From contig NW_015165240.1 of NCBI RefSeq assembly GCF_001447785.1, forward strand, positions 997,049 through 1,061,048: 64,000 nucleotides of DNA, given 5' to 3'. This DNA is from Gekko japonicus. Taxonomy: Eukaryota. Of this stretch, positions 1-64,000 are shown one piece after another (the stretch's first letter is position 1; every line of letters begins with the position of its first letter). The position numbers were made by a program, and so were the translations under genes. The notes under the pieces are model-generated. The model did not search any database, had not been told where the DNA came from, and saw only the letters and a list, made by a program, of their open reading frames with translations.

Positions 1-966
1 CAGAAGTTCTAGGAATAAACTGATTAAGAGCATGTGTAGAGTGCCTTTAATTTGCCACAAATGATGTAATCCTTTATATGTTTAACAAGAAGTAAATCTT
101 ACATTCAATAGCAAATATTCTCAAGCAAGTGTGTATAAGGCTGAAGCCTGGATACGGTTTGGTTTTTGTTGGGGCAAGAAAATGTATATTGGGGAGGGTG
201 GGGCTGTGGCGAAGTAACACGGTTGGTACTGGGAATCGCTCCCGGATACCACCGGCTCTTTGTTTTAGAAGAGTTTTAGGGGGAACCCGAACTCCACTGG
301 GGCAAGGGACTTGATTCGCCCCCCTCCACTTGAGGCAACAAGCAGGTAGATGCCCTGGATCATCCCAGAAGCAAGCAATGAAGCAGAGCAGTGATGGCAG
401 CCATGACTGCACCAGCTGTGAATGCCCCAGAGTCAGGAGAGTTATATTGAGCCTCATCCATAACATCGATGAAGAAATGCACCATAAGTACCTGTAAAAG
501 CAACATCAAAGAAACTGATAACCTTTTGGTTAAGCCCCATTAAAGTTTTGAAAGGACAAGGAAACGAAGGGTGAAACTCCCCCCCCTTTCTCTGCGGAGT
601 GGCCAGGACAATTGATGAAAAGAAAGCCGATCTGAATACCACTTGGGGCAAAGAGGGTCTATTGTTTGAGCTTCTACAAAGCTTTTTTTAGAAAAAGAAA
701 GAAAAAGAGAGAGATTTCTAGAGTTGAATTCGATTCTCTTGTGGCAACTTTTTATGACGTCATGCTTCAGTGTTGAGAACGGAGGAGCTTATTATGTCTA
801 GAGCTGCAAAGCACGTAAATGGTGCTGAAAGTTTCTTGGTTGTTAATTCCTCTATGAGAGCCACTATCTGGTAAATGTGGTCAGTTTAGAGGACTCAATG
901 GACAAATAATTTGCAGAAACTGTGAATGTTGCTGGGCTGAACTGGGACCTTTGTTATTGCATTAAA

Positions 967-1497
967 ATGGGTGACCAGGACACACAGAAAAAAATGCTAG
1001 ATGATACTTGCTTAGACAGTCCCACAGAAACCAGCCTGCTGCAGTTGTCATGGGAGGAGTTTGAGATTTTAATTGTTGATGCAGTCAATCTGGGTGTCAA
1101 AGATGCTGTCAAGCCAATAGTGGACAAAAAAGGCACTACACCAAATCAAACTACAAGTAACATGAAGAAATTCCAGCACTAAACAGTGCAAGAAACACAA
1201 CAACACTACAAACAAACTGACCTAACCTATAGAGAAAAGGATCTTAAATATCAAAATGGGCAAGATGCGGGACAGCACTACAATCAAGCTGATTTAACCC
1301 ACAAAGAGGAACCCCTACAACAAAGTGGACAACATGCAGAACAGCACTACACTCAAGCTGATCCAATCAACATTGAGAATAACAGACCTACCAAAAGTTT
1401 GTCAAACTCTGGAACCCTCAAAGTGATAAAGGGGAAAATATTTCAGAGAGAAGATGCAACAGAATTTATGGAATCCTTAACTGCCCTAAAAATGTAA
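967..1497 (+). pseudogene. ORF of the 193-2379 retroposon, one in-frame stop at 1180-1182; internal QHYxQxDL repeats
   Basis: ORF-track entries 922-1182 and 1186-1497 share a frame. The stop falls in CAG CAC TAA where the repeat unit reads CAR CAC TAC. Three 23-24 aa repeats follow. Confidence 0.55.
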
Positions 1498-1538
1498 TAC
1501 AGATGGCGAGCTCTAAAAGAAATCCCTGTACTTATAAG

Positions 1539-1611
1539 NNNNNNNNNNNNNNNNNNNNNNNNNNNNNNNNNNNNNNNNNNNNNNNNNNNNNNNNNNNNNN
1601 NNNNNNNNNNN
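1539..1611. other. Assembly gap (N run)
   Basis: Run of n characters. Confidence 1.
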
Positions 1612-2810
1612 TATATATATATATAATGTTGTTATTAATTATAAGAGAATAAATTGGAAAAAAGGGATTATTTTATAGAATATTAATTAATGTGTATTTG
1701 ATTGGGATTGGATAGAGAAATATATTGAAAAGTTTTTTCTATTTATATAAGGCATATAATAGAAGATTGCATAGATAGTAAACTTATAAAGATATTAAGG
1801 ATTTAATTTGCTTTAAAAAAGGTGTTATATAAATGGGTTTAAGGATCCCATGAATTTCTGTAATTGGGGAAGAATGTATAGGGAATACATGTAATAAATG
1901 GGAAAGTAGGTCAAAATGTATAAGCAAAGTTGATATTAAGAATGCAGCTTGATATAAGAGGCAGGCTAGAAAATTTTCTTTTATTGATGTCAAAATACTT
2001 AGCATAAAATAGAATGAGAACAGTATCTGAGTATGGAGAATGGTATAAAATTTTGTTAATAGTTACTAAAATATAGAAGATTGTTGTAGAATGTTTGAAC
2101 AATGTTTAAGCAAAAGAAAACATGTCTTGTTCATCAATAGAGATGCAAATATTATATATCTTTGTGGTTATGTAACTTTAAGGTATATATATTTAAGTTA
2201 GATTTATAGAATAGGATAGTTAAAAATATGGATTACAAAATACAGACTTGCAAAATACTAGGTGATTATATGGTGGGAAAACTGGCATTTAGTTATAAAT
2301 GTATGAGGTGATAAGAGATATGATGATGTTATTACTACTCTCATGTATGTTTGTTTAAAATAATAAAAATTATATAAAAAAGAAAATTTATATTGGTAGG
2401 GGGGAAGCTCCAACCTTTTCCCTTAGTACATATTACATTCATCTACTGAGTTATTAAAGACATTGCCTTCTATAACATTTCTCCTTCAGCTTCTCAGAGC
2501 CTGAGAAAATACTGAAGGACAACATTTTTCCCCTCTCACGCTAAGAGGTAAGCTTCTATCTTAGTTCTGCAGCAGCAAGATTTCATTATAATATGTATAC
2601 TTATGTGATTTTCTCCAGGCTTTCTCTCTTACTAACAGCAACTAGCTACTTCCTGCTGTGTTTGAAGGAACATGGCTTACTGTCTTCAGTGAAATGGGCA
2701 TGTGTTGTTTTTTCTTTTTAAAAAAACCCACCTTGTATTAATTCTATTGTATAGGCCTGATTCTGAGTAAGTTTGAAACGTAGGATTTAACGAGACAGTA
2801 GTTCATTAGG

Positions 2811-3022
2811 CAGGGTTGCCAAATCAGTCTTCGCCGGGAGCGGGGAAGAGTTTTCCCTTGTATGGCCGTGGCCCCGCCCCCAGCGTGCCCGGCGTGCCCA
2901 CATCACTTCCTAGTGACGCGCACACCGGGGGCGGGGTTCCCCCAGGGCCCGATTCCGCTGCGGCGGAAATCAGGCCTCCAAAGCGGGGTTTCCCCACCCC
3001 CCGGGCCAATTTGGCAGCCCTA
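2811..3022. mobile_element. hAT-type MITE, CpG-rich (young)
   Basis: TIRs cagggttgcca / tggcagcccta; perfect 8-bp TSD tcattagg (2803-2810, 3023-3030). Confidence 0.85.
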
Positions 3023-3639
3023 TCATTAGGTTTTGGTAGCCACTGCCATCTGAGAGAGTCCCGATTGGGAAACATTGACAGGCCTCAAAGATGGATTCTT
3101 CTTTATCCATTGACCAACTGGGGCTTTAGATGAAACCACATGATGTCTAGCTTTGCCCAATGAACTACAGGATGGGCCTACTTAAGCGGCGCGGGGGAGG
3201 GGAGCCCTCTGCCCTGTAAGGAGGGACTTGCTTGACTGAGCAAAAACAAAATGACTGACTACATAGCTTGCAGCCGGCTAAATACTGCCCCAAGTAGTCT
3301 GGTAAGGCAGGCTGGAGGGCAACCTTATTTGGTGGAGTACCATTTGCCCCAATGGACTAGCCTACACTAGTTGCAGTCTTCTACTTACCAGCGATAGTTA
3401 TGCTCTATTAATGACCTGAAGGCTAAACAGCAGTGCTTCAGAGCTTGGATGCTGCTGCCACATGCACATGGGAAACTGAATTTCCCTCTTCACTATGTAT
3501 GGATAATAGCATCCTGAGTCCCAAACATCACTTGGGGTCTTTAAAGCTCTGACTGAACCTTTCTAGCCATGTCTAGCAGGAAGACAAGGAACAAGAAGGG
3601 CCCAGTGTATTGCCTAAAGGTTACAGACAGCTCTCCAGG

Positions 3640-3995
3640 AGTCTCTCCACAAATTGGGTAAGTGGGCAGCAATGTGGCAGATGAAGTTCAATGCTGGTAA
3701 ATGTAAGGAGATTGAAAAGAATTTGAGGTTGTAGTGAATAGCTCAATGGAAGTGTCAACCCAGTATGTTGCAGTAGTGAAAAAGGCAAGCTTTATGTTGG
3801 GAATTATTAGGAAAGGGATTGAAAATAAAATGACTAATATTATAGTGTCCCGGTATAGATCTATGCTGAGGCCTCATTTGGAATACTGTGTGTAGTTCTG
3901 GTTACCTCAAAAAGGACGCTGCAGACCTGGAAAAAGTATAGAAGATGGCAACCAAGATTATTAGGGGTTGGAGAACCTTACTTATGAGGAGCAGA
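3640..3995 (+). mobile_element. CR1 LINE ORF2 fragment
   Basis: Decayed KWAAMWQMKFN..KCK and RPHLEYCV*FW motifs typical of the CR1 RT C-terminal region. Confidence 0.8.
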
Positions 3996-4645
3996 TGAAC
4001 AGGGCCCTGATCTCAAGTGGGATCATGTTCCATCAGGCTAAATGGACATCTTTCAGTCTGGGGACTAGCAGGTGTTGTTTGGCTGAGCGAAAAGCTCTTC
4101 AGGGCACATATGGGGAGAGCTGGTCCCATAGGTATGTTGGTTCCTGGCCTCATAGGGTGTTGAAGGCCATTACCATGACCTTGAACTGGATCTGGTACTC
4201 AATTGACAGTCAGCACAATTCTCGCAACACCAGATGAATGTGTGCCCACACAGACACCGCAGTCAGCAGATGTGCCACTGCATTTTGTACTAGCTGCAGT
4301 TTCTGGGTCAGGTTCCAGGGCAGCCCTGTGTAGAGTGAGTTACAGTAATCTAGCCTGGAAGTCATCATCTGTGTGGATCACTGTAGCCAAGTCCCAGGAG
4401 CTGAGATAGGGAGTCAGTTGCCTGACCAGCCGCAGATGATAAAAAGCTGATCTGGCAAGAGTGGTGACCTCAGCCTCCATGGGAAATGAGGCATCCAGGA
4501 TCACCTCTAGGCTCTTCACCCTTGGCGCCGATGTTAGTGGCACCCAAGCAAGGGTTGGGAGATGGATTCCAAAATATCTGAGGTGGAGTCTGGGTGGCTG
4601 TTCATCAGAAGATAGAGCTGGGTATCATCAGCATACTGATAACAG
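3996..4645 (-). mobile_element. L2-clade LINE ORF2 fragment
   Basis: ORF 4340-4543 (VKSLEVILDASFPMEAEVTTLARSAFYHLRLVRQLTPYLS) is a typical L2 post-RT segment; YADD-like QYADDTQLY near 4615-4640. Confidence 0.8.
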
Positions 4646-5428
4646 CATACTTTAAAAGCATACTGATACAGCCTACTTTAAAAGTATAGGTGGAATTTTG
4701 ATTTAAGAAAAGTTGAAAGTTGTTGGGATGAAGCAGCATGTCCTATTTTTAGCTGAAAGAATTAAGCTGAATGCATTTTAACTTTGACTTAAACATTTTA
4801 ATAACAACATTCCAAGCCTCTAAATATGTATATCTGTTTCAACCCATGAGAAGGTAGCATTTGCAGCAAAGCCCTCTTGTTATATATAGCTGGCCACCAT
4901 GCTGCATAACTTGGTGGGGCTCACATGTTTTCCGTACAATCCCTTGCAGGAAGTGTAAAAAATTTGCATCTGACCTTATTTCCAAAAATATAAATGCAGC
5001 AAATTATGCACAGCTCAAAGACAAATGTCACTCGGAAGGGCAAGGCACCCTAGTAACAGGCTGATATAGCATGGGCTTCACTATGAAATTCTCTTCTGAC
5101 TCTCAAAACAGCTCACAGGGTTATACAGTGGTGGCAGGCTACAGCTATCAGCAGAATACCAATGGTGCATAATGAGAAAAAGCAGATTGCCCACATTACC
5201 ACTGCTTTGATGCAATATTTAAAAATGATGTGAACTGTAACAAAACTTGCAACATGTTTTTATCTAACTTACATTATGCAAACATGAAAAGAACTTTTTT
5301 TCTTTTTACTTAAGTCACTTTTTAAACTTTAGGCACATAATTCAGAATACTGGGTTTTCTTGTACCGTATTGTGGAGTTAATGCTGCTAATGGGGATAGC
5401 TCCATAATGAGAAAAATTGGGACTCATA

Positions 5429-5519
5429 GGGAATAATCTTAAGCAAGTCTACTAAAAAGTAAGTCCCATCCTATTCAATGGGGCTTACTCCCAGGAAAAT
5501 GTCCTTAGGATTGCTGCCC
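5429..5519. mobile_element. Small palindromic MITE
   Basis: Imperfect inverted ends (gggaataatcttaag / cttaggattgctgccc) and an internal agtaagtccca / tggggcttact hairpin. Confidence 0.55.
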
Positions 5520-5890
5520 TAGTCAGCTAGAGAACAGACTACACATAGGCTCTGTTCATGCAACTCTCTATACCAGGGTCTGGGAGACTAGAAATCTGTT
5601 TGGGCCACACAGGCTCCAAGTTGCTCTAACTATAGGTTCCATGACCCCTGAGCTATAGTTATCACACCACACTACTGGACATTAGCACCAAACACAGTTT
5701 GCCCAGCTCAGATACAGTGATTGGAGCAATCTAAAAATGGACAGAGGGATTGGCCTGCAAGAGGCATGAGGCAGAATGGAAAAAAAAACATCACAGCCAT
5801 CAGCATATTCCTCATACTGAAAAAACAAAACAAAACATGGTTTGGAACACTGTCTTAAGTAAGCTTCAAGTCATTTCTGAGGAAAGGGCA

Positions 5891-6015
5891 ATTTATTTAT
5901 TTTTATTTATTTCAGCTTACTACCCCGCTCTAACCCCCTAAGGGGTCTCTGCGTGGCTACAGTTACTCATTTATCCCTAACCTATGGCCACAATTATTAG
6001 GGGTGGGGGCAAGGA
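5891..6015 (-). repeat. Short retroposon 3' end with (TAAA)n tail; second copy at 18261-18400
   Basis: Near-identical cttactaccccgctctaa...ggctacagttac..cattatccctaacctatggccaca in both places, with (ttta)n on the + strand. Confidence 0.7.
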
Positions 6016-6469
6016 TCTATAAATTAATTTGCCATGGTGGAAATCCCTTCCGCCTTTGACAGCAATGTTTCCCTTGTCCCCAATTTCCCAGTGTTTCAGA
6101 AGCACTCCATCTTGGAAACACAAAGTCAAAGAGAAGACCCAATCCCTCTTCTGAACCTGGAAGTCAATGAAGAGGAAAAGCTGATCTCTGACTTTGTACA
6201 GTGCTTTGAAGGTATGCTGAAATTCAGTGCAAAGTCACAAAGACCCTGTTCCACCCCCAAATCTTCTGTGCATGCAAAGTGACTGGTGAATAAAAACCCA
6301 AGCCCAACCAAATTTGAGAACCTCTAAAACCAACTCCCCTTTATAAAATGTATTACAAAGAAACAGATCATTGAGAGAAATGAAGAGGCATAGTATTCAA
6401 AATAATATAGAAATATCTTTGGGTGTTGATTCACCCAGAATAGTGAGCATCTATCCTAGAACCAGTAAA

Positions 6470-6825
6470 TAGGGATGGCATGAACTAGCTCATGAAAGAA
6501 AGTTTGTGATTAATTTTGGCTGCTTTATGGTTTGCGAACTGAAGTTTGTGGCAGGTCAATCATTACAAACTTTCCACGAACTTTTAAGCTGCTCATGGTG
6601 GTTCGTAGCAGTTTGTGAATGGATACATTTCCAGACAGATTGTTTCTGCTAAAATAAAAAAAGTTTACTAAACTTCAAAGCAACAATTTCCCAAAGCAAC
6701 TTCAAAGCAACAGGTCCGTTGTGTGTTTGGTGTGTGTAGCTTGCACTTTTGAACCTGCCTCTGATATTTCCCCAAAAATCACTTTCCTGGGGGCATCTTC
6801 TTTGGGGGAGCCATCACTCAGACCT
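6470..6825. mobile_element. Terminal part of a decayed hAT-like element
   Basis: Begins tagggatggc with cgaac/gttcg-type subterminal motifs, matching the opposite-end motif at 60580-60688. Confidence 0.4.
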
Positions 6826-6827
6826 CC

Positions 6828-7202
6828 TTAGTCCAATCTGCACATAGCTTGGAGGGCATGTAGAGGAGCATCAGGGGAGGTCCGCTGCAAGTTTGGTGTC
6901 TCTTGCTTGCACAAGGTCTGTTCTGTACACCCATGAATCTCCTGAATGTGCACCCAAACCAAAAACCCAGGAGGAGCCAACTGGGAAAGAGCTACTGTTT
7001 CCCCTTCTTGCACCCAGGTTTCAGTCATGCACACCAGGTCTACTTTCTGCTTGCGCAGAAAGTCCCAAAGTCCCAAAGGAAAGTCCCAAAGGACCATGGT
7101 CTTATTATTTATAGACCTGGCATTACACAATACCAGTGTCAGAGGGGGGTTATTTCTCCTAGCCCCACTGCCAGCAGATGCACCTAGACTCAGTTTTGGC
7201 AC
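6828..7202 (-). mobile_element. L2/CR1-clade LINE endonuclease (ORF2 N-terminus) fragment
   Basis: LVLCNARSINNK...DLVCMTETW are APE endonuclease motifs I and II. Confidence 0.8.
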
Positions 7203-8297
7203 TCAGTTTTGGGTTGTATAATTATTAAAGATTCTATTTCCCACTGCACTAATTTGTTTCTTCACCTTTGTTTTGCCTTGGTGTGGCCCCCTTTTTCATA
7301 ACTCTTCTTCTCACCCAAATGATCAGCCTAATGATGCAGCCTTGAGATAGTCTTCACAGCAACTACATACACAATTTGTTTGGTGGGAAGTCCAAAACAC
7401 ACTACTCCATTTTAAAAAAACAGTAAAGACATTCTTGTAGCTAACCATTATAAAAAAGCAGGAGCATAACCAACATCAGAGATCAATTTCTGTATTTGCA
7501 TAGATTTCATGTATAACCCCCAAATCATGAATTGGTAGAAAATAAACAGTGCAAAAAAAGCAAGCCATTTTATGACGGGTCTAATGATATGCCTTACTGT
7601 TTGCTTTATCTTTAAAACTTATTTGTCTTGACCTCAAAATTATCTGGATTAGAATCTGAGCTTCCTTTGATGTTCAAACTAATTTAGCAATGCATGAAAT
7701 ATTTCTCATCTGCCACAGAATGTAGATACTTAAAAGCTCAAGTAAAGAAAGGAGATAAGCAGCTATGATTACACAATATAATCACACTGGATCATGGTGA
7801 TGTGTTACATTAAAGGGTTTCTGGAATCTTTAAATGCATTCAAAACTAAGACATTGCCAAAAAGGAAAAAAAGAGGAAATGTAGAATAACTGGTAGAACA
7901 GTCAGACACTCTAGACAGAAAGTAGCCAAGTACAGCAATAAATCATGCAACCTATACGACTGACACAGTGACTTGATCAGGGAAAATGAATTGCCATGTC
8001 CTGAGTGCAAAATATAATAAACCAAAGTGCCAAGAAATAGTCATATCTGCCCATAATAATTTGGAGTTGAAATATAATCAGAAGCAATATACATCGCCAA
8101 CAACATGAAGTTAAATTACCCATCATATAGATGAGTAATACAGCTACGCAGAAGCGAATACTTGCTGAGATGAGTTTGGACAACTACAGCAGATGCCCTG
8201 CTCTTACAATTTGATGCTCGTCATTGCAGAAAAGTAAATTCATTTGAGGGGAAACAGGAAAAGTGGCTTGTACTGTAGCTCACAAGATGTGCTTCTT

Positions 8298-8545
8298 AGC
8301 CCTGACCTGGATAGCCCAGGCAAGCCCGATCTTGTCAGATCTCAGAAGCTAAGCAAGGTCAACTCTGGCAAGTACTTGGATGGGAGTTCTCCTTGAAATA
8401 CCAAAGGTGAGAGGCAGGAGCAGGTTTTATTCAGCCACCTCTCTGAATATCCTCCAGTCCCCTAGTATGGGTCAGTCACCAGAGGTCACCATGACTTCCA
8501 GGTGCACACACACTCACACATGTACACACATACTCACATATGCAC
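8298..8545 (+). mobile_element. 5S rRNA-derived SINE with (CA)n tail
   Basis: gcccgatcttgtcagatctcagaagctaagcaagg...agtacttggatgggag matches 5S rRNA (box A/C region), followed by a non-5S body. Confidence 0.75.
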
Positions 8546-8547
8546 AT

Positions 8548-8823
8548 TTTGGTGTAGTGGTTAAGTGTGCGGACTCTAATCTGGGAGAACCCGGTTTGAT
8601 TCCCCACTCCTCCACTTGCACCTAGCTGGATGACCTTGGGCAAGCCGTAGCTCTGATAAGAGCTGTTCTTGAAAAAGAGCAGTTTCTGTCAGAGCTCTCT
8701 CAGCCTCACCTACTTCACAGGGGGTCTGGTGTGAGGAGGGGGAGGGAAAAGAATTTGTAAGCCGCTCTGAGACTCCTTTGGGTAATGAAGGGCGGGGTAT
8801 AAATCCACTCTCTTATCTTCTTC
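8548..8823 (+). mobile_element. tRNA-derived SINE (Squam3-like)
   Basis: A-box tggtgtagtggttaag, B-box-like ggtttgattccc, (ctt)n tail; copies at 28365-28650 and 61430-61699. Confidence 0.8.
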
Positions 8824-9829
8824 ATATAATAATATTTTAAAAACACTATATATATATAGTGTTAGTTAAGTAGCAATGATGTGATCAAGCAAACACAAGG
8901 TGAATGGTTCTCTAGAGGCCAGGCACAAGGTAATGGTCGGTAAAACACTGCATATTTGCTATATCATTTTGCATAGCCAGTAAATATTTTGATTCAAGAC
9001 TGCATAGGATCCTAAACTGGCAATCTGGAAAATGCTGGTGGGGATTTTTTCTATGTACCACCAACCACTCTGGCAAAAGGAAGAAACTTCACAATGACCA
9101 GCCATGAAGGCATAGAAGCCTCGTTATAAATATTTCAGAGCACGTCATGTCATACTGCCTGATCCCCATAAGGGCTTTTGGGTCAAGCATGTTTAGTGAT
9201 CTGGATAACTAACTATGGGTTGCCTCTCCCGTTTTCCTACTTTCTCTTCCTTTCCATGCTAAACTTAATGGCTGTGCTCCAAATGTCCTCATTTTTTGCT
9301 GCCAATGCAACAAACAAGCAACAGACATCCTACACATTTGCTATTGCAGACAAACATCCTAAAGGTAGCATGCTTCAAATCATCCTTGGATTTGCAAAAG
9401 AAAAAAGGCATATCCCTCTGCAAGAAGATATGCAATTAAGCAAATTATGCATGTGAATGCAACAATGACTCAGATCTGTATTACACTATTTAGAAAAAAT
9501 GTCACTGCATTTGAGTGGGAAAGCATTATCTACAATTCATACTGTTGAAGATAAATAATATACAGGCAGTGCACAACAATAATTTGGATTTGAATTGTGA
9601 AAAAGCATATTCTCTTTTACACATAATTGCTCAAACAGTTACACACAATAGAGGTCATGATCTTTCCACAATTCATATGCTGTCCCAAACATGTGCTACA
9701 AACCAATGGCTAAGTGAAAATATTAATAGGAAACAGAGGGTTCTGAATTTATTTCTAATGCTATTTCTGGATTTTTGGTGCTCCTAATTAGCTGATTTTG
9801 CTTCTGAGGTGGTATTGATATTTCAAGTA

Positions 9830-10460
9830 AACAAACAAGCACTGTATAAATAACGCAGACCATGGAGTGCACAAAGGTCACGCAAAGGAAAATTATATCG
9901 TAACAAAGGCAAAACTAATAACAATAACAAGGGACCACATATATCAGGAAAGCAAGATTCCATCATAAAATTTGCAAGTCCATATATAGTATACATAAGT
10001 TCACAGGTAGTTTCACAAGTAGTGAACTTATACTAGTGACCACATATATCAGTAAAGCAAGATTACATCATAAGATGTGCAAGTCCATATATAGAATACG
10101 TAAGTTATACATTAATTAATACATTAGTTTTGCTTTTGTTACAATTTAATTTTCCTTTCCATGACCTTTGTGCACTCTATGGTCTGCGTTATTTATACAG
10201 TGCTTGTTTGTTTACTGTACTCAGTGTACTGTGTTTATTGTTTTGGTATTGATATTTCTTCATTGCTTCTTATTTCCAAATACCATACACACTACTATGA
10301 ATACAGTTTGTCAGAGCTCTCAGTTTCTGTAGTAGATCGTTTGTTTCCCTCCTTTGTGTTACTGATGCACATGTCTGTATTCGTAATACACTGCAAATAA
10401 GCAGTCTGATGTGAATGTTTACATGGTTGCATTATTTTTACATAGTGTTTTACCTAGAAC
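9830..10460. repeat. Penelope-like remnant: ~90-bp inverted repeat enclosing a ~70-bp direct duplication
   Basis: 9830-9920 is the reverse complement of 10123-10213; the gaccacatatatcag...taagtt unit occurs at 9933 and 10039. Confidence 0.55.
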
Positions 10461-10496
10461 ACCAGCACTACCTCTGAATGCAAGCATGAGGAACAG

Positions 10497-11480
10497 TCAT
10501 AAGAACATAAGAACGTAATAGATGCCAATGTTGGATCAGGCCAAAGGCCCATCCAGTCCAACACTCTGTCACACAGTGGCCAAAAATACCAGGTGCCAAC
10601 ATTAGAAGCCCTCCCACTGTTGACCCCCCCAAGCACCAAGAAGACAGAGCATCACTTGCCCCAGAGTCCCTATCTATACCTTGTGGCTAATAGCCACTGA
10701 TGGACCTCTGCTCCATATGCTTATCTAATTCCCTTTTGAAGCCATCCATGCTTGTAGCCGCCACCACTTCCTGTGGCAGTGAATTCCATGTGTTAATCAC
10801 TCTTTGGATGAAGAAGTACTTCCTTTTATCCGTTCTAACCCGACCACTCAGCAATTTCATGGAGTGCCCACGAGTTCTTGTATTGTGAGAAAGGGAGAAA
10901 AGTACCTCTTTCTCTACCTGCTCTATCCCATGCATAATCTTATAGACCTCAATCATGTCACCCCTCAGTCGTCGTTTCTCCAAGCTAAAGTGCCCTAAGC
11001 GCTTTAACCTTTCCTCATAGGGAAAGTGTTCCAACCCTTTTATCATTCGAGTTGCCCTTTTCTGCACTTTTTCCCCAATATTCTTTTTGAGGTGTGGTGA
11101 CCAGAACTGCACACAGTATTCCAAATGAAGTTGCACCATTGATTTATATAGCGGCATTATGATATTGGCTGATCTGTTTTCAATACTCTTCCTAATAATC
11201 CCCAGCATAGCATTGGCCCTTTTTTTATTGCAGTCACACACTGTCTCGACATTTTCAGTGAGTTATCTACTACGACTCCAAGATCTCTCTCTTGGTCAGT
11301 CTCTGCCAGTTCAGATCCCATCAATGTGTATTTATATTTAGGGTTTTTTGGCTCCAATGTGCATCACCTTGCACTTGGCCACATTGAACCCCATTTGCCA
11401 TGTTGACGCCCACTTGCCCATGCTTGACAGATCCCTTTGGAGTGCCTCACAATCCTCACTGGTTTTCACCACCCTGAACA
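10497..11480 (-). mobile_element. CR1 LINE 3' portion
   Basis: ORFs 10687-11241 ([14 protein letters not shown]...RRLRGDMIEVYKI...WNSLP) and 11157-11357; (TTCTTATG)n-type tail at 10497-10514. Confidence 0.95.
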
Positions 11481-11546
11481 TATACAAACTACACAATGGG
11501 CATCTACAACATACATGAATGTGATTTGCATGTTTACCTCCTGGAT

Positions 11547-11974
11547 CGGGGTGGCCAAACTTGCTTAACATAAGCTCCACATAGAATAAACATCAGATGT
11601 TTGAGAGCCACAAGACATGAACAAATATTACATGTTTTTATTGAAAAATCTGCAAATTTGCTTGTTATTAACATTAAATGAGACTGCCAAAAATAAAAAC
11701 AAATGGGGTTAAAAACAGATATTGATAATGATATTTATCTAATGATATTTGTAGGCATGGGGGGGCCTCTGAGAATGCATTTAAAGTTATTTGCTTTCTT
11801 TCTCTGCTCCCTCCCACCTCAAGCCTACCCAGGGAGGGGAACACTGGCTGGGGAAGGGAAGACCGACCAGGGAGGCATGCCTTCCCTTCGCTTCCCCAAC
11901 CACCCTGCCAGGAGCCGCAAAATATGTGTGAAAGAGCCGCATGTGGCTCCCAAGCCGCAGTTTGGCCACCCCTG
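11547..11974. mobile_element. hAT non-autonomous element
   Basis: TIRs cggggtggccaaact / agtttggccacccctg; degenerate 8-bp TSD tcctggat / tcttagat. Confidence 0.75.
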
Positions 11975-12483
11975 TCTTAGATGGTCACCATCTTTCTCAC
12001 TGAGATACATTTCAGTTTCTAGAAATATCTAGACTATGCAGTAGATTTTCAAACTTTTATCCATGTCCATAAGAGCTAGAAACTGGTTATCTTAAAATGA
12101 ACCCTAAAATTGTGCGGATGACTAAGACCGTGGTCACAGGGTCATTTTGATCAGGTTTCACTGCTGTTCTCTCTCACATTTAAAATTGCTGAGGCAGATG
12201 CCACATCTGCCTCCCACACCAAAGTGGACTCAGTCACGCAAACCTCCACGGTTCCCTAGCAAATTTTCCGACACCGGGAAAATCAAGTACTTTCTGGGTA
12301 TTTGTGCTTTGAATCTGCAATTTTGGTGATCTGGACAGCCATCTCTTGCACAATGATTGCAATTAGGTCATCTGACCATCCTTCATGCAATGAGGTCCCC
12401 CCCCCCAGCTTCCTCCTTTGAGCGCATGAGCAATCCTGCACTGAAGAAATTCAATATTTAAATGTTCAAGTGCATATATAGCT

Positions 12484-12905
12484 GTGGCATTAGGAGGGAG
12501 GGAGCACCCGGTGCCGGGGAGCGTGCTCAGCTTGCCAGCAGCGTCAGGCTGGGGCTGGTTCCATTGTTTGGAGATGGGCAGCAGAACGGCGGCGCAGAAA
12601 GTTGATCAGGGGGGAAGGCGGGCAGAGAAGGAAGGGCTGGGCAGTGGCTGGCAGGTGGGTGAGCGGGCGACAGAGAGACATGGTGGAGAGAGATACAGGG
12701 GCTGGCTGCATTCTGCCTGCCTGGTGGACTGGGGGTGCAGCACCATGGAGCCCAAGCACAAGGAGCTGTTTGCCCAGTGCCACCAGAGCCTGGTGCAGTC
12801 CATGACAGAGGTGGACCAGGTGGTTGAGCTGCTGGAGGCAGCCAGCGCCCTGGGGCCTCACGACCTGCACCAGCTGCAAAACACTGGTTTGGCAGAGGAA
12901 CTGTT
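12484..12905 (+). pseudogene. DLG5: Orphan fragment of DLG5 exon 1 (GC-rich 5' UTR plus N-terminal CARD-like helices, ATG at 12745)
   Basis: MEPKHKELFAQCHQSLVQSMTEVDQVVELLEAASALGP aligns with the recalled human DLG5 N-terminus MEPQRRELLAQCQQSLAQAMTEVEAVLGLLEAAGALSP. Kozak caccATGG. Similarity is lost after ~50 codons. Confidence 0.75.
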
Positions 12906-13551
12906 GTGCTTCGAGCAGCAGCCACCACCACCACCTTCCCAAGTGAAGCCTCCCCAAGAGCACCTCTCCTGGCCACCCCTTGGTCCCTGGCTCTCCCCAT
13001 GATACCGCTCCGTACTGCTGGCACCATTTCCACGGGGCCCTCGGTTAAAAGATAAAGCCTAGAAACATACATTTTTTTAAACAAATACTTAGGGAATCAT
13101 CTTACTCCAAACTGTTCCCCAAGCAGAACAGAAAAGCATCTAACGTTTATAATTTACTAGGAATAAGGCCTGTTGTGGAAATAAATACAACGAGCTCTAG
13201 AACGAAAGGTTTCTTTCACTTACCATGAAGCTTCCATTCTAGGTGGTTCAGGAATGGGACAGTCCTCACATCTGGGATAAGCTCCTCCCTCCTCTGCAGG
13301 GTCAGCTCCAAGCTTTGATCCAGGCGGGGAGGGACTTATCCTCTGGAGCCTTCCCCAGTCATTCTCGAGCCCCATACTCCCACCAAGAAGGCACTAGAAG
13401 GAAAAACTTCTCCCAGGACCTCGGAGAGGCTAAGAACTGGTTAAACTGAATCCAGAAACATCAATTAAAGCCCCCTTTCTTCATACTCTGCAACCAGGAA
13501 TGCTTCAGGAACTCCTCTGTAAACTGGAAGCGAGCCAAAAAATGGGTGGGC

Positions 13552-13659
13552 AGGACTGTCTTACTCCCGAACCACCGAGAAAGGAAGCTTCACGATAAGT
13601 GAAAGAAACCTTCCGTTCTCCAGTGGTTCAGATCATGGGACAGTCCTCACGTCTGGGAT
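13552..13659. repeat. DIRS internal complementary region (ICR)
   Basis: First half is the reverse complement of 13203-13266, second half the reverse complement of 20169-20211, joined at TTC 13616-13618. Confidence 0.9.
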
Positions 13660-13701
13660 GTAGAAGAGCAATGTGCCCCAAGGGAGGGAGTTGATTCCCG
13701 G

Positions 13702-14760
13702 TTACAGAGTGTGTTGAAGCACCCTACAGCCAAAGGCCGCCTCTGCCGAAGCTGTCTTATCCACTCTAGAGTGTTTAGTAAAAGAGTGAACAGACTTCCA
13801 AGTGGCCACCCTACAGATTCTCTCCAGAGTAGGGAATGACCGGTAGGACACCAATGTCACTGCACACCTAAAGGAGTGAGCCACAATCCCATCCGGAGGT
13901 TCTACCCCTTTGGCCTTGTAGGCCAAAATAATACAGTCCTTAATCCATCTACTAAGAGTAGCAGAAGACACCTGCTCCCCCCTGCTGGACTTCCTAAAGG
14001 ACACAAAAAGTGCCTCAGATTTCCTGTACTCCTTGGTGTTATCGATATAGTAGCTCAAGGCTCTCCTTACATCGAGGCAATGCCACTCCCTCTCTCTCAT
14101 GTTTGGAGTTAGGACAAAAGGACGGCAAGACAACCTCCTCTGCCCTATGAAAAACTGAATTTACCTTTGGAATAAAGGCTGGGTCTAAACAAAGGACCAC
14201 CTTATCCCTATGAAAAATGCACAACTCTCTATTGACAGACAGGGCCCTCAGCTCTGACACTCTACGTACTGAAGTAATCCCTACAAAAACAGGGTCTTGA
14301 AGGTCAGCTCTTTGATTGGGACCATTGGTTCAAATGGTAGATAGCAAAGAGCCCTTAATACCAGATTCAAGTTCCAGGTAGGGAATCTATGTACTTGTGG
14401 AGGATTCAATAACAAGGCCCCTTTCAAGAACCTTTTAACATGGACATGGTGAAGGAGTGACTTCCCGTGTCTAAACCCTTGAACAGCCAAAATGGCTGAT
14501 ACTTGTCCCTCAGCGTACTAGTGCTGAGCCCTTTATCTAATCCATTCTGCAGGAACTGGAGAACTAACCTGACTGAGGCCTTAAGGGGTTCTATTCCCTG
14601 ACCGGCACACCAAGAGTGGAAAACCTTGGTATTGTTATAAGATCTATTAGTGGAAGATTTCCTGGACACTAGCATAGTAGACACTAACTTCTCGGGGTAG
14701 CCCTCCCCTATCAACATTTCCCGCTCAATCTCCACGCTGTGAGTTTGAGCATATCTGGGC
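13702..14760 (-). pseudogene. DIRS tyrosine recombinase (frameshifted)
   Basis: RRVSELRAL, LDVRRALSYY, SATLSRWIKDCI, AHSFR and ATWKSVHSFTKHSR (the expected catalytic Tyr of FTKHY reads Ser). Confidence 0.9.
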
Positions 14761-14985
14761 GCGGGTGCTACGTCATCCTCTGAGTCAGCAAGTCTTCCTT
14801 CACTGGAAGATGCCATGGGTCTTCTATCGATAGACTCTGGAGGTCTTTAAACCATGCTCTCCGCCACCAGAATGGGGCCATCATTACCCCCTCTGCCGTC
14901 TGTTGCCGAATCTTTTGGATGACTCTATGTAGAATTTGTATAGGTGGAAAGGTGTAGAGAAGGCCTGGAGGCCAGTTGCAGTTTA

Positions 14986-15770
14986 TTTATTTATTTATTT
15001 TATTTATTTATTTATCAAATTTATAGCTCGCCCTCCCCCGTAGGGCTCAGGGCGGCTTACAAAGGCAACATAACCTTGCTACAATAAAACTGAAAAGTAT
15101 GCAGACGGAGAGTGATTTCAGCTAAGCATACCTTTATTTAGTTCAGGACAAAGACGAAGGGACCAGCTCGCAGGCTGGTTATATAGGTTCAGAAAACCCG
15201 CCACCAAGTACACCTAAACACACCCCCTACTTCCGATAGGCTATTTACAGTAACCGGGCGACCATTGGTCTCCCGGCTGAGAAGCTGGCCCTTTCATTGG
15301 GCCGGCTAGGATCCTACGGACCCATTGTCTTTGGACATGAAGCTATTGAAGAATTGTGCCTGGCCAGCCCGGGCAAGTCCGGGCATGTCAGGCTGAATAC
15401 ATAACAAAAACATCATATACTTATAGTTTAAAAACATACTATACATATTAAAATCCCAGTCCTAATTCAGATAAAGTGCTCAGTATTCTTCAAGGACTTC
15501 AAAATCTGAAGATGACGGAACAATTCCAAAAGGTTCCTGGTAGACGGTCTAGGCTTCAGTGTTCGGGTGTTTTTTCTCAGGGCCTCTTCCAGCCCACCAT
15601 GGTGGTGATATAGTGGGGGGCGGCGGCCCCTACTCAAAAGCCTGGTGGAAGAGCTCCATCTTGCAGGCTCTGCGGGACTGCATAAGATCCTGCAGGGCCC
15701 GGATCTCCCCCGGGAGCTCATTCCACCAGGTAGGAGTCGCCACCGAAAAAGCCCTGGCCCTACTGGCTGC
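14986..15770 (-). mobile_element. 5'-truncated L2 LINE inserted into the DIRS
   Basis: RARAFSVATPTWWNELPGEIR...KMELFHQAF C-terminus, (TAAA)n tail, TSD cagttta at 14979-14985 and 15771-15777. Confidence 0.85.
15091..15406 (-). mobile_element. Solo LTR (316 bp) nested in the L2 3' UTR
   Basis: TG...CA ends, 5-bp TSD aaaac (15086-15090, 15407-15411), minus-strand TATA (~15180) and AATAAA (~15135). Confidence 0.8.
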
Positions 15771-15960
15771 CAGTTTAAGGCATCGGTTCCAGTGGCCTGG
15801 GTGTGTCTTGTCCTGGAGAAAAACTCTGGAACTTCCCAAGTGGCCTCTATCGCAAACAAGTCTATCTTTATTTCCACAAATCTGCCACATATCTGGTTGA
15901 AGATTTCCCTGTTCAGTGACCACTCTGACTGGTCCATCCTTCTTCTGCTGAGCCAGTCCG

Positions 15961-17400
15961 CCAGACCATTGTCTTTGCCTGCTACGTGTATCGCTTTCAG
16001 GGACAACAGATGGCTTTCTGCCCAATCCATCAGTTTGGACACCTCACAATGTAGAGATCTTACTCGGGTCCCTCCTTGCCGGTTCACATACGCCTTTGCG
16101 GTCATGTTGTCCATCTGGACAAGGACGTGCTGGCTGGACAGGTGCTTGCTGAGGTTCAGAAGGTCCAAGTGAATTGCCCTGAGCTCCAGGAAGTTTATAC
16201 TCTTGCGGGCCTCTTCTTTCGACCACTCCCCTTGTGTCATCAGACCTCTCAAGTGCACTCCTCAACCCGACAAACTGGCATCCGTTTTCATAATCGCTCT
16301 TGGAGGATCCCAAAGAGATGACCCATGCTTGAAACGGTTCTGTGCGATCCACCATGATCATTTCTGTCGAGTCTCTGTGGGGAGTAGCAGCAGCTTGTAT
16401 CTCTTGTGAGCAATTGCCTCCTGATGGGGAAGTAGGAAGTTCTGCAGGGGTCTGGCATGGAACCTGGCCCACTGTACTATCTCTTGGCAAGATACCAGCA
16501 TCCCCAGGAGTTTGGCTAGTGTCATTAACTCTGACCTCGGAATCCTCAACACTTCTGTCAAAAGGGACCGGATCTTTGATTCCCTGTCCTGGGACAGGAA
16601 AACCCGATCCTGAACTGTGTCTATCTCTACCCCTAAGTGCAGCGGCCTCTCAGATGGTTGGAGTCGGAGATGACTTTTTTCTAAGTTGACCATGAAACCA
16701 TGGTCCCTCAGGGTAGCTACTGTTAGCTGAGAGGTCCTCACGCTCTCCTGAAATAATGGAGCTGAGATTAAAATGTCATCCAGATATGGGAATAGGTGCA
16801 CACCTTTCAGCCTGAGGTGCACTACCAGGGTTACTAACACCTTTGTGAATACCCTCGGCGAGGACTTCAGCCCAAACAGGAGAGCCTGGTATTGGAAGTG
16901 CTGGTTGGCATAAGCAAAACGCAGGAACTTTTAGTAGGAGCCATGGATTAGAACACGCAGGTATGCTTCCGCCAGATCAACTGTCAGAAAATCTCCTCCC
17001 TGCAACACTGTCAGTATGGATTTGAGGGTTTCCATCCTGAACCTCCTGTCCTGTATGTGCCTGTTGAGCCACCTGAGATCTAAAATGGCTCGGATGTCCC
17101 CCTTTTTCTTGGGGACTGTAAAGAAAATTGAGTAAACGCCCTGCCCCCGCTGGGAGGGTGTAACACTCTCTATGGCTCTGATTTCTTGGAGATGTCGTAT
17201 GGCTTCCTTGGTTTGAAGATGTTTCAGATGGGTATGGTTCCTTGAAATCTGAACAACATGCTGTTGGGGAAAGGTGGAGAACTCCAGCTTGTATCCGTGT
17301 GTGACTGTCCGTAAGACCCACTGGTCTGTCATGGAGTGGATCCAGCAATCTGTGAAGTAGAGAAGTCTTCCCCCTATCCCCAACAGGTTCTCTTGCCATG
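15961..17400 (-). pseudogene. DIRS reverse transcriptase / RNase H (frameshifted)
   Basis: GGRLLYF..W, VPKKKGDIRAILDLRWLN, FPYLDDIL, SINFLELRAI, VQMDNMTAKAYVNRQGGT, NGLADWLSR. Confidence 0.95.
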
Positions 17401-17405
17401 TACAG

Positions 17406-19165
17406 TCATGCTGAGGCTCCCTTTTTTGGATTCTTGGTGGCAGATTGCTCTCCTTTGGATGTGGCAAAGGATTTGCTGCCATGTTGCCTAGACTGACATT
17501 TTCCTTTGAATGGTCTTGTGTAAGAGGGTTTCTGTCCCCTCTTCTGGTCTTGAAAGGGCTGAAAGCACTTTCTGGTTCTAGCATCTCTCTTCTTAGAGGG
17601 AAGGACCTTCTTCTTGTCCTTTTCTTCACTAAGATACCTGTCAAGCCCCTCTCCAAAGAGGTTCACTCCTTTAAATGGAACCGCCGCCAACTTTCCTTGC
17701 ACCAAGGAGTCCACGTCCCAGCGGCGGAGCCAATTGTTCCTCCATGCCGTTACACTGCACGCCAACGCCCTGGCAGAAAGTTGAAGCACATCCAGGGTGG
17801 CATCTACCGCAAAGGCCACCACGAGGGCGATCTTTCTTAGTTCATCCTTGAATTCTTTCGGAGCATCGCTGTCAGCTGAGGCCAGGTTTTGTGCCCAATC
17901 GTATGCTGCCCTAGCGAACAGTGATCCTGCCGTGGAGGCCTTAATTGAGGACGATGAGGCTTCAATGTTCTTACAAAGGGCTTGTTCAATCCTTCTGTTT
18001 GTGTGGTCCTTAGGCATTCCATCTGCATCCATGGGAAGCACTGAGTTGGAGGACAGGTTGGTAACAGGGTCATCCACCACTGGCAGCTTCAGTTTCCTGG
18101 TGGCCTCTGGCATCAGGGAATAAAACTTAGAGAAAAGATTATGGTTAGCCTTAGGTTTAGCCAGGAATTCCCACTCTGCCTTCATTATGTTGTAATAGGA
18201 CACTGGGAATGGCAACCCTGGTTGTGAGACCAAAAGCTTAGGTATCAGTTTGCCCGTACCTCTTTATTTATTTATTATTTATTTATTTATTGTTTCAACT
18301 TACTACCCCGCTCTAATCCCCGAAGGGATCTTTGAGCGGCTACAGTTACACATTATCCCTAACCTATGGCCACACTTTTTTCAGGGGTGGGGACAATCCC
18401 TACCGGCACCCAGTGGAGGGATTTTTTCTCTCTTGGGTCATCTGCGTCGGCTTCGGCGTCTCTCAGTTTCTCAGCGTCTCTCGGCCTCTGGCTTTCTTCC
18501 TGATGGTCTTTCCAGCGTCGGATCGGCTGTGCCCTTCTATCGCTCAGCGTGCTCCGGTGCGGCATTGGCTCTGTCCTTGCAGCTTTAGAACTCTGACTCC
18601 TATTCTGTTTCCTCCTTGGGCTTAGACGTGAGGTCTAGGGTCCTCAAGACCTTCGACAGGAGACGAGAGTAAAGCTCTTGTGGGAAGAGTCTGGACTGAA
18701 CCAAAGGCATCACTTCCTCCTCTTCCTCAGAAAGTTCTTCTTCCTCTTTTTCTGATGAAGATATGGTGGACTCAGACACTGGTTCACTATCCCCTAGCAA
18801 GGGGCTGTGTCCTCTGAAGACAGATTAATGCTTTTTTTGCTTAGGCCTAGAAGGAAATCTGGAGGTGCTAGAAGAATCATCCTCCTGGCTAGGTCTGGCC
18901 CACTTGGTAGCCCACTTGGTAGCCCTCTTTCTATAGGGGCTTGTGTAACTGAACCTTGAAGGGTTTCTCTGATCATGTCCTTAAACTCCTTTCTCATTTT
19001 GCCTCTAAACCAGTTCAGAAGCTGAGCTTTGTCTGCTTCCCTGTTTTCCTGGTTCAGTGGCTCCAAGCAGTCCTGTGAAGCCAGGGAGACTGAAATTTTG
19101 GGTAGGCTTAGATCCCCAAAGGAGCTTTCTTTCTCTTGGGAACAGCCTGGCTTAGCCTTATCAGA

Positions 19166-19233
<68 letters not shown>

Positions 19234-19234
19234 C
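17406..19234 (-). pseudogene. DIRS gag/ORF1 (LAP2alpha-like region), broken
   Basis: LPVVDDPV...PKDHTNRRIEQAL...ARALACSVTAWRNNWLRRW...PFKGVNLFGEGLD is typical of vertebrate DIRS ORF1; it lies upstream of RT. Confidence 0.85.
19168..19229. repeat. (CT)n/(GA)n microsatellite
   Basis: About 30 perfect dinucleotide units. Confidence 0.95.
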
Positions 19235-21593
19235 CTGTAGGGGAAGAGTGAAAACAAAACTAACTTCAGAAAAGTTGGAAAGAGAGGTGCCTGTGAAGGA
19301 GCCTAGCCCCTTTCTCTCTTCAGACTGGCTGCTTGGGCCGAAACCCCCTCCAAGGGACCCTGTCTGTCTGCCCAACTGAGCTGACTGCACTGGTTCTTAT
19401 CAGGCAAGTTGCTACTAATGGCCCTCTCCATGGGGACCACACGAGGAAAGGATCCAACATGGCCACCACCATTTTCCCGCCTCTGAATTTGTGCCTTTCC
19501 CCCCCCTTGGAGGCCATAATTCCTGCCTCCCAGGAACTCCCCCCCTATTTTCTCTCTCTACCCAGGAAGGGAGTCCTGGAAGACTGGCTCCTGGCAGCTA
19601 TCACCCCCCCCCCCAGGCTTTTCCCCATTCTGGGGGAAAGTAAAACAATAGTCTCCTGCATCACCTCCCTGTGTTCCCTTCCCAAAGCAGGCATCTACTT
19701 GGGAATAAGGATGCCTGTGGGTGGCCCAGGACCTTACCATGTTTCAGCCGGTTGGTAGAAAACTTTTCCTGTTGCGGTGCTGCCTCGCACGCTTCTGCGG
19801 CCTGATGGGGGGGGTCGGCTTTTCAGCCTCTCAATAGGCTGCTCCGCACTCCCGTGCCACTGCAGGAGCAGGCCCTCCACCCTCAGGCAAGTAAGGCTGG
19901 CAGAGGTCCAAGAGGGGCCAGCTGAGCTGCAAGACATCCAGGGACTACCTGGCACCAATGAGCTCCTGTGTGCGCCCCTTCTCTCTCTCTTCTCTTCTTT
20001 TCTTCTATAACTTCCTTCTTTCTTCTACTGGCTGTGCTCTGCAGCGCTGCCTGAGCACATCCTGCTACAAGGCAGGGTCGGCAAGAACTGGGGAAGGCTC
20101 CAGAGGATAAGCCCCTCCCTGCCTGGATCAAAGCTTGGAGCCAACCCTGTAGAGGAGGGAGGAGCTTATCCCAGATGTGAGGACTGTCCCACGATCTGAA
20201 GCACTGGAGAAAGAGGCTCTGGGCAGGTGCCCCGGCCTTGGGCACTCAGTATCAATTTGCTGTGGTGACCTCAGCAGGGTCCACCATTTTCTCCAGAGGA
20301 ATTGATCTCTGCTACCTAAACAACAGTAATTTTGAGTGATCTCCAGCCCTCACCTGGAGATTGGCAACGATGGTTCCCCAGAAGGGAATGGCTGGTTTGG
20401 AGGGTGGAGTCTATGGCTTTGTACCTATCCAAGGTCCCATGCTTCCTGAAACCTCAAACTCTCCAGGCTCCATCCCTCAAATCTCCAGGAATTCCTCACC
20501 TGGAGTTGGCAACCCTATCTACTTACCAGCCAATCATCAACCTACCTTTATTTTCCCCTCACTCTTCAGCTTTCCACCCCACACACATCTGAAGCCTCTC
20601 CCATGCTCTGAAGCCCTGACTGCTATGTCACATTGGCTGTCATATGGGGACCATCTCAGCAGGAGGATATAAGGACACAGAGTTCACAATTTTCTCCAGG
20701 GGAACTTATCTGTGCCATCTGGAAAGCAATTGTAATTCTGAGTGATTTCCAGCCCTCACCTGGAGATTGGCAACAATGGTTTCCCCAACAGGTACTAAGG
20801 GGAAATGTATTTTACCTCAGAATACATTTTACCTCAGAACAGCAACAGCAAACTGTTTAGAATGTTAAAGGCAAAGGCCAATCAAGTCGCACATGCAAAC
20901 GACCTCTGTGTTCGAAAGCAAAGGCCAATGAGGCCGCATATGCAAATAACCTCTGTGTTCTGACTGGCTATGGGGGTGAGAGGAACAGCAAACTGTTTAG
21001 AATGTTGGAGGCGAGACTCAACCAATGCAGCCAGTGGATAGGGACAGATTCTGCGTGACACACTAGGGCGCCAACAAATTCAGGAATGTGCGGAAAGTTC
21101 TGGAGAGTGCCACCACCAAAAGGCTTTTATATATAAGGAGAGATTATTTGTTCGCTGTTCAGGGGGACACCTGTAAAAACAAGGGAGCATGGCGAGTCCA
21201 GGTGGGGGCGGTAATTCAGCCGTGTGCATATGTGCAAAGCAATTTTTTTAAAAAAACATCGTGCTACTATCTAGACGGTGCCCAGAGTCTTGTCGCACAA
21301 TGCTTGTGGTTTGGGGAGGGATGTGTGATCATCTCAACCCGAAAAAAATATTCCCAATAGCAGGAACAAATAGCAATTAGCTTGCTGTGTGACCACAGCC
21401 TGAATTTTAATGGACCTACCATTTGTATAATGTCCAAGTGTTTAAAGCACTTCACATACATTACTTTGTTGTAATCTTCACAACAACCCTGCCAGCTGAT
21501 GTTATTATTCCTGTATTGGAGATGGAGGTAGATGTAGAGAAAGAGTAGGTTGCCTATGGCCACTTGGTGAGTTCGTGGCAGGGATGAGATTTG

Positions 21594-22169
21594 TTGGGAC
21601 AAAAGGGGGGGGGGACTGAACATAGAAACCTAGGATCCAGAACCTGAAAAGGTTAGTCAAATAGAAAAGAGGGCCAACAATAAAAGCTTAATGTAAACCT
21701 AAGGACAATTCTACTGAGGACACTTTGGCAAAACAATCATAGGAAGGCACTTTCTGGACCAGAAATTATTACCAGTGAAACACTACTTGGCATGTGATTG
21801 CATCTTTGGAGGCCTCATTTGTACTTTTATTCTGTGCCTAGTGGTTTCATTTTGGAACAATTTTCATCTGGTCCTTCTTGTATTTATATTTTATATCTGT
21901 ATGATTGCACTGTACTATTATATAAACCAATATGTTCCTCACTGTGTTTGACCTCTGAAGAAGGCCTATGCAGGCCGAAACGCATCAGGTCAAGTCCATT
22001 AGCCCTTGTGTGTTAGATTCTGGTATTTTTACATGAGGTGTGATTGGGTCCTTATATATTTTTAAATTCTTTGTTAATAAATACATGTATTTTTATATAC
22101 TATAGATATATTAAGCTTTTGTTGTTGGCCCTCTTTTCTATTTGACTAACCTTTTCAGGTTCTGGATCC
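21594..22169 (+). mobile_element. Penelope-like element terminal repeat with an inverted partial copy
   Basis: 15-bp direct repeat cagggatgagatttg (21579-21593, 22170-22184); ~60-bp inverted repeat (21633-21692 vs 22110-22168); internal hammerhead motif. Confidence 0.75.
21948..21993 (+). ncRNA. Minimal type I hammerhead ribozyme motif
   Basis: Stem I ttgacct/aggtcaa, core CUGAAGA (21955-21961), stem II ggcct-atgc-aggcc, then GAAA-CGC-AUC. Confidence 0.75.
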
Positions 22170-23184
22170 CAGGGATGAGATTTGCACCAGGATTTCCCAA
22201 GTCTTACCTTAGTTACTATGGAATACTGTAGAATTATTAGACATTATACTTATTCTGTGGCAAAAGGCACAGTCACAGGCATTCACATTTCAAGATGTGC
22301 ACTTATATCCAAGCGGTATTACCAGAACATTCAGAGGAAAATGACACAAAATTAAGAGTTTATCTCTATGTTACAAAACACACAAGTCACGCCTGGAGTC
22401 CCCTGAAACAACACACTACACGTGCATAGCAGAACTCTCCTTCACAAAGTGTTCCACCACTTGGTGCAGCTCCAAGTGCTGTGCAGTGGGAGGCAGGGCT
22501 TCAGGATTCCCTTCCTCATCTTGTTTACAAATGGAAAGAGCCAGAGGGGGATCAGGTGATCAAGAACACAAGGAGCTTGAGAAAGGGCAAACAGAAAGGA
22601 ACCATGAAGCCCCTCCTTTCTCCTTGCAGCACTCAGAGCTGTACTGAGCAACAGAGCACTTTTTTCCTCCCCATTCCTCTACTGGTTGGTCATAAGAAAT
22701 AAAGTAGTTGTAAGGTCACTTTCTTTGACAGGCACACTAGTGGATTTAGGAAAAGCTTAACTCTGTACCATATTTACTGACAGTCTGAAAAATAGCTTTT
22801 TGTTTTGGGCTTTATTTTTCTAAATATTACAGTAATAATGACACAGAACATCTAAAATTAGTGACCCTATCCACAGGCCTTAAGCCAAATTACATAGTAT
22901 TTTTATACAGCACTGTAATTCAGTTTCTAGCACTGTCAGTGAAAAATGAAGAATCATAAGCAAGGTTACTTTTTAAGTTCCTGGTTCTCCAGAGTTGCTA
23001 TTAATATGATTAGCTTTAAACACAGGTCTCCCACCAGCCAAACAGCAGGCAAGAAAAAACATCAATTGTGCTGTGCTTGTTCTCAGAAATATGAGCAGGT
23101 TCGTGCCTGAAAAAGATAAAACCTCAACGTTGAGTTTACTTGATTTCAGACAGAAAATGCATTAAAATCTCATTTTCGGTTATT

Positions 23185-23582
23185 CAGGGCTCTTTTTGTA
23201 GAAAAAGTTCAGCAAAAAAATCATCATGATCTCATTAGCATAATAGGCCACACCCAACAGCAGGAACCTATTAGCATATTGGGCCACACCCTTGACAGCA
23301 CAGCTCATTAGCACATTAGGCCACACCCCCTTGTTACCAGAAGTGTGGTTATCCAGCTACACCCACCTTTTGCTTGTTATTCTGTTTACCTTGTTTGTTG
23401 TCAAAACCTAGGGCTTTTTTTGTAGCAGGAACTCCTTTGCATGTTAGGCCACACACCCCTAATGTAACCAATCCTAATGAGTTTTTGCTGTTGGGTGTGG
23501 CCTATTATGCTAATGTGTTCCTGCTGGGCGTGGCCAATTTGGGAGCCAGCCGGAATTCCGTTCCTGCCCAAAAATAGCCCTG
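23185..23582. mobile_element. Composite hAT-like MITE
   Basis: TIR cagggctcttttt / aaaaatagccctg; repeated ggccacaccc motifs in both orientations; no clear TSD. Confidence 0.55.
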
Positions 23583-23679
23583 AGTAAAATTAAATCATTA
23601 TTGTCCAGGATTCAAATGAGTTCAATAAATAACTCAGTGTCTTTTCACATGAAGATTTTCCTGCAGTTTGGGTGCTGAC

Positions 23680-25332
23680 CTGCAGCAATTTTTTCTCGAA
23701 GTTTCTCATATTCTTCCCATTTGTTGTCCTTACATAATTTCTTCATCATTTCCCTGTGCTTTCTCAAATCTGACCAAAGGCAGTTTAAACAAGGACAGAG
23801 AAATGACCAAGAAAACATGGAAGGAAAACAATTTGAAATCAATGATATGAGGAAGTCTGGAGAAAAAACACTAGTGGTTAGCACCCAAACCACGGGAAAA
23901 CTTCAATGTGAAAAGTACCATGCTCTAACATACTTGCAAGAATTGCTTGACATTTCTTCAGACCTAAGAAGGCCACCGAATTTTAGAATATCCTCACTAA
24001 ATATCGGGGAACATATGGCTCTGTCTCTCTCTGTGGCATGCTTTCTCTTTCTCTAAGACTATGCAATCCATTTCTTATTGAATAATGCAGCATATTGAAT
24101 TCATTATCAGAACAATCTACCAAAAGCACTACGATCAACATGCAAAAAATAATAGTGTGGTAGAAGAGATTACCCAACCAATGAGGTCTGTGTGAAATGC
24201 AACACCCCTAAACACATGGTGTCAAAAATCATGCTAACCATATGCATCACGGGACATAGAAATATGCCTTAGTCCAGGCTGAAGAACCCTAAAGGACTCT
24301 ATTTGCAAGTACAAAATTGACATAGTTGTATCTCATTTTTCCTCTAAGAAGCTCAGAGCTGTGCTTATGAAATCCACGCAGTTTTAGCAAGGACCAGGCA
24401 TAGACCTGCTTCGTTTCAGAGATCATGGAGCTATGATCAAGGACATTCAGACCATACTTTTGAGTTTGTGAAAATCTACAGAAGCTTTGTTCATTGTAGT
24501 GTTGTCATTCACAATGTAAAGACCATTTCACATTCAGAGTATCACAATACAGAGCGCTTTTCCACATCCATATCACCTAATGCTTTCCAACTGTTTCCTT
24601 TTTCTCCAGAAGAATCAGATGTCATTAACAATAAAGCTACAGAAATATTGGCTTCTAATAGCCAAACCAGACATGCACTGATTGTTCTGCAACCAAAGCT
24701 TCAAACAACTTTTAAAAAACCTTATAGGGCAAATAGAGGCTTCTGAGGGCACTGAGAGGACAGGAAAATGGCATAAAAGGGAAAGGCTTAAGGCTCCTGT
24801 CTCTGCACACATGGCCTAAATCTAAATTGGAACCCCACACACCTGAATTTAAAAAAAAAATTGCTGGAAGCTCCAAGCATGGAACAACCAGTGCAGGCTT
24901 CATTTTCCCCTAAGGAAGCAATTATTAAGGAGCAATTTCAGTACTATAGACAAGATAAAATTGGCTGGAGGTTCGCACAAACAGGTATCAAAGGCTGTGC
25001 AAAACAGGATCAATCCAACAAGCAACTCAAGCAGTTACTTGTGACAGTAACATTTGGGATTGCCACCTGAGGTGCTTAAAAATACAGAACACATTGTAAA
25101 ACTTCACAACAACATCAGTGTGATAACAGTTCCATTTGTTAAAGGAAATTCTACATTTACATATTAGCACAGAGGTAAGCTGAAAATGGGGAAGGATGGA
25201 CTGGGTCTAAATATTTGGCAAACAAAGAAGTACAGATACTAAAGACAGTTTCACAAAGTTCCAGTTCTCCCTAACAGCTGACTTACGTGGGTCTGTGGGA
25301 GTTCTGAACAAATGCTTGGAGAAGGCAATACG
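23680..25332 (-). CDS. Candidate coding exons of an unidentified host gene (25287-25332; 23934-23963 or 23934-24052; 23680-23769)
   Basis: Canonical AG/GT boundaries (gtaagt, gtatgt, gtcagc donors) and phase-compatible open frames, e.g. RIAFSKHLFRTPTDP-R-LKKCQAILA-N-LRKHREMMKKLCKDNKWEEYEKLREKIAAG. No recognised family. Confidence 0.35.
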
Positions 25333-25382
25333 CTGGAATGAGGGCTAATATGTGAAACTCAGGCTAGACAATGTGCAACTGA

Positions 25383-27130
25383 TCTCTCTATATAATAATT
25401 CTGTTTTGGTCATGGACTCTCCTGAACATCCCACATGCTCCCAAATCAGTTGGATCCCTCATCTGTCACTCCAAAGCTGTCCCTATCCACTGGCTGCGTT
25501 GCCTGAGTCTCACCTCCAATATTCTAAACAGTTTGCTGTTACTCTCCCCCCAATAGCCGGTAGGAACTGTTACTATATGTGCTTGTATTTGCATTTTGTC
25601 TGTATTGTGTTTATGAAGTATTGATCAAATGTCTATGTATCTGTGTCTTGGGGGACTCAGGGATTTGTTGTTGTTTGTGTAGCTTTGCCTTGCATCTCAT
25701 GCTTGCCTATGAATAGGCAAGACCTGTGCTGCCTGTTGCTTCTACAGACCATGTGCTTCCCTGGAGTTTCTCCCATAATGCCTCGGGACAGAGGAGGCCC
25801 AGCGCCATTACACCCAACTTGGACCCTTGGAGAACAACAGCCTTCCCACCATTGTTGATCTGTGGGAACCCATGCACCTCGCTCTGCTATCTGGTTTGGG
25901 CATCAAAAAGACAATACTGTTTATTGCTCTGAGGACCAGGCTCATCTCTACTCCAAAGGTTGCCAATGGAAACGGAGGCTCACACCTCACCACATGGCCT
26001 CGCTTTGATGTAGGGTAGAATATCCTCATATTGCCCCCTTAGTGGACCTATAGCCTTAGAATAGAGGACGGACCCCAGGGTTTATGGCAGGTAAGGCCAT
26101 GCCCAGAACGGAGCTGTTAAAAAGAGAAACGCGGCTTTGTTTCTCTCTCTCTCTCTCTCTCTCCAGCCTCTGCTTCTTCCCCTTAGCGCTCTAAGGTGCT
26201 TCAGGTGACTCTCTAAGTTCCCCGGAGTTGCGACCAGGGAACGCGCACGTGGCTTGGCTGGACCAGCCTTTGTGTGTTCAGAGTTCACAAGTTGATACGT
26301 TAGGTGCCCTTCTTTCCTAAGAGGAGATTTCTTCTCAGCGGACCTCAGATAAGTATTAGCCGCCTACCTGTGAAGTCATTCCCCTTATTTGATGCTTTTG
26401 TTATTTTCCATGCTTTAATTGTTTCTATATGCTATTGTAACTAAGGAGCTTGTGTGAATCTTGTATGCATCTGTTTTTGTTTGTTTGAAGAAACTGCTTT
26501 AGTAAAAAGGCAACATTTATTCATAAACTTAGTGTGTTGTCTGACTTCCTTGGGAAATAGCAAGCCTTCAGACACCAATCTGACCTCTGGATACACGGGT
26601 TAGAACTCACGCACCACCCGCCTCTGTAAACAGGGTTGTTCCAGGCTCCCGGAACCATCTTTGGACCGGTTCAGGTAACAGAACACAGAGGTCATTTGCA
26701 TATGGGGCCTGATTGGCCTTTGCCTCTAAGATTCTAAACAGATTGGTGTTGCTGTTCGGAGTCATTGAATGTGTCCTGAGGTAAAATACATATCTCAATA
26801 TTCCCTTAAATGGTCACTTGAGTTGCCAATCTCCCTGTGGGGCCTGGAGATCTCCCAGAAATCACCGTGTTCCCCAGCCACAGCACATCATTTCCCCTAC
26901 AGAAAATTTCCCAGCTATTACAATGGCTGCTTTGGGCAGTGGACCTTATGGCATTATACCCTGCTGAAGTCCCTCTACACCCCAAACCCTGCCCTCCCCA
27001 GGCTCTACCCCTCAAATCTGCAGGTCTGGCCCTCCCCATAGTATTGCCAGCCTCCAGGCAGCACCTGGAGATCTCCAAGATCAGTTCTCCTGGAGAGAAT
27101 GGCTGCTTTGGGCAATGGACTCTGTGGAAT
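25383..27130 (+). mobile_element. Second copy of the non-autonomous Helitron (5' end intact, 3' end not found), split by a solo LTR
   Basis: A|TCTCTCTATATAATAA start; 25383-25567 and 26681-26810 match the reverse complement of ~20800-21143. Confidence 0.7.
25568..26680 (+). mobile_element. Solo LTR (1113 bp)
   Basis: tgttac...gtaaca inverted termini; 4-bp TSD gaac (25564-25567, 26681-26684); host Helitron sequence resumes exactly. Confidence 0.85.
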
Positions 27131-27611
27131 TACCTCAGCTTTTCTACCTTAGCTGCCACTGCATAACCCCAAATCAACATAAGTCGGGGTGGAGGGAATC
27201 ATACCTGTTACCATGAGGCTGTCCTCCCATAGTACCCACTTGGGGCAGCAATATGACTTGAGAAGGCCAGACTGGCTCTTTCTCTCTCTTGCCTTTTATA
27301 GGATTCCCTGGCCCCATCCCCACATGGTCTGTCTTCAATCTGCTTCCACTGGCTCCATCTGGGATGCCTCCACTATGATGCCTTTTATTGGATTCAGTTG
27401 ATATGCCACTATATTCTTTAAATGGCATGATTTGGCCATGGCCATCCACCAATTTCCTGCCTCTTCCCCCTTGCTGCCTATCTCCCTGCCCTGCTCCTTC
27501 CCATTGATGCTCAGAGCTGCCTCTTAGCCTCTCCCATTCTGGCCTTGCCCTGCCGTGCCTTTTGACCATGCCCCTCCCTGGCATTGTCTGGCTCCCTGTC
27601 TTGATCTCAGC

Positions 27612-28166
27612 TGTGTCAGAGCGATCTGCCTGGGTCCCAGCCACCTCCCTCTCCTGGCTTTTGTACATGGGTGAGCCTGGGTCCTGGCTGTTCTCGGCTG
27701 GGGCAGCTGGGGAGGGGTTGAGTTGGGACAGCGCATCAGGAAACCTGAAGGACTGTTTTTTGCCATATTGGTTTTGCTTGCAAATTAAGATCTTAACCTC
27801 CAGCCCTCCTGTCAACCAGGCCTCCCTCAAGCCCTGGCTGCCATGGGAGTGGGGTGGCTCTGGAATGTAAAATTTCTTTTCTGATGTGTCTTCTCAGTTT
27901 CCATTATCTCTGTCTGACCTTCAGTGCCTGGTATAGTATTTCTCTTGGGGAAAGTAGCCCATTACTTCGGCAGGCTTCTACCTGGCCTCTGATTGGCCCT
28001 GGGCCATCAGGGGGTCTCCTTGAACAATGTATAACTGTTTGCTTCGTGCGCTTTATGTTAGTTCTAACACAAAATGGTTAAGATATAACCATACTCTCAT
28101 ATTCTCAATAAACTTTACTTCTTTGAATGAAAGCTGTTGGGAACTGATTGCTGCAGGAGTCTGACA
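27612..28166 (+). mobile_element. Probable LTR remnant
   Basis: tgtcaga...tctgaca inverted ends, AATAAA at ~28108; TSD not identifiable. Confidence 0.4.
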
Positions 28167-28364
28167 CGTCCTCTCTGTGAATGGAAATGAAGTTAGAGGA
28201 AAGGGAACTGGACACTCAGCTGTTCCCAGAGTAACACTTCACTTATGAAAATACCCTCCCCGGAGGTCAACCTACTCTTTTAGAGTTTAGGCGACAGTTC
28301 AAAATATCTTTGGTTTGCCTAGGCTTGTGTTGTTTTCTCACTTTTAATATTTTAATATTAAAAG

Positions 28365-28650
28365 AGCCAGTTTGGTGTAGTGGTTAAGTGTGCAGACTCT
28401 AATCTGGGAGAACCGGGTTTGATTCCCCACTCCTCCACTTGCAGCTACTGATGTGACCTTGGGTCAGTCACAAGCTCTGGCACAGCTGTCCTTGAAAAAG
28501 AGCAGTTTGTGTCAGAGTTCTCTCAGCCCCACCCACCTCACAGGGTGTCTGTTGTGGGGAGGGGAAGGGGAAGGAGTTTGTAAGCCGCTCTGAGACTCCA
28601 AGTGAAGGACGGGGTATAAATCCAATCTCTTCTTCTTCTTCTTCTTCTTC
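28365..28650 (+). mobile_element. tRNA-derived SINE (Squam3-like)
   Basis: Same family as 8548-8823; (ctt)n tail. Confidence 0.8.
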
Positions 28651-28909
28651 ATAGATGCATTATTTTACCTTTTCTGCCTTGCCTGGACATGATAATCCTC
28701 CCTGTACTTTTATGTTCTGTGCCTTTGCAGTTACATCCCTTTGCTATATTTCTGTTTGCTTCATTATATTGCCGCTGGGCTGGATTGTTTTACTGGTAAT
28801 GGGATCAGTTCTGTTACTGTTGCTGTTTTTTAATGTAACTATTTTATTTGATGCTATGAGCTGTTTCAGGCAGTTCTTCTGGAGAAGTGGCATATAAATG
28901 GTCTACATA

Positions 28910-29210
28910 AACAGACATTTCAGGCAGGCGTTCCGATAGGAGCGACGTTTACCAGCTGCGCCCTGTAGTGAACTCTGATCCTATATGATCTAATGCGGCG
29001 GTACTGCCGAATGTGTCCTTAAATTGCACCTTAGTTCTATCGCCATCTAATGAATGTTTTAATGAATGTTTTATATTGATTGCTGTGTTTTAATTGATGT
29101 TTTATAATCTATTATGAATGTATACTGCTTGTCAGTTCTTGGAAGCTGCCCTGAGCCTGCCTAGCGGGGAGGGCGGGGTAAAAGTGAAACAAACAAACAA
29201 ATAAATAAAT
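28910..29210 (+). mobile_element. L2 LINE 3' end
   Basis: TDIFRQAF-like C-terminus, gccctgagcc...gggcgggg 3' stem and (AAAC/TAAA)n tail. Confidence 0.65.
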
Positions 29211-29899
29211 ATATATTATGAACATAGCTTGGATGTATCTTTTCAATCAAAGAAAACAGTTGCACAGGACACCAACATTTCATTTGCATTTTCAACTGAA
29301 CAAAAATAAAACATATTTACTTCTGCCAGTGGCAGGTCTTTACAAGAGGACAGCCATTTACAGGCCCTTTGTTAAAAAAAAGAAAAGAAAAGAAAGAACA
29401 CCAGATACTTAGGGAGATAATTTATTTAGATCATGTCTATATCTCCCCTCCAGATAATCTCTTCAAGCAGGTTTAACAAAGTAAAATGTGAGAAAAAGCA
29501 GGAAATCATTAAATGTTAACTAAGCTATTAGAATGAAAAAAACAGCATTTAATAAAAACTAGCACTGAAATGAGTTTTTTAAAATACGCACAAACTAAGG
29601 ATAATAACAGAGCACTGGCACTCATTTTTACAGCAGTATAATCCTGTAATCAGTTCTCCAAAACATGTAAAATCAGTCCCCAAATAAGATCAATTCCTCA
29701 TTTTCTATACTTTGTCTTGTCAGACAGGTACTAAGAAAAAAAATCAGTTCCTCTTTTAATGGCCACAAACTTTCCAACTCCAAACTGTTACATCAGCCAA
29801 ACTTAAACAGATTCATCTGGGGACTACCTCTAACACTGTAGAGGCAGCCCAGCTATCAAAGGCATTAAGCAAATATCTTCCTCTAGCAACCATACAAAT

Positions 29900-30220
29900 G
29901 AATCAGCAATTGGAGTCAATAATGGTCTGGATGAGATCCAACACACTAAAGTGCAATCCAGAAAAGACAGTTGCTCAATAATATTGCCAGCCAGGGATTT
30001 GGGTATCAGACTGTTTTGGATTGAACTGTAGTCCCATGGGGGGAATTTTGGGGAGGATGCTTTCAGATCCTTCTCTGCAGATGGATGCTCAAACCTCAGT
30101 GGCAGAAGTACTGTCTTTGCCCAGCTTCGATTGATATGCCAACTATGGTATTTCCACTCTTGGGTAGGCAACACTTGCCTATAGTTACTTGTATACTGAT
30201 CATGTCCAGGAGATGTCTGG
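29900..30220 (+). mobile_element. Old L2 ORF2 fragment
   Basis: WMRSNTLKCNPEKT and ...AQLRLICQL remnants. Confidence 0.6.
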
Positions 30221-30496
30221 AAGTTCCCATTGATCCAGAATACTGTGGCAAGATGGCTAAATTATCTCACCATTCTTAAAAGAACTGCACTGCCTGCCTA
30301 TTTACTTATAGGCTTGATTAAAAGTGCTGATTATCACCTTTAAATAGAATGATAAAGATGATAAGCAGCATTTTGAATAGTGCCATTCTGATACTACAGC
30401 ATTTTAAAAAAAATGCTTACTCCCAGGTAAGCCTCCTGTACAACATTCAACTAAAACCCTACTCTATGGTTATGCAGGGTTCTTAGTTGTCCACAC

Positions 30497-30712
30497 TAGG
30501 GTTGCCAACCTTGGGGGGGACTGGAGATTTCCCACAATTACAACTGATCTCCAGATGACAGGGATCAGTTCCCTTGGAGAAAAGGGCTGCTTTGGAAGGT
30601 GGACTCTATGGCATTGTACCCTGCTGAGGTCCCTTCCATCCCAAAACGCAGCCCTCCCCTGGGTCCACCCCCCAAATCTCTAGCTATTTCCCCACCCAGA
30701 GCTGCCAACCCA
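30497..30712. mobile_element. tagggttgcc-TIR MITE (further copies at 45056-45500 and inside both Helitron copies)
   Basis: Starts tagggttgccaacc, ends ctgccaaccc; shared body gatctccag...atcagttccc..ggagaaa..ggctgctttggaaggtggactctatggc. Confidence 0.7.
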
Positions 30713-31836
30713 GGCAAGCCTTTGGTTTTTGGGCAACTCTTGCCCCCCCCCCCAGGGGCATGCTGAACTTCAGATCCAGAGAGGCAAGAAGGTGAATAGC
30801 ACCACCATCTTTCTCTTCTCCACTACATCTGTCCTGCAAAGCCTTGAGAGAGAGATCCCTAGCCATGCAGAACCCTAAACATCTTGCAGAGGTGAAAGGC
30901 CTCATGAAAGGGTGTGGGAGGCGGACTGCAAGCTTTTTGGGATTGGGGCGTTTTTCTGCCCTGCTCCCTTCCTAGCTGCACCAAACCATTAGCAGCCAAT
31001 TGCAATTCTCCTATTACCACCATAAGCTATCCATACCCGAAGCTATTGGGTTAGTCCGGGTGAAGTTCTGGCTTCACTGAGGGCAGGTCTCATTCTGGAC
31101 AGTGGGCTGCCAAAACCAGAAACTTTTCAGTGGTGGCCCTTTATATATGGAATTCCTACAGCCATTTTCCTGGTTACAATTTCATTCATTTTTAGGGTCC
31201 TTGTTTTGCTTTACACTTGGATATTTTGCCATATATCCTACCATTCTGTTCAGCAAAGTCTGACACCTTCTTCTAGTGTATGGCACTCCAACTGAAGTGG
31301 CTCTGCCTTTGCTGGAAGAACCACTTCACTTTGTGGTAAGTTCTTTAGGCTAAAGGAAGCCTTTAAACTTTGCTCAGCAGAGCAGAAGGATACATGATTT
31401 TGTTTTGCGGCTGACTGTTCCATATATCATATTTTTATTATCTACTGTATTGTTGTATTTTTCCTTGTTTTAATGTGGCAATTAAATCGCTTTAAGAATG
31501 ATTGATAATACCTCCATTAGTGACCTCAGAACCCATATGGCTCAGAGGCCGGATATATATATTTTCTAAACATATTTCTTCAGAATGTGGAAGAAAAAGA
31601 GAATTGGCAAGGTGTATTCTCTCTCCCCCAGGGCTCCCTGCCACTACTGTCTCACACTATGAAGCCATACGGCTGGGCAAAACAATTAGTGAAGAAAGAC
31701 AGAAAAGGTGGTTGTAAGAGAATCCTTGTAGGAATTTTGCTGTGACTGTCCCTGGCAAAATTGTGGCTTGGATTGTCCCTCTCAGTTGCATTCAGTTGAC
31801 AATGCTACCCTGAAATTACTGATGCTATTTATCAAT

Positions 31837-32184
31837 AAGGTAAAGGTAAAGGTTTCCCTTGCTCAAAAGCTAGTTAAGTCCAACTCTAAGGTGTGGTGCT
31901 CATCTCCGTTTCCAAGCCGAAGAGCCAGCACTGTCCAAAGACTTCTCCATGGTCATGTGGTCACCATGACTAAATGTTGAAGTGCATGGAACGCTGTTAC
32001 CTTCCCACGGAAGTGGTACCTATTTATCTACTTGCAATTTCTTGCTTTCAAACTGCTAGGTTGGCAGGAGCTGGGACCAAAGATGGGAACTCATTCTGTC
32101 ATGCAGCACTTGGGTCTCAAACTGCCAAACTACAGACCTTCCAGTCTGCAGCTCAGCATCATAACCTCTGAGCCACCGCAGCCC
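31837..32184 (-). mobile_element. Sauria SINE
   Basis: (ACCTTT)n tail on the minus strand; conserved ttaccttccc....gtggtacctatttatctacttgca and tttcaaactgctaggttggcaggagctggg blocks. Confidence 0.85.
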
Positions 32185-33187
32185 CTTGTTTATCAATACT
32201 GCTCAACAATTGGCAAGAGAAACATCCTCCCATTTAATTCAGTGCTATCAACATCAGCAATTGTCTAGAAGCATTACCTAGAGCATTCTGGTAAGCGAAG
32301 AGGGTTCTGCTAGGCAATGTCTCTTGCTTCCTGTGTCAGCTGACAGCAGGAATTGCAGTTATGGAACAGTGGGGGGAAATAATTGGAAGAAGCAAGAACA
32401 CAGGAGTATTGGGAAGTAATGGAGAGATAGGAGATGGAGGGGAGATGGAGCTCTCCCCCTCCCAAACAAATCCACTCATAACCCATCAAACTGGCATGCT
32501 ATTAGCTAGTGAAGAAATATTACGCAGCCACAAAGGCCATGGAAGTGTTTGCAGTTCCGACTACCCATAGCAATCAAAGAGGACAAAACAAAATGGTCAT
32601 ACAATAGAGATGAACAATGTATCGTATGTCTACAGCAATCATTTAAAACTTACATAGGCAAACTAATGAGCAGCTGTTTCAGCCCAGAGACTTAAATCAA
32701 GGCCTAGACAGAAGCTGCCAAAAATATTGAACTCAGACTCACAGTGCTGACTGAAAACTGATTATCTAAATCTATCAACAACAGATGTGGGAAAGAAACT
32801 AATAAAGGAGAGAAAAAATAATCAGTAGAATAAGACTGTACTCAAACAGTAAGATCAACAGTGCCCACAAGCAGTTTCTCCAATTACTGTCAATGGGTAC
32901 TGGAAGCCAAACAAATACTGAACCTGTAGACAGCAACTAGAAGGTTATTTGGTTTTATCTTGGACCTCTCTATTAGATGCCCGCTTTCTTTATTTTTATG
33001 AGAGGAGCATTCAAACAAGCAATTTGCTACCTGCATTCTAAAATGGTCTGGAAAGGATTTACTATTTGTTACTGTCTCTGTGGATTTGACTAAGCAAAAT
33101 GCAGATGACAATTAGAAGGTGCTAGTGCTATGTTACTGTATGTTAATGAAGTGTGTTGGATCTGATGTACTATAAGAAGAGTGAAGG

Positions 33188-34418
33188 TTATAAAATGAGA
33201 TCTTGCTCTTCTTGCTGCTGCCGACAGAACCCCTGGAAATTCTGTTCTGGTGGGGGAGTGAAGGAACCCACATGAACAGGATGGGGGCAATGTGGAGGGG
33301 GAACTATTCCGTTAGCATTTGGATCCACCTGGGGATCCAACCCTGCCATTTCAAGTGAAATCTCAATGGTTATATCTTGTATTATTTTACTACTATTTTC
33401 ATCTGAAGAAATGTACTGCATTATGTAAATATGCATATGAGTCTTTGCCAACAGACTGACAAGAAATGTGGCATGATAGCATCCTAGCATTCCTATGGAG
33501 GCAAGAAAGGAGGTGGGCAGCAGATTAACTGAGATTTACATACCAACCTGATGTGATGTGCATGTCTGGTAGACTAACCAGGGTTTGTGCAACCAGGCTA
33601 TTGTAATGACGAAATGCAGTAATTGTAACAGAGTACCAATTCTGCTTCAACAGCAGAAAATGCATCAATTTTATAATGAGACAGCTGTGAGCAATGCCAA
33701 GGGAAATGGAGACGCCTAGTGAATAATGTTGTGAAGGACATAAAAAAACACAAACCAGCTGAACCGAAGTATCTCAGTATCCTTCTTGTGAAATCTTAGA
33801 AACCTAGTGCTAGATTGTATATCTCTGTTTTGCTGATGCTGGAAGCTTTCACCCAGTGGTAGAAGCTTTATCAACACAAAAAGCAAGAGGACAATTTCAA
33901 CCTCTCCAACACTGAAGTCAATAATTTTACATGTCATTTGCCATATGCCCTAACCCTAACCCCCCCCCCCCCCAAGGTGCAGTGATCCTAACCAGAATTG
34001 GGCCTCCATGGTGCAGTTTAAAGGAGTTCCTGGCTGGGAACTTACTGCTCCAAATGGCAGGCATCCTCACAGACACTCATATCATCTAGTTTGGCCTTAA
34101 CATGAATGTGGAATCAGAACCTATGATGAACACTAGCCTTCAAATTAGAGTGTTTTGTCTATAAAATGAGGAACATTTAAGCCACTTCTGCAATTAAGCC
34201 ACTTTTTCACACCACTACTATTCCAGAACTATTGTTTACTTACAAGGGAGCAGAATCACAAGTTTGCTACTGCCACATAAAAATGTAAAGGTCTTACCTG
34301 GAGCTAGCAAATCTTGAACTGACAAACTAAAAATCCTGCCCTTTCAAAAATTGCACTATCTCCTTCATGTCTCGGTGTTCAAAATGTGCAATGGCACTTC
34401 GCCACAATATGCTAATAC
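33188..34418 (-). CDS. Candidate last two coding exons (34298-34418; 33188-33402) of an unidentified host gene, with an apparent +1 frameshift
   Basis: Strong sites tttttgtag|G...CAG|gtaag and tttcttcag|AT. The phase-1 join gives ...SVQDLLAP-D-ENSSKIIQDITIEISLEMAGLDPQ...EEQDLIL*. AATAAA ~195 nt after the stop. Confidence 0.5.
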
Positions 34419-34700
34419 CTACAAAAATAATTGGGAATGCTTTGCACATATTTTAGCATTATTATATGGTTGCTCACAGACAAGCCACAACACAATGAGT
34501 GATATGTTATCATAGTAAAACTTTTAAAAATGACTCCATTAAGTCATTTGTAGATGTTAGTGGGCATGGCAGCCAACAGAGAATGTTCACAGTTGGGATT
34601 AACTCAAAGAGATGGACAATTAAAACATCCTTGTGCCTTAATCGCTATCATTCTCCCCTTCATTTGTTGCCTTTCTCTTTTATAGTGTAAACAATAGGAC

Positions 34701-34936
34701 TAGGGTTGCCAAGTGGATTTTCGCCGGGAGCGGGGGGCTCCCGGCCAGCGTCTGGTGCACGCATTTTCCCTTGGATGTCCGTGGCCCCACCCCCAGCGTG
34801 CCTGGCATCCTCCCATCACTTCCAGGTGACGCGCACGTCGCGGCAGAGTTCCCCCCGGGGCCCGATCCAGTGGCGCCGGGGAACGGGCCTCTGGGGCGGG
34901 GATTTCCCCGCCCCCCGGGGGGACTTGGGATCCCTA
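34701..34936. mobile_element. hAT-type MITE, CpG-rich; same family as 2811-3022
   Basis: TIR tagggttgcca / tgggatcccta; perfect 8-bp TSD aataggac (34693-34700, 34937-34944). Confidence 0.85.
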
Positions 34937-36872
34937 AATAGGACTCATTCTGATTATATATCTGAGATTAATGGGATCTCAAAGGAGGTATAATAATTTT
35001 AATTTGTTACCACAATGGATCATTATCATCAGAAGCTTTTGGATAACATTTTGGACAATTAATTTCTGAAAAAAACTGATATTTGAATCCATCTTTGTTC
35101 CTACAAATCAGTCATGTACACATTCTAGAAGTATCCAAAACAAGAATATTAGTTACCCCACCTGCTATAATTTCAATATCAAAGTTTAGAGATATGAGAC
35201 TTTTATATCACTACACTAGTGTTTATATTACATTTTATTATGTCTGGAGAATGATCTCCACTGCTTTGCAGGATCCAGGGTAATAAATAGCTGCCAAGTT
35301 TGATTAATGGATGAAGTCAAGCTAAGGCGCTTAGTCAATCTCAAAGCTTTTTATTACTACTCTTTTGCAGAAGAGATTATTCCTATTACTCCCCCAAACC
35401 AAAACATTGCAAAGGAAAGCTAATGGGGAGCTATTGTTTATCTCACTATAGAGAATGAAAATCATGAACCAGTCATTTCTTGTTGGCTTCCAGCTAATAT
35501 TTCATCAGGGTGTGGCAAGAGTGGAAAGAGATGCCTGAAGATAGGGATTTCAAGAAGAATCTGAGTGAATGGCTTGTGTGATTTGATTTTCTTTTTAAAA
35601 GGATTAAAGACACCTGGGGTCTAAGTCCCAAACTGCCAGTATTAAAAAAGTACATACAACTGCAAGCCATCAAGTAATCTCCAGATTTGCATGTGTAACC
35701 AAAAGCCTGTCCCAGTCAGCACAGCATTAGACAGCAAATCCTGTGAGTTGTGTAAAGACCCTTGCCCATCAACAACAACATTCCTTGCACACAGGATTGC
35801 TGACATTGTGCTCATTCATCAGGAGATATACTTTCCCTTTAAATGCAGTAATAAAATTTGCACTCAAACAACTCGTCCTTTGATCAATATGAAGCAGGTT
35901 TGTCAATAAACTTATTTTACCCGTTAAACAATAGCAGTAGAGCACAGGTAATGAGAGCAGAGATAATAGAGTTCTGTGGATTTTGGTTAATGAAAACTGC
36001 TGCTTACATGATGAATAAGCTACTTAAAAGTCCAATGCTATAGAATTTTAAACAAACAAGTTGTTTTGTAGGTGTTTTCACAGATATATTGCATGATTTA
36101 GAGAGAAAAAACAATTGGACAAAAACTGCAACAGTTTTATGATGTAGTGTTTTTAGTTCCATTATTTAACAGCATCAAAGTACCATAAATTGATATTAAA
36201 CAATAATCAGAAACTGATTGTAGAAAGAAACTTCCTTTTCCCTTATAACATTAAGGTAATATTTGGCAATTTATAGTAAAAGGATATTAAAATGAGTAGT
36301 TGCTTGTAAAAATGGAAACACTACCTGCAACCAGAGATTCAAAGAACCATCCTCATAAATAAATATATGCTACATTCATTCTATTAGAAACCATTAGTGT
36401 ATCAAAGAAGGACAAACCTCTTAAGCTTAAAAGCAAATACTGAAGGCAATGAAATACAAGTCTCTCTTCTATACAATGAGTCCCTCAGGTAATCTGACTG
36501 TCCCATTTTAATGCAGATGCTAGAGGTACAAGGCACATCCATATGTATAAACACATGTGTTGTCTCCCCACTTCAAATGAACCAATGCCAGGGGATTTGG
36601 GGAGATTGGGAAATGGGGTATGTTTGCCAGAGGGAACAGTTTTCAAAACTCTATGACATGAATGGTTATGAGGGGATATCCAGAGGCCATGATAAGATTA
36701 TGATTAAGAAAAATGGTGAATCTGCTCCTGCTTAGGGGGTGTGGGAGGAACAGGGGTTTGGGGTTCCTACTCCAAGAACAAGCTCTGGATGTAAGGGATT
36801 GGTTTTAAGAAGTACTTCTTCACCTAGACCTCCACCATGCTTTTGATAAAGTTCCTCAACAAAGGCTACAAA

Positions 36873-37415
36873 GGCTGCGGTCACACACGCCAACTGAAGC
36901 AGAGGGGAAACGAGGCTATTCTTTCTGGAGTAATTCGACCCGTGGTTGTGAGATCACACAGCCTTTTGTTGCTGCAGGCTCATCCTTTCACTGTGTGATC
37001 AGACACAACTGTGAGTGAGTCAGGTTTTTTTTTGGTCATTTGTTCCCCACGCGCATAAACGAGGAATCGCACCTCTGCACTGAGGGCCCCCTATGGGTAT
37101 GCAATGATACACATACTGCGAATGGGTGGGGGATGGCACTGAGCTGGGATGGTCTTATCAGACTCATCTGATCAGACCATCCCAATGGCTCAGAAACGTG
37201 CTTGCATGATCTGATGGGAAAGTCCATCCGTGGCCAGTCACAACACATTAGTACCAGATTTTCTCTGCTGTCTTTTTACTCTGCTTCCGCGGCAGAGCAG
37301 CACGGCTTGCCAATGACTGTGGGACCCTTCCCAGATGTTACTGTCTGATCACACCCTTTAGATCCATTGGGCATTTGCACCTATGTTGGATCTACTGGTG
37401 TGTGTGATCGCAGCC
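36873..37415. mobile_element. PIF/Harbinger-like MITE inserted in the CR1
   Basis: 20-bp TIR ggctgcggtcacacacgcca / tggtgtgtgtgatcgcagcc; flanks aaa / taa (degenerate 3-bp TWA TSD); CR1 resumes after it. Confidence 0.7.
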
Positions 37416-39010
37416 TAAGTAAACTCAGCAGTCATGGGATAAGAAAACAAGTCCTCCTGTGGATTGAAAACTGGTTAATTAACAGGAAGCAGAGAGTGAA
37501 TATCAATGGGGAGTTTTTACAGTGGAAGGTGGTAACCAGTGAGGTACCACAGGTCTTGGTACTAGGTCCGGAGGTTTTAAACTTGTTCATTAATGATTTG
37601 GAGTTGGGAGTAAGCAGTGAAATGGCTAAATTTGTGGATGACACTAAGTTGTTCAGGGTGGTGAAAACCAGAGAAGATTGTGAGGCACTCCAGAAGGATC
37701 TGTCGAGACTGGGCAAGTAGGCATGAACATGGCAAATGAGGTTCAACATGGTCAAGTGCAAAGTAATGCACATTGGAACAGAAATTCTTAACAGTAAAAA
37801 CACATGGATAGGGTTCGAACTGGCTGAAACCAACCAGGAGAGAGATCTTGGAGTCATGGTACATAACTCACTAAAAATATCAGTTCAGTGTGCAACAGCA
37901 ATAAAAAAAGCAAATGCTATGCTGGAGATTGTTAGGAAGGGGACTGAAGACAAATCAACCAGTTTCATAAAGCCCCTGTATAAACTGATGGTGCAACCTC
38001 ATTTGGAATACTGTGTACAGTTCTGGTCACCACACCTCAAAAAAGATATTATGGTGTTAAAACAAAATAAAATTGTTATTTGAAAAAAAAAAGATATTAT
38101 AGTGTTGGGAAAAGTGCAGAAAAGAGCAATGAAAGTGATTGAGGGAATGGAACACTTTCATCCCCCCCCCCCAATTGCTGTTATGAGTTCCCTCTCCCCC
38201 TGCCCAGACACTGGTCCATAGTCCAGAGCTGGGGTAGAAATTTCCAGGACTCCATCATCATGGACTCAATTTGGGTCTTTAGTTTTATTAAACTGTTCTG
38301 TAGAATTTTAATGGCATTATGCCATCACGTACATCACCCAGAGCCCGGCATAAGCTGGGATAGGGCGATTAATTTTTGTTGTTGATGATGATGATGATGA
38401 TTAGTAGAAGGTGGTTAGGGCTGTTTAGTTTAGAGAAACAAGTGACATGATAGAGGTTTACAAGATTATGCATGGGACAGATAAGGTAGAGAAAGAAGTA
38501 GTTTTCTCCCTTTATCACAATACAAGAACTTGTGAGCACTCAATGAAATTAATAAACAGTATGTTTAGAACAGATAAAAGGAAGTACTTCTTCACCCAAA
38601 GAGTAATTAACATGTGGAATTCACTGCTGCAGGAAGTAGTGGTGGCTACAAGCATAAACAGCTTCAAGAGAGGATTATATAAGCACAAGGGGCAGACCCG
38701 CGATACTCGCGGAGGGGGCAGAGGAGGAAGCAGGAGGAGGAGGTAAGTACCCCCCATCCTGCTGGTTCCCCCGACTCCTCCACCCCCTTGATCTCCCCCC
38801 CATTGCCTCTCCCCCCGGCTCCTCGCTGCTCTCTCCCCCACCCCCATCCCGGCACCGAAGCGAGGGCCGCTCGGACCTCGCTGCTCTCTTTCCCCCCCCT
38901 CCGCGGCGGCGAGAGAGTTTGCAGAGCATTCCCTGCGCATGCGCAGGGACACTCTGTCAGTTTCGGGGGGATTTAAGTATCCCCCCAATATTTTTTTGCT
39001 CTTAATTAGC

Positions 39011-40942
39011 CCTTCCTGACTTCCGGCAACATGGCGCTGTGCCGCGGGCGTGTTTCTCGGGAGCTCTCGAGAACGCCCGGCTTGTGCGCGCTTACTCGGA
39101 GCCCCCCGAAATTCGGAGGGCTCCGCTTGGAGCCCCTGTAGGGAGCCCAAGGTATGAGGCTTAACCGCCCCCCGTTTCCCTGGCAAGGACGGGGGGTGTC
39201 CGGTCTGCCCCGAGGCAGGAGCGCCACGGAGAACGGAAACATGGCTGCCATGTTTTTCGTTTAGCAGCTGCCACCCGTGCTTTTAACTCTTATTTTTGGC
39301 TTTTTTGTGAGTACCTTCTTATTTTTCTTTTTCCTTTCCGACCCACCCATACGTTACCCTAATGGATACCACCATCTGATAAACTGACAGACACGAAGGA
39401 ATACCCCCCCCTTTCTTTGAGGTTTCCCCCTTCCCACATTGGGAATGAGAGCGGCCGGGAACTTTTAAACGGAGAGACTGAGAGAAACAAGGTACGGGGG
39501 AAACAAACAGCCTGGCTGGACACAATAGTATATGACCTTTTCTAAAGACTATAAAATATTGGAAGGATCTGAGGCACAACGGGTGTACCTTTAAAAGTAC
39601 GAGAGATAAGCGGACCCAATCCGGGGTGAAAATGGCGTTAATTGAGGCTTGTGGCCAGATACGGGATGCAATACTTTCAGAACTCAAATCAGACAGTTTT
39701 AAAGAGATACTGAAAAGAGAACTAGAGAACTCTCTTGCACTGTTCTGGGATAAGACGCTGAAAAATGCACAATTCATTGGTACAGAGGGAAACCTCAAGA
39801 CGAAATATACAAATGAGCTACAAAGACAAACAGAACAGCAGGAAGCTGAGCAGGAAGAAGATCCTCCGGTCTCTCAACATGTACCGCTACGACGAGAGGC
39901 AGAGTTGCAAAACACGGACGTTAGAATCACGGTTTTAGAAGATGAAAAAACATTGAAAAGATGCGGTGGAGGGAAAAGGCTACCATATACCACCCGGAAG
40001 AAAAATAAAAAGAGCAAAAGGATGATTGTACAGGTGAAACGACTAAGAGAACTTAAAGACTTGGAACTAAAGCGATACAAGAATGACGGCAGAGGAGTTA
40101 ACCTAAAGGAGTACAAAGATCAGAGGCATCTGATAGAAAAGAAGGAAAATCAGTATAAAAAAGAAATTACTTATATGGTGACTCTGAGCGAGCTCTATAG
40201 ATTGGGATGAGCAGAGGATGGATATATGTGGCTCAATAAGATATGCAAAGAGATATGATGTTTAGAAGTTGAAACACTGGTTGAACTAAGTTTAAGGTTA
40301 AATGGAATTTAAGGTGGACAGAAAATGTGGATGGCTGTTACTGCTTATTAACTTCATTTATTTATTTTTATGTAGATATATGAGCCATAATATGATGTGT
40401 GGAAATACTGGATGAATTAAGTATGGAATCTAGGATGGTCAGATGGATTGCTGATACTGTTTATTAATTAATTTTTACAAATTTCACTATACAGATGCAT
40501 GAGGGACAAAGATAGGAGGTATACTAAAAAAAAGATGTTGGCAGATAGGATATTCAGTTTTTGATGTAAGTTTTGTTGTTTGAAGCATATGGGCTTGTTG
40601 AAACTTGAAAAACAAAAGATAAACTGCGTATAACAAAAATAATATGAGCGAAATTGTACTAAATAATAGCATAAACTTTTGCTCATGAGACCTGAGTTAA
40701 AAACACTGCGAGTTAGCCACTTGATCCTTTATCTTACAGAGGTAAAGAGATAGATATTGGTTTCATTCCAATGTAGGCCAGGTTGTACTTATTATTTACT
40801 GTTGCTGTATGCATATCAGATTATGCTAGTCATATTAAGAATATTAATTGATTACATTAAGCGTATTAAGCATATTAATTTCCTTGTCCTGGTTTATGCC
40901 TGTCTTGTGTTTAAAAACCCAATAAAAATTACTTAAAAAAAA
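39011..40942 (+). mobile_element. Poly(A)-tailed, RT-less retroposon-like cassette inside the Helitron
   Basis: Starts gacttccggcaacatggcg (ETS/YY1-type motif typical of L1 5' ends); CpG-rich leader, one ORF, AT-rich trailer, AATAAA 40921-40926 and A8. Confidence 0.6.
39632..40210 (+). CDS. Intact 192-aa K/E/R-rich predicted helical ORF of the cassette (L1 ORF1-like or unknown)
   Basis: aaaATGG Kozak context; uninterrupted frame MALIEACGQIRDAILSELKS...LSELYRLG*; no recognised motif. Confidence 0.45.
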   Translation: MALIEACGQIRDAILSELKSDSFKEILKRELENSLALFWDKTLKNAQFIGTEGNLKTKYTNELQRQTEQQEAEQEEDPPVSQHVPLRREAELQNTDVRITVLEDEKTLKRCGGGKRLPYTTRKKNKKSKRMIVQVKRLRELKDLELKRYKNDGRGVNLKEYKDQRHLIEKKENQYKKEITYMVTLSELYRLG

Positions 40943-42173
40943 GAGTTTCAGATTTTTGTGCACACCTGGGGACCGCCCCACGTGTGCACAAAACTCTCCT
41001 TCCCCCCAAGGTGCCCCCGGTGCGCGGATTTAGGTATCCGCACACCAGGGGCCGACTTGGCTATTAGATATATAGATATGAAGCAGAGGTCCATCAGCCG
41101 CAAGGTATAGATGGAACACTATGTCTGGGGCAGTAATGTTCTGTATTCTTGGTGCTTGTGGGGGAACAGTGGGAGGGTGTCTGGAGTTCTGGCCCCACTG
41201 GTGGGCATCCTGATAGCACCTGGGTTTTGGCCACTGTGTGACACAGAGTATTGGACTAGATGGGCCATTGGCCTGATCCAATATGGCTGATCTTATGTTG
41301 TTAAGATCTATTGGTAGAGCACCCAGCTGCAATCCTGGTACACTTTACAAGTCAACAACTGCATTGGACAGTGGGGAACTCTATGACACAGAGGAAAGAA
41401 TTATGGGGCAGCTGGAAGCAGGAAGATCAATATGTTCATTGACTTGCACTTCTGGACTACTTGACTTGTGCCAAGTCTCAAGCAAATCCTGAGATCACAC
41501 TAGTCCTTGAGTTTTCCACAAAACAAATGAAACAACATCTAATTTACTTTGTTGACAGAAACAATATTTATACAGTAACATTTAACCATCTGGCCCATAT
41601 GCTGCAAATTTAGCAAATGTGATCTTCTGGGGCTTTCGAACCCCAAAGGCAAAAAAACGTTGGTTTTGTTCTCGGTTTCCTTTTTGTATGCTCTATCTAT
41701 TTTTGTATACACAGCTATACAACCCATTTTTAGATAAGGGTCAAATATCATATATTCCTTATCCCATAACCCACTGGTATCTTTTTGTCAATCTTGCAAC
41801 CAAAAACATCTGTAGTGAGACTAATTTAAGCAAGAGAGGGTAACACAGACCTATCCGGACAAAAGAACACATGAGGAGGATATTGATTTTTATGAATCAT
41901 TAATACTATTCTAAATATTCGGATTTTTTTTCTCCCTAATGCCTATAGATTCTTCTGAGTAATTTTCCAGGCAGTAGAAATATCCTCTTATTTGTCATAA
42001 ATGACAGTTATTACACTCAGGAGGTTTATTGATGTGGGTATGCAGGTTATCCAACAGCAGAGGAATCTGCTAAAGCTTCACAACCATCATTCATCATAGT
42101 AGAGCTGCATAGGAGCCCTGCTTGATCATTATTGAAATGAATGACGATTACACAGCTGTGGTGCTTGGTGGAC

Positions 42174-42597
42174 CAGGGATCCTCATTATGGTGCCCAGCA
42201 CGTATTTTAGAAAGTGGGTGGGGACCGGTGGGTGTTTGCCCTACAGTGCTTATGACTGGTCACTGAAGATCTGCTTCGATGCACAGATTTTTTTTTAACA
42301 AAATTGCTTCAGCAGCAACTGCAACCACAGCACAAGGATCTTGAGTACATGACTGAATATAAGCTGAGTATATGCAAGAAAATATTTTTAAACAGCATTT
42401 GCATTTTTAAAAGACATCATGTTAAGCAAAGCTTCTGCCTGAAATACTGAAGAGTTACTATTTTAGTTGTTCATAACCTCAGTCCCTGACATTTTGTGAC
42501 TGGCTTTGCCTCCTGCATCAGCCATTTTGTGGTTGCGCCCACCACCCTGTCAGAACTCCAAAGGTGCTTACAGGCTTAATAAGGTCAGGGAACTCTG
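42174..42597. mobile_element. Old hAT-like MITE; related copy at 61732-63290
   Basis: cagggatcctca start, agggaactctg end; shared cagccattttgtggttgc.cc.acc.ccctgt block. Confidence 0.5.
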
Positions 42598-45500
42598 CTG
42601 TAAACAGATGTTTACAAACAGTATTGGTAAAAACCTATTTATTGCCAAGCAGAAAATAATAAACAAATTCTGACCATGCACATAACCCTCCCCTAAGTAC
42701 AATCCAATAAATGCACACAAATTCTTCACTAAATTCCCCAAGTGCTATTCTTGCATGGAAGCTATTTGTATGTCCAGATGGTATCTAAAATATTTGGATC
42801 TGCATTCTAAGAGCCTGTCAGCTGTATCTTGTTGTGCTCTTCACATATCACTGCTCTGAATCCTTCAATAATTTGCCTGGAAGCAATTCATATTTTATAG
42901 GCATTAGAGGTCCAAAGCTGAGTGTCTTAGGCTGAGAAGATTTTGCAGATTTTCTCTGCCACTCATGTATTGTCCTTTAATATTAATTTGAATCACCAGC
43001 AATCCTGACACCTGTCACGAAGAACAAGCCTCTCAACCTGGAAAGATACCATGAATTTGTAACTGACACATGCTGACTTAAGAAGAAAAGGCAATTTATC
43101 ATTTTTTAAAAGAATGTATAATACTAATAGTATAAAAAAAGAACTCTGACTGAGCTTCTTCCCTATTAAGGGTGTGAGGTTTAAGCATTTGCGACAGAAA
43201 ATCTTTGCACTAACTATAGTTAAAAATAGCTATGCAGAAAAAAATCGGATTAGAAGGGCAAAGTTTGCTGAGAACACACTGGAAGAAAATTCTAGTTCTT
43301 ATTTGACTTGGATGCCTGATCTCTGCAGACTGTGAAGGCAAAATCCACCAGGAAATTCTGTGAATAAGAGCTGCATGAGAACATTTACCAAGCCTTGTGT
43401 AGGACAGTGTCTCAGTGGATTGTGTCCAGAAATCTCAGAGTTCCTATTCTGTTCTTTTCTAAAGATGACAACATAATGAGTCACAAAGCAGGCATTCCTT
43501 TGTTACATTTGAGAGAAAAAGAAATGGTGGAATTTTGTTACTGCTGCATAATTTCAATGCATATGCTGTCAACAGGATGCTTCTAAAATGGAACTGCGTG
43601 CATGTCAGGTCAGGAGGCTGCTATGTACTTGAGGCTGGCATGAAGATAATACTGTAAGTGTTGTGACCAGCTAGTGTTCTGCAATCCATTCCCAAGTGGC
43701 ACTAAGATTCTTGGAGTATGACTACCTATGTTTACAGACCTCCTATGAAGAGAAGATTCATGTTCTCACAAAATCATTCAAAATGACTGTTCGGAATACA
43801 TTTTAAAAAACAAGTTTACTTTTTTACAGCTTTTGTAATTATTATTCAGTTGATATATCATTTCCCACATTGTAATTTTCCCTTTTAATTTTAGGTTGCA
43901 TTGGTCTTCTTCCCTTTCAGCAAATATTAGCTCAGTGGTGTTCAGACAGTCAACAACAAAACCCTTCTCTTTCTTTTGAGATAGAAGCTCTTGTAAGGCT
44001 AATTGCAATTTTTTAAAAAATTAAAGATTAATGAGTTACAAAGTTCACTTATGTCCCAGACATAGTCTCAAGAGGCTCACTGAAAGAAGGAAGAAGAAGG
44101 ACTACTTAGGTTTACAATATGCTTTAAGGTCCCCAGAGATGTACACTGGGAAAAAAGGTAACCAGCAAGAAGGCTAGAAATACCCCAGTGGTTTCTGTTC
44201 CAGGACACTTTAATCTGTTAGAGGCTCTATCTCCATCACAGCTGAAAGAGTCCTTGGAAGGGTCAATTAATTAGGATCTGAGGAACTGCATTTCCTACAA
44301 CTCTGATAAATTGCTTGATGACTCTTGTATCTTAGATGTGCTCCCTTTAAAAACTTGTAGAACCCAGGAGTGGGATGCAACATGCAAGATGATTCTCTGA
44401 CCAGATTAAGCTGCTGAGAAAAACAAGGGGAAACATGTTTATCATTTAACTGCTTTCAAAATTTCATGAATCATGGTGGGTATGCATCATGCTTAGGCCA
44501 ATCGTAATTGTTATTTCCTTTAATTGTAACCATCAACTAGACTTTCTTTCTACATCCCCTGCATATGCAACCCCCTCCCAAAAAAACACTCTTTTTCTGT
44601 GGATGGCTCTATTACCCTACTGAGACGTAAGAGATCATCAATCAAGTTTTGCTTTTAGAAATATTGCTTTGGCTTTGATATGATATGATTCCTGAGCTGC
44701 AGATTGGAGCTGTCCACACAATTTCTAAAAATAAACAAATGCAAACTAGCCATTGATGTCTTGTGCCTTTGCATCTTATTCCAGTAGTTTATTTCTCCAA
44801 AGCTGTTTCCTTTGCAGAAATTCCAGTTTAAAGCTCCCTGCCCTACCTTCCGAACAAAAAACACCCAGATTAATACAAATGCAAGAAATTTTTTACAAGT
44901 TTACATTCTACTGAAAGTTTTCCATGAATCTTTTATTTTAACTGAAGAATGCAGCCAAGAACAAAAAGCCTCATTAATGTAGAGATCTTTAAGTGTCTGT
45001 AAATTGGCCAGATATTTATTCTGGTAAGAGTACAGTTTACTCCAACACTGCTGTGTAGGGTTGCCAACTCTGGATTGGGAAATTCCTGGAAATTTGTGGG
45101 TGAAGCCTGAGAAAGCTGGGTTTGGGGAAGAGAAGGACCTCAACAGGTATAATACCACAGATTCCACCCTCTAAGCAGCTGTTTTCTCCAGGGGAACTGA
45201 TCAGTTGTGATTCTGGGAGGTCTCCTGACACCTAGGGTTGCCAAGCTTCAGGTAGTAGCTGGAGTCTCTCCCATGGTTACAACTAATCTCCAGGTGACAG
45301 GGATCAGTTCACCTGAAGAAAATGGCCACTTTGGAAGGTGGACTCAAAACCATTATACCCCATTGAAGTCCCTCCCCTCCCCAAACCCCACTCTCCTGAG
45401 GCTCCACCCACAAAATCTCCAGGTAGTTCTCAACCTAGAGCTGGCAACCCTATGTAGAACTCCAGGTATTTCCCAACCTATTATCTGGCAACTCCACTAA

Positions 45501-46591
45501 CAACCATACCAGTGCTGAGATTGCCTCACAGGCACTAAATAGAACAAGTCAGCACATGTCATTCTTAACTGAAAGGTTCAACTGCTAAAATCTATATGCC
45601 AATAAAGGTTGTGATGATGATGATGATGACGATGAACTGCTAAAATCAAAACTGAAAATAAAAACAATGTGAGCCCAACTCCCGCCGAGATTGCACTGGC
45701 AGGAGGGGGCTGAATTGCCTCCTCGAGAGGAGGATGAGTGGTGCCGGTGTAGCGTGAAGTGCAGCACCAGGCAGGGGGCAGAGCCAGCCTATTTAGGCTT
45801 GGCTCCTGCTTTCTGCCTCCGCAGTCCTTCAGCATGCTTGCAGGGGACAGAGCACGAGGATGGGGCTGCTGGCTTACTGGAGGCCTGCGGCCTAAGTAGC
45901 AGCAGCAGCCAGCTCGCAGCGGCGACGGGATCTCGGTGGTGAAATCGGCAGCTTCTGGCAGTGACAGGACCTTGGTAGTGGCCGCGGGGAGTGCTCGATG
46001 GAGGTGGTTGTGGCGGACAATGCTTGGCGGCAGCACGTGTCAGTGTGTGGCTGAGGTGGGCCCCTCTTCAGAGGCAGTGACCTTCAGCAGTGACGGCAGC
46101 AGTGAGCGTGCGGCGGTGGCCTGTTGTGCCTGGGGGTTTGCCGTGTCTCGGGGGGGGGGGGATTGATGGCTGGTGGCCTTAGTGGCAGGGGGTAAAGAAT
46201 TTTTCAAATGGGTCACCTGTAAGCTTGGCGGCAGGTTGGCAGACATTTTATAGTGGCAGGCGGCAGCCTACCTGGCTGGCTGGGGAGGTAGGACTCTCCC
46301 GCTCTTTTAACGGCCATGCTATGGCTGGTGCCCATTTTGTGAATACAACATAGTTGGGGCAGCGGGGTAAGGATGCTTCATACTTAGACTCTCCAGCCTC
46401 TTTAACCCCCCTCCCACCATCACCAGCAGATGCACAGGGCTGGTCTTATCGGAATTTATTCTGAAACAGAGGCTGGTTCGTTTTAGAGTGGTAGAAGCGA
46501 CGGGGATTGCAGTAGCAGCCATTTTAGGCATCTCCTGGTGGTGGCCATTTTGTGTCTTTCTATTGGGCAGCCATTTTAATTGCCAGGCAAC

Positions 46592-48389
46592 ATGACTCCA
46601 AAAAAGGGTCTTGGGGTTTCAAAAGGCAAACAGCCTGCCCCTAAATGGGTTGGCATGGATCCTGCGAAGGGCAAACAGCCCCCTCCCAAACTACATAATG
46701 ATGGGGCCACACCTTCTAGTCTTAGTGGCACAGCGCCTTTGGCAGTCACACCGGGTTCTATGGGGCATTTAATGCAGATAGGTATGGCTTCCACATTGGG
46801 CCCCATGGTGCCTCCTTCAATGGTGGGTGCCGTTTCCACTCAAGCAGTTTCAGTGCTTTCAGCCCCATTGGCCTCTGCAAATGCAGCCATGGCATCTGCT
46901 TCTTTGGCACCCACTGGTCCTATTTCACCTGCTCCCATAGATGCTGTTTGGGATAACCTGGTTAGTAGGGCCATATTGGAAAGGCTGGCTGCCATTGAGG
47001 AACACTGTAGGGGTGGGTGGGCGGGCAACCGGCTATGCTGCCCGTAGAGGTTTTTCAAGCCCAGTTGTTAATCCGCCTTTCTGCCATTGAAAGTAGGTCT
47101 GTGGGCACGGCTAGCCAATCTGTTGTTCTTGACTATGAGGAGGCACAACCAGTGGAGATGCAGGAAGTTCCAACTGTGCAGGCAGGCAAGGAACAGTGGG
47201 TGGTGCCTTATGGGGATCCGTTGCAGGCGTCAGGTAAGCCAGACTCTACACAACCATCAGGTATCGTTTGGCCATGGAGGCCCTGTAGGCCTGCAGATGT
47301 CTTCTGGGCAGTCTGCCCTGGCATCTACAGAAGGATCTTCGCCTGGTATTACAGGCATGCCGCCTACATCAGAGCCATGGGGGGCAGGGAATAGCCAGCC
47401 ACCAGCCAGCTGTGTGCCTTCAACTAACACAGTAGCATCCCAACAAGGTGGAGTGGGCCTTCAGACGTCTTCTGGGTCATCTGCCCCGCACCTATGAATG
47501 GATCCTTGTCTGGTCCTACAGGCGTCTCGCCTCCATCCTGGCCATGGGGGTCAGGGAATAGCCAGCTGCCAGCCAGCTGGGTGCCTCCACCTAGCATGGT
47601 GCAGTGCCAACAAGGCGGGGTATGGCCAGGGTGGTTTTCTCCTGGACAGGGCAGCAGGACATATGAGATGGTATCAGTGAAGGAATTGCCGTCTGGTGAA
47701 CTGGTGATGGCTTGGGTGACCATCTTACGACAGCCACTAGGGATAAAAAGGGGCGAGTATGTAGATGTCTTTTCCTTATTGTATAGAGAGCTTGACAAGA
47801 AGGATAAAGAAGACTTGGGCGAACGGGATAAGGAGCACTTGAAGCACCGCAGTGTAGACAGGATAGACACTAATTGGTATCCTGGCTTTTTGATTTATGC
47901 CGGGGTAATTGTTAGAACACAGCCTTGAGGGCCCCATCCCTGCTCCAATACATGGATATAATCTATAAGGGTTATTCTGACTTTACTGGGTCAGCATGGA
48001 TGGAGTATAAGGCTTTCCGTATGAAGGCGGCTATGTACCCGGCGCTTCGCTGGAATCATATCCATCCACATTTATGGATGCAAACAATGTCCCCAGCCAA
48101 GCCTGTCTTGGGGGAACATACTGACAGCGGACATGTCGTGCGGTGGGCTACTAACTATAATGCAGGAGCTCCACATTCCCAGGGTGGGCAGGCTGTTCAG
48201 AAACACCCTCTCTGTTGGGAGTTTTCCTCGCAATGGTATCGTAGCCGGAAAACATGCACTTTTCACCATGAATGCCCTATCTGTTCCAGCCCCCATTCCT
48301 TTCCATCCTGCCCCAAGGCCAAAGCCAGACCTGCTGCTAAGGATGGCAAAGGTGGCAGGGGCAGAGGGGGGGAGTCAGGCCTTACCTGA
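46592..48389 (+). pseudogene. Ngaro ORF1/gag-like (frameshifted), with a C-terminal Cys/His finger
   Basis: IKRGEYVDVFSLL, YMDIIYKGY..F.G.AW..Y..FR, CWEF..........CTFHHECPICSSPH....C; ~170-bp internal tandem duplication at 47280-47620. Confidence 0.8.
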
Positions 48390-49870
48390 CAAAGGGGCCC
48401 AGTCCAGTTAGAGTTTTGGTATTAGAGCGCTAGTTGCGCCTGTATCCTAAGTTTGCTAACAGGCAGTACTTGTTAGATGGGTTTAGGTTTGGTTTTCGCA
48501 TTTCCTATAAGGGTGAGCGGCGCCCCTTTTCAGCTCCTAATTTGCCCTCAGGTTGGAGCATGGAGCAGGTGGTTAGAGCCAAGATTCAAAAGGAGTGTTT
48601 AGAAGGTAGGGGTTTTGGCCCCTTTCCTTCACCTCCGGTGCCCAACCTGCAGGGATCACCTTTAGGTGTGGTGCCTAAGAAAGCACTAGGGGAGTATCGC
48701 CTCATTCACCATTTGTCTTACCCTCAGGGCAGATTGGTGAATGATGCGATACCTAGCGAGCTCTGTTGGTTAGGTACACTTCTTTCGATGAAGTGATCTG
48801 TATGGCCTGTGGTTGCGGGTAAGGGGCCAAATTGACTAAACATGATATCAAATCGGCCTTTCATCTTCTTCCAGTACATCCAGATGACTTTTTTCTTCTG
48901 GGATTCTCCTTTGATGGGCAGTTTTATATGGACAGGGCCCTCCTAATGGGATGTTCAGTGTCCTGCGCTGCATTTGAACGGTTCAGTTCCTTTTTGGAAT
49001 GGGCTTTGCATGCACACACAGGCTTGTTCAGTACCACCCATTATTTGGATGATTTTCTATTTGCTGGACCTGCTGGATCGAGGGGGGGTGCACAGTTGTT
49101 CTCCAATTTTGAGCAGTTGGCTGGGGAACTTAGTGTTCCTTTAGCTGCTGAGAAAACAGAAGGGCCTAGTGTGGTCTTAACCTTTCTTGGCATCGAGTTG
49201 GACACTGTGCAGCAGGTTTCATGCCTGCCACCTGATAAACTGGCTAACCTCCTTCCGTTGGTGAAGGATGCATGTATTGAAACCAAATTGACACTCAAGG
49301 AATTGCAACAGCTAATTGGGCACCTTAACTTTGCCTGCAAAGTGGTGGCCCCAGGGCATGCATTCCTGTGAAGGTTGTGTGATTCCACAATAGGCCTCAC
49401 GTTACCCAGGGGATTAGGGAGGATTTATTAGTCTGGTGAGACTTCCTGGCTTCATATAATGGGGTGTCCTTTTGGGGAAATGATCTCCAATTGGAAGCTG
49501 AAGTGCAGGTCACCTCTGATGCAGCAGGTTCTTTGGACTTTGGTGTCTGTTTTAGGGGACAATGGTGTGCTGAAGATTGGCCACCTGAGTGGATCCAGGC
49601 TGGATGGATGCGTGACCTGATATTTCTTGAGTTTTCCCCCATAGTGGTAGCAGTGTACATCTGGGCTGATGACCTTGCTAGCCAGACCGTTTACTTTTGA
49701 TGCAATAACTTGGTGACAGTACAAGTTATCAACTCACTAACATTTACGTCTCCTAGAGTGATGGCGCTGGTCAGGGCTTTCACCCTCCAATGCTTGCAGT
49801 ATAATTTATTGTTTAAGTCCAGGCATGTGCTGGGGGTCAATAATGGGGTCGCTGACACTCTGTCTTGAAA
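48390..49870 (+). pseudogene. Ngaro reverse transcriptase / RNase H
   Basis: SPLGVVPKK..GEYRLIHHLSYP, DIKSAFHLLPVHP, MGCSVSC, HYLDDFLF, FLGIELDT, TSDAAGS, LEFSPIVVA. Confidence 0.95.
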
Positions 49871-49875
49871 ACAGA

Positions 49876-50844
49876 TGGAGAGGTTTTGTCAGTTGGCTTC
49901 AGACTGCCGGTAAGAATGCCCAAGGACCTGTGGCAAATTGGAGGGCTGAGGCCAACAGGGCAATGGGCTTAGCTCTTGCCCCCAGCACACGTCGGGCTTA
50001 TATGAGAGCGGGCCAGCAGTTTGTGGCATTTAGGCAGCAGGAGAGCCTTCAACAGCTCTGGCCTATCCTGGTGTCACATCTGATTCAATTCTGCATGTCA
50101 TTGAAAGGTAAGGGTTTGTCTGTCCGTTCCATCCGGGGCAAACTATCAGCCCTGGCCTTTGCAAGCAAGGCCGAAGGTTTTAAGGATGACACTGGTGATT
50201 TCCAAATCAGAAAGATGTTGGAAGGCTGGGCCCAGGAAGATGGGATGCCTTGGGATATGAGGGAACCATTTTTCACCGCTGTTCTTAAGGGTTTGAGACC
50301 CCAATGGGCTTCCTTGTGTGCAGATGCATAAGAGACTGCCTTGTTTCATGCAGCTGCCCTGGTTGCATTCTTTGGGGCCCTGAGAATTTGTGAACTGGTG
50401 GTCCGATCCTGACAAGATAGGTCTGGATACGCACTTTGCCTTAGGGACGTTCAGTTTAGTGGGAATAGCCTGCATATTACAGTTAGGCGTTCTAAGACGG
50501 ACCAATTACGGAAAGGTGTAGTGGTGTCAGTGGGTCCTTGTTTGGATCAGGACCTTTGTCCTGTCACTGCACTCTGTTCCTACTTGGCTCTGAGAGGTGG
50601 GAGTGAAGGTTTTCTATTCCTACATAGGGATGGATCTCTATTAACAAAATTTCAGTTTTGGGCAATTACCAAGAGAGCTGTGGAGGCTTTGGGTCTTGGT
50701 AGTTTTCAGTTTGGCACTCATTCTTTTAAAATCGGGGCGGCTTCCACTGCTGCAGTTATGGGGTATCTGGCAGCTGACATTCAGAAACTTGGCAGGTGGA
50801 AGTCAGCACGCTACAAGATGTATGTCCAGACCTGCAAGGTTTAG
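49876..50844 (+). pseudogene. Ngaro tyrosine recombinase
   Basis: LAPSTRRAY, AFFGALRICEL, RRSKTDQ, LCPV, THSFKIGAAS, LGRWKSARYKMYV. Confidence 0.92.
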
Positions 50845-50940
50845 GCTTACCTGCCTTAAGCTTAGTATGACGGGGAGGATCCTTTCTTGTTCTGCCTGGA
50901 TGCCCTCCCCCCTTTGTTGTTAACTTGGTTCTTGTTTTAG

Positions 50941-51542
50941 GTGCTGCTGGTTGCCGTGGAAAGAGCTGGGTGCTTATCTGCGGCCTCAGCATGGTGCTTT
51001 GGGCCGCTCACTGAGCCAAGAGAACACACATTGGTTCCCAGTTGGGTTGCAGTGAGCGGGTTAAGGTCAAGTGGCTTGGCCGAAGAGGCATGCACTGGCC
51101 TGCGCTTATGCCGCTTTTGTTTGTGGAGAGGTGTGGTTTTCCTCCTGACGTGATTGTAATACACCTTGGCGGTAATGACCTGGGTCTTGTCAAAGCTAAA
51201 GCCCTGGTCATTCAGGCCAAGGCTGATTTGGCAGACATTGCTGACTGGTGGCCTGGGGTGCAACTGGTCTTGTCTGCAATGTTGCCATGCCAGGTGTGGC
51301 GTAGTCTAGGGGACCCTAAGTGCTTGGACTAAGTGAGCTGAAATGCCAGTCGGCAACTTAGAAATGCCATGGAGGGCAGTTCAAGACTCTTTTTGTTGCA
51401 CCCTGATATATGGGTCGAGTTAATGGACCTGCATAGGGGGGACGGGGTGCACCTCTCTAACAAGAGCAACAATATATTTCTTGCAGATTTGAGGTGAGGT
51501 GTGCTGTTGGTGCTGGATCACTTGGTGGGGGTGAAGGCCTAA
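50941..51542 (+). pseudogene. SGNH/GDSL hydrolase (esterase) ORF of the Ngaro element
   Basis: One frame carries VLICGLS (block I), GRRGM (II), HLGGNDL (III) and DGVHL (V). Four in-frame stops (three TGA, consistent with CGA decay) and no frameshifts. Confidence 0.85.
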
Positions 51543-51633
51543 GCAGAGGCTTGGTCTTTACTATGGTGGGGTAGCGCAATCAGGAAGGTGAAAATGGTGA
51601 GTGCCTGGGCATTGTTATAAAGGAATTAAAGGG

Positions 51634-51681
51634 TCCAAGAACGGCTCCAAGAACAGCTCCAAGAACGGCTCCAAGAACAGC
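51634..51681. repeat. 12-bp tandem repeat x4 (tccaagaacRgc)
   Basis: Directly visible. Confidence 0.9.
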
Positions 51682-52074
51682 TTTCGGACCTTTGCAGCTC
51701 AAGGCTGGGAAGGGGTGATCTTCCTTAGAACAATCTGGCCTGGCCTATTTTAGCAGGCCTTGTGGCTTTTGGGGTTGTGGGCCAGGGGGCTCCTAAATAT
51801 GCCAAGCTGCTGGTCGAGAGCTACCTTCATGGCTCGAGATCGGGGCAGGTGCATCGTCCAGAAGTACATTTCAGCACCCCCTCACTAGTTGTTTGATTAT
51901 AAATAGTTAATAAAGTGGCCCTTGTTAAATCCATATTGGTGTCCATCTCTTTATTCCGACTGTGGTGGCAATGTCATATTCTGCCGTATTTTGAGTTCTC
52001 ATAAGTATTCAATTATGTACATATCTTCAGAGTAGAATTATGAGATTGCTTGGCATGAACTCATGAAGGTCTTA

Positions 52075-52220
52075 CCCATGATTCCTCTCCCTCTTCTGGG
52101 CATAGAGCAGGGGTCACTGGAGGTGTGGAGGGGGAGGTATTTGTGAATTTCCTGCATTGTGCAGGGAGTTGGACTAGATAACCCTGGAGATCCCTTCCAA
52201 CTCTATGATTCTATGATTCC
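52075..52220 (+). mobile_element. CR1 3' end fragment
   Basis: ttggactagat...cccttccaactctatgattctatgattc tail. Confidence 0.8.
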
Positions 52221-53217
52221 AACTGAGTTTTAAGTATTTTTCCATGCCTCATCACACTTTCTAGATAGTTCACACACTCTCTATACTGAAGTCAATAGAC
52301 GTAGAAGGTGTAACTTTGCTTAGGATGGTCCTGTGTGACTCACAGTTGTCTTTTCTATGTCTGACAAGGGTTTTTTGTGAATAAAAAAATTCACAGCCAA
52401 AGGAAATTACAACATAAAATATTCACTTCCAGCCCTGAGCCTACAGCAACCTTTGTGGCCAAAAATACCAGTGTTCCTTCCCCATCAGACAATTGTTCTT
52501 TTAACACTTTTAGAACAAAAATTAAGGGCACGAGATCCCCCTTAGATTTCATTTCATTTTGTGCTTTGTCTAGGAGTCACAAGATTATAGTTTCCATCAA
52601 AACAAAATGTCTTAGCTCCAAAGCCACTTGCAATACATACCTTAGCTGATTGTAGCATAAATCTACAGTTAAATTAAGCAAGAGGGGAAGAGATTTTATG
52701 TTCTACATTTATTTAGGAACTAAGTTTGGAAAGGTTTGCCTTTTCATTTCTCTGTTTAAGGAGAGCAGTATTCAGTGATCTAAACATACTTGTACTTGCA
52801 TAAAAAGAGGTGGAGAAAAAAACCACGATTGAAATGTTGTAGATGGAAAAATGAAGTTACAAACTGTTCAAAGTGGACTTTAATTGCTCTTTGATAGTAC
52901 TAAACAGAGCTTATTGGGTGAGATGCAAGGGCATAATGATTTTTGAACTGCACTATTGCTTAGGGATTTGTGTGTATAATTCATCTTATGCACGGATTAA
53001 CACTCAGTGCTATATGCTTCCCCTCTGTACTTGATTCATGCAGGTCAGCACTCTCCTAAATTATCTCACCACATCTGGACAAAAGGCCAGATCCTTACTG
53101 GATGTAAAATAACTTACTTCATATGAAATGGTTACAATTATACCACTGTATGTTCACAACGGTACACCAGCTTGGAGCAATCGGTCCATCTCTTTCAGAA
53201 TATAGTTCCCTTTAGAT

Positions 53218-53417
53218 CAGCGGTTCTTAACCTGTGGGTCACGACCCCAGTTTGGGGGTCGAACAACCCTTTCACAGGGATCGCTTAAGACCATCGGAAA
53301 ACAGTAGCAAAATTACAGTTATGAAGTAGCAATGAAAATAATTTTATGGTTGGGCGTCACCACAACATGAGGAAATGTATTAAAAGGTTGCGGCATTAGG
53401 AAGGTTGAGAACCACTG
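53218..53417. mobile_element. SPIN/URR1-family non-autonomous hAT
   Basis: TIR cagcggttcttaacct / aggttgagaaccactg; body aacagtagcaaaattacagttatgaagtagcaatgaaaataattttatggttgg; perfect 8-bp TSD ctttagat. Confidence 0.92.
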
Positions 53418-55249
53418 CTTTAGATATTTTAAGAGGAATTATACCCCTGACCATTTTTAGAGGGGAGTCACATGTACAGCAATCCTCAGAGATCTGTGAG
53501 ACTCAAGACATGCACAACCTTTAGGCATACACTAAATGTTTTGTGGATGAGAAAAGACCTGTGCAATTAACTCCCTCCCATCCTGGTGTTATGCCCTGCA
53601 GACAGTGGGTGGAGAGCAACCTGGATGACAGTCACATAGGTCAAGCCTTCTCACGTTAAGCAGATTTTTAAAATGGGACAAATCTACACATTGAGAATCT
53701 CTCCTTTTTAGATCTATGCCTTTTGTTGAGTTCATCCTCCCCCTACTACACACCATCAATGTCTCTTCCCAGACTTTTCTTTTTCCTGCATATTTCCATG
53801 TCTCTTTGTTAGCCGCCCTGAGCATTCAGGGACAGCGGGATATAAATCCAAAAAATAAATGAAATAAATAAATGCCTCTCTAGCTGCATCATCTTTTCCC
53901 CTCAGCAGTGCTCCAAGGCTGAGTGGACACATCAGGCAGGGACTGCCTAGTTTGTTGGCATCATGGATAGGATTCTGGTCAGGATAGGATTCTAGTCAGC
54001 AGGCACCTATGTAGAGACATGGTTACAACCCCTTTTGTAGGCTAATCAACTGATATTCCCACCTCCATGAACTGGTCTGGCCCCCTGTTTATGTGTTTTA
54101 ATTGAATTATTTTATCATTTTAAATGTATTTTAATTGCTCCAAAATAATTTTTTAATGTTTGCTACCTTGTGTAAAGGCAACAAAAATGGTTTATATAAA
54201 TAAATTAATTTACATTTTATTTTACAGCATTTGCAGTCTACCTTTCTCAAAAAGTTAAGGCAGTGATTAAGTGCAAGCTGCATGAAGAATCCTCCATTTC
54301 CCCTTAATTGCTGATAGAAGAATTTATATTTTAGTGTTTGTTCCAATGACAGAAGAACATATGAACATGAAAGTCTCTTTTGTTCAATGCACAGAATACT
54401 GGAAGCAATTAACATTTATTATAGAGATAATAAAGATATCCCAAAGTTTAAATGATTGCAGTTGTTGTGGAATAGTATCATATGGAGAATCATTCCTTTT
54501 GTCAGAAACATTTCCTGCACTTAAAAATATTGATTGACTTTGGCACAGTAGTGCAAAGATTTATAAGGCCTGAATTGAATTGTTAATGTATTTGAATACA
54601 AATCTGATAGAAGAATACAGTTAAAACCAGATTCTCTGTTTGTTCAATTCTAACATGACAACAAACCCTCACAGGTGTTTGAGACTTGACTTTCTGATTC
54701 TATACTTTGAAGTATGTTGAGGAGGAAAAAATCTGCCACAAGAACAGGCACTGATCCAACTATGATTGGCAGTTTGTTGTAGGCGACACTGCAGTGGATT
54801 AGTGGTGTGACTATAGTAGATGACTGTATAGGTTGTGTGTATGTCTATGTGGCTTCTTTCAAAGTTATTCCAAAGCTTTGCCCAAGGAGAAACATCAAAT
54901 ATATTCAACAAAAACCTGCTGACAACCATAAGATGGAAGGACATCCATTCCAAAAGAATTTCACTAGCCTTCTCAACAAATACATAGGCAGGGGTAATCT
55001 AGTAGGGATTAAATACATAGGTTTACAAAAAACTTTTCACAAAATAAAACTTGACTCCTTGGCTGTTATAGGATAAGAAGTCAGGACCACTTATCAGTAA
55101 AGTATTTACTTCCTCCACAATGGGGATAGCTGGTTACAGATTGGTGGTTGTGGAAAGTGCTGTCAAGTCACAGCTGGTTTCAGGCCAGTAAACATGGCCA
55201 GAGGGAAGAGTGGGTGGAAGAGGCTGAGGGGGGGGGGAGCCGCAGACCA

Positions 55250-55490
55250 GCACATCTGCCTCCAAGAGTCCCCCAAGCTCGCCTCAGCTGATCCCCTTGA
55301 ATACTGGTAATGCAAGGCCATCATCAGGGCCGACCTCTCTTGCATGGCCATGAATCGCCTCTCCGGCCCTCCCACCAGCATACAGAATAAGCAGGTATTC
55401 TCCCACCTGGGAGACCTTCTCAGTCCTCACTGCTCCCACATGGACCCAGCCAGGATGGACAGGCTGGCCTTCCTAAAAGTCAACCTCCCC
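55250..55490 (+). pseudogene. hAT transposase C-terminal dimerisation domain relic
   Basis: DPLEYW*...DLS.MAMNRLSGPPTSIQNKQVFSHLGDLLSPHCSHMDPARMDRLAFLKVN matches the hATC pattern (PxTSxxSERxFS...FLKxN). Confidence 0.75.
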
Positions 55491-55854
55491 ACTTGGCCAC
55501 CCTGCTGTAGACCTGCTGGAGTAAGATCCAGGCCTCCAGTGTTGTCCCCCTTGTGTCCCCTCCCCTATTCCTTCTTCTCTCTGTGTGATCCAGCATATGG
55601 CTCATGGGTTGCACCTTGGTGCTTGGGTGGGAGAATGGCCGTTTCTACCGGATGGGGTCTGGCTTGCCCCCAAGCCAACCCAAACAACATCTACCTCAAA
55701 CATTTACCTCATGAACCAACATCAACCTAATAATAAAACATCTACCTCATGAACCAACCAACATCTACCTCATAGCACAACACCTATCGCATGGAATGAC
55801 GTCCACCTCAGCAAACATCAGCCTGTACAAGCAAACCTGTTGACTACCATGAGT

Positions 55855-57103
55855 AGTCCTTGAGCATTTAGAAAGGACGGCTGTGATTATCAAGAGCCAG
55901 AATGGGTTTCTCAAGAACAAGTCATATCAGACTAACCTTATCTCTTTTTTTGAGAAAGTTACTACCTTGTTGGATTCAGGGGAATGCTGTAGACATAGTT
56001 TATCATGATTTCAGTAAAGATTTTGATAAGGTTCCAGTAGAAGGTTCCAAATACAGTAGAAGACCGAGTCAGGATACAGGATGATCTTGACAGGCTGGAA
56101 AACTGGGCTAAAACAAATAAAATGAATTTCAATGGGGATAAATGTAAAGTTCTGCATTTAGGTAGGAAAAATCAAATGTATAATTATAAGATGGGGAAGA
56201 CTTGTCTTGGTAGTAGTATGTGTGAAAAGGATCGAGGGGTTTTAGTACACCATACACTGAACATGAGTCAACAGTGTGATGCGGTAACTAAAAAGGCAAA
56301 TGTGATTTTTGGGCTGTATCAACAGAAGTATAGTGTCCAGATCATGCAAAGTGATGGTATCACTTTACTCTGCTCTGGTTAGACTTCACCTAGAGTATTG
56401 TGTTCAGTTTTGGGCACCATAATTTAAGAAGGATCTAGACAAGCTGGAATGTGTCCAGAGGAGGGCAACAAAAATGGTGAGGGGTCTGGAGACCAAGTCC
56501 TATGAGGAAATATTTAAGGAGCTGGGTACGTTTAGCCTGGAGAGGAGACAACTGAGAGGTGATATGATAACCATCTTCAAGTACTTGAAGGACTGTCATA
56601 TAGAAGACAGTATGGAGTTGTTTTCTGTTGCCCCAGAAGGTCAGACCAGAACCAACACGTTGAAATTGAATCAAAAGAGTTTTTGGCTAATCATCAGAAA
56701 GAACTTCCTGACAGTTAGACCGGTTCCTCAGTGGAACAGGCTTCCTCAGGAGGTGGTGGGCACTCCTTCTTTGGAGGCTCTCAAACAGAGGCTACATGGT
56801 CATCTGGCAGCAATGCTGATTCTGTGAACTTAGGCAGATCATGAGGGAGGGCAGGAAGGGTTGCCTCAGTGCTTAGTTCTTGTGAGCTTTTCTTACATCC
56901 CTAGGGAAATGCTGATCACCACTTTGGGGTCAGGAAGCAATTTTTCTCCAGGCTGGAACTCCTGGAGGGTTTTTTTTTAATCATCTTCTGGGCATGGAAC
57001 AGCGGTCAACAGGGGTCTGGGGGAAAGGTATTTGTGAATTCCCTGCATTGTGCAGGGGGTTGGACTAGATGACCCTGGAGTTCCCTTCCAACTCTATGAT
57101 TCT
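55855..57103 (+). mobile_element. CR1 LINE 3' portion with an internal deletion
   Basis: VDIVYHDFSKDFDKVP, FNGDKCKVLHLG, RRQLRGDMITIFKYLK, WNRLPQEVV; ctctatgattcta tail. Confidence 0.92.
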
Positions 57104-57349
57104 ACCCCTTTCCACTGCATTTGTACAATTCACAATCACAACAGATGATCTCTTATTTGTACAATGTGTTCCACAAATGGAACCCAGAATTTTCACCTAG
57201 GGGAGCTTTGAATTTGGGTCTCAGGGGGCCAGGGTGTGTTCTGGGCATGCTTCTTTCCTTGCGGTGTGTGGCTGCCCTGACGTCATTGTGGGAAGCCCGT
57301 CGAACCTCCGGGAATGCCTGGTTCATGTATCTGCAGAGTAAAAGTATTT

Positions 57350-60300
57350 GCCACGGTGGATGGGTGCGCTCTGGACCCAGGTTCAGAGCTGAATAATACA
57401 CCCCTGTTGGTGGGTATGCTCTACACCTGTCTGTCCCTGCCCTAGCTAGTGGGTGTCTCAGCCAAGTACTCACATTTATTATACCCTTCCAGCTGCTGTG
57501 GGGGTACTTTTGGGAGCCCCCATCAAAACTCTGGTGGTGCCCGCCTTTCCATCTGTTCTTTGATCACTGGCTGCATTTGTTAGCCAGGGGAGGGGGGGGC
57601 TGTGAATGGATGGGTGCTCTCTGGTCCCAGGTGCAGAGTCAAATGATATACACTTGCCGGTGGATGTGCTCTGTACCTGTGTGTTTCCACTCTACCTTAA
57701 GGGTGCCTCTGTGGGGGTACTTTTGGGAGCCTCCATCAAAACTCTGGTGGTGCCTGCCTTTTCATTTGTTCTTTGTCCACTGGCTGCATGTTTCAGCCAT
57801 GGGGGGTGCTGTGAGCAGATGGGTGCCCTCCAGATCCAGGTACAGAGATGAATAATACACCCCCATTGATGGGTGTGCTCTGAACCTTTCTGTTCCCCCC
57901 TACCTAATGGGTGCCTTGGCTGAGTAACCACAGCCATTACATGCTCCCTGCTGCCATGGGCGGTACTCTGGTGAGCCCCCATCAGAAGTTTGGGGGTGCC
58001 TGCCTTTTCATCTGTCTTTTGGGTACAGGTTGCATGTGTCAGCCAGGGGGGGGGGTGTGAGTGGGTGGGCGCGTTTTTGTCCCAGGTGCAGTGTCAAATA
58101 ATACACTCTCATCAGTGGGTGGACTCTGCACCTCTTTGTTTCTGCCCTAGCTAGTGGGTTCCTCGGCCACATTCATTATACCGTCTGTGACAGATTGCAC
58201 ACAAAAGCAGGCTTTTTAAAATGCTGTTTGTGTCAGAGAGTCAGGGAGTTCATGAGTTAATCTTCCCTGGAGAGAAGAGCTTATGTGATTGGCTGCTCTA
58301 CTCTCTCTCTGATTGGCCATCATCAGGTGAGAGTGGAAATAGAACAGCTGATCAGGAGGCAAAAGATGTTTTTCACCTTTTGGTCTTTGTTTTGAAATCT
58401 TATGTCTCCAAAAGGATCAGTAGCCAAAGGATTTGGCTTCTAAGGGAAAAGACATTTGGGAGTCAGTATTTTCTGACAGGCAATAGTCGGAAAAGTACTT
58501 TTACAGAGAGAAGAAGGGAAACCCCATTGTCTAAATATATTAAAACTGCTCTGAGGGAGAATTTAGATTCTCAGTAAGGAAAGCTCCAGATAAGCCTTAT
58601 ACAAAGGATACTGACGAAGGATTTTGCAAAAGTTCTGGGATGTTAGAGTGGAATCCTATTCAAGGCAAACAGTAAAAAGATAACAACTTCCTTTCAGTGA
58701 AAGGGGTTGGGAAGAGAGCCCTGGTCTGTGATAAAGGGGAGAAGCTTAGACACCTCAGGAGTTAGTGAAAAAGTATAATATCTACAGGAAAACCTAGAAA
58801 TCTGAAGGAAGAAATCTAGAAACTAAGCAAATGCTGTCCTCCAGAAGAAACATTACTAAGAACTGTGTTAGTGCTGAAATATACCAAACAAAGCACCTCT
58901 CAAAGAGAAAAATACACTCTTGGATGTTCTAAGAATTCAGCTCTGTATATATCAAAAAGCTTTTACCTCAGCAATCTCAAAACCTTGAATACCCCTATTA
59001 TAACCTATTATAACCCTGCCTGTGTGAAAGGGGGGGGCAGAGGTATATTCGAAGATGTTTTCGAAGATGTTCTGAATCTCTCATGGAAAACACCTAAGCT
59101 TACATGCAGCAGAAATTCTTAAAATTCTTTGTACCACACAGAGCTTGCGTTAAGAGCTACACGGTAGATAACGGACAGGCGTTGGCAAAAAATAGATTTT
59201 AGCTAGGTGAAAAACAGACCCACCCAGGTAACGGAAAAATACTGAGAAGAACAAGGATGGGCCATGAAAAGGGGGGGGAGGCTCTGGGCAGGGGGAAGTT
59301 CTGATTGGAAACAGGTAGATTGTGAGGGGGGTGGCCAACCGGTTGCCCCAGCCAGCTAGGGGGTATAAATCTTTATGTACTGCGCCACAGCTTCAGAGAC
59401 GCTGGGGAACTGCTCTCCAGATTCTCTCCATGACTTGCAATTCATGCTTCAATAAAAGCTGTACTTGATAGAGCCTCCGTGTTGGATTTTCCTGCTTGAC
59501 TCGTGTCCGGTTAATTAAACATGTATCAGTGTAATAAAAATTTTATTCTGTTTTTGAAAGTTAATTTGCCTCAACTGCCATTTCACAAGGGTTCATAAAA
59601 CAGGACCAGCTCCTATCTTTCCCTCAAGTTCCTGTACTGGGTCTAAAGCCTAAACCAATATCTAAACAAAGGGTGGGACAGTTTCAAGTTTATATAAAAG
59701 AGAAAGAGAAGATATACATGCTACTGTAGGGCAACTCAGTCACTGAGGGGAACTGAAGATTTGGTGGGAAAAATCTGTCAGACAGTTGGGGAGATACAGG
59801 GGTCCATCATATCATCCCAGCTGCCTTGGGGGTACTTTTGGGAGCCCCTGTTAAAATTCAGGGGATGCCTGGTCTGCCTTTCTGACCCTCCTAACGTGTC
59901 TTTTTTAGACTTCAGGGGCAGCCCTGCCAGCTTCACATATGTTTCCACTTATCCACGGATTAGGAGTATTTGCTGTGGTGGATGGGTGCACTCCAGACCT
60001 AGGTGCAGAGTTGAACAAAACATCCCTGTTGGTTGGTGTGCTCTGCAGCTGTTTGTTTCCACTCTAGTTAGTGCGTACCTCAGCTGAATACCTTTCCATT
60101 TGTCTTTCATAAACTGGCTGCGTGTTTCAGTCCTTTGAACAACCACATCTGCTTCCTTATCTGTGAGTTTAGTGTCTCTAGAACCCCAGGGGTCTATTCA
60201 ATACACTCCTGAACCTGCACCTCATCTCCCCAGAAAACACTTTCCCGGGGGCACGGCCTGGGGGGGGGGGTAACTTGAACCTGGAAAATTCAATCCTTAT

Positions 60301-60688
60301 CAAACTTGGAGGGCCGGTAGTGAAGCATTAGCCAGAGACACACTGTGAGTTTGGTGTCTCAAGCATACCAGGGGTCTATTCAATATACTCCTGAACCTGC
60401 ATCTCATTTCCCCAGAAAGCACTTTCCTGGGGGGCCCTCCTTTGGGGACATGTAACCTTGACCCTGTAAATCCAATCCTTACCAAACTTGGAGGGCAGGT
60501 AGAAGAGAGATAACCAGAAATACACTGTGAGTTTGGTGTCTCTAGCTTTCCAGGAGCCATCCTGCCACATCATGAACTTCTTGAACTGGTTCAGGTCATA
60601 CGAACAGTCTTTTTTTGTCTGTGATGGTCTGTGTTCGGTCCCTGGATGTGCCATGAACCATGAACTGAACCACATTCTGCCCATCCTT
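57350..60688. repeat. ~190-bp and ~180-bp tandem subterminal arrays, probably of the same large hAT element; interrupted by LTR(s)
   Basis: Recurring ggggtacttttgggagccc units (about 57500, 57715, 57960, 59830); duplicated unit at 60165-60345 / 60345-60545; ends cccatcc. Confidence 0.6.
58186..59810 (+). mobile_element. LTR-like insertion, with a younger LTR-like piece at ~59130-59521
   Basis: Starts tgtgac and interrupts the tandem unit; the inner segment is CpG-richer with TATAAA (~59364) and AATAAA (59451); TSDs degenerate. Confidence 0.45.
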
Positions 60689-61429
60689 ATTCTTAATTCC
60701 TCTGACAGCTACCTAAGTTTAGTCTTGATATACATTGGCATATGCGGGTGAGGGGCCGGTGCATAATAGTTACACAGATACAGAGATAATGACAACAGAA
60801 CTGGTAACATGTAAAGATGAGCACTCACAAATGGAAGAAATGGCAGGATCCACAGCAAGTAACAACATGGTGCTACTACCCCTGCTCCATTTCATGTGTA
60901 TCCTTAGACACATGTGAACTCTCTAACTCTCTGGAGTACTCAGAGAGCATTTGCCATAAATTAAGCTCAATGTCAGGGGGAAACCTCTTCCAGGTTCCAT
61001 AGCCTAGCTAGTCTTGAAAACTAGTGTACTTGCCAATTAGTGGGAGCAAAATGTGTGGCTTGAGAATCTTAACCTGGATAGTGGACAAGCAAGCTTTAAG
61101 TGTCCCTAGTAAGATACCAGTAACTGTGAATCAGCCAGATATTTTCTAAAACAAGGCCCAGATTTATTTAGGGAAATATAGGGGTACAGGAATTGAAAGG
61201 CACTAAGCAAATAGTGAAATAGTTCTGTCCAGAAAGATGTATATATATAGAGTGAACTGGGAGGAGAGAAAGAGAAAGTAAAGCCATAGGCTGAGCAAGA
61301 TTGCTGTACTAGGAAGTGGCCATGAAGAGAATAAGGAGAGTGGAGGATCTAAAGAAGGAGAAAGAAGAGAGAAAGTTAGTAAATAAATGAAAAACTCCAA
61401 GTCCAGTAACAGAAAAGGGGTTTTCCTAG

Positions 61430-61699
61430 CCAGTTTGGTGTAGTGGTTAAGTGTGTCGACTCTTATCTGGGAGAACTGGGTTTGATTCTCCACTCCTCCA
61501 CTTGCAGCTGCTGGATGACCTTGGGCAAGCCATAGTTCTGTCAGAGCTGTTTTCTCAGAGACAGCTCTGGAAAGAGCTCTCTTAGCCTCACCTACCTCAC
61601 AGGGTGTCTGTTGTGGAGAGGGGAAGGGAAAGGAGTCTGTAAGCTGCTTTGAGACTCCGAGTGAAGGGTGTAGTATAAATCCAATCTCTTCTTCTTCTA
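61430..61699 (+). mobile_element. tRNA-derived SINE (Squam3-like)
   Basis: Same family as 8548-8823. Confidence 0.8.
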
Positions 61700-61914
61700 T
61701 CCTCACTCTGCTGAGCTGGGTCTGTTTAGCCCAGGGGTCCCCAACATGGTGCCTGTGGGCACCATGGCACCCACCAACAGCTTTCGTGGCACCCACCAAG
61801 TGTTTTTAGATGGTGGGTGGGGCTGCTGCCTAATAGGGCTTCTGATTGGCCGCTCATTTAATATCTGATTAGCTACACAGATTAAAACAACATTGTTTCA
61901 GCTGCACTTGCCCC

Positions 61915-63087
61915 CAATGCTCCCTCTAAGCTGTGGAGTCTTGTGAGCAAAAAATCTACTTTGTGAGCTCCTGGCATTAAAGTTGTGAGCAAGTGATTTG
62001 GCTACTGTTAGCCTAACTGCTTTATCTACAGCAGAGGCTTTATGAAATATATATTTCAGTGGTGCTGGCCAATGTATACAGAATCAAAATAACCTCCTGA
62101 GGAACGTCCAGTTATGAAAGGAGACAAGGCTGGTATGTTGAAAGCAATTGGTTCCTTTTATTTCCTAACGTCTAATCCACATACATACGAAAAACAGATT
62201 CTCAACACAACCACACAAGATCTTCAGCATTTACAGAAATAGCAAATAGTTCTTTTATACTAAAGGATGGGAAGGGAAGTAGCAAATACTTATCTGATTC
62301 GAAGCTTGACCTTCTCAATGAAGAATACAGGAATAAGACTAGAATAACTATAGGAAATCTATATGCACACGGTTGGAACGTGCCAAACACGCGTGGACCT
62401 TTGTGGCTGCAGTCCACGAGGTCAGTGAGAACAAAGAGTTACTTGTACAGCAGAGCTGTGAGTAAATAGCTTAAGAGAGAAGATGGCTAGCGGGGTTCAA
62501 ACTGTTGAACCTCACTTTATATAGGGGGGCTCTTGGGGGCTGCCATTGATGCCATCCTCCTTGCCCTTCCCAACTGTGGTCCATCCCAAGAACTAACACT
62601 ATTGGTTATTAAGCAATGACGTGCCTACCTAAGAGGAGTGGGCAATATTGAAATCTAAACCTTTAACTCATGGGATGCATCTGGTCAAGGTGTGAAGATG
62701 GTACCAAGGCAGCCTTTGATGTGTAGAGAGCTGTAGCTTGGTCCCAAGCCATAAAACGACAATTCAACGATGCTTTCTTCTTCCTCAGGCTGGGGCTGTT
62801 TGAGTGCAAACCTCATTAGCATAAAATGCAGGCAGAGCATCTCTTCACAGTATTCAGAGCACACAGCTTTCCCAAACCCATAGGGAGTCATAGTCACAGT
62901 CCATGGCAGTGAGTGTGTGTCAGCAAACATAAATACATAAAAGCAAATATTCAGTTCATCTGCTAACACTACTGCATAAATTATTTTGCTCTGGAGCCAT
63001 CTTTCCTGAGCTAAGACAAAAAAGTTTGAGCCGGAGGCTAAAAAACGGTAAGCTAGCTCACACTAACTCAGCCTAGAGGGAACACTG
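61915..63087. mobile_element. hAT MITE split by a solo LTR
   Basis: TIR caatgctccctctaag / cctagagggaacactg; 8-bp TSD cttgcccc / cttgccac. Confidence 0.75.
62006..62968 (-). mobile_element. Solo LTR (963 bp)
   Basis: tgttagc...gctaaca; 4-bp TSD ctac (62002-62005, 62969-62972); minus-strand TATA (~62517) and AATAAA (~62157). Confidence 0.85.
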
Positions 63088-64000
63088 CTTGCCACCACAG
63101 TGTTTGTTTTATTGTCTTTAACTCTTATTTCCTACTGTATTTCTTAAATTAACCATCTTCTCCCCTGTACTTGGGTTTCCTCTGAGTGTGTGGCTCTGTT
63201 TCCTGCAACAGCCATTTTGTGGTTGCCCCTACCTCCCTGTGTCAGGATTCCAAAGGTACTCATAGCCATTGGCTCAAAATGCTGGGCACCCAATTTAACT
63301 GAAGGACTCGATTTAAGTAGAAATAGCTGGGGACCCGATTTCACTAGAAATCCAGAAGGCAGATCTTTTATGCCTGAGGGAAAATGGTGACACAGTAGGA
63401 GATTTAGGTAGAGCTACCCAAAAGTTCTGAGAAAATAAAAAGGTAAGTCTGTGGAGGGACACTCCTTTCTGGCAAGGAAACATCCTGAAAATCCAGAGGA
63501 AAAAGAAAAATGCAGGTGACAGCCTCTGAGCAAGTAGAGAAGATACTGTCACTGCACTTTGGCTGGTGGAACAGCGACAGTTATACGAGCAAGCACAAAG
63601 GAATGTCAAAGAACTGATTGTAAAATATAGGAATTAAATGTGAGTCCAGTATGAGCATCTGTGGTCCTCCTGGCTGTGATTGGATGGGGGGGTGTCTTCC
63701 CACGTGGGCAACTAAATGTGACTGCATCCAGGCAGGGGAATATTCTTGGTGAACAAAAGGGCCTGGAAGGTCAGAGGATTCACTCATGTCCAACATAGGC
63801 ACTCAGACAAGGTCAATAAAAAGTTATTGGCGGCTTGATAGTAATTAGACTGTGCACTCAAAAGGACTTCCATTTGCTGATGAATTTACTTTAATTGACT
63901 GAGGTGGGTGCCCAGTTTTGCAAGCCCTTGTGGCGACAGGTAGAAGAAAAAGAGTTGGTTTTTATACCCTGTGTTTCTCTACCTTAGGGAGTTTCAAAGC

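Follow-up and report, generated by a model that had tools for sequence, protein, structure and literature searches.

How does a retrotransposon express an enzyme whose reading frame has no ATG of its own? The question is raised by an element within a window of 64,000 nucleotides of Gekko japonicus DNA, the whole stretch that was analysed, in which the last frame of the element encodes an SGNH hydrolase. The original prediction was that the beginning of ORF1 is spliced onto this frame. The features of the element, numbered from the first letter of the window, are as follows.

45664..51973, + strand: decayed Ngaro-like tyrosine-recombinase (YR) retrotransposon, full extent (ends from alignment of other genome copies and Pfam)
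46592..47233, + strand: ORF1-N, the coding part of the shared 5′ exon, with a basic N-terminus, two helices and a flexible linker; one net frameshift here (sequence; ORF1-N profile match, E 6e-8)
46970..46999, + strand: helix motif 1, AILERLAAIE, which fits RhxxhE (sequence; motif as defined in PMC5940361)
47062..47091, + strand: helix motif 2, QLLIRLSAIE, which fits RhxxhE (sequence)
47231..47239, + strand: shared splice donor CAG/GTAAGC, phase 1, cut at 47233/47234 (sequence, genome copies, RefSeq model mapping)
47234..48411, + strand: rest of ORF1, gag-like with a zinc-knuckle end, frameshifted here; only unspliced RNA would read it (sequence; missing from all 32 + 17 fusion models)
48390..49950 (approximate limits), + strand: reverse transcriptase and RNase H (RT/RH), broken (PF00078, E 1.7e-8)
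49850..49874, + strand: second acceptor, within the RNase H end, branch-like CTGAC and CAG/AT, phase 1 into the YR frame, cut at 49874/49875 (copies, RefSeq junctions)
49875..49909, + strand: possible cassette exon ended by a second donor, CCG/GTAAGA (49909/49910); most copies have 45 nt, this one 35 nt (copies, RefSeq)
49875..50844, + strand: tyrosine recombinase exon, broken (PF02899, PF00589)
50920..50940, + strand: non-coding acceptor region of the SGNH exon, with branch point, pyrimidine tract and AG (sequence, genome copies, sister subfamilies)
50941..51542, + strand: SGNH hydrolase exon with four internal stops; block I is GLS here and GHS in relatives (Pfam, sequence)
51909..51914, + strand: AATAAA hexamer resembling a poly(A) signal, close to the 3′ end; the sole AATAAA in 51540-51980 and a candidate signal

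Alignment of the other Gekko japonicus copies begins at about 45661-45677 and ends at 51971-51974. Pfam recognises RVT_1, Phage_int_SAM_1, Phage_integrase and Lipase_GDSL_2 on the element. The order is ORF1, RT/RH, YR (PF00078, PF02899 and PF00589 in sequence), with a tyrosine recombinase and no DDE integrase, followed by the optional SGNH hydrolase frame behind YR (PF13472), as in an amphibian Ngaro subgroup. A methyltransferase domain behind RNase H was not matched by Pfam; the YR frame starts inside the RNase H end, so there is no room for one. Split direct repeats (A1-ORFs-B1-A2-B2) were found in one of 40 long loci (L095, of the sister subfamily) and in none of eight further loci; they are absent from the window copy, and the element is therefore filed as Ngaro-like rather than as a confirmed member of the Ngaro superfamily (order DIRS). 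The window copy is dead, as had been proposed: its SGNH frame has internal stops (at 51012, 51330, 51339 and 51495), ORF1 has a net frameshift, and RT/RH and YR are broken.

Both of the proposed splice sites are present in the sequence. The near-consensus donor splits a Gly codon in phase 1, and the acceptor comprises TTAAC (50920-50924), a pyrimidine tract and TTTTAG/G at 50940/50941. Behind the acceptor the frame reads AAGCRGKSWVLICGLS ... HLGGNDL ... DGVHL, up to a stop at 51540-51542. From the ATG at 46592 to the donor there are 642 nt, i.e., phase 0, and thus the window copy has a net frameshift in exon 1. The two amphipathic motifs that had been noticed in the retained part of ORF1 were both found, but in the window copy they lie in different reading frames. 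Exon 1 is in phase 1 in all six copies with an unbroken frame, and also in the sister copy L099 (over all 19 mapped copies: eight in phase 1, six in phase 2, five in phase 0).

Most copies in the genome keep both sites. In the window's family (window copy counted), the donor GT is kept in 24 of the 28 loci that could be aligned, out of 30 examined, and the AG of the SGNH acceptor in 29 of 30. A sister subfamily has the donor GT in 24/24 matches, some of which are identical, and in sister subfamilies 19 of 20 loci have the acceptor AG at an unchanged codon register (one has N; another shows the AG after a shift). The subfamilies that share this register are 65-70% identical in DNA. The synonymous-codon control has no discriminating power inside the window's family, where Gln and Gly codons elsewhere are almost as fixed as those at the splice sites. 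The SGNH acceptor sits behind the YR stop, and thus protein coding cannot account for its retention.

The intron had been thought simply to skip RT/RH and YR. It does join ORF1 to SGNH, but the YR frame is opened by another phase-1 acceptor, in the RNase H end, so this is not a simple skip; this second acceptor is new here. It reads CAG in 26 of 27 copies of the window's family (one lacks the flank) and AG in 11 of 12 copies of a sister subfamily, and junctions of RefSeq fusion models agree with 49874/49875. Thus, the ORF1 donor likely serves the recombinase as well. The GT of the second donor is present at +45 in 29/36 copies, where the same letters also encode an RNase H Val codon, and three RefSeq models contain a short exon starting at the second acceptor. 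A third acceptor, for RT, was sought and rejected: among 33 copies there is no conserved phase-1 AG, and in-frame Met codons are common.

Alternatively, unspliced RNA might be the template for YR and SGNH, translation reaching them through programmed frameshifting, through reinitiation or from an AUG of their own, in which case the splice-like sites would be cryptic and the fusion models would stem from occasional host splicing. Frameshifting was considered probable for YR by Poulter and Butler 2015, as cited in PMC13003380. The absence of an ATG ahead of SGNH holds for the window copy but fails in 21 of 54 distinct copies, mostly of one subfamily, in which an ATG stands in frame after the last stop and before the block-I serine. 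Many RefSeq YR models begin at their own Met, the YR-only models being about 292-305 aa in length. Against these points, the other 33 of the 54 SGNH copies have no usable ATG, a canonical slippery heptamer (X_XXY_YYZ) was found in 0/36 RH/YR overlaps, and the non-coding SGNH acceptor keeps one register across such diverged subfamilies. Translation from unspliced RNA is unlikely.

The splicing reading can be compared with proteins predicted in other lizards. Among 75 SGNH protein matches, 32 have ORF1-N fused to SGNH (RefSeq models, seven lizard genera), and 17 of 120 among the YR matches listed are ORF1-N-YR models, counts that are partly circular, as the ORF1-N profile was built from ten of these proteins plus L099. 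The RefSeq models are automatic, and exon structure was examined for one (P0001). The C-terminal motifs of ORF1 were found in none of the 32 + 17 fusion models, which measure about 325-420 aa (ORF1-N-SGNH) and about 460-530 aa (ORF1-N-YR). A codon starting with G stands at the predicted junction in 31/32 SGNH fusions and 17/17 YR fusions; at neighbouring offsets this is so in 6-21 of 28 and 0-12 of 17, respectively. RefSeq junctions that coincide on one codon in several genera also speak against translation from unspliced RNA. In Hemicordylus, the family of P0057 has its junction 21 codons ahead of the serine instead of 16. Five pairs of isoforms from the same locus (XP_067323906/907, XP_067323425/427, XP_053114245/247, XP_053105766/768 and XP_053113214/215) share 139-177 residues and then diverge into YR or SGNH. 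Model P0001 was placed on Gekko japonicus contig C7384 with homologous donor and acceptor and a 2934-nt intron.

Some candidates were set aside. Two SGNH matches lie in open frames of 826 and 1546 aa, which are due to runs of N in the assembly rather than to fusion, and the N-terminal extensions of the frog proteins P0072 and P0073 are not clearly homologous to ORF1-N (E 0.059). As a separate observation, the gecko DUSP12 models indicate that the strong splice sites of the element can capture host exons.

The check for junction reads gave a divided answer. In RNA sets X1-X4, the window copy has no ORF1 reads and no 47233->50941 joint. The sister copy L099 has a joint, 3457->6932, that skips 3474 nt, which is the predicted intron length; it is seen in one raw read in X3 and one contig (depth 10.6) in X7, a set whose identity as RNA is a guess. 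The joint carries the flag 'between: not known' and is missing from X1 and X4. Its shift of 3 nt fits a copy in which exon 1 ends in CAG, as in several copies of the sister subfamily. No joint from the donor to YR appears among the 15 joints listed, of 17, on L099. Other long joints (5974->6971, 5958->6767 and 3329->7779 on L099, plus those on the window copy) lie off the predicted sites, may stem from diverged contigs, and were not counted. This thin RNA support counts in favour of translation from unspliced RNA.

It could also be that the joined forms are present in the genome itself, as internally deleted or processed copies that give rise to the reads and gene models without splicing. Internally deleted copies do exist in Gekko japonicus (L017, L030, L148, L164). 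Nevertheless, the intron ends are present in all of the donor (28 + 24) and acceptor (30 + 19) loci read, the intron of P0001 covers 2934 nt of element DNA, isoform pairs from a single locus require both downstream exons in the DNA, and a deletion exactly at GT..AG would itself imply an earlier splice. This explanation is very improbable.

A further view accepts splicing, but as something that mainly dampens the element, since RT is lost from part of the RNA, with the fused proteins as by-products. In certain other retroelements, splicing lowers the level of genomic RNA, and the transcripts observed here derive from decayed copies. A by-product, however, requires neither that both acceptors be in frame with the donor nor that catalytic motifs be kept, and in 25 natural fusion models GHS is present in 25/25, GxND in 25/25 and DGxH in 24/25. 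Dampening as the main role is less likely still than translation from unspliced RNA.

The preferred reading, to which a probability of roughly 0.8 is assigned, is that the family splices the start of ORF1 onto the SGNH frame and likely onto the recombinase frame, both products having the same N-terminal module. The spliced ORF1-SGNH product of the original prediction is supported independently by sites kept across subfamilies, by the RNA junction in the sister subfamily and by RefSeq fusions joined at the predicted codon; this splice is very probably real, and that to YR is probably real. The unspliced RNA would be the genome and the source of full-length ORF1; the phase-1 donor would be joined to the acceptor in the RNase H end to yield ORF1-N-YR, or to the acceptor behind the YR stop to yield ORF1-N-SGNH. 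Active elements would presumably depend on both spliced products.

The esterase part of the fusion, as had been anticipated, is predicted to fold as an SGNH hydrolase: the structure model has the alpha/beta fold and matches PAF-AH 1bwp (Z 19.6, rmsd 3.4, 184 aligned), and in sequence the closest solved structure is 4C1B, the esterase of ZfL2-1 ORF1p (E 1.4e-6). The motifs kept in the natural fusion models correspond to blocks I (Ser), II (Gly), III (Asn) and V (Asp, His) of SGNH/GDSL hydrolases. By analogy with the ZfL2-1 enzyme, it may act on lipids, although the odds are slightly below even. Pfam has no match to the ORF1-N part, which the fold search scarcely probed. The structure model of the fusion has helices at 36-54 and 72-94, and natural fusion models have at least one RhxxhE motif in 22/25 and two in 15/25. 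Complex prediction for three copies of the helix region scored 0.02, giving no usable answer. Judging from sequence features, the chances are about even that the enzymes join full-length ORF1 in the particle through the basic N-terminus and the two RhxxhE helices. The oligomerising and lipid-binding character that was originally proposed is thus suggested by motifs and by the ZfL2-1 ORF1p.

Retroviral env and foamy-virus pol mRNAs are spliced subgenomic RNAs. The comparison of the present transcript to an env-like subgenomic mRNA is apt in that pol is removed and a 3′ ORF expressed (on the thin junction of the sister subfamily and the RefSeq model), but the product is an SGNH hydrolase, not an envelope glycoprotein; no envelope or transmembrane part was seen in the lizard element. 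In plant Ty1/Copia, according to the part of PMC5580714 available, subgenomic splicing gives a short gag RNA. The lizard element resembles such LTR retroelements (plant Ty1/Copia, retroviruses) in having the unspliced RNA as genome and spliced RNAs for other proteins, and differs in that a coding exon (125-220 codons) is joined to either of two enzymes, of which one is the recombinase that carries out integration.

Closer in structure are DIRS-53_XT and DIRS-54_XT of Xenopus, described in the available part of PMC9210276 as Ngaro-like YR retrotransposons with an SGNH ORF. They have the same order (ORF1, RT/RH, YR, SGNH), no methyltransferase and overlapping frames, and DIRS-54_XT, like the window copy, lacks split direct repeats. 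The text available from that paper calls the amphibian hydrolase of no proven function and has no mention of 'splic' or 'intron', whereas in the lizard element both the SGNH and the YR frame begin at an acceptor whose phase matches that of the ORF1 donor. ORF1p of the CR1/L2 LINE ZfL2-1 (portions of PMC3905857; PDB 4C1A, 4C1B) combines a coiled coil with an SGNH esterase. It resembles the fusion in having a helical self-association module (predicted in the fusion), a poorly conserved linker and an SGNH domain with intact catalytic motifs, but is one contiguous ORF1 that dimerises through an antiparallel coil; the lizard fusion is spliced, has two short RhxxhE helices and begins with the same N-terminus as ORF1 and the recombinase. 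The N-terminal region of LINE-1 ORF1p, as given in sections of PMC5940361, likewise carries positive charge at its N-terminus, together with two RhxxhE motifs for trimerisation; ORF1-N has no long coiled coil, RRM or CTD, and the likeness is one of motif only.

The ORF1-N-SGNH fusion would be a convergence with the coiled-coil-esterase ORF1p of LINEs. Both proteins would be redefined as ORF1-N fusions, and thus a recombinase or esterase studied alone would be a truncated form. For the overlapping and often AUG-less downstream frames of YR retrotransposons, this family of loci supplies exact junctions, and dozens of 'uncharacterized' lizard RefSeq genes would be explained as transcripts of the element. 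More tentatively, alternative splicing of one ORF1 exon may be a general route of Ngaro-type elements to recombinase and esterase, in which the exon would be an assembly tag, the RhxxhE helices would bring both enzymes into the ORF1 particle, with splicing setting their ratio, and the esterase would add a membrane or lipid function independently of the CR1/L2 LINEs.

A decayed retrotransposon in the window provides the sites on which the following argument is based:

about 45664-51973, + strand: decayed retrotransposon (limits from alignment with other copies)
46592-47233: ORF1-N, the part of ORF1 upstream of the donor and the proposed shared 5′ exon
47233/47234: ORF1 donor, CAG/GTAAGC
50940/50941: SGNH acceptor

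The order of Pfam domains in the element is reverse transcriptase (RT), two tyrosine recombinase (YR) halves, then a GDSL/SGNH domain, which is equal to the order reported for Xenopus Ngaro-like elements in the available text of PMC9210276. The named proteins nearest to it are gecko proteins. Relatives are numerous in the genome searched for copies (G000): at the DNA level the SGNH end gave 606 candidates, of which 40 were scored, and at the protein level there were 2728, of which 150 were scored. Split direct repeats are missing from the window copy, and were seen in one of 40 long loci and none of eight further loci; classified on its domain order and repeats, the element is filed as Ngaro-like only. 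The one long locus, L095, has an internal end-plus-start copy resembling a split direct repeat (2395-2786, 7621-8052, 8346-8406).

Several other features lie around or within the element:

about 15470-19396, - strand: second YR-type element, in which a LAP2alpha domain (E 2.5e-16) is accompanied by RT (E 5e-10), a DIRS-like pattern
45056-45452: short element just 5′ of the retrotransposon, with 40-nt terminal inverted repeats and similar sequence at several other loci
47321-47621: imperfect 167-nt duplication in ORF1 downstream of the donor, common to some close copies
51634-51681: short tandem repeat with a 12-nt unit, towards the 3′ end, where other copies' reads skip 33 nt
57328-58169: degenerate array, period 209-250 nt, with an additional partial copy near 59800-60000

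The donor, branch, pyrimidine tract, acceptor, phase and reading frame of the original prediction, which spliced ORF1 to SGNH, were all read in the window sequence as described. The window copy has four internal stops in the SGNH frame, and a single net frameshift takes its 642-nt exon 1 out of phase. With the window counted, 29 of 30 loci retain the AG of the SGNH acceptor, and 24 of the 28 loci that could be aligned retain the GT of the donor. In sister subfamilies, with mutual DNA identity of about 65-70%, 19 out of 20 loci have the acceptor AG in the identical codon register (the other has N), with differing tracts and branch sequences ahead of it; in a sister subfamily the donor GT is present in 24/24 matches. 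The acceptor lies downstream of the YR stop, and therefore coding does not explain its retention. Exon 1 is in phase 1 in all six copies with an intact frame (8/19 when broken copies are included).

No RNA run was listed as containing this stretch. Alignment of three raw runs plus a contig set to the window gave reads mostly less than 90% alike, zero depth across 46028-47739, and no junction. All four also contained reads from an SGNH family that is more distant and apparently expressed, and that matches 51144-51184 only. The junction reads that were sought were not found on the window copy, but a joint of the predicted length was found on L099, a less decayed sister-subfamily copy used as a second RNA reference. 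This joint, 3457 to 6932, skips 3474 nt, equal to the predicted intron (3461-6934), and the 3-nt offset is expected from a copy whose exon 1 ends in CAG. It occurs in a single raw read of run X3 and in a contig from X7 (depth 10.6), a set only presumed to be RNA, is absent from X1 and X4, was flagged "between: not known", and constitutes exact but thin support for the ORF1-SGNH splice. We consider it extremely improbable that the joined forms are deleted DNA copies. Five loci (L017, L030, L063, L148, L164) have internal deletions that retain the 5′ end and SGNH or the 3′ end, with breakpoints away from the splice sites.

ORF1-N fused to SGNH also occurs among RefSeq protein models. With the SGNH region as query, 75 proteins were returned; a profile for the N-terminal part of ORF1, made with ten of these and L099, matches 32. 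The 32 belong to Elgaria, Rhineura, Anolis, Eublepharis, Hemicordylus, Heteronotia and Pogona, and include a single model from Phrynocephalus. ORF1 motifs downstream of the donor were found in none of the 32. As the phase-1 donor contributes G, the junction residue needs a G-starting codon; this is present at the window-predicted position, 16 residues before the serine, in 31/32 models, and at neighbouring offsets in 6-21 of a hand-picked subset of 28. The RefSeq fusion models, named "uncharacterized" or "xerD homolog", are automatic annotations. One of them, the gecko DUSP12 isoform P0001, was compared with DNA: it aligns to G000:C7384, where it uses the homologous ORF1 donor and SGNH acceptor across 2934 nt. 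There, a Ngaro-like copy (L093, L156) lies inside a DUSP12 intron and is joined to the phosphatase in P0001 and P0002 (two gecko genera); in both, the SGNH frame is open and the catalytic His is replaced by Leu, as would fit a shared insertion of some age, possibly exonised. Frog RefSeq models for SGNH and YR (P0072, P0073, P0178, P0005) likewise begin with long extensions, which might be spliced ORF1 exons; in Xenopus P0005 there is a tandem pair of SGNH domains.

An additional exon from the YR start in Elgaria isoform X1 pointed to an acceptor at the RNase H end:

49874/49875, + strand: candidate second acceptor, branch-like CTGAC, CAG/AT, opening the YR frame in phase 1

Its CAG is retained by 26 of the 27 copies (one lacks flanking sequence) and its AG by 11 of 12 sister-subfamily copies. 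Because the site also codes for Gln, and the family's other Gln codons vary almost as little, retention by itself is weak evidence for splicing; stronger support comes from the protein records. ORF1-N begins 17 of the 120 YR matches listed (429 in total), and all 17 have a G-starting codon at the position predicted from G000, 25 residues before a conserved Trp (0-12/17 at other offsets). Isoform pairs with neighbouring accessions have 139-177 residues in common, followed by YR or SGNH:

Anolis sagrei: XP_067323906/907; XP_067323425/427
Hemicordylus: XP_053114245/247; XP_053105766/768; XP_053113214/215
Pogona: one pair, 167 residues in common

The L099 joints listed include none from donor to YR, and no RT acceptor is conserved among 33 copies. 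YR and SGNH could instead be reached by frameshifting or from their own starts. YR probably arises by programmed frameshifting according to Poulter and Butler (2015), as quoted in the available text of PMC13003380, and the noted lack of an ATG before the SGNH serine holds for the window copy but not for 21 of 54 distinct copies, mostly of one subfamily, which have one in frame. An X_XXY_YYZ heptamer was found in the RNase H/YR overlap of 0/36 copies, and we consider this alternative unlikely. Splicing from ORF1 to SGNH is supported, and is extended by a probable YR acceptor fed from the same donor.

A natural fusion, P0020, was modelled with AlphaFold2 from 25 sequences (mean pLDDT 75). The model has helical segments at 36-54 and at 72-94, then a disordered linker, then a domain predicted with confidence at 149-336; this domain matches SGNH hydrolases (Foldseek E 4e-7; 1bwp Z 19.6, rmsd 3.4, 184 aligned). 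Catalytic SGNH motifs are retained in 24-25 of 25 fusions. The best solved sequence relative of the domain is 4C1B, the ZfL2-1 ORF1p esterase, which is active, binds liposomes and is preceded by a coiled coil (PMC3905857, available text); by this relationship the fusion protein may bind lipid. R-h-x-x-h-E, described in the available text of PMC5940361 as the trimerisation motif of L1ORF1p, occurs at least once in 22/25 fusions and twice in 15/25, a likeness by which the fusion protein might self-assemble.

Subgenomic splicing is known for other retroelements (among them plant Ty1/Copia, PMC5580714), and the literature searched contains no report of it for YR retrotransposons. No description of spliced Ngaro products was found in the full-text literature searched, nor mention in the available text of PMC9210276, PMC3783388, PMC4157794, PMC9341512, PMC7192593 and PMC8547959; Repbase, supplements, the 2004 paper by Goodwin and Poulter, that of 2005 by Poulter and Goodwin, and Poulter and Butler (2015), outside this scope, might hold an earlier one. 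That splicing serves to dampen the element is a reading we consider very unlikely. In the proposed scheme, unspliced RNA would be both genome and ORF1 message, and the single donor would have a choice of two acceptors, one yielding ORF1-N-YR and the other ORF1-N-SGNH. The common ORF1-N module would thereby carry the YR and SGNH enzymes into the ORF1 particle.
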